This document shows positions 1-20,000 of a DNA stretch of 20,000 bases, piece by piece. The translations under genes were made by a program, and so were the position numbers. The stretch comes from an uncultured virus (IMG/VR IMGVR_UViG_3300017941_000006) (lineage: Duplodnaviria > Heunggongvirae > Uroviricota > Caudoviricetes). The notes below the pieces were generated by a model, which worked only from the letters and a program-made list of their open reading frames with translations, had not been told where the DNA came from and searched no databases. The stretch lies in the IMG/VR virus record IMGVR_UViG_3300017941_000006, one strand, 5' to 3'. How positions within the stretch are numbered: the stretch's first letter is position 1; each line of letters begins with the position of its first letter.

Positions 1-3
1 AAT

Positions 4-1452
4 ATGTATGTTCAGGGAGCAACAGCTTTTATAACAAAACCTTTTGATCTTGTACAAGATGCTGCAAGTGCTTTAAGTGATGTAGCTTTCGAAATGAGTT
101 CTGTGGCAGATGTACCTCACGAACTTATTCGATCTTTTAGAGAGATGGCATGTGCAATTACTTCAATCCCTCAAGCTGCCTTTCAAGGTTTTGCAAATCC
201 ATATGTATTTGAAGGAGAGAGCAACTGTGGGGCGAGTTTAGGGGTTCCAGATGCTCCTGTTGCAGGTTCCCCAAATAGTTTTACTGCTACTGCAGATCTA
301 CCTCCTGAAAGATTAGTTTCCCAAGTTTTTGAAAATCCACAACTTACTTTAACCCTTAAGGAAGATCCATTATCTGTGACCGGAGTCTATTTGACTACCG
401 ATGTGGCAAGAATTGGAAATAACTATTTAGATACATGGGTAGGGAAAGCAGTTAATCTTACCACAGTTCCAAACGCCCCTATTGTTGTAGATTACAAAGG
501 GTATCAAACTCCTTCTATTTTCCAAAAGATTATGCTTCATACAGCTCGTTCTCATATTGTTTTGGATGGTGATACTCTCGAGAGGATCTCATTAGAAGAA
601 TATGGTGATTCTTCAAGATGGAAAGAAATAGTTTTGTACAATAGTCTTGAATACCCTTTTACAGCCGGTACTAATTTTCAAACTAAGTATAAGTCTACAG
701 GTTTTGTTAGATTTTATAGAAAATCAGACTTCACCAGTGTTATTCTTATTCCGAAAGATACTGTTGTATGGAGTCCTGCATATCAAGGGACTAACCAAAT
801 AAATTTTGTGGTCACACAACCGACAGTTTTACCTATTTCAACATCTTATGTGGATGTTCCAATAGAAGCTCAGCAAGCCGGAGAGGCTGGCGATGTTGGC
901 CCTGGAAGAATTACTGGCTTTACAGGTTTTGTAACTTCTATACAGAAAATTTCAAACATCTCTGCTGTTATAGGTGGAAAAATTTGGAATGTTGCAAAAC
1001 CCGGCGATGTTTTGCAAATTCCGGATACCTCTGCTCCCTCTTCTGACAATATCGTATCTTCTGGAAACACGTATGAAGCATTGTTTGGTATAGATATATT
1101 GCTTAAAGATGGAGAGTTTGATTCCGGAATCGAAGGAAATCCAGATTTACAAAGAGTATATGGTGTTAAAAATTTAGAGCAGGCTTTAACGGATCGATTA
1201 CGAACATCTCTTGATTTTTATGTGTATCATCCCGAGTATGGCTCAAATATTCCCAAGTATATAGGACGCAAAAATATAAGTTATTGGGAAGACATAGTTA
1301 GTTGGGATATCCAAGATGTGTGTTTGCTAGACCCACGAATAAGCGAACTTCAAAATTTTATTCTGAATGCCGATGGAGATGCAATTCAGGTAGAATTTGA
1401 TGCAATTCCGATTAATGAAAATACGTCATTACCATTAAACATTATTTTGTAA
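4..1452 (+). CDS. Baseplate protein: LysM-like domain, baseplate-J-like insert and C-terminal gp25/GPW-like domain (possibly 5'-truncated)
   Basis: HIVLDGDTLERISLEEYGDSSRWKEIVLYN...PGDVLQIP is a phage tail LysM pattern. C-terminal DLQRVYGVKNLEQALTDRLRT...HPEYGS...DPRI resembles gp25/W. The frame is open to the window edge. Confidence 0.75.
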   Translation: MYVQGATAFITKPFDLVQDAASALSDVAFEMSSVADVPHELIRSFREMACAITSIPQAAFQGFANPYVFEGESNCGASLGVPDAPVAGSPNSFTATADLPPERLVSQVFENPQLTLTLKEDPLSVTGVYLTTDVARIGNNYLDTWVGKAVNLTTVPNAPIVVDYKGYQTPSIFQKIMLHTARSHIVLDGDTLERISLEEYGDSSRWKEIVLYNSLEYPFTAGTNFQTKYKSTGFVRFYRKSDFTSVILIPKDTVVWSPAYQGTNQINFVVTQPTVLPISTSYVDVPIEAQQAGEAGDVGPGRITGFTGFVTSIQKISNISAVIGGKIWNVAKPGDVLQIPDTSAPSSDNIVSSGNTYEALFGIDILLKDGEFDSGIEGNPDLQRVYGVKNLEQALTDRLRTSLDFYVYHPEYGSNIPKYIGRKNISYWEDIVSWDIQDVCLLDPRISELQNFILNADGDAIQVEFDAIPINENTSLPLNIIL

Positions 1453-1523
1453 GGACATAAGAGAATTGCATGCCGGATTATGGATTTTAGATGATTTGAT
1501 CCTTTTTAAGGTCGGAGGTTAAT

Positions 1524-3698
1524 ATGGCGTTTCAAGTCAAAAAGTTTAATTCAATAATAGCAAGCATGATTAATTGGCTAAGTAGTAACACAGCCAGGAT
1601 CACAGATTTTAATGTGGGATCAACAAGCCGAACTCTTTTAGAGGCTGTGGCTATAGAGTTGGAAGAGCTCTACTACCAATTATTGATAGCTGTTCAGGAA
1701 GCTATTGAAGAAGCCATATACAGAGCTTTCAACTTTCAAAGAAATCCGGCTGAATCTTCCACAGGATTGGTTCGGTTTGAACGTTCGTCGGGATCGGAAC
1801 TCACTATTTCTGTACCAAGAGGAACTAATGTAGCTACAGACTCTGCACCGCCAATTTTATTTGAAACTCAATCTGATGATTCAATTCCTGTAGTTGCTGG
1901 TAGAGCTACAGGGGGAGGAGTAACAACTCTTATAGACTCTTCTAAGAATTGGGTCGATGAAGGAATAGGTATCGGAGCCAAAGTAAAAAATATTACGGAT
2001 AGTGGAGAGACCCCACCTTCCGGAGTGATTGCAATACAAACCACTATTAATACCAATGATACATTGCTTTTTGGAACTCTGTCAGGTCTTGCATCTTTTG
2101 TTGTGAATAATGACTATTATATAGCTGTGTTTTACGATGATGACGGAGTTGTAACTGATATAACGACTGCGGCACATGGTGGGATACTCTTTCCAGTAGC
2201 CTTAGTTCTTAACGAGGACTACATTTATTTGGGGAGCGATGATTTATTCTTTGGTCTGGTATTTAATAAAGGAGGAGGCGCAGCTCAGAATGCTGCGGCT
2301 TCATTGATAGTAGAATATTGGAATGGTGTGGCTTGGGTTCTTGCTACAGATTTAGTTGATGGGACAGCTGGAGTAGGTGGAAAACCTTTTTCTTCCGCTG
2401 GGGATATTATCTGGAGACTTCCAAGCGATTGGATTAAGGCCGTTTATCAAAACCAAAATCTTTATTGGGCAAGAATTTCAGCGTCTGCTACATTAACCCC
2501 AGGTTCTCAAGGAGATTACTTTAAATACAAAAGAGGGGATTCTTATAAAGTTGTCACCATGTTTAAAGACATTGATGTTCAAGCGATTCAGTCCGGGGTT
2601 GTTGGGAATGTTGCAGCCAATACAATCATAATTCTCTCAAGTAATATTCCAAATGTGGCGGATATTAAAAATTTAGCCGCATTCTCGGATGGGGAAGATG
2701 AAGAAACCTCTTCGGCTCGGAAAGCCCGCTTTGCTCTTTATATTCAGAGTTTAGCCCGAGCAACAAGAGGAGCTTTGGAATATGCAGCAAGAACTGTTCC
2801 TCAAATTGTAGCAGCTAAAGCTATAGATGATGTTCGGCCAACTGTGCTCAAAGAACAGTACGGGAGTACTTCTGTTTTTACGGATATAACAAATGCTATG
2901 CGGAATCCTTCAGATCCCGAAGTGAAGCTCTTTGAAGATACAACAAATGAGAATGATGCTTTGTATATCGGGGGAAATGAACTTTTTGATTATTTGAATA
3001 TGCATCTCATCCAAGCAGGTGTAGTTGCTACTGACAACTTGGTTTGGGAGTATTATAGTGCAGATGGCTGGCAGTCTTTAGCCGTTACGGATGGAACAGA
3101 TCCGGGAGGAGCAACTCCGGGACCTTTGCAGCAGAGTGGAACTGTATCATGGACTATTCCAAATGATATAGTTGCGACAACTATCAATAATTTTCAAAAG
3201 TTGTGGATACGATTGAGAGTAACAGCAGGTGGGGTAACTTTTGCAACTATACCAACTGGCGATTATTGTTCTTTACCTCCTGGTTTTGGATATGTTTATC
3301 TTTATTGCCATGATGGAAGCGGAGAACTTAATTCAAGTCTTATAACATCAGTAGAAAATGCTGTAGAACTCTATAGAGGATGTGGAATAATTGTAGAGGT
3401 GAAAGCCCCAACTAAGATTCAACCAACAATTACTGTTACCTTGTTTATTGCTTCTAACTATGATGCTACTGACATTGCCACTAAGGTTCGCCAAGCCCTT
3501 ATTGATTACCTTTATACCAAGGTTTTAGGGGAAGATTTGTACATTGCAGAACTTTATAGGTTCATCATGGATAGCAATAATAAGGCTATTTTGAACGTCA
3601 ATATAACTGCACCTATAAGTGATTTGATTGTGGCAAGCAGCGCAGTTTTAAGACCTAATCCACTTAACGTAACAGTGACTGGGATAATCTTATCTTAG
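1524..3698 (+). CDS. Baseplate J/gp47-family wedge protein with inserted beta-sandwich domains
   Basis: ITDFNVGSTSRTLLEAVA, GVVGNVAANTI, FSDGEDEETSSARKARF and LARATRGALEYAA are typical of baseplate J. SD GGAGG upstream; follows the gp25-like gene. Confidence 0.88.
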   Translation: MAFQVKKFNSIIASMINWLSSNTARITDFNVGSTSRTLLEAVAIELEELYYQLLIAVQEAIEEAIYRAFNFQRNPAESSTGLVRFERSSGSELTISVPRGTNVATDSAPPILFETQSDDSIPVVAGRATGGGVTTLIDSSKNWVDEGIGIGAKVKNITDSGETPPSGVIAIQTTINTNDTLLFGTLSGLASFVVNNDYYIAVFYDDDGVVTDITTAAHGGILFPVALVLNEDYIYLGSDDLFFGLVFNKGGGAAQNAAASLIVEYWNGVAWVLATDLVDGTAGVGGKPFSSAGDIIWRLPSDWIKAVYQNQNLYWARISASATLTPGSQGDYFKYKRGDSYKVVTMFKDIDVQAIQSGVVGNVAANTIIILSSNIPNVADIKNLAAFSDGEDEETSSARKARFALYIQSLARATRGALEYAARTVPQIVAAKAIDDVRPTVLKEQYGSTSVFTDITNAMRNPSDPEVKLFEDTTNENDALYIGGNELFDYLNMHLIQAGVVATDNLVWEYYSADGWQSLAVTDGTDPGGATPGPLQQSGTVSWTIPNDIVATTINNFQKLWIRLRVTAGGVTFATIPTGDYCSLPPGFGYVYLYCHDGSGELNSSLITSVENAVELYRGCGIIVEVKAPTKIQPTITVTLFIASNYDATDIATKVRQALIDYLYTKVLGEDLYIAELYRFIMDSNNKAILNVNITAPISDLIVASSAVLRPNPLNVTVTGIILS

Positions 3699-3707
3699 GA
3701 TGATTTA

Positions 3708-6080
3708 ATGATAAAGAACTTTCTTCAGAAACTTATTAGGAATTTGGCTCCGGATGTTTTTAAACCAGACCCTTATACCCCGGGCTTGTTATATTTAACC
3801 CTGGATGCTATTCAAAGAGAGATAAGCGGTATATGTCCGTGGGATACAGGGGAAGAATGTTTAAAAGGCTATGATTCTTTTTGGTCTTCTCCGTGTAGGA
3901 ACTTTAATTGTCCGGGATATCTTCATCCTCACGGTTTGATTGCATATACATCCAGAAGTTCCAGCGAAACAAGTGTTGACAATAGATTTGATTATTCCAG
4001 CTTTAGGTATCTTGCCGGAGATGGCGATGATTGGATTCCTGCTGGAACTTTAGGAACAATGGTTCTTTTTAATTTTGGCTTTGCCGGAGACCCTGGCGGA
4101 TATGGTGCTTACTACTATGGTGCTTTGTATTATGGTGATAATTCACGTCTGGGTTCAGGCGTTGGTGTAGCAGCAATCGGAGATAAATGGTATATCACCT
4201 GCCACACTGCAAGTATTGTAATAGGTACAGATGGGCTGAATTACAGATGCAAGCGTCAACATTTATCAGCTTCCAACAATAAGCCGATAACTGGTGATCC
4301 TCTTGTGTGGCCTCTCTATTGGGAACAGGGAGGTTTGGCTGGGGATACTTGGATAGCGGATGCTGTGTATGACATAGTTTCCATAGTTGGCCCGCCGATT
4401 GCCGATCCCGGTAACAGAGGCGGCTGGTGTGCTGTTGCTACTAAAGGGCCTTATAGCGGAGACCATGACACTATTTATACTGTAGAAATTATTGATTTTA
4501 GGGGATATATCCAAGACTTTCAGAATGCGTTATTGCAAATTTCTTTAGCTTCATGCACAGAATCTTGGCTTGACTACTGGGGAGCATACTTTGGAATTCC
4601 AAGACTTCTAACTGTAAGTGGTTATGAAGAAGATGAAATCTATAGAGCTCGGATAATGAAGGAAATCACCCGAGCCAAAGGGACAAGGTCTGTTTTACTT
4701 GAAGAAGCCCAAGCTTATTTTAAATCTGATTTGGTATCTATAGAAGAGTATCATCAGAAAGGGGCAGCGAGTGTTGTTTTAGGAACTGATGACAAATATT
4801 ATATCTGTATTTTAAATCATACTTCCGAACCGTCGAACCGTCCGATAACTGGTGACAACTGGGCTCTCTATTGGAAGCAAGGAGGCTTAGCTGGTGATAC
4901 TTGGAAACCGGGACTTCCTTATGTGATAGAGACATCCCCAAGATGGGATGGGCCGGTCGCTCCGACTATAGATTGCCCTTCTTATGGAGTAGGAGACCCT
5001 GCTCAAGGATTGTGGCCCTGGGAATTTTATATTAACATTCCAGCCCAGCGTTCACTCTCTGGAAAGTTTATTAAAAGTGCAGAAGGAGATACTATTGGGC
5101 CTTGCTCATGCGATCAAGCTTGTTACGGACAATCTTCATGTAGTTGTGATATGACCACATATGGGGCTGTAATTTGCTCATGCGATACTACTTGCTATGG
5201 ACATCAGGCCTGCCAGGCCTCTTGCGATTTGCAACGTTACGGAGTAACAGATGTACAGGGGGGATGTGTCTGTAATGTTTCTTGCTATGGATATCATGCC
5301 TGTGACTGCGATGGAGTTTGCTATGGATATGCATGTTCTTGTGATCAAACTTGTTATCAAGAAACTCCTACTTCCTCTATCGCTTCACCGCAATCTTCGC
5401 AACCAACAGCGGATGAACTTGCCAGACTGAATCACATCCATGCTTTTCTCATTGTTTACGATGCGAATTGGGACAATGACAAAGTTGTTGCATTTGAAAA
5501 CTGGTTGATTGCTAATGGTTTATATTTTTATGGTGTTGGTGGTGGGACATGGAATATTAACTTGCAGGGTCAGGGAGAAGGAGGCTTATACGAATTTCTT
5601 GACATTCCTGCTTCAAGAGCACTTGCGGCCATGATAACCGATCCCCTTGCACATATTTATTATGCATCCACTGCACCTGATTTTACAATGCCGTTTGGAT
5701 CATCAGATTATGCAAACATTTCTATGCCACAAAATAAAGTCGGGGAGTCATTTTCATACGATTTAGTGGTTACTGGCACAGATCATTATGCTCTAAATGT
5801 ATGGGTCGCCCATTCTCCAACATCGGGGGAACCAGCAGCGTTTGCTTTGGTTCTTACTTTTCCTGATGCTCGTACTTTAACTTTTGGATATTCACCTGGT
5901 GGTTCTATTGACTATGGCTATTTTAATGTGATAGCTCAAAATGCTCCCATCGGTGGAGGCACTCCAAATATCGCAGATGCACATATACCAGAGGGGACTT
6001 GGAAGTTAACAATAATAATGGGGTCTGGGATATATGGTGGTACAGGGGGTCAAATAAATATATCGACGGAACTCACTTGA
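3708..6080 (+). CDS. Baseplate wedge / tail protein I-like protein (N-terminal part) with CBM-like repeats, Cys-rich repeats and an extra C-terminal domain
   Basis: WLDYWGAYFGIPRL...EEDEIYRARIMKEITRAKGT is typical of the wedge protein encoded after baseplate J. Long ORF in the expected gene order. Confidence 0.75.
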   Translation: MIKNFLQKLIRNLAPDVFKPDPYTPGLLYLTLDAIQREISGICPWDTGEECLKGYDSFWSSPCRNFNCPGYLHPHGLIAYTSRSSSETSVDNRFDYSSFRYLAGDGDDWIPAGTLGTMVLFNFGFAGDPGGYGAYYYGALYYGDNSRLGSGVGVAAIGDKWYITCHTASIVIGTDGLNYRCKRQHLSASNNKPITGDPLVWPLYWEQGGLAGDTWIADAVYDIVSIVGPPIADPGNRGGWCAVATKGPYSGDHDTIYTVEIIDFRGYIQDFQNALLQISLASCTESWLDYWGAYFGIPRLLTVSGYEEDEIYRARIMKEITRAKGTRSVLLEEAQAYFKSDLVSIEEYHQKGAASVVLGTDDKYYICILNHTSEPSNRPITGDNWALYWKQGGLAGDTWKPGLPYVIETSPRWDGPVAPTIDCPSYGVGDPAQGLWPWEFYINIPAQRSLSGKFIKSAEGDTIGPCSCDQACYGQSSCSCDMTTYGAVICSCDTTCYGHQACQASCDLQRYGVTDVQGGCVCNVSCYGYHACDCDGVCYGYACSCDQTCYQETPTSSIASPQSSQPTADELARLNHIHAFLIVYDANWDNDKVVAFENWLIANGLYFYGVGGGTWNINLQGQGEGGLYEFLDIPASRALAAMITDPLAHIYYASTAPDFTMPFGSSDYANISMPQNKVGESFSYDLVVTGTDHYALNVWVAHSPTSGEPAAFALVLTFPDARTLTFGYSPGGSIDYGYFNVIAQNAPIGGGTPNIADAHIPEGTWKLTIIMGSGIYGGTGGQINISTELT
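4209..4904 (+). repeat. Two copies of a ~48-aa Trp-rich module (4209-4352 and 4767-4904), CBM5/12-like
   Basis: ASIVIGTDGLNYRCKRQHLSASNNKPITGD..WPLYWEQGGLAGDTW vs ASVVLGTDDKYYICILNHTSEPSNRPITGDNWALYWKQGGLAGDTW; shared DNA ccgataactggtga. Confidence 0.8.
5103..5363 (+). repeat. Cys-rich coding repeat block 1 (7 x CxC[DN]xx[CT]YG-like)
   Basis: CSCDQACYG, CSCDMTTYG, CSCDTTCYG, CQASCDLQRYG, CVCNVSCYG, CDCDGVCYG, CSCDQTCYQ. Confidence 0.9.
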
Positions 6081-6144
6081 ACAGTTTAGGAGATGGAATG
6101 CCAATGTTTAAAAGACAAAATTTACTTCGGAGGAAACTAAGATA

Positions 6145-7200
6145 ATGGCAGCTTGTGTGTGCTATAACACATGTTATCAGCAACAACCTTGTACTTGTGA
6201 TCACACGAACCACGGATATGTGGGTTGCACATGTGATGTTCATTGTTACGGACAAGGACAAGTCTGTACTTGTGACATGCTATGCTATGGGTATATTGCC
6301 TGTACTTGTGATAACACGACTTACGGAGCAACTTCGTGTGGATGTAATAATGCTTGTTACGGAGACAAAGGTTGCTCCTGTGATTTTCACTGCTATCAGG
6401 AAGCTTCTGTGCCTGCTGGTGCTCCCTCTTTGAGAGACACAGTATTGGCATATAAATATGAAGGCGGCTATGGTAGTGGAGGCTACGGTGAATTTTTTCT
6501 AATAGTTTCAGGGAAGATGTTTCCAGACCCGACAAATGAGGGAGATGCTACACTATTCGGTTGCAGTCATCAATTTAGTGGAATTGAATTTTTATTCGCT
6601 ACCCCCGGAGTTGGCGGCGCTTATATTTGGGAATACTGGACAGGCTCACAATGGACTACTTTGACTGTCCAAGATGGAACTTCAAAAGGAACTTTAGGAT
6701 TAACTCAAGATGGATGGATAAACTGGCTTGAAGGTTTGCGTGACTGGGTTTTAGCAGATATTCCAAGTACAGGAACCCCGAAGTATTGGGTTAGATGTCG
6801 AGTTTTTACGCCACCTTCAACAACTCCTAATATTTCATCGATGTGGATCACTTATGCGGGGCAGACTTGCCGTGGAGTATATGTTGCTAATGGAACGCCT
6901 TCTTGTAAATGTAATTATACTTGTTATGACTACTCACCATGCTTTTGTAATTTAACTGCATACGGCGGTTCGCCTTGTGAGTGTGATCAGGCTTGCTACG
7001 GAGACTTTTCTTGCAGTTGTGACATGACTTGCTATACTGAAGTTGCTGCAACATATGTCCCAGATAACAGGGATTTAAACAATTGCTATGTTTTTGCCGA
7101 GGGAACGTTTGCCAAACCGATTGTTGAGTCAGGTTTGCAACAAATAATTGACAGGTTAAAAACTGCCGGAACAATAGCTATAATAAATCCTTTGGATTAG
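6145..7200 (+). CDS. Cys-rich baseplate-associated protein carrying the apparent C-terminal part of the wedge protein
   Basis: Own SD GGAGG at 6129-6133. 11 Cys repeats, a WEYW..W...DGT beta-domain and the terminal GLQQIIDRLKTAGTIAII typical of wedge-protein C-termini. Confidence 0.75.
   Translation: MAACVCYNTCYQQQPCTCDHTNHGYVGCTCDVHCYGQGQVCTCDMLCYGYIACTCDNTTYGATSCGCNNACYGDKGCSCDFHCYQEASVPAGAPSLRDTVLAYKYEGGYGSGGYGEFFLIVSGKMFPDPTNEGDATLFGCSHQFSGIEFLFATPGVGGAYIWEYWTGSQWTTLTVQDGTSKGTLGLTQDGWINWLEGLRDWVLADIPSTGTPKYWVRCRVFTPPSTTPNISSMWITYAGQTCRGVYVANGTPSCKCNYTCYDYSPCFCNLTAYGGSPCECDQACYGDFSCSCDMTCYTEVAATYVPDNRDLNNCYVFAEGTFAKPIVESGLQQIIDRLKTAGTIAIINPLD
6154..6402 (+). repeat. Cys-rich coding repeat block 2 (7 units)
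   Basis: CVCYNTCYQ, CTCDHTNHG, CTCDVHCYG, CTCDMLCYG, CTCDNTTYG, CGCNNACYG, CSCDFHCYQ. Confidence 0.9.
6904..7038 (+). repeat. Cys-rich coding repeat block 3 (4 units)
   Basis: CKCNYTCYD, CFCNLTAYG, CECDQACYG, CSCDMTCYT. Confidence 0.9.
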
Positions 7201-7237
7201 ATGAGGTTTAGAAAATAAATTCTTTGGAGGTAGTAAA

Positions 7238-8515
7238 ATGAGTTTAGATTGCGTAAATTGGACCGATAAACAGCTTGATGAATTAGTAGACGTTCTTAGA
7301 AGTGGAGATCAGTCTATCGTTGCGACTTTTATGGCACAGAATTTTTTGTGTGTTGGTTCAAGGATAATGACTGACCCGGATAATACAACACTTAGACTAA
7401 GTGTTGGATCGGACACTAAGACTGTGTCCCTAAGCCCCGGAGCATTCCAGCATGCGGGTTTTATATCCCAAGTTGGAAGTGCAGAAGTTATAAATATTTT
7501 AAACACATCAACTGGAAAATGGGGAGTAGGGAAAATTGCGGATTCGAGTGCAAGATATTCAATAGTTATGGTTAAGTGGAATGATAGAATTCACACTCCT
7601 GGTCTTAGATTCTTTGTTGATGACACGGTTGTTCCGAATACCTATTTTCAACAAAATGCCAACACTTTGGTAGACAAGGCTTACTATGACATTGTGGTAA
7701 AACACGGAACACCGGGTGGTGGAGTGCCGGATGCCGATCCAGGCTTTTGGACTATCGGAGAAATATATATTCCAGCAAATGCAGCGTCAATAGACGCTGC
7801 TAATATTTATGATGTTGGTTGTGCAGACGGTTCTCAGCGTACTCCGCCAAATTGGGTATCGACCACAAGAGTTCTTCGATTGGAATTTATGGGAACCTCT
7901 TTAGGTGGTTTTAGTAAGTTCGCTGTAGATCATGATCCAGTTACTGGATATCATAGAACTGGATTTCACATCGGAAGTGTGGCTGTTGGAGCAAGTGTTA
8001 CGGCCCCGGCTTTAACAAAGTTATCAGATGGGTCTGTGCTTTCTCCAGGAGAATTGCATTCTCATGGAGCAGGAGCTGGGCTTGGCGTAAAATTTTTAGT
8101 TACTCCCACCGGTGGTGGTTTAAATAAACTTCTTTGGACATATGTAGGAGCCATTCCTTTTTCATCTTATGATTGGACAGATGTGAATGTATCTGGTGAT
8201 ACAGGAAGTGATGTACCTAAAGCCGTCCTTCTTGCAGTAGAGCTTCGAAGCACTTCTGTTGGAGCTTGGACAATCATACGAGGAATTTTTAGGAAAAAAG
8301 GTTCATCTGAAACCGATAGTTTACCAAGAATTGATAATTGGGCTATGGCAAGTTCGTCAAGTGGGGTAACAAAAGGAGGCGCAGCTTGCATGCTTATCGT
8401 GCCATGTGATGCATCCGGTATTTTTCAGGCAAAGGTTGAGTTTGTAGACGGACAAGTTGCCGGACAGGCAGGCAATCTTTACTTTAAAGTCGATATGATT
8501 GGATACTTTGTATAA
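7238..8515 (+). CDS. Putative tail fibre / baseplate structural protein
   Basis: Position after the wedge genes; SD GGAGG. VVKHGTPGGGVPDADPGFWTIGEIYIPANAASIDAANIYD and the C-terminal ...VDMIGYF pattern are seen in phage fibre proteins. Confidence 0.6.
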   Translation: MSLDCVNWTDKQLDELVDVLRSGDQSIVATFMAQNFLCVGSRIMTDPDNTTLRLSVGSDTKTVSLSPGAFQHAGFISQVGSAEVINILNTSTGKWGVGKIADSSARYSIVMVKWNDRIHTPGLRFFVDDTVVPNTYFQQNANTLVDKAYYDIVVKHGTPGGGVPDADPGFWTIGEIYIPANAASIDAANIYDVGCADGSQRTPPNWVSTTRVLRLEFMGTSLGGFSKFAVDHDPVTGYHRTGFHIGSVAVGASVTAPALTKLSDGSVLSPGELHSHGAGAGLGVKFLVTPTGGGLNKLLWTYVGAIPFSSYDWTDVNVSGDTGSDVPKAVLLAVELRSTSVGAWTIIRGIFRKKGSSETDSLPRIDNWAMASSSSGVTKGGAACMLIVPCDASGIFQAKVEFVDGQVAGQAGNLYFKVDMIGYFV

Positions 8516-8529
8516 AATAGGAGGATAAA

Positions 8530-9363
8530 ATGTCTTCATCTTACACGAAAAATTTAGGTTTGAGAAAACCGACTCACCGAGATCCGGAAACATTGGAATC
8601 GTGGGATGCTGTTCTTAACAACAACTTTGATATACTTGACTTGATAATAGGACTACGCCAATATACTTCGCAGAATTACATTGTAAATTCTGATTCATTA
8701 GCACAAGCTCTTAACAAAATAGATATGAAATTGAAAGATCTGGTTGATTCATCGTTAACGTCAGAGCAATTGGCAGCCTTGTTAGCTCTTCTTGGCTATG
8801 GGGTTCGACTAGCCCGAAAAGATGTCTTGTTTCCAGAATTTCCGGGGGCTACTTTTTGTGTGACACCAGGAAGTCCAAACCTTGGTATTTTTACGACTGA
8901 TAGCGAGATCGTAACAGTAACCGGTCTTGGGTATAGATTTAACTACTACGAATGGTATAGCTTAGAGACTGCTCTACTGCAGAGCTATGACATCTTAGTG
9001 CAGTGGAGAGTACCTGATACGTTTGTAAATTTTGGTACTACCATTTCACAGTCGAAGGTGCTGATCTTGGATATACGCACACAAAGCGCTGACGTGGCTG
9101 AATCATGCGTTGCTGTCGAACTTTGGAAAGATGGAACCGATCCAACCGATCCAGCAAAAATTTCTACTTCTGGGCCTAAGAGAAGCCAGGATGGTAATTG
9201 GAGGTCTTTACGATTTACGAATGAAGTTATATTTTTTGATGGTAGTGATAATATTCTTAAGGCGTTGGTCCCAGGAGATCTTTTGAATGTTCGTATTACA
9301 ATGAGCAGCAAGGATAACAACTATGCTCGGGTTGGGCCTATAACTATTAGTTATGTAGGATAG
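8530..9363 (+). CDS. Putative tail fibre / virion protein
   Basis: N-terminal YTKNLGLRKP...WDAVLNNNFDILD resembles fibre attachment segments; SD AGGAGG. Confidence 0.6.
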   Translation: MSSSYTKNLGLRKPTHRDPETLESWDAVLNNNFDILDLIIGLRQYTSQNYIVNSDSLAQALNKIDMKLKDLVDSSLTSEQLAALLALLGYGVRLARKDVLFPEFPGATFCVTPGSPNLGIFTTDSEIVTVTGLGYRFNYYEWYSLETALLQSYDILVQWRVPDTFVNFGTTISQSKVLILDIRTQSADVAESCVAVELWKDGTDPTDPAKISTSGPKRSQDGNWRSLRFTNEVIFFDGSDNILKALVPGDLLNVRITMSSKDNNYARVGPITISYVG

Positions 9364-9385
9364 TACTTAAACAAAGGAGGCAGAG

Positions 9386-11125
9386 GTGGCCGGAAATTAT
9401 TTTAGAGGTTATTACATAGGGATCGGAGATGTCCCAACTGATGCAGAGTTAATGAGACATAAGAAATGGTTTCGTGCAGGGGTAGCACCAGTACCACCAT
9501 TTAGTGGTCAATATCTTGGTTTTATTCCTTGGCATCTGACAGTCGAGGGAAATTATATCTACGTTTGCGGTCAACAGGCATATACAGTAGGTGGTATTGA
9601 TTTCTATGACGCTACTGTAATGAAGGTCGATAGAACTACTCTTGCAATAATTGATGGTTTTAGTCCCAGACAGGCAACTAATAATTTGAGTAACTATTTT
9701 CAAAGGGTTTACATTGACGGAAACGATATTTATTTGGTTGGGACAGCCTATATTGACTCTCTCAAGAAGGCAGTAGTTACGAAAAGAGATAAAAATAATC
9801 TTTCGACTGAATACTGGACTAATTATTATCCACTTGGTGCAGGTTACTCTCTTGCTCAAGCTGTAAGTTGCGTTTCAGATGCTTTGTATCTATATGTTAC
9901 AGCAAATTATAATGATGCGCCCGGTCATTCAGCACCTTATAGATGGAAATTAAATAAGTCCGATGGTTCCACGGTTTGGGTAGGAGGTTCTGGCACTGCC
10001 GTGACAACATACGATGGTATAATTGATACTGGAAGTTATGTTGTTTTAGCTGGATCGGCAGGAGGTGATAGAGTAATTGAAAGGGTTGATAAGGCAACAA
10101 ACTTATCTGTGATCCACAGTATCAGCAGGGATCGCTATGCGAACATGGGCATAGTTTATGGTGGTTTGATTTCCATCCCTCAAGGCCCAAATAATGGAAA
10201 CACATTTATAAATGATTCTGCATATGGGAGTGTAAATTGGTTGAATCCGGGCAATGCTCAAGCTTCTGATGATGTGTATGCAACGGCAGGTGGAGGAAGC
10301 ACCAAATATTTGAAAGCAACTGGTTTTGGTTTCTCAATTCCTACCGGAGCTACCATAGTTGGTGTTGCTGTTGATGTAGAAAGACATGCTGGGGGTCCAA
10401 GTCACTATGCATATACCCAGTTGGCAAAATTGGTAAAGGCTGGTGTCGTAATAGGAACCTCACAAGCTGAAGGTTCGAATTGGCCTACTACGGATACTTA
10501 TGCAACTTATGGGGGGTCTTTTAACTTGTGGGGAACGACCTGGACTCCTGATGAAATTAATGCGGCGGGTTTTGGGTTTGCAATATCTGCCTATGTGAAT
10601 TCGGGGGACACTGCATACATTGACCACATAAGAATCACTGTTTATTACACTATGGGTAGCGCTCCCGCTGTATACTATGTTTGTGGGAATAGCTATCAAA
10701 GTATTATTACGCCACCATACGGAGACCCCAGGGTTTCTGTATTAGAATATGGTGCAGATTTTGTCAAAGTTTGGGAATGGACTAAGAATTATATTGTAGA
10801 TACTAATCTGCAAGAGGTATTGCTCAATAGCGTTATAGATGCCTCAGGTATTTATTCAATAGGAAGTATTCAGTATGAACCAACTCCTCTTGTTTATTAT
10901 AACCAGGCTATCCTTACAAAGATTGGTTTAGACGGGTCTCATCTTTGGGATTTGCAGCATGAGACACAATATATGACTGCTATAAGAGCAATTGGTCTGG
11001 ATATTGCTACTGTTCCTACTACTTTAGTAGTTGGGGTTTGTGATAACAATCCAGCTTTACCTGTTTCGCAACGTTACAGTTATCTTGAAAAAAGGTCAAT
11101 AGCAACTGGATTGATTTTTATCTAA
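9386..11125 (+). CDS. Putative beta-propeller receptor-binding / virion protein with an inserted beta-sandwich
   Basis: GTG start after AAGGAGG. Repeated blade-like segments (GNYIYVCG, GNDIYLVG, ALYLYVTA, SYVVLAG, SGIYSIG). Confidence 0.6.
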   Translation: MAGNYFRGYYIGIGDVPTDAELMRHKKWFRAGVAPVPPFSGQYLGFIPWHLTVEGNYIYVCGQQAYTVGGIDFYDATVMKVDRTTLAIIDGFSPRQATNNLSNYFQRVYIDGNDIYLVGTAYIDSLKKAVVTKRDKNNLSTEYWTNYYPLGAGYSLAQAVSCVSDALYLYVTANYNDAPGHSAPYRWKLNKSDGSTVWVGGSGTAVTTYDGIIDTGSYVVLAGSAGGDRVIERVDKATNLSVIHSISRDRYANMGIVYGGLISIPQGPNNGNTFINDSAYGSVNWLNPGNAQASDDVYATAGGGSTKYLKATGFGFSIPTGATIVGVAVDVERHAGGPSHYAYTQLAKLVKAGVVIGTSQAEGSNWPTTDTYATYGGSFNLWGTTWTPDEINAAGFGFAISAYVNSGDTAYIDHIRITVYYTMGSAPAVYYVCGNSYQSIITPPYGDPRVSVLEYGADFVKVWEWTKNYIVDTNLQEVLLNSVIDASGIYSIGSIQYEPTPLVYYNQAILTKIGLDGSHLWDLQHETQYMTAIRAIGLDIATVPTTLVVGVCDNNPALPVSQRYSYLEKRSIATGLIFI

Positions 11126-11135
11126 CGGAAAGTAG

Positions 11136-11306
11136 ATGCTAAAATCCGAATGTCTTGAATGCAGAAAAGTATACAAAGAGGTAGATGACGGAAAGAGGAA
11201 AGTGGACATAACTCATGGCTTTTGCCCGGTGTGTCTTAAAAAGATTCGTGAAAATAAAAAAATTCAAAAAGAAAGGAATAAATCATGTTCTCAGAAAAAG
11301 CTTTGA
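11136..11306 (+). CDS. Small Zn-finger protein (CxxC...HGxCxxC), 56 aa
   Basis: Hand translation MLKSECLECRKVYKEVDDGKRKVDITHGFCPVCLKKIRENKKIQKERNKSCSQKKL; below the ORF-track cutoff; overlaps the lysin start. Confidence 0.6.
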   Translation: MLKSECLECRKVYKEVDDGKRKVDITHGFCPVCLKKIRENKKIQKERNKSCSQKKL

Positions 11307-11962
11307 AACTTATACTTGATGAAGAGGGTCTTGATCAACCGTCTTTATGGCCTGGAAAGAGTTCCGGAATAACTATTGGAGTTGGCTATGATTTGGGGTA
11401 TGAGTCTAATTTTGAAAACGATTGGAAGCCCTACTTATCTCCCGATGAAATCGCCAGGCTTAAAACTGTCTTAGGACTTAAAGGCCAGGACGCTGCAAAG
11501 AGAGCTCCGGAGTTTAAAGATATTAAGATAAGCAGAGAGGAAGCAAATAGAGTTTTCATGGATAAAACTCTCCCGGAATACACAAGACAAACTCGAGTAG
11601 CTTTTCCAGGGTTTGACAGTCTACCATTAGATGCTCAGGGAGCTTTGGTATCTCTTGTCTATAATAGAGGTGCCGGTATGAGTGGGGATACCAGACTCGA
11701 GATGAGAAATATCCGAGACCTTGTCCCTAACATGGATTTGAAAGGAATAGTCGACCAGATAAGATCAATGAAGAGATTGTGGCCCAATGATTCCGCTTTG
11801 AAAAATAGAAGAGACCACGAAGCCGATTTAGTGGAAAGCTGTATTTTGACTTCAATGGTAGAGCCAGGACTTGAAGAAGCCAAGGAAATCCCTCAGCCAC
11901 AAGGTTTAGCTGGACTTGTTGGGGCTCTCATTAAGATAATAAGAAGTGTTTTGAAGATTTAA
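11285..11962 (+). CDS. Endolysin, pesticin-C/T4-lysozyme-like muramidase
   Basis: EEG...WPGKSSGITIGVGYDLG...QGALVSLVYNRG...LKNRRDHEADL motifs; position at the start of the lysis module. Confidence 0.85.
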   Translation: MFSEKALKLILDEEGLDQPSLWPGKSSGITIGVGYDLGYESNFENDWKPYLSPDEIARLKTVLGLKGQDAAKRAPEFKDIKISREEANRVFMDKTLPEYTRQTRVAFPGFDSLPLDAQGALVSLVYNRGAGMSGDTRLEMRNIRDLVPNMDLKGIVDQIRSMKRLWPNDSALKNRRDHEADLVESCILTSMVEPGLEEAKEIPQPQGLAGLVGALIKIIRSVLKI

Positions 11963-11981
11963 AACATAGGAGGTGATTTGT

Positions 11982-12545
11982 ATGGATTTTCTATCAATGC
12001 TTAGTGGCTACGTGGATGTTGGAAGTGTTCTTTTAGGGATTATCCTAACTCAGCTGATTAGATACTTACTTCCTACTCCGAAGGGATCTCCCAGCAAATT
12101 TGATGTCGGCCCTGTTGCTTACAGGTTTTTACCTTTCTTTCCCTTGTTTATAGGAGCCGCAACTGTTATATTAAAGGATGGGATAATAACCCCTACCATT
12201 GCTCTTGACGAAGCAATTGTTAAGGGTTTTATTTCAGGGGCGTGTGCTTCCTACTTATACAGGATGGTTAGAGTTACAATCTTTGGGAAGGCCTCAAATG
12301 GAAACGGGAATGGAAATGGACATGATGAGCATCATGACCATGACCATGATCACGATGAAAGGCATTACGATCATGACGAAGAAAGACATGACGAAGAAAG
12401 ACACGACCATGATGAACACGACCATGATGAAGAACGACACCACGATGAGGAAAAACCCGCTGATACTTCAACTAAGACTCCGGATGTTCCGGCTGATGTT
12501 AAGGCTGTTCCGGTTGAAGCTAAGCCTATACAAGACGTAAAGTAG
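11982..12545 (+). CDS. Holin-like membrane protein with His/Asp/Glu-rich C-terminal tail
   Basis: About three hydrophobic segments; directly after the endolysin. ATG 11982 is best spaced from the SD AGGAGGT. Confidence 0.6.
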   Translation: MDFLSMLSGYVDVGSVLLGIILTQLIRYLLPTPKGSPSKFDVGPVAYRFLPFFPLFIGAATVILKDGIITPTIALDEAIVKGFISGACASYLYRMVRVTIFGKASNGNGNGNGHDEHHDHDHDHDERHYDHDEERHDEERHDHDEHDHDEERHHDEEKPADTSTKTPDVPADVKAVPVEAKPIQDVK

Positions 12546-12573
12546 AAATAAGAAGATGACTGTGTTATATAAT
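12543..12573 (+). promoter_or_regulatory. Candidate sigma70-type promoter upstream of RNA motif copy A
   Basis: TGtTATATAAT at 12563-12573 (TATAAT 12568-12573); weak -35 TAGAAA 12543-12548. Predicted start about 12580. Confidence 0.45.
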
Positions 12574-12581
12574 TAAGAAGT

Positions 12582-12660
12582 AGGCTGAGTACAGCAAAAA
12601 AACTATGGCGAAAGGGTAGGCGGGCTCGAATCAGCCTGAAGAAAAGAATCCGACCTACCC
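12582..12660 (+). ncRNA. ACAGCAA stem motif, copy A, with an interlocking second helix
   Basis: AGGCTGA(12582-88)/TCAGCCT(12631-37) encloses TACAGCAAAA. GGGTAGGCGG(12614-23) pairs with CCGACCTACCC(12650-60). Confidence 0.6.
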
Positions 12661-12680
12661 AACTAAAAAAGGAGGATGAT

Positions 12681-12833
12681 ATGTTTGGATTCGGATTTGT
12701 AGTTGGAGCAATTGTTTTTGGGGCAGCTGGCTGGGGCTTAACGTATCTGTGGTTTAAGAGAGCTAAGATTCAAGCCAAGATTGCTGCCAAGGTTAATGCA
12801 GCAACAGCTGCTGTGGCCGGGGTGAAGAAGTAA
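12681..12833 (+). CDS. Small single-TM protein, 50 aa
   Basis: AAGGAGG SD; MFGFGFVVGAIVFGAAGWGLTYLWFKRAKIQAKIAAKVNAATAAVAGVKK. Confidence 0.75.
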   Translation: MFGFGFVVGAIVFGAAGWGLTYLWFKRAKIQAKIAAKVNAATAAVAGVKK

Positions 12834-12838
12834 AGAAT

Positions 12839-12951
12839 GGGTGGAGGGGAAAGCGCAACCTGCTCGAGTGTCCAAATGAGCTTTCCAAAGCTCTTGAGAA
12901 TGGTGGGAAAAAGGGATAAAATAAAATATGCAGGCCACCAGCCCTCCACCC
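12839..12951 (+). ncRNA. Predicted ~113-nt structured RNA
   Basis: Perfect 10-bp terminal helix GGGTGGAGGG/CCCTCCACCC; also CCTGC/GCAGG, GAGCTTT/AAAGCTC and TGGTGG/CCACCA. Confidence 0.5.
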
Positions 12952-12973
12952 GGCCTTTCATTAGAGAAAAAAG

Positions 12974-13429
12974 ATGAACTTTTTAAATGCAATAGATTAT
13001 AAATTGATTCTCTATGTTTTAGGGAGCGCTGTGGCCTTATACTTGACCTTTGTTTTTATCTCCATCATATTAAAAGGATGGGGTTCCCTAACAAGTATTT
13101 GGTTCTGGACGAAAAAAATCGGATGGATTTTTGTTATATTAATTGGGTTGTTCTTTGCGTTAAGAGCTCTTCGTAAGAAAACTGAAGCAAAGAATGTCAT
13201 TGATACCAATTTATCAAATCTCCAAAAGATTGAAGACAAAACCCAAGCAGATAAGCAAAGGGAAGCAGAGCTCATAGTACAGAAAAAGGAAGTCGAACAA
13301 AGCATAGTAGTTTTAGCCAAGAAGTATCAAGATAAAGTGGATTCTTTAAATAAACGTCCGGACGATAAACCTACTGACCCACCGGGACATGCCGGGCAAA
13401 GTTACGAAGACCTTAAAAATTCATGGTAA
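12974..13429 (+). CDS. Membrane protein with C-terminal coiled coil (i-spanin-like candidate)
   Basis: Two N-terminal hydrophobic helices, then a charged heptad-rich region; located in the lysis module. Confidence 0.5.
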   Translation: MNFLNAIDYKLILYVLGSAVALYLTFVFISIILKGWGSLTSIWFWTKKIGWIFVILIGLFFALRALRKKTEAKNVIDTNLSNLQKIEDKTQADKQREAELIVQKKEVEQSIVVLAKKYQDKVDSLNKRPDDKPTDPPGHAGQSYEDLKNSW

Positions 13430-13506
13430 AGGGGAAAGAAATGATTTCAATACGTTCACTGCCGTTTAGATGGAGAGGAATATAGGCTTTTCCTCCTCAA
13501 GGACTG

Positions 13507-13560
13507 AAGATTGGCTACAGCAACAAAAACCCACTCACATGGATAAAGTTCCAATCTGTT
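13507..13560 (+). ncRNA. ACAGCAA stem motif, copy B
   Basis: AGATTGG(13508-14) ctACAGCAAcaaaaaccc ... CCAATCT(13551-57) GTT. Confidence 0.65.
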
Positions 13561-13581
13561 AATTATTGAGGAGATAAAATA

Positions 13582-13653
13582 ATGGGAAGATTGGTTTCCG
13601 CAATAAAACATGGTGGAAAGCTGGGGGTCGAACCCTGGAACCAATCTGTTTAA
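13582..13653 (+). CDS. Possible 23-aa leader peptide spanning motif copy C
   Basis: GAGGAG SD at 13568-73; MGRLVSAIKHGGKLGVEPWNQSV*. Confidence 0.3.
   Translation: MGRLVSAIKHGGKLGVEPWNQSV
13587..13650 (+). ncRNA. ACAGCAA stem motif, copy C (variant TCCGCAA)
   Basis: AGATTGGTT(13588-96) TCCGCAAtaaaa ... internal hairpin CTGGG-GGTCGAA-CCCTG ... AACCAATCT(13639-47) GTT. Confidence 0.6.
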
Positions 13654-13674
13654 AAAAGGAAAGGAGAAATTAAC

Positions 13675-14277
13675 ATGGCAACAGCAACAGAAATCTACAA
13701 AGCAATAGCAGATAAGATTCGAGCAGATGCAGCGATTAATCACCCTGGTGACAAGTCCTATGGGGACGAAGCTAACTTGGTAGAATATATTGGGGTTCTT
13801 GTTGACAGAACAACTACCTATGCAGCCCAGGTTAAGGGGTGTGTTGATCCTATGAAGACTACACTCCTACTTTGGGTATCAGGATTTAATGGCTTACTCC
13901 AAGCGATGCAGATCTACAATAACACATTTACTTGCGCCAAGGAGATGCGCAAGGGATACGAGAGTGCACAAGTAGTCAGAGGACTTCCAGTACTCCCAAC
14001 GCTAAGTTTAGCAGCCATCGACGCAGATACCACAAAGTGGTTCATCAATGTGCAGAATTTATCCAAGTACTGTCAATGGTCACCCTATGACATGACTGTG
14101 CCGAGACCTGATTTGTCCTCTGTCTTGAAGAACGTATACAATCAATACGTAGTACTGAGAGACATGGGGGCTACTACAGAACCACTTCCAGTTGTGCCAC
14201 CTGTTTCTCTTGAGCCGAGGGTTAAGGCCCTGGAAGACGCAATGGTTGCAGTAAAGGCAGCTCTAAAAATATCCTAA
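13675..14277 (+). CDS. Hypothetical protein, 200 aa, flanked by the RNA-motif repeats
   Basis: Strong SD AAGGAG; no family recognised; short C-terminal coiled coil (LEPRVKALEDAMVAVKAALK). Confidence 0.75.
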   Translation: MATATEIYKAIADKIRADAAINHPGDKSYGDEANLVEYIGVLVDRTTTYAAQVKGCVDPMKTTLLLWVSGFNGLLQAMQIYNNTFTCAKEMRKGYESAQVVRGLPVLPTLSLAAIDADTTKWFINVQNLSKYCQWSPYDMTVPRPDLSSVLKNVYNQYVVLRDMGATTEPLPVVPPVSLEPRVKALEDAMVAVKAALKIS

Positions 14278-14286
14278 CTTAGATTT

Positions 14287-14345
14287 AAGATTGGTTACAG
14301 CAACAAAAACCCATGCAAAAGGACGCCGAAAGGCACCAATCTGTT
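14287..14345 (+). ncRNA. ACAGCAA stem motif, copy D
   Basis: AGATTGGT(14288-95) tACAGCAAcaaaaaccc ... GCC-GAAA-GGC ... ACCAATCT(14335-42) GTT; the first 27 nt match copy B at 26 positions. Confidence 0.65.
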
Positions 14346-14354
14346 TAATGAACA

Positions 14355-14509
14355 ATCCCAGTCCATCTTATGACCACGTGTTATAGGAGATGACTGTGGA
14401 AAGTCCTTCGGAGGCGAGAAGACCGAACCGGTCGACAGGTAAGCCAATGAATGGACTGAATAAGGCCGTAGCAGAAGGTCTTTCCGTGGCCACGGTTCTG
14501 CAGCGGGAT
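14355..14509 (+). ncRNA. Predicted ~155-nt multi-helix, pseudoknotted RNA
   Basis: ATCCC/GGGAT ends; CAGTCCAT/ATGGACTG; GACCG/CGGTC; GGAAAGTCCTTC(14398-409)/GAAGGTCTTTCC(14474-85). GC-richer than the flanks and no ORF. Confidence 0.55.
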
Positions 14510-14518
14510 ACTAAATCT

Positions 14519-14560
14519 TTCCCCTTGTTTCTCCTAAAGAGCGATAAGGGGAATTAAATT
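14519..14560 (+). terminator. Terminator-like hairpin
   Basis: TTCCCCTT(14519-26)...AAGGGGAA(14546-53) followed by an AT-rich tail; the U-tract is weak. Confidence 0.45.
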
Positions 14561-14609
14561 AAAGTCCCATCAGGTAAGTAGTTAAGTCCTGATGTCTTAC
14601 AGGTGAACT

Positions 14610-15110
14610 ATGAAAAAACTTATTATTGCACTATGTTTATTAACTTTTAGTTGTACTCCTCTTTTAAAGTATACCCCTCCTGTAATAGAACCCCCTAAAA
14701 AGATGGAACACTATGCGTTACCTGTTGATCCGACAGCCTCTTTGTCTCCTCCAAAGGCCATCTTTCTTAAACAGGACACAGATGGTAAATACATCGAGTG
14801 TCCCGAGACAGAAGCCTATCTTACCGCATATACCGGAAAAGAGCATGATAAAATTGTTCTCAGGTTAACATATTACAAGGAATTGATTCCTCAGATGGTT
14901 AATTATGTCAATGTTATTATAGACATAGGTAACGTCAGATTAGACCTCCAAGTAGACCAAAGGCTCGTAACAGAAGTTTACAAGCAAATGTGGATCGATG
15001 CTGTAAACAATACTACAGTTCAACAACGATGGGATACCCTTGCAAAGACAGGTCAATGGGCACTTATCATTGCTGAGATGGCAGCCATCATTCTTCTTAT
15101 CGTAAAATAA
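14610..15110 (+). CDS. Lipoprotein with C-terminal TM helix (spanin candidate)
   Basis: MKKLIIALCLLTFSC lipoprotein signal, Pro-rich linker, C-terminal WALIIAEMAAIILLIVK. Confidence 0.6.
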   Translation: MKKLIIALCLLTFSCTPLLKYTPPVIEPPKKMEHYALPVDPTASLSPPKAIFLKQDTDGKYIECPETEAYLTAYTGKEHDKIVLRLTYYKELIPQMVNYVNVIIDIGNVRLDLQVDQRLVTEVYKQMWIDAVNNTTVQQRWDTLAKTGQWALIIAEMAAIILLIVK

Positions 15111-15133
15111 TTCGTAAAAAACAAAGATTTTTC

Positions 15134-15163
15134 TTGACAAAGACGTAAAAAATAGTGTATCAT
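15134..15163 (+). promoter_or_regulatory. Sigma70 promoter starting the early/accessory region
   Basis: TTGACA (15134-39), 18-nt spacer, TATCAT (15158-63). Confidence 0.7.
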
Positions 15164-15244
15164 CTTGTTATATTAATTGATGATGCAGATGTCAAAAGTG
15201 ACAACCAAAGCGACCTAAACCGTTAAAAATGAAAGGAGTAAACT

Positions 15245-15646
15245 ATGTTCAGAGAGTATATTCCAAAAACCAGAGGTGCTACCAATGCTGCTCTAAAGGA
15301 AGAAATTGTTATGTCGTATACAGCCATGCGGTTCTCGAAAGAATTTTGGGAGAGAGAACCTTGAAAGATGTGGGCTTTTCCCAGAGAAGATCAAGATTAA
15401 GATTAAAATTCTTAATTCGAACATTCATAACAAGTTTAGACTTTTCCTCTTGGACTCTGAAACCTGCCACCTCTTGGGGATCGACCGGAATGATTCCAAC
15501 TTGATTGGCTTCTTTGTCAAATAGGAGCCTAATCCTTTCTGCCCCCAAAAGTTATGAACATGGGCTCCAACACCCGAATGAGAATCATAGACCTGAATCA
15601 GTATTGCAAACCAAAAGGGGGTGATATGAAATCACAGATGAAATGA
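15245..15646 (+). pseudogene. 133-aa gene disrupted by an internal inversion (15360-15550)
   Basis: SD AAAGGAG and ATG 15245. As written it stops at TGA 15362-64. Reverse-complementing 15360-15550 gives an uninterrupted frame to TGA 15644-46. Confidence 0.75.
15360..15550 (-). other. Inverted 191-bp segment bounded by AAC(15357-59)/GTT(15551-53)
   Basis: The minus strand encodes LLGAERIRLLFDKEANQVGIIPVD...EKPTSFK in exact register with both + strand flanks. Confidence 0.75.
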
Positions 15647-15729
15647 GATGAAAAATACCGCCGTGGCTAAAGTGTTTGAAAATTGAATTCTAAACTTAAA
15701 AACAAATCTAAAAAAGGAGAAATGAAAAC

Positions 15730-16047
15730 ATGAAGAAGATTCTAATTGCGATGTTGTTAGTGTTGGCGATGGTGTGTATGACGGTGCCTGCAATGGCAGC
15801 CAAGGGGTTTTATGTAACAGGAACATCCAGCGCAGCAGTGAGCTCGATTTCTGGAACTACTGGTTTCGGAATTTCAGCTACTTGTGCAAGTGCATGGAAT
15901 GGTTCTCTCGCTACGGTTACTTTCCCAAGTGGCAATGCGGTGAGTACATATGCTAACTCTGGTGGGAAAACATTCACAGGTGGCTTTAACGGCAATACTC
16001 TGGCCGAGATGAGTGGCAGCGCTTATGCTACTGGATGGAAGAACTAA
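15730..16047 (+). CDS. Small exported Gly/Ser/Ala/Thr-rich protein
   Basis: Sec signal MKKILIAMLLVLAMVCMTVPAMA; SD AAGGAG. Confidence 0.75.
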   Translation: MKKILIAMLLVLAMVCMTVPAMAAKGFYVTGTSSAAVSSISGTTGFGISATCASAWNGSLATVTFPSGNAVSTYANSGGKTFTGGFNGNTLAEMSGSAYATGWKN

Positions 16048-16062
16048 AGATTTTAAATCGAG

Positions 16063-16092
16063 AGAAGGGGGCTTAGTCCCCCTTCTACTTTT
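16063..16092 (+). terminator. Rho-independent terminator
   Basis: AGAAGGGGG-cttagt-CCCCCTTCT then acTTTT. Confidence 0.7.
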
Positions 16093-16114
16093 CCTTAAAG
16101 GAGGAAACTAAAAA

Positions 16115-16861
16115 ATGAAAATGAGATTATTGTTTGTAATCATGATTATGATTTTGGTTTTACCAGTAATGACATTTGCCCAAGTTACGACCAGTGACTC
16201 GAAGGCTGGTGCCCTTGCTATCAGTGCCCCTACTATTAGCCCTACGGTTAATAGTAAGAACGATTCGGGAGCTATAGCAGCTGTGATGTCTTCTCCTAAC
16301 TATTTGCAACCGCAACCGATATACCCCTATCTATTGCAAATGGTTCCCGGTATGGCAGGTCGTGTGCCTGAAGGAGATGTGCCTGAGTTCTTTGCCATTC
16401 AGAGATTGAAGTTGAAGAAAGTCTTTACAAATCCTGTTACGGGTGAGGAAAGAGTTATTCAAGAAGGCGATAAGGTTATTAGGGTCGAGCCTTATACGAG
16501 AGGCGGAAGATGGATGGGCTTCTCCAGAATTGAAGATTATGATCAAGACCTTCTCGCATTGGTGCCAAAGGTTATGAAACTGTTTGGGCAGAAGGATACC
16601 ACTAATATTAGATTTGATGTCTCATTCAAGACATCCCAAAAGTCTATCGGTTCTAATGCTGGCGGTGGTGGATCGGCTGCAGGTTTTCAAGGTGGAGTCA
16701 ATCCAGTTGCCTGGGGGTCAAATGTTTCTGGAATTGGAGCATTCGCAGTTAATACCTTCGATCCAAAAATAACGCTCAAGTTCTATCTTATAAAGACCGA
16801 CCAGAAGATTTCTGAGTTGGAGTATAAAGAGCAGGGTTGGAGTAAAGCGGAATCGAAGTAG
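16115..16861 (+). CDS. Exported hypothetical protein
   Basis: Signal peptide ending VMTFA; SD AAGGAGG. Confidence 0.75.
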   Translation: MKMRLLFVIMIMILVLPVMTFAQVTTSDSKAGALAISAPTISPTVNSKNDSGAIAAVMSSPNYLQPQPIYPYLLQMVPGMAGRVPEGDVPEFFAIQRLKLKKVFTNPVTGEERVIQEGDKVIRVEPYTRGGRWMGFSRIEDYDQDLLALVPKVMKLFGQKDTTNIRFDVSFKTSQKSIGSNAGGGGSAAGFQGGVNPVAWGSNVSGIGAFAVNTFDPKITLKFYLIKTDQKISELEYKEQGWSKAESK

Positions 16862-16884
16862 GCCCCGGTTAATTCAAATAGAGA

Positions 16885-16919
16885 GGAGAGGGTAACCAAA
16901 TCCCTCTCCACTTTTCTTT
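16885..16919 (+). terminator. Rho-independent terminator
   Basis: GGAGAGGG-taaccaaat-CCCTCTCC then acTTTTcTTT. Confidence 0.65.
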
Positions 16920-16930
16920 GGAGAAAAGGG

Positions 16931-17029
16931 ATGAAAGAAAGAACAAAGGCAAATTTGAGAATTGTGATTTTATGGTTAGGCTTTGTAGCAATCTTAGCTA
17001 TTTTTATGTATTGCACAGTGAGAAAATAA
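16931..17029 (+). CDS. Small single-TM protein, 32 aa
   Basis: MKERTKANLRIVILWLGFVAILAIFMYCTVRK; GGAG upstream. Confidence 0.55.
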   Translation: MKERTKANLRIVILWLGFVAILAIFMYCTVRK

Positions 17030-17112
17030 CACCCATAGAAGGGAGGTGAAACTATGAGAAAGATGTTTGTACTAGCTGTCTCATAATTAAAGTTGGATAA
17101 GGAGGTAGAGAG

Positions 17113-17607
17113 ATGAAAAAATTATTTCTATTGATGATGGTGATTGGGTTGTTGGTGAGTGGGTGTGGCGGTCAACTAAGGAGTAACTGGGTTAGACCTG
17201 ACGGACCAACCGATTACGCTCAGCTCCGAATTGATTGGGGTTACTGTAATCAGGAATCTTCAAAGGAGATGCCCAATCAAGGACTGATTTTCATTCCCTA
17301 TTATGGCATGTACCATGCTATAAAATATTCGTATGCTATGGATGCAAAGCTTCACGAGTGCATGAAGGAAAGAGGATATGTCCTTAAAGGAGATTTAAAG
17401 ACCACCAAAGGTTACGTGAAAGAGGAATACAAAGAGGATTCTGTGGATAAGAAGGAACGTGATGAAATCTGGGTAATGGTCTTCCCTGAAGGAAGGTTTT
17501 ATCACATTCGGTCCTGTCCAGTTCTTAAAAGCTCTATTGGGCAAAATATGAAATTGAAGGATGCTGAGAAGAGAGGATATCTGCCATGTCCACATTGTAT
17601 AAAATAA
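17113..17607 (+). CDS. Lipoprotein with C-terminal Ada-like Zn-binding motif
   Basis: Lipobox LVSGC; C-terminal GRFYHIRSCPVL...AEKRGYLPCPHC; SD AAGGAGG. Confidence 0.75.
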   Translation: MKKLFLLMMVIGLLVSGCGGQLRSNWVRPDGPTDYAQLRIDWGYCNQESSKEMPNQGLIFIPYYGMYHAIKYSYAMDAKLHECMKERGYVLKGDLKTTKGYVKEEYKEDSVDKKERDEIWVMVFPEGRFYHIRSCPVLKSSIGQNMKLKDAEKRGYLPCPHCIK

Positions 17608-17655
17608 AGTGAGGATTAAGATGCCCGAGAAAAAAGTAAATGGCTGGCTTTATGG

Positions 17656-17832
17656 ATGGAAAGACATAGCCCAATAAAATGGGTTTGCAAGGGCCAGTGT
17701 AAGCCGTTTGAAACATCCCTTGCCAGTTGTTCCGACCGGATCAAAAGAGCTCATGCAGCAGGGTTGAGTGCGATTGACGAGCGAAACAGTTGCCTCAAAG
17801 ATAGGGGCTGGGTTTGGGAAGAAACAAAATAA
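17656..17832 (+). pseudogene. Fragment resembling the mature domain of the 17113 lipoprotein (no signal peptide)
   Basis: IKWVCKGQ...SLASC...NSCLKDRGWVWEETK parallels NWVRPDG...DWGYC...HECMKERGYVLK; no good SD. Confidence 0.4.
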
Positions 17833-17873
17833 ACACCTCGGGGACGGATTAGGTTAAGTCCAAAGGAGATTTT

Positions 17874-17993
17874 ATGAAAAAGATTTTGGTACTGATTTTA
17901 TGTTTTGTTTTCCTGAGCGTGATTGGATCGATGGCTGCACAACAGTATCAGTATAAGCCGCCCCCACCAAGACCGGCACCACCTCAAAATTAA
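17874..17993 (+). CDS. 39-aa secreted Pro-rich peptide precursor
   Basis: SD AAGGAG; MKKILVLILCFVFLSVIGSMAA-QQYQYKPPPPRPAPPQN. Confidence 0.6.
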   Translation: MKKILVLILCFVFLSVIGSMAAQQYQYKPPPPRPAPPQN

Positions 17994-18015
17994 AAATTCA
18001 AAGGAGGTCTAAGTC

Positions 18016-18195
18016 ATGGAGAAGAAAATTATAATTGAATGGGATAAGAATTCCAAAGCAAAAATAGAGGTCGAAGGTGCAGTCGGGCAAGAATGCATAA
18101 CATTGACAGATGCCCTTGAAAGAAGTCAGGGAACTGTGGAGAACAGAGAGCTAAAAGACGAATACAATCAAGGTGAGCCAATCAAAGTGAGGTAA
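18016..18195 (+). CDS. DUF2997-like small protein, 59 aa
   Basis: SD AAGGAGG; MEKKIIIEWDKNSKAKIEVEGAVGQECITLTDALERSQGTVENRELKDEY matches the EVxGxxGxxCxxLTxxLE...KxEY pattern. Confidence 0.7.
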   Translation: MEKKIIIEWDKNSKAKIEVEGAVGQECITLTDALERSQGTVENRELKDEYNQGEPIKVR

Positions 18196-18234
18196 TGGGT
18201 TGTTTGTTGGTCCATTAAGAGAGGGGGTAAAGTT

Positions 18235-18435
18235 ATGCCAGTTCATTTTGATGGAAGAGATTTAAAAGTAACAAAACCGAAGGAAGTTATTGAGTTGATC
18301 TTTACAGAAGACTCGATAACATCCCCGTGGTGGACGAAGGAAACAAGTAAATTGATGTGCAAACTTTGTCCCAAAAAGGATACTGAAAATTGCAATCAAA
18401 TGACTTGTCTAAATTCTAACCCTTGGTGTGGCTGA
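18235..18435 (+). CDS. Small Cys-rich hypothetical protein
   Basis: C-terminal CKLCP...CNQMTCLNSNPWCG; purine-rich SD. Confidence 0.6.
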   Translation: MPVHFDGRDLKVTKPKEVIELIFTEDSITSPWWTKETSKLMCKLCPKKDTENCNQMTCLNSNPWCG

Positions 18436-18464
18436 AACCTTAACCATGAAACGGAGGTAATGAA

Positions 18465-20000
18465 ATGGCTGATGAAAAGAAAAAAGAGAAAGATGAAGGC
18501 GTGTGGTCAAGATTCCATGAAGAGCTTGAACTAAGGATTAAAGCCGGGATAGCTTGCATATGGGTTCAGACCAATGAAGAGGAAAGAGCTCTTAAGGCAA
18601 TCAAGACAGTTTGTGATAGCCTTGATAACCTTCTCTATGTTTGGGACTTGGCTTCGGCCATGATCTATTTGTATCAGGAACAGAAAAATCCTGAGAAACC
18701 ACTTCAAGGAACGTCTGCTCTTCCGGTTGAAGCGATTGCAGCATTTAGCAAGAAGACATATCGAGATCGGTCTATTCTTGTGCTTCTTGATTACCATTGG
18801 TCGATCAATCAGCCCCTTGCTATTCGGAAACTCAAAGATGCCCTTCCAATTTTGAGAGGCAATGCAAAAGGCGTGATCTTTGTTGGGCCCCGATTGCAAA
18901 TGACGGAAGAGACAGAAAAGGATATTACGTATCTTAACCTTGATCTTCCGGGTAGGGACGAATTGAAAGTTTATCTTGGCTATGTTCGGGAGTCGGTTGC
19001 AGCCAATACCGGGAAACCTTGTAATTGCAAAGACTGTAAAGGTAAACTGGTTCATGTTACCCCGGAAACAGAAAGCAAGCTTGTTGAAGCAGCTTTAGGA
19101 CTGACAAGCCAAGAAGGAGAGGATGCCTTTAGCTTTGCCGGTGCCAAACATAACGACTTTGAGGGCAACTCTATTAACCTAATCATCGACCAGAAATGCC
19201 AGGTCTTGAAGAAAGAAGGAATTCTCGAATACATAAAGACCGAAGAGAGTATGGCGACAGTTGGTGGTTGTGAGAACATCAAGAACTGGTGCTTGAAACG
19301 GAAAAGAGCTTTTACCCCGAAGGCGTCGGCGTTTGGTCTTCCTGCTCCAAAAGGAATTATCCTGATGGGTGTTCAAGGGGCAGGGAAAAGTTTGTTGGCA
19401 AAAGCAATCGCAGCTTATTGGCAAGTTCCCCTTTTGCGTTATGATGTTGGTAAGTCATATAGCAAATGGCAAGGGGAAACAGAGGGTAGTGTTCGGAAGG
19501 TTATTGAGACCGCTGAGATCATGAGTCCATGTGTCCTCCACATTGACGAGATTGAGAAAGCCTTTTCCGGTATTCAATCTTCTGGACAAACGGACTCTGG
19601 AACGACAGCAAGGTTTGTTCAGACCTTCTTGACATGGTTACAAGAGAAGGTTAAGCCTGTATTTGTGTTTGCAACCTGTAACAATATCGGCAATTTGATA
19701 TCTGCATGTCCGGAGTTGTTAAGGAAAGGCCGATTTGATGAAATCTTTTTCGTTGATCTTCCAGATCGGAAGGCCAGATCAGAGATCATAAAGATTCATT
19801 TAAAGAAACATCCTTTGATGGATGAGAAAACCGGGAAGCTTGCTAAAGCTCGTGAATTTTCCCAAAAGGATATTGATCGAATTGTTGATGTAAGCGCTGG
19901 TCAGGGTGGTAATTCATATACCGGTGCCGAGATTGAGCAAGGTATCATTGCTGGTTTGTATGAGGCTTTTGAAGAAGGGGAGCGAGACCTTGTAGCGGAT
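18465..20000 (+). CDS. Ycf46-like AAA+ ATPase (3'-truncated by the window; absent from the ORF track)
   Basis: SD GGAGG and ATG 18465. N-domain WVQTNEEER...LLDYH; Walker A GVQGAGKS (19368-91); Walker B LHIDEIEK; SRH PELLRKGRFDEIFFVDLP. Confidence 0.9.
   Translation, partial: MADEKKKEKDEGVWSRFHEELELRIKAGIACIWVQTNEEERALKAIKTVCDSLDNLLYVWDLASAMIYLYQEQKNPEKPLQGTSALPVEAIAAFSKKTYRDRSILVLLDYHWSINQPLAIRKLKDALPILRGNAKGVIFVGPRLQMTEETEKDITYLNLDLPGRDELKVYLGYVRESVAANTGKPCNCKDCKGKLVHVTPETESKLVEAALGLTSQEGEDAFSFAGAKHNDFEGNSINLIIDQKCQVLKKEGILEYIKTEESMATVGGCENIKNWCLKRKRAFTPKASAFGLPAPKGIILMGVQGAGKSLLAKAIAAYWQVPLLRYDVGKSYSKWQGETEGSVRKVIETAEIMSPCVLHIDEIEKAFSGIQSSGQTDSGTTARFVQTFLTWLQEKVKPVFVFATCNNIGNLISACPELLRKGRFDEIFFVDLPDRKARSEIIKIHLKKHPLMDEKTGKLAKAREFSQKDIDRIVDVSAGQGGNSYTGAEIEQGIIAGLYEAFEEGERDLVAD

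What the first reader, a model, noticed from the sequence alone, without database searches (positions are those of the whole stretch)
12582..14345. Four copies of a covarying 'stem-ACAGCAA-A-rich-variable-stem-CTG' RNA motif inside the lysis module
Seen: copies at 12582-12638, 13507-13560, 13587-13650 and 14287-14345. They share a 7-9 bp closing helix, then (T)ACAGCAA (TCCGCAA in copy C), an A-run, a variable interior with small hairpins (GCC-GAAA-GGC; GGG-GGTCGAA-CCC; CCA-CTCACA-TGG) and a 3' end in CTG. The helix covaries: AGGCTGA/TCAGCCT in copy A vs AGATTGG/CCAATCT in B-D, which argues for selection on structure. The conserved CAG could alternatively pair with the terminal CTG. All copies are intergenic and on the same strand; A, B and C sit shortly upstream of SD sequences. 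Inference: a phage ncRNA family I cannot name (riboswitch-like, protein-binding/processing site, or tRNA-like decoy).
Basis: partly seen in the sequence, partly recalled or inferred. Interest (0 to 1): 0.8.

Follow-up and report, generated by a model that had tools for sequence, protein, structure and literature searches.

The report
Phage Y-like RNAs resembling Dictyostelium RNAs
Four short hairpin-closed sequences between the late genes of an uncultured phage belong to a large phage small-RNA family for which I found no description; the family sits beside a Ro60-like protein gene and tRNA genes and carries the same signature as the unexplained Class I RNAs of social amoebae.

Summary
Four co-oriented intergenic elements of 51-61 nt lie at 12582-12638, 13508-13558, 13588-13648 and 14288-14343. 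Each has a 7-bp closing helix, a (U)UACAGCAA-type motif, an A-rich variable interior and a CUG end.

They are not a private repeat. A covariance model built from them finds dozens of members in unrelated phages, each with a different helix. All 7 pairs covary and 99.6% of cells are paired.

The members cluster on the gene strand, often inside tRNA gene arrays. In 68 of 76 testable loci one ends within 100 nt upstream of a DUF2828+DUF7788 gene. A model of that protein folds like Ro60/TROVE. The layout is therefore that of Y RNAs.

A homologue of this protein is recorded on a contig of exactly the length recorded for the window's own proteins (179,023 bp). The window's phage therefore probably encodes the partner outside the 42 kb I hold.

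Stem, motif, (A)AG start, CUGU end and ~55 nt length also match Dictyostelium Class I RNAs (Rfam RF01414). That is the only Rfam ncRNA family hitting the elements, and always below its threshold. Kjellin et al. 2021 report those RNAs as unique to dictyostelids.

Expression and protein binding are inferred, not shown.

The parts
12582..12638 (+). Element A (57 nt): helix AGGCUGA/UCAGCCU, motif GUACAGCAA, A-run, variable interior, CUG then AA.
   Evidence: 70.1 bits with R1; 42.4 bits with R2. It lies 37 nt after the stop of ORF 11973-12545 and 42 nt before the ATG at 12681.
13508..13558 (+). Element B (51 nt): preceded by A (AAG start), helix AGAUUGG/CCAAUCU, motif CUACAGCAA, ends CUGUU.
   Evidence: (54.4 bits). 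It lies 78 nt after the stop of ORF 12974-13429. The sequence just 3' of it is homologous to the gene junction of relative L056.
13588..13648 (+). Element C (61 nt): AAG start, same helix extended to 9 bp, motif UUUCCGCAA, inner hairpin with a T-arm-like GGGGUCGAACCC, ends CUGUU.
   Evidence: z -2.69; 52.5 bits. It closely resembles L193:5134-5203 of an unrelated complete phage. It overlaps the mini-ORF 13583-13654.
14288..14343 (+). Element D (56 nt): AAG start, helix AGAUUGG/CCAAUCU, motif GGUUACAGCAA, GCC-GAAA-GGC hairpin, ends CUGUU.
   Evidence: 81 bits; 57.9 bits. It is the only window copy with an Rfam match: RF01414, 13.2 bits, E 3.6, model 1-56. It starts 10 nt after the stop of ORF 13675-14277.
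13583..13654 (+). 23-codon ORF with SD GAGGAG that contains element C. It is probably a by-product of the junction's SD and ATG, not a conserved gene.
   Evidence: Read. The same SD-ATG junction starts the lipoprotein gene in relative L056. The reading frame is not kept in A, B or D.
11285..11962 (+). Endolysin (GH24/pesticin-type lysozyme). It marks the lysis region and anchors the synteny comparison.
   Evidence: Pfam PF16754 at 8.9e-7. Homologues are named GH24 lysozyme.
12681..12977 (+). Two small ORFs (50 and 46 aa) that, together with element A, are absent between the homologous genes of relative L056.
13675..14277 (+). 200-aa ORFan flanked by elements C and D. It is absent from relative L056.
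   Evidence: Only itself was found among 5.8 billion proteins. No match in viral contigs or cultured phages. Synteny.
14610..15110 (+). 166-aa lipoprotein (spanin-like). It is the homologue of the gene that directly follows the junction in L056.
   Evidence: tblastn: 43% identity over 166 aa to L056 1408-1905. Lipobox read.

Best explanation
The four elements are genes or modules for small structured RNAs of a widespread phage family. The family behaves like Y RNAs.

Anatomy: a 7-bp helix joins the 5' and 3' ends. Its sequence is free but its pairing is kept, it starts with AG, and it ends with CU followed by G. Next to its 5' strand lies a single-stranded (U)U(A/U)CAGCAA motif. The rest is A-rich and variable and may hold an extra hairpin or, in long members, a tRNA-like module.

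Inferred mechanism: the RNAs are transcribed with the neighbouring genes or tRNAs and trimmed at the conserved (A/U)AG and CUG(U) ends. They then bind a phage Ro60-like protein (DUF2828+DUF7788, a TROVE-like ring plus vWA). Binding would use the stem plus the CAGCAA motif, which occupies the place of the GNCGAA/GGUCCGA Ro-binding motif of known Y RNAs. The RNAs would thereby gate or tether that protein during RNA repair, RNA surveillance or counter-defence in infection.

In this phage the four copies are scattered between late/lysis genes, inside lineage-specific insertions. The partner gene lies elsewhere in the ~179-kb genome.

Shown: the family, its covariation, its strand bias, its gene neighbourhood and the Ro60-like fold. 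Inferred: transcription as discrete RNAs, processing, binding and function.
For: (1) Family and structure.
- Model R1, built from the four copies, finds further members with other helices in loci from unrelated phages. Model R2 finds 27 matches in 5 of 5 whole records and 35 members in 7 sources.
- On those 35 members all 7 pairs change on both sides. 99.6% of cells pair, against 78.2% in shuffles. There are 53 double-change cells against 11.2, and 0 of 500 shuffles reach this. Partners slid by 1-3 columns pair in only 20-46% of cells.
- RNAalifold on an independent MAFFT alignment of 24 short members returns the same helix. 6 of 7 pairs are compensated and none is broken.

(2) RNA-like placement.
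- All matches in a genome are on one strand and clustered.
- In L196 four elements follow tRNA-Ile with 2-8 nt spacers. In L195 one element ends 4 nt before a tRNA.
- Long members carry T-arm- and D-arm-like modules.

(3) Partner gene.
- The ORF next to the arrays is DUF2828+DUF7788 in L151, L192, L193, L194, L195 and L196.
- The AF2 model (pLDDT 68) has Ro60/TROVE chains as its 13 best Foldseek hits, with E 1.6e-8 to 6.8e-6 and TM 0.45-0.61.
- A profile search of the PDB puts Ro60/TROVE in the top 4, though weakly (E 0.12-0.8).
- Among the 80 best of 576 viral relatives of this protein, my motif-plus-helix scan finds gene-strand hits in 76 loci (169 hits). The other strand gives 5 hits, and reversed sequences give 3+3.
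- In 68 of the 76 loci holding at least 150 nt upstream, an element ends within 100 nt of the gene start (median 18 nt).
- R2 gives 48 matches in these loci, all 48 on the gene strand, in 38 of 80 loci.
- All 7 records whose elements had convincing model scores carry the gene. A record with only a weak pattern match (G010) does not.

(4) The window's phage.
- P0135 is 480 aa, DUF2828+DUF7788, and 33% identical over its full length to the modelled protein.
- Its recorded longest contig is 179,023 bp. That is the same figure recorded for the window's own ORFan and lysozyme.

(5) Precedent.
- Y RNAs lie within 4 kb of Ro60 genes on the same strand, in bacteria and in 22 phages, and carry a 5' GNCGAA motif (PMC4201824, passages).
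- Thermus phage phiLo has two Y-like RNAs upstream of its Ro60 gene, and they bind it (PMC12135203, passages).
- The Felixounavirus Bas63 gp130 is Ro60-like and counters the Ppl defence. Its RNA partner was only guessed at (PMC11482910, passages).
- I find the elements in the tRNA array next to the homologous gene of E. coli phage nataliec.
Against: - No expression data exist. No RNA run holds the region.
- The 42 kb held for this phage (window plus G001) has no Ro60-like gene and no tRNA. Here the elements are more than 6 kb from the partner on one side and more than 22 kb on the other. That is further than in any other genome examined.
- The motif is CAGCAA, not the published GNCGAA.
- At 51-61 nt the elements are shorter than known Y RNAs (80-130 nt).
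- G-U pairs are rare: 17 of 1022 helix pairs and 1 of 245 cells. This would also fit a DNA-level inverted repeat.
- The window's copies sit exactly where this phage has extra genes relative to L056, which could point to a DNA-level role.
- Folding z-scores are modest, and B equals its shuffles.
- Alignments made by the model lean towards its structure.
- The 80 loci are the closest relatives of one protein and include near-identical records, so they are not 80 independent cases.
Confidence: 0.62

Rival explanations
1. The elements are cis-acting punctuation of polycistronic transcripts. They would be recognised by a host or phage RNase and would separate or stabilise neighbouring mRNAs and tRNAs, with no role as free RNAs or Ro60 partners.
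For: They lie between genes, 10-78 nt after stops and 25-42 nt before SD sites. In other phages they alternate with tRNAs at tRNA-like spacing. The conserved ends AG and CUG(U) could be cleavage signals.
Against: This does not explain the near-constant position just upstream of one particular gene family (68 of 76 loci). It also does not explain the arrays of 3-4 elements with no gene between them, or the tRNA-like modules inside long members.
Confidence: 0.17
2. The elements are DNA-level repeats. They would be boundaries of mobile or recombining gene cassettes (as proposed for promoter-stem-loop cassettes of T4-type phages; recalled, not checked here) or miniature inverted-repeat elements.
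For: Relative L056 has the same four flanking genes but lacks A with its two small ORFs, and lacks B, C, the 200-aa ORFan and D. G-U pairs are rare. In other phages the elements lie in regions rich in small ORFs and in HNH or TnpB-like genes.
Against: Strand bias is strict: 169 against 5 hits and 48 of 48 model matches on the gene strand. The conserved motif is asymmetric. I saw no target duplications in the flanks. Four other metagenome runs show no presence/absence variants or joints. Unrelated phage families keep the same motif.
Confidence: 0.1
3. The elements are decayed tRNA genes or tRNA fragments left from a former tRNA array.
For: They have a 7-bp terminal helix like an acceptor stem. 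C has a T-arm-like hairpin. The family is associated with tRNA arrays.
Against: ARAGORN finds no tRNA in the window. In bacterial mode, even at a lowered threshold, it finds none among the 35 elements. The mitochondrial mode reports 3 of 35, all on the opposite strand. Rfam tRNA does not hit them. A motif and ends conserved across hundreds of copies argue for selection on this form itself.
Confidence: 0.04
4. The elements are riboswitch-like sensors, or leader structures controlling translation of the downstream ORFs.
For: A, B and C lie shortly upstream of SD sites.
Against: The interior is not conserved in sequence or structure. D and many family members have no ORF directly downstream. Elements also occur in tandem and before tRNAs.
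Confidence: 0.03

Closest known systems
Dictyostelium Class I RNAs (Rfam RF01414 Dicty_Class_I_RNA; Kjellin et al. 2021, PMC7919456, passages read)
   Same: - The 5' and 3' ends are joined by a short stem whose pairing, not its sequence, is kept.
- A motif sits next to the 5' strand of the stem. The Rfam consensus has CCUUACAGCAA; window D has GGUUACAGCAA.
- The near-invariant motif positions T3, C6, C9, A10 and A11 are present.
- The conserved start is AAG and the conserved end is CUGU, with the G pairing the C.
- The rest of the RNA is variable.
- Length is about 42-65 nt.
- RF01414 is the only Rfam ncRNA family that hits the phage elements. It always aligns the full model on the element's own coordinates.
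   Different: - The hosts are phages of bacteria, not amoebae.
- Scores are 13-31 bits against a gathering score of 41.5.
- The stem is 7 bp, because the preceding A pairs with the U of CUG.
- In the clade nearest L194 the base before AG is U (82%), not A.
- The elements are co-transcribed with genes and tRNAs rather than driven by the DUSE promoter.
- The known amoebal partner is an RRM protein (Rnp1A). Here the neighbour is a Ro60-like protein.
- The paper reports Class I RNAs as absent outside Dictyostelia.
Bacterial and phage Y RNAs (YrlA/YrlB; Yrl1/Yrl2 of Thermus phage phiLo; PMC4201824 and PMC12135203, passages read)
   Same: - Encoded next to, and on the same strand as, a Ro60-type gene.
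- One to several copies per genome.
- A terminal stem formed by the two ends.
- A short conserved motif on the 5' side next to the stem.
- Long members with tRNA-like T and D modules.
- Neighbourhood of tRNAs, RtcB and RNA ligases.
   Different: - The protein is the DUF2828+DUF7788 branch, recognisable as Ro60-like by fold but only weakly by sequence.
- The motif is CAGCAA, not GNCGAA.
- Most members are 50-70 nt, half the size of known Y RNAs.
- No Rfam Y RNA family matches them.
- In the window they are not beside the protein gene.
tRNA genes of phage tRNA arrays
   Same: A 7-bp terminal helix. Position and spacing within tRNA arrays, on the same strand.
   Different: No cloverleaf and no anticodon arm. 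They are not detected as tRNA by ARAGORN in bacterial mode or by Rfam tRNA.

Membership tests
Dictyostelium Class I RNA (RF01414) | Short stem joining the 5' and 3' ends, with pairing conserved through compensatory changes | tested here: met
   All four copies have a 7-bp helix. A differs from B-D by 3 double changes. In the family all 7 pairs covary.
Dictyostelium Class I RNA (RF01414) | 11-nt motif next to the 5' stem strand, with T, C, C, A, A near-invariant at positions 3, 6, 9, 10, 11 (PMC7919456) | tested here: met
   C and D have all five. A and B have four of five (position 3 is G or C). D matches 9 of the 11 letters of the Rfam consensus motif.
Dictyostelium Class I RNA (RF01414) | Conserved ends: start AAG, end CUGU, with the G pairing the C | tested here: met
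   B, C and D have AAG...CUGU. A has UAG...CUGA. In 146 distinct relatives the base after CUG is U in 74%, but the base before AG is U in 82%.
Dictyostelium Class I RNA (RF01414) | Length about 42-65 nt with a variable remainder | tested here: met
   The copies are 57, 51, 61 and 56 nt, and their interiors are not alignable beyond short stretches.
Dictyostelium Class I RNA (RF01414) | Score at or above Rfam's gathering threshold (41.5 bits) | tested here: not met
   D scores 13.2 bits. B and C give no match. A gives no match at E<=10. The best phage relatives score 30.6, 29.3 and 23.3 bits.
Dictyostelium Class I RNA (RF01414) | Upstream DUSE promoter; abundant expression; binding of Rnp1A | not testable with these tools
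   These are eukaryotic promoter and protein features. No RNA run holds the region.
Y RNA (Ro60-associated) | Encoded near, and on the same strand as, a Ro60-type gene | tested here: inconclusive
   Met for the family: 68 of 76 loci within 100 nt. Not met within the 42 kb held for this phage. A homologue (P0135) shares the recorded contig length of 179,023 bp.
Y RNA (Ro60-associated) | Terminal stem formed by the 5' and 3' ends, enclosing a large loop | tested here: met
Y RNA (Ro60-associated) | Ro-binding motif GNCGAAN0-1G (bacteria) or GGUCCGA (animals) near the 5' end (PMC4201824) | tested here: not met
   The same position holds (U)UACAGCAA, or UCCGCAA in C. The motif is related in place, not in letters.
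Y RNA (Ro60-associated) | Size 80-130 nt; tRNA-like domain in at least one copy per genome | tested here: inconclusive
   The window copies are 51-61 nt, and only C has a T-arm-like hairpin. Long relatives of 115-185 nt with T and D modules exist in other phages. Three quarters of this genome is unseen.
Y RNA (Ro60-associated) | Binding to the Ro60-type protein | not testable with these tools
   The complex predictor takes proteins only. No experiment was possible.
tRNA | Cloverleaf with an anticodon arm, detectable by ARAGORN or Rfam RF00005 | tested here: not met
Intrinsic terminator | Tight G+C-rich hairpin followed by a T-run | tested here: not met
   No + strand terminator-like site falls in the elements. 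The one site that overlaps D is on the other strand (14337-14322). The loops are 37-47 nt.

The most novel reading that the evidence does not exclude
The phage elements and the Class I RNAs of dictyostelid amoebae are one ancient family of miniature Y-type RNAs. Their common partner would be the DUF2828-type Ro60 paralogue.

On this reading the bacteria-eating amoebae acquired the RNA, and perhaps the protein, from phages or bacteria. The function of Class I RNAs, still reported as unknown, would then be to regulate a Ro60-like RNA-surveillance particle. In phages the same particle would serve RNA repair or counter-defence, as with the Ppl defence countered by Bas63 gp130.
Probability: 0.3. 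Interest if true: 0.9.

Novelty: new variant of a known kind. Interest (0 to 1): 0.8.

Why it matters
- It supplies candidate RNA partners for a Ro60-like protein found in 711 cultured phage records. These include Felixounavirus, Listeria, Staphylococcus, Campylobacter, Mycobacterium, Vibrio and Synechococcus phages. One member of this protein group (Bas63 gp130) is reported to counter a bacterial defence, but its RNA partner was only guessed at (PMC11482910).
[quoted passage not shown] It also offers a concrete, testable idea for their function, which that paper still reports as unknown: a Y-RNA-like role with a Ro60-type protein.
- It adds a short, easily recognised RNA class to phage genome annotation. 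The elements sit unannotated between the tRNAs of E. coli phage nataliec.
- For this window it explains four repeats in the lysis region as members of that class, not as a local curiosity.

Tried and rejected
- **Rfam.** At gathering thresholds, no match on the window. At E<=10 on 12300-14700, only four unrelated weak hits.
- **Close relatives of the phage.** Megablast of 11000-15500 against cultured phages found nothing. The 200-aa ORFan has no relative in viral contigs, in cultured phages or among 5.8 billion proteins. The AAA ATPase has only 27-31% relatives.
- **First motif scan.** The pattern GATTGGYTACAGCAAYAAAA in viral contigs gave one hit inside a coding region of a 328-kb record. I judged it chance.
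- **Earlier notes of this scan.** Nothing by place or by sequence.
- **Promoter and terminator scan of 11000-16000.** Promoter-like sites were at chance level (11 against 10.6). None lies at the elements, and there is no + strand terminator there.
- **RNA evidence.** No RNA holder is listed.
- **Contigs of four other runs.** Identical where they cover the region, with no joints and no indels. So I have no strain variation to use.
- **tRNA reading.** ARAGORN in bacterial mode reports none of the 35 elements, even at a lowered threshold. The mitochondrial mode reports 3 of 35 on the opposite strand.
- **Small-protein reading.** Only C lies in an ORF, and the frames differ in the other copies.
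- **Resemblances considered by eye from recalled consensus sequences and dropped without a formal test:** hammerhead, twister, pistol and HDV-like ribozymes; integron attC sites; REP/IS200 hairpins; retron RNA; the tRNA-Trp acceptor stem (AG...CUG); Hfq (ARN)n sites.
- **Giant-virus MAG contigs.** L143 and L161 each hold a single pattern match. No Ro60-like ORF lies in the 3-4 kb held, and the records are not held for search. Unresolved, possibly chance.
- **Dictyostelium proteins.** The tools could not tell me whether Dictyostelium has a DUF2828 protein, or whether DDB_G0281243 is one. Paper searches for DUF2828, UCP015417, PF11443, IPR011205 and DDB_G0281243 gave nothing useful.
- **Relatedness of the phages.** The window's baseplate protein has no match in G003 or G005-G008. 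The carriers are therefore not close kin.
Full report
**1. The observation**

The four copies are real. They lie on the + strand between ORFs at 12582-12638 (A), 13508-13558 (B), 13588-13648 (C) and 14288-14343 (D).

B, C and D share the helix AGATTGG/CCAATCT. The gapped pattern gave 3 matches against none in 200 shuffles. A has AGGCTGA/TCAGCCT, so three of its seven pairs are changed on both sides and still pair.

After the 5' strand come TACAGCAA (TCCGCAA in C), an A-run and a variable interior. The 3' strand is followed by G, so each element ends in CUG. In B, C and D the ends read AAG...CUGUU.

Folding energies are not remarkable, with z-scores of -1.77, -0.08, -2.69 and -2.21. Rfam at curated thresholds and ARAGORN found nothing.

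**2. Context**

The window is part of an uncultured myovirus-like phage. Baseplate J and sheath-initiator genes sit at its left end. The endolysin is at 11285-11962, followed by small membrane proteins and a lipoprotein.

The phage has no close cultured relative. Its proteins are recorded on a contig of 179,023 bp. I hold about 42 kb of it: the window plus the 37-kb record G001, which is identical over the elements.

A 7-kb relative (L056) has the endolysin and three flanking genes in the same order, at 66, 51, 31 and 43% identity. It lacks element A with its two small ORFs. It also lacks B, C, the 200-aa ORFan and D. The elements therefore lie in lineage-specific insertions.

C sits inside a 23-codon ORF. 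The SD and ATG of that ORF correspond to the start of the lipoprotein gene in L056.

**3. A family beyond this phage**

A covariance model of the four copies (R1) found no further copy in the 83,535 bases of this phage and its close relatives.

A scan of viral contigs with a B/C/D-type pattern returned 28 loci, about the number I had estimated for chance. R1 then found additional elements in several of those loci that the pattern had not selected, and these have other helices.

A second model (R2) gave 27 matches in 5 of 5 whole records. Within each record the matches are clustered and all on one strand. In 7 sources it gave 35 members.

On those 35 members all seven pairs change on both sides. 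99.6% of cells pair, against 78.2% in shuffles. There are 53 double-change cells against 11.2, and slid partners pair in only 20-46% of cells. This alignment was fitted by the model. RNAalifold on an independent MAFFT alignment of 24 short members gives the same helix, with 6 of 7 pairs compensated and none broken.

The carriers are not kin of the window's phage.

**4. Where the elements sit**

In L196 four elements follow tRNA-Ile with 2-8 nt spacers, inside an 18-tRNA array. In L195 they are interspersed among 23 tRNAs, and one ends 4 nt before a tRNA.

The ORF next to the arrays is DUF2828 plus DUF7788 in six loci. Its AlphaFold model is of moderate quality (pLDDT 68, pTM 0.62). The model has Ro60/TROVE chains as its 13 best Foldseek matches over the full length. 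These include the Thermus phage phiLo Ro60. A profile search of the PDB also puts Ro60/TROVE first, though weakly.

Among the 80 best of 576 viral relatives of this protein:
- R2 finds 48 matches, all on the gene strand, in 38 loci.
- A simple motif-plus-helix scan finds 169 gene-strand hits in 76 loci. The other strand gives 5, and reversed controls give 3+3.
- In 68 of the 76 loci with upstream sequence, an element ends within 100 nt of the gene (median 18 nt).
- The usual layout is one long element (~165 nt, with T- and D-arm-like modules) and one short element (~54 nt) just before the gene.

These loci include near-identical records and represent one clade of the protein.

**5. The window's own partner**

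No such gene lies in the window or in G001. A search with the protein of the phage whose elements most resemble B-D returned P0135. P0135 is 480 aa with the same two domains, and its recorded longest contig is 179,023 bp. It aligns over its full length with the modelled protein.

The equal contig length is circumstantial. It does make it likely that this phage encodes the protein somewhere outside the 42 kb I hold.

**6. Comparison with Y RNAs**

The following comes from published passages:
- Bacterial and phage Y RNAs lie within 4 kb of Ro60 on the same strand. They have a terminal stem and a 5' GNCGAA motif that resembles the GGUCCGA contacted by Ro60. They include a tRNA-like domain (PMC4201824).
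- Phage phiLo has two Y-like RNAs upstream of its Ro60 gene, and they bind it (PMC12135203).
- Some jumbo phages carry TROVE proteins alongside RNA-repair genes (PMC7824862).

The present family has the same layout. It differs in the protein branch, in the motif (CAGCAA) and, for most members, in having half the size.

**7. Comparison with Class I RNAs**

RF01414 (Dictyostelium Class I RNA) is the only Rfam ncRNA family that hits the elements. Each time it aligns the full model on the element's own coordinates:
- L218: 30.6 bits
- L219: 29.3 bits, and L280: 23.3 bits
- Window D: 13.2 bits

All are below the gathering score of 41.5. B and C give no match.

Kjellin et al. 2021 (passages) define Class I RNAs by five features:
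- a 6-bp terminal stem with compensatory changes;
- an 11-nt motif next to its 5' strand, with five near-invariant positions;
- the start AAG and the end CUGU;
- a variable remainder;
- a length of about 60 nt.

They conclude that the class is unique to dictyostelids and that its function is unknown. The window's copies meet each RNA-level feature, with A and B missing one motif position (see the membership table). Descent and convergence cannot be told apart here.

The preprint version names four proteins pulled down with one Class I RNA. One of them, DDB_G0281243, is of unknown function. I could not find out what it is.

**8. Cultured phages**

The protein occurs in 711 cultured phage records, where it is annotated as RNA-binding, vWFA, Ro-like or DUF2828. 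The elements are present in three of the four records I inspected:
- E. coli phage nataliec (Felixounavirus): four elements in the tRNA array just downstream of the gene. Three are confirmed by R2.
- Synechococcus phage BUCT-ZZ01: two elements just upstream of the gene, both confirmed by R2.
- Listeria phage LMTA-34: three elements upstream of the gene, found by the scan only.

In Staphylococcus phage 6ec the scan gave one hit inside a coding region, which is probably chance.

A preprint reports that the Felixounavirus Bas63 homologue gp130 is Ro60-like and counters the Ppl defence. It only guesses that some annotated tRNAs might be its Y RNAs (PMC11482910).

**9. Is it in print?**

My searches of the held library found no paper linking this motif, Class I RNAs or DUF2828 proteins to phages or Ro60. 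Two 2026 preprints on noncoding-element mining contain none of the relevant terms. The library lacks most subscription journals, and I did not open any supplements.

**10. Verdict**

The best explanation is a Y-RNA-like partner of a phage Ro60-type protein, with a Class-I-type signature. Family membership is well supported. RNA-level function is probable. Protein binding and biological role are inferred.

The main weaknesses are the lack of any expression data, the distance from the partner gene in this phage, the rarity of G-U pairs, and the position of the copies in lineage-specific insertions. The last two keep a DNA-level reading alive.

Noticed in passing
window 12327-12433 (inside ORF 11973-12545): Imperfect direct repeats rich in CAT/GAC codons give a His/Asp-rich tail to the 190-aa protein. 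The tail is absent from the 114-aa homologue in L056. It caused weak spurious Rfam hits to mir-598 and isrO.
   Followed up: no
window 5102-7004 (ORFs 3708-6080 and 6145-7200): At least six copies of a 30-nt repeat encoding a Cys-rich unit, in the putative baseplate or fibre proteins (families D1, D2, D13, D16).
   Followed up: no
window 13554-13585 and L056 1379-1410: The sequence following element B's helix (ATCTGTTAATTATTG, then SD, then ATG) is homologous to the junction before the lipoprotein gene in L056, which has no element. The 3' half of the helix plus CTGTT(T)AA may therefore predate the insertion.
   Followed up: partly
L196 5981-6061: An 81-nt stretch inside a phage tRNA array scores 68.8 bits with Rfam tmRNA (gathering score 47). 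It spans model positions 1-374 and so has most of the model deleted. It may be a tRNA-like domain only.
   Followed up: no
L192 7465-8781 (record G003): A TnpB/Cas12f-like gene (OrfB_IS605 plus the Cas12f1-like TNB domain) lies directly after an array of four elements.
   Followed up: no
L193 2179-3096; L285 5802-7013; L195 8070-8543: RNA ligase (PF09414), RtcB and an RNase H-like gene lie close to the elements and the Ro60-like gene, fitting an RNA-repair neighbourhood.
   Followed up: no
L143 2993-3049 and L161 21-95 (giant-virus MAG contigs): Single AT-rich matches to the element model (31 and 26.5 bits) in contigs labelled as giant-virus MAGs. No Ro60-like ORF lies in the held flanks. This could be chance, or a bridge to eukaryotic hosts.
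   Followed up: partly
window 18016-20000: A DUF2997 protein (59 aa) is followed by a 66-aa ORF and a large AAA+ ATPase of PHROG 8638. The ATPase is shared at about 30% identity with Rhizobium, Pseudomonas and Mycobacterium phages.
   Followed up: no
window 12553-12563 and 14386-14396: The same 11-mer (AGATGACTGTG) lies upstream of A and downstream of D. This is within chance expectation for 20 kb by my estimate.
   Followed up: no

Follow-up and report, generated by a model that had tools for sequence, protein, structure and literature searches.

A balanced 191-bp inversion within an accessory early gene of a peat phage is polymorphic between samples

A gene for a 133-residue protein is split by the inversion of an internal 191-bp segment (197 bp including its AAC and GTT ends) in a peat phage that is myovirus-like and has a genome of about 170 kb. 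The gene was examined in a 20,000-nt stretch of the phage genome, hereafter the window, to which all positions refer. The inverted allele is the main form in one public sequencing run (X1), and three others (X2, X3 and X5) yield contigs with the gene intact. We consider the most probable explanation (at roughly 0.7) to be a recent, balanced and spontaneous inversion, bounded by microhomology, that is polymorphic from sample to sample and turns an accessory early gene into a null allele. The window offers a clean natural instance of an inversion that is balanced, lies inside a gene and has only 3 bp of inverted homology, and that became the main form in an environmental phage population.

An internal inversion truncates a 133-residue gene

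In the window as it stands, the gene is present in three pieces (Table 1). An earlier reading of the letters (the first-pass annotation) had placed a frame from ATG 15245 to a stop at 15362. These coordinates are correct; the resulting stub is 39 residues long, the peptide given earlier having missed the final proline. The stub is itself on record as the protein P0013, which comes from a 78,907-nt contig, and matches the window's own. The sigma70 promoter that had been put ahead of the gene can be retained as a site at 15134-15163 with 11 of 12 positions matched, and its role as a promoter goes no further than this consensus match. It is the sole such site in 14900-16200, where shuffled sequences gave a mean of 3.0 (sd 1.8).

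The middle of the gene is read on the minus strand, where it lies within a frame of 79 residues (15309-15548) amid an array of plus-strand genes. The earlier description of a minus-strand frame in an otherwise plus-strand region is borne out, and by eye no ribosome-binding site precedes its TTG. Over its last 16 residues, this frame runs antisense to the 5' piece of the gene proper. Its interpretation as a gene in its own right was considered and rejected, the only close relative being a cluster of proteins colinear with the reconstructed gene (below). A plus-strand message would yield the 39-residue stub only, with the remainder antisense or without a start, which suggests loss of function.

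Table 1. Features of the split gene and its surroundings (window positions).
Feature	Position	Strand	Description
Sigma-70-like promoter site	15134..15163	+	TTGACA, 18-nt spacer, TATCAT; 11/12 positions; consensus match only
Truncated frame, 39 aa (P0013)	15245..15364	+	38 native codons, one foreign codon (P), TGA at 15362-15364
Variant B replacement stretch	15277..15608		332 nt replaced by 1354 other letters; branch points 15276/15277 and 15608/15609
Left microhomology AAC	15357..15359		Left junction anywhere from 15356/15357 to 15359/15360
Inverted segment, 191 nt	15360..15550	-	Minus strand encodes residues 39-102 of the intact protein
Right microhomology GTT	15551..15553		Reverse-complementary to AAC on the left
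Stranded 3' piece of the gene	15551..15646	+	Codons 103-133 and stop; unjoined to the 5' piece in the window
A-run	15608..15610	+	One more A in P0001 would shift the last codons (126 against 133 aa), as judged from the protein ends and the window DNA

Reverse-complementing 15360-15550 by script yields one open frame of 133 residues, as the first-pass annotation had it. The reconstructed frame is identical to the database protein P0012 at 133/133 residues, and to the protein P0001 at residues 1-122. P0001 (126 aa) was the one close relative returned by a search with the minus-strand frame, and it contains in order the plus-strand stub, the minus-strand frame and the plus-strand 3' piece. Its cluster has two further members, P0012 (133 aa) and the stub P0013 (39 aa). 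P0012 comes from two contigs of other assemblies, the longest of 2702 nt.

The open frame alone is weak evidence for an inversion, since among 5000 random 191-nt inversions made within the window 14.5% leave a stop-free plus-strand frame through the segment, and 6.9% give 126 residues or more. Chance is insufficient to explain the restored frame, yet it is not negligible. The decisive support is therefore provided by the exact database protein together with colinear homologues, rather than by the open frame. An exhaustive HMMER search with P0001 against 1.84 billion representatives returned 10 proteins at E <= 0.001, of 95-133 residues and with 33-50% identity. All ten match in a single colinear stretch over both breakpoints (e.g. 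over query residues 2-121, 1-123 and 23-122), and this was the outcome expected had the reconstructed protein been real. In the alignment of the family (A1), a conserved block FW..EL...ERVRLFFD crosses the left breakpoint, and W35, G57, P60 and M112 are invariant. As the homologues are colinear across both breakpoints, the un-inverted order can be taken as ancestral for the family on the strength of these alignments. The identity with P0012 and the colinear homologues thus confirm the structural claim made at first pass, i.e. a clean internal inversion that truncates the gene. For annotation, the consequence is that the deposited contig displays a 39-residue stub plus a spurious frame in antisense in place of the single 133-residue gene of its relatives.

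Gene order and further variants in public sequencing runs

All or part of the 4-kb stretch concerned is contained in 15 peat or wetland runs, in contigs assembled at k=31. The contigs of four of these (X1, X2, X3 and X5) were compared over 14800-16100. Their 16 contig records are at least 99% alike, with no other letters or gaps apart from the rearrangement. In X1, which contains 0.99 of the words and is the probable source run, a 7173-nt contig over 14800-15386 contains the left junction and a 224-nt contig over 15357-15580 the right junction, both in the inverted (I) order. The intact (U) order is found in a 2605-nt contig of X2 (depth 16.8; strands +/-/+ on 15247-15356, 15357-15553 and 15554-16100), a 392-nt contig of X3 (depth 21) and a 345-nt contig of X5 (depth 6.35). 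Read in their own coordinates, the U-order contigs run on unbroken (0 gaps, 0 other letters), and hence the inversion is balanced.

No inverted junctions were found among the assembled contigs of X2, X3 and X5. The X2 and X3 contigs cross the intact-order junctions unbranched, and this speaks against a large share of the inverted form in these runs; contig evidence drops rare variants, and a low inverted share is possible in all three. The independent k=31 assembly of X1 in the I order indicates that the junctions are present in the reads and do not stem from an error of graph traversal. The inverted order is not an assembler error, as had been one of the earlier suggestions, and the inverted form is best treated as a true allele with nothing to 'correct'. 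The inversion is polymorphic between samples, and perhaps also within samples. The earlier proposal of a fixed inactivating inversion is kept in its second term; 'fixed' is too strong, given that X2, X3 and X5 are intact and X1 has one U junction.

A sister virus record of 37 kb (G001), rated 22% complete, is 100% identical to window 1-15276 over 15,276 nt (G001:C1:21782-37057). Hence, measured against point mutation, the inversion is young. All compared sequences are identical outside the rearrangement and thus provide no markers to separate haplotypes.

The assembly graph of X1 can be read in two ways. One contig of 57 nt (depth 5) has 15551-15580, reverse-complemented, adjoining 15360-15386 and thus represents the right U junction; the left junction of the intact order was not assembled among the X1 contigs. 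The segment contig (15357-15580) has a depth of 13.5 versus 7.43 and 7.92 for the flanking contigs, unlike a simple mix of two alleles. The graph fits coexisting alleles of which the weaker left path has been lost, and also fits fold-back molecules, in which the right flank adjoins the segment at both ends, alongside a population that is purely inverted.

A further joint was observed in X5. There, the final 30 nt (15591-15620) of the 345-nt intact-order contig recur in reverse complement at its start, joined to 15306. This joint (15306/15591), at depth 6.35, has fold-back topology and is the second between opposite strands. There is no X5 coverage of 15277-15305.

These observations bear on the possibility that the inverted order is an artefact of library construction or amplification, whereby fold-back or MDA-type chimeric reads would have entered both assemblies via the same reads. 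MDA chimeras are described as mostly inverted junctions, primed at 2-21 complementary bases and with intervening deletions, in the available text of Lasken and Stockwell 2007 (PMC1855051). The 3 bp seen here fall within that priming range and the change itself departs from that description, as the inversion is balanced, both junctions are exact and nothing is deleted. One-sided fold-back topologies in X1 and X5, as well as the excess segment depth in X1, would suit an artefact. Furthermore, X1 is maybe the window's own source, in which case the two may share reads and the k=31 assembly is not independent at read level. Chimeras are stochastic and not expected to displace the true path, whereas in X1 the intact left junction is absent from the contigs and the inverted one lies in a 7173-nt contig at the phage's own depth. 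On balance we regard an artefact as very unlikely. The same holds for the MDA-type chimera raised at first pass, which is made unlikely by a balanced change with no base lost or gained that is the main form, and the main assembled path, in X1.

The gene is affected by other changes in addition to the inversion. In variant B, carried by other genomes of the same phage population, a stretch that includes most of the gene is replaced by different letters (Table 1). X5 assembles this variant in a 32,136-nt through-contig (depth 19.2), and in X2 and X3 it forms side contigs (depths 7.2 and 11-13) whose loose ends lie at 15276 and 15609; it was not seen among the X1 contigs. An exact scan with the 30-nt loose end of variant B gave 0 matches in viral contigs, from which records near the window were possibly excluded. 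Read from this loose end in the frame of the gene, variant B would leave a 14-codon stub and so is predicted to be without the gene. Its branch point at 15276/15277 explains why G001 ends exactly at 15276, and this end looks like an assembly break caused by polymorphism. Nothing in G001 matches window 15277-20000. Since variant B replaces the gene, the gene is dispensable; it is an accessory, early gene. P0001 diverges from P0012 past residue 122, and the A-run at 15608-15610, the putative site of a frameshift, sits at the boundary between variants A and B.

The replacement and the frameshift in sibling genomes mark the gene as dispensable and possibly selected against, which makes it a candidate for testing effects on the host or on host defences. 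It is conceivable that the gene is a hot spot of inactivation under selection, with a product that is costly in some hosts (e.g. sensed by a host defence) and independent knock-outs that rise in frequency. Such a model would account for four lesions in one 400-bp gene of a nearly clonal population, namely the inversion, the 1354-nt replacement, the A-run frameshift and the second opposite-strand joint, and for the predominance of the inverted allele in X1. In phages, accessory early genes are highly variable in any case, and no function that might explain a cost could be assigned from Pfam (nothing below E 0.02) or PHROGs (1/11 members, E >= 0.031). Selection of this kind is unlikely as a separate explanation; it is compatible with a spontaneous inversion creating a null allele, to which it adds only a motive.

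Breakpoints and the origin of the inversion

The sequences at the two ends of the segment, AAC and GTT, are reverse complements, and consequently each junction can be placed only within 3 bp. The contexts of the two breakpoints are identical at 13/53 positions. The best inverted 14-mer within 40 nt of both breakpoints matches at 10/14, a value attained by 56% of 300 random pairs. No inverted repeats at the segment ends beyond the 3 bp of AAC/GTT are better than chance. The statement at first pass that the inverted homology amounts to only 3 bp (AAC 15357-15359 and GTT 15551-15553) thus stands, with no longer repeat beyond chance and no pair of inverted repeats on either side of the segment. 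Microhomology of at least 3 bp is found at 5.7% of random position pairs, and because of this frequency a 3-bp match is weak evidence for any given mechanism.

No recombinase family was found among the 19 window ORFs scanned, in agreement with the earlier statement that the window contains no recombinase. The suggested look for an invertase elsewhere in the genome gave no candidate either: the 37-kb record G001 has 0 matches to four recombinase families, PF00239 (Resolvase), PF00589 (Phage_integrase), PF07508 (Recombinase) and PF01548 (DEDD_Tnp_IS110), with positive controls. In total, the recombinase search covered about 42 kb of phage sequence, roughly a quarter of the genome.

According to the explanation we favour, the inversion would have had a single origin, either in illegitimate recombination guided by microhomology or in (double) template switching at the 3-bp inverted match, and a dedicated invertase would not be involved. 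By splitting the conserved core of the 133-residue protein, the event would create a null allele. The inverted form is now the main one in X1, and the contigs of X2, X3 and X5 have the gene intact.

Phages are known to have invertible segments served by a serine invertase. In Mu (G/Gin) and P1 (C/Cin), kilobase segments are flanked by inverted repeats of tens of bp and adjoin an invertase gene, and their inversion swaps alternative tail-fibre ends such that both orientations are productive. The present case resembles them in that a phage-borne inversion alters the protein made. It differs in that none of their features were found here, and one orientation is presumably null.

Intragenic invertons are known from bacteria. 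They are defined and detected by a flanking pair of inverted repeats (by einverted) and flipped by site-specific recombinases, as described in the available text of Chanin et al. ('Intragenic DNA inversions expand bacterial coding capacity', bioRxiv 10.1101/2023.03.11.532203), where the thiC example has an 11-position repeat. Going by that description, both cases comprise a short inversion wholly within a coding sequence, a truncated product and both orders in natural sequence data. Unlike those invertons, the segment studied here has 3 bp of inverted homology, is phage-borne and has no recombinase in the sequence searched. Repeat-based inverton callers would probably not propose the site at 15360-15550.

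A template-switching process has been reported for organelles as U-turn-like inversions, in which the nascent strand re-anneals on the opposite strand at short inverted microhomologies (Zampini et al. 2015, PMC4417113). The available text of that report describes them as mostly shorter than 50 bp, with one-sided junctions and at low frequency. The one-sided joints in X1 and X5 share this topology. In contrast, the 191-bp inversion is balanced with two junctions, and it is the main allele in the phage population.

The first-pass annotation had also raised an intragenic ON/OFF switch. In such a model, a recombinase encoded elsewhere, by the phage or its host, would flip the 191-bp segment reversibly and in a programmed manner between sites sharing a 3-bp core. 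Both orders do occur in a population that is otherwise identical (0 other letters in four runs over 1.3 kb, and 100% identity with G001 over 15.3 kb), and X1 has the inverted order plus one intact-order junction. The position of the gene, first behind a promoter-like site, would be apt for a switch; the second opposite-strand joint in X5 suggests repeated events; and the recombinase search reached only a minor part of the genome. A switch is nevertheless unsupported. There are no inverted repeats longer than 3 bp, the best 14-mer being equalled by more than half of random pairs, whereas known intragenic invertons have flanking inverted repeats and site-specific recombinases in the account cited above (bioRxiv 10.1101/2023.03.11.532203). 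No recombinase was found in the window ORFs or in G001, some 42 kb together. Furthermore, the contigs of X2 (depth 16.8) and X3 (depth 21) assemble the intact order unbranched, and no inverted junction is present in the contigs of X2, X3 or X5, which is unlike a fast switch. We therefore judge a programmed switch to be quite unlikely.

The second opposite-strand joint in X5 shows that joints of inversion type recur at the locus, which suits a hot spot better than the single origin that we propose for the inversion. Two further readings can be envisaged. The first is a hot spot of inversion free of repeats, at which parts of the gene would be flipped reversibly, either by an unseen recombinase (e.g. 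a guide-RNA-directed IS110-type enzyme with a short core) or by a mechanism linked to replication. The second is the selection of several independent knock-outs because the 133-residue protein is sensed by a host defence. Taken together, we hold these two readings to be improbable. If either were true, repeat-based inverton finders would miss phage variation of this type. A spontaneous null allele, as favoured here, would surprise specialists only if reversibility or selection were shown.

The encoded protein and its genomic setting

An AlphaFold model of the protein computed with alignment A1 has a mean pLDDT of 83.7 and a pTM of 0.76; folding from the single sequence is poor (pLDDT 39). The inverted segment corresponds to residues 39-102, which form the well-modelled core of the AlphaFold model.

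Searches for relatives of assigned function gave little. Pfam returned nothing better than E 0.024 for the protein, and in PHROGs two unnamed families were hit by one of the 11 members each (E 0.031 and 0.066). A sequence profile against the PDB had 0 matches at E <= 10, and Foldseek against the PDB had 0 at E <= 0.001. Six matches at E <= 0.001 were obtained in BFVD, all to uncharacterised phage proteins, the best being Gp105 of Lactococcus phage KSY1 (TM 0.65). VIA-align against 48,161 chains gave none at Z >= 5. Its top match was 1n0e, an MraZ-type UPF0040 protein (Z 4.5, rmsd 3.6, 84 aligned), and the plant B3 domains 1wid (Z 4.2) and 6j9b (Z 3.9) were also matched. MraZ and plant B3 domains are grouped together as swapped-hairpin or pseudo-barrel DNA-binding folds. 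For the P0012 protein, the modelled similarity is at most a hint of a DNA-binding pseudo-barrel fold.

The ESM Atlas returned hypothetical clusters only, with no function. All members of one structural neighbour cluster there (317 aa; 104 residues aligned, TM 0.63 by query) have PF07508 (Recombinase). On the basis of these models, the P0012 fold may occur fused to large serine recombinases, which we offer as a lead only.

Related loci were sought in viral and metagenome contigs, from which records near the window were possibly excluded, and none were confirmed with P0001; an exact 40-nt stretch of the segment had 0 matches in the same type of contigs with the same possible exclusion. Searches with the upstream neighbour protein and with P0003 confirmed no related loci either, and P0012 found no match by tblastn among 50,697 phage records.

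The window lies on a contig of 78.9 kb, and almost all of its long ORFs are on the plus strand. No tRNA or Rfam family was found in the window. Upstream ORFs match Baseplate_J, a sheath initiator and baseplate PHROGs. A likely lysis block is located at 11285-13429, with a lysozyme/pesticin-like protein (PF16754, E 8.9e-07) and, behind it, two membrane proteins that match holins weakly.

The split gene is situated among small plus-strand genes (14610-15110, 15730-16047, 16115-16861, 17113-17607 and 17874-17993) that have, by eye, signal-peptide-like N-termini. None of these has a Pfam family. Two of their products have a Cys past the hydrophobic stretch and appear lipoprotein-like, again by eye. 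Directly 3' of the gene at 15730-16047, a strong terminator-like hairpin (16063-16086) comprises 9 pairs, 6 of them G-C, and a T-rich tail. The right end of the window (18465-20000) encodes a large AAA ATPase (PF00004, E 7e-25), which matches phrog_8638, an unnamed phage family, over nearly its full length (E 9.5e-109).
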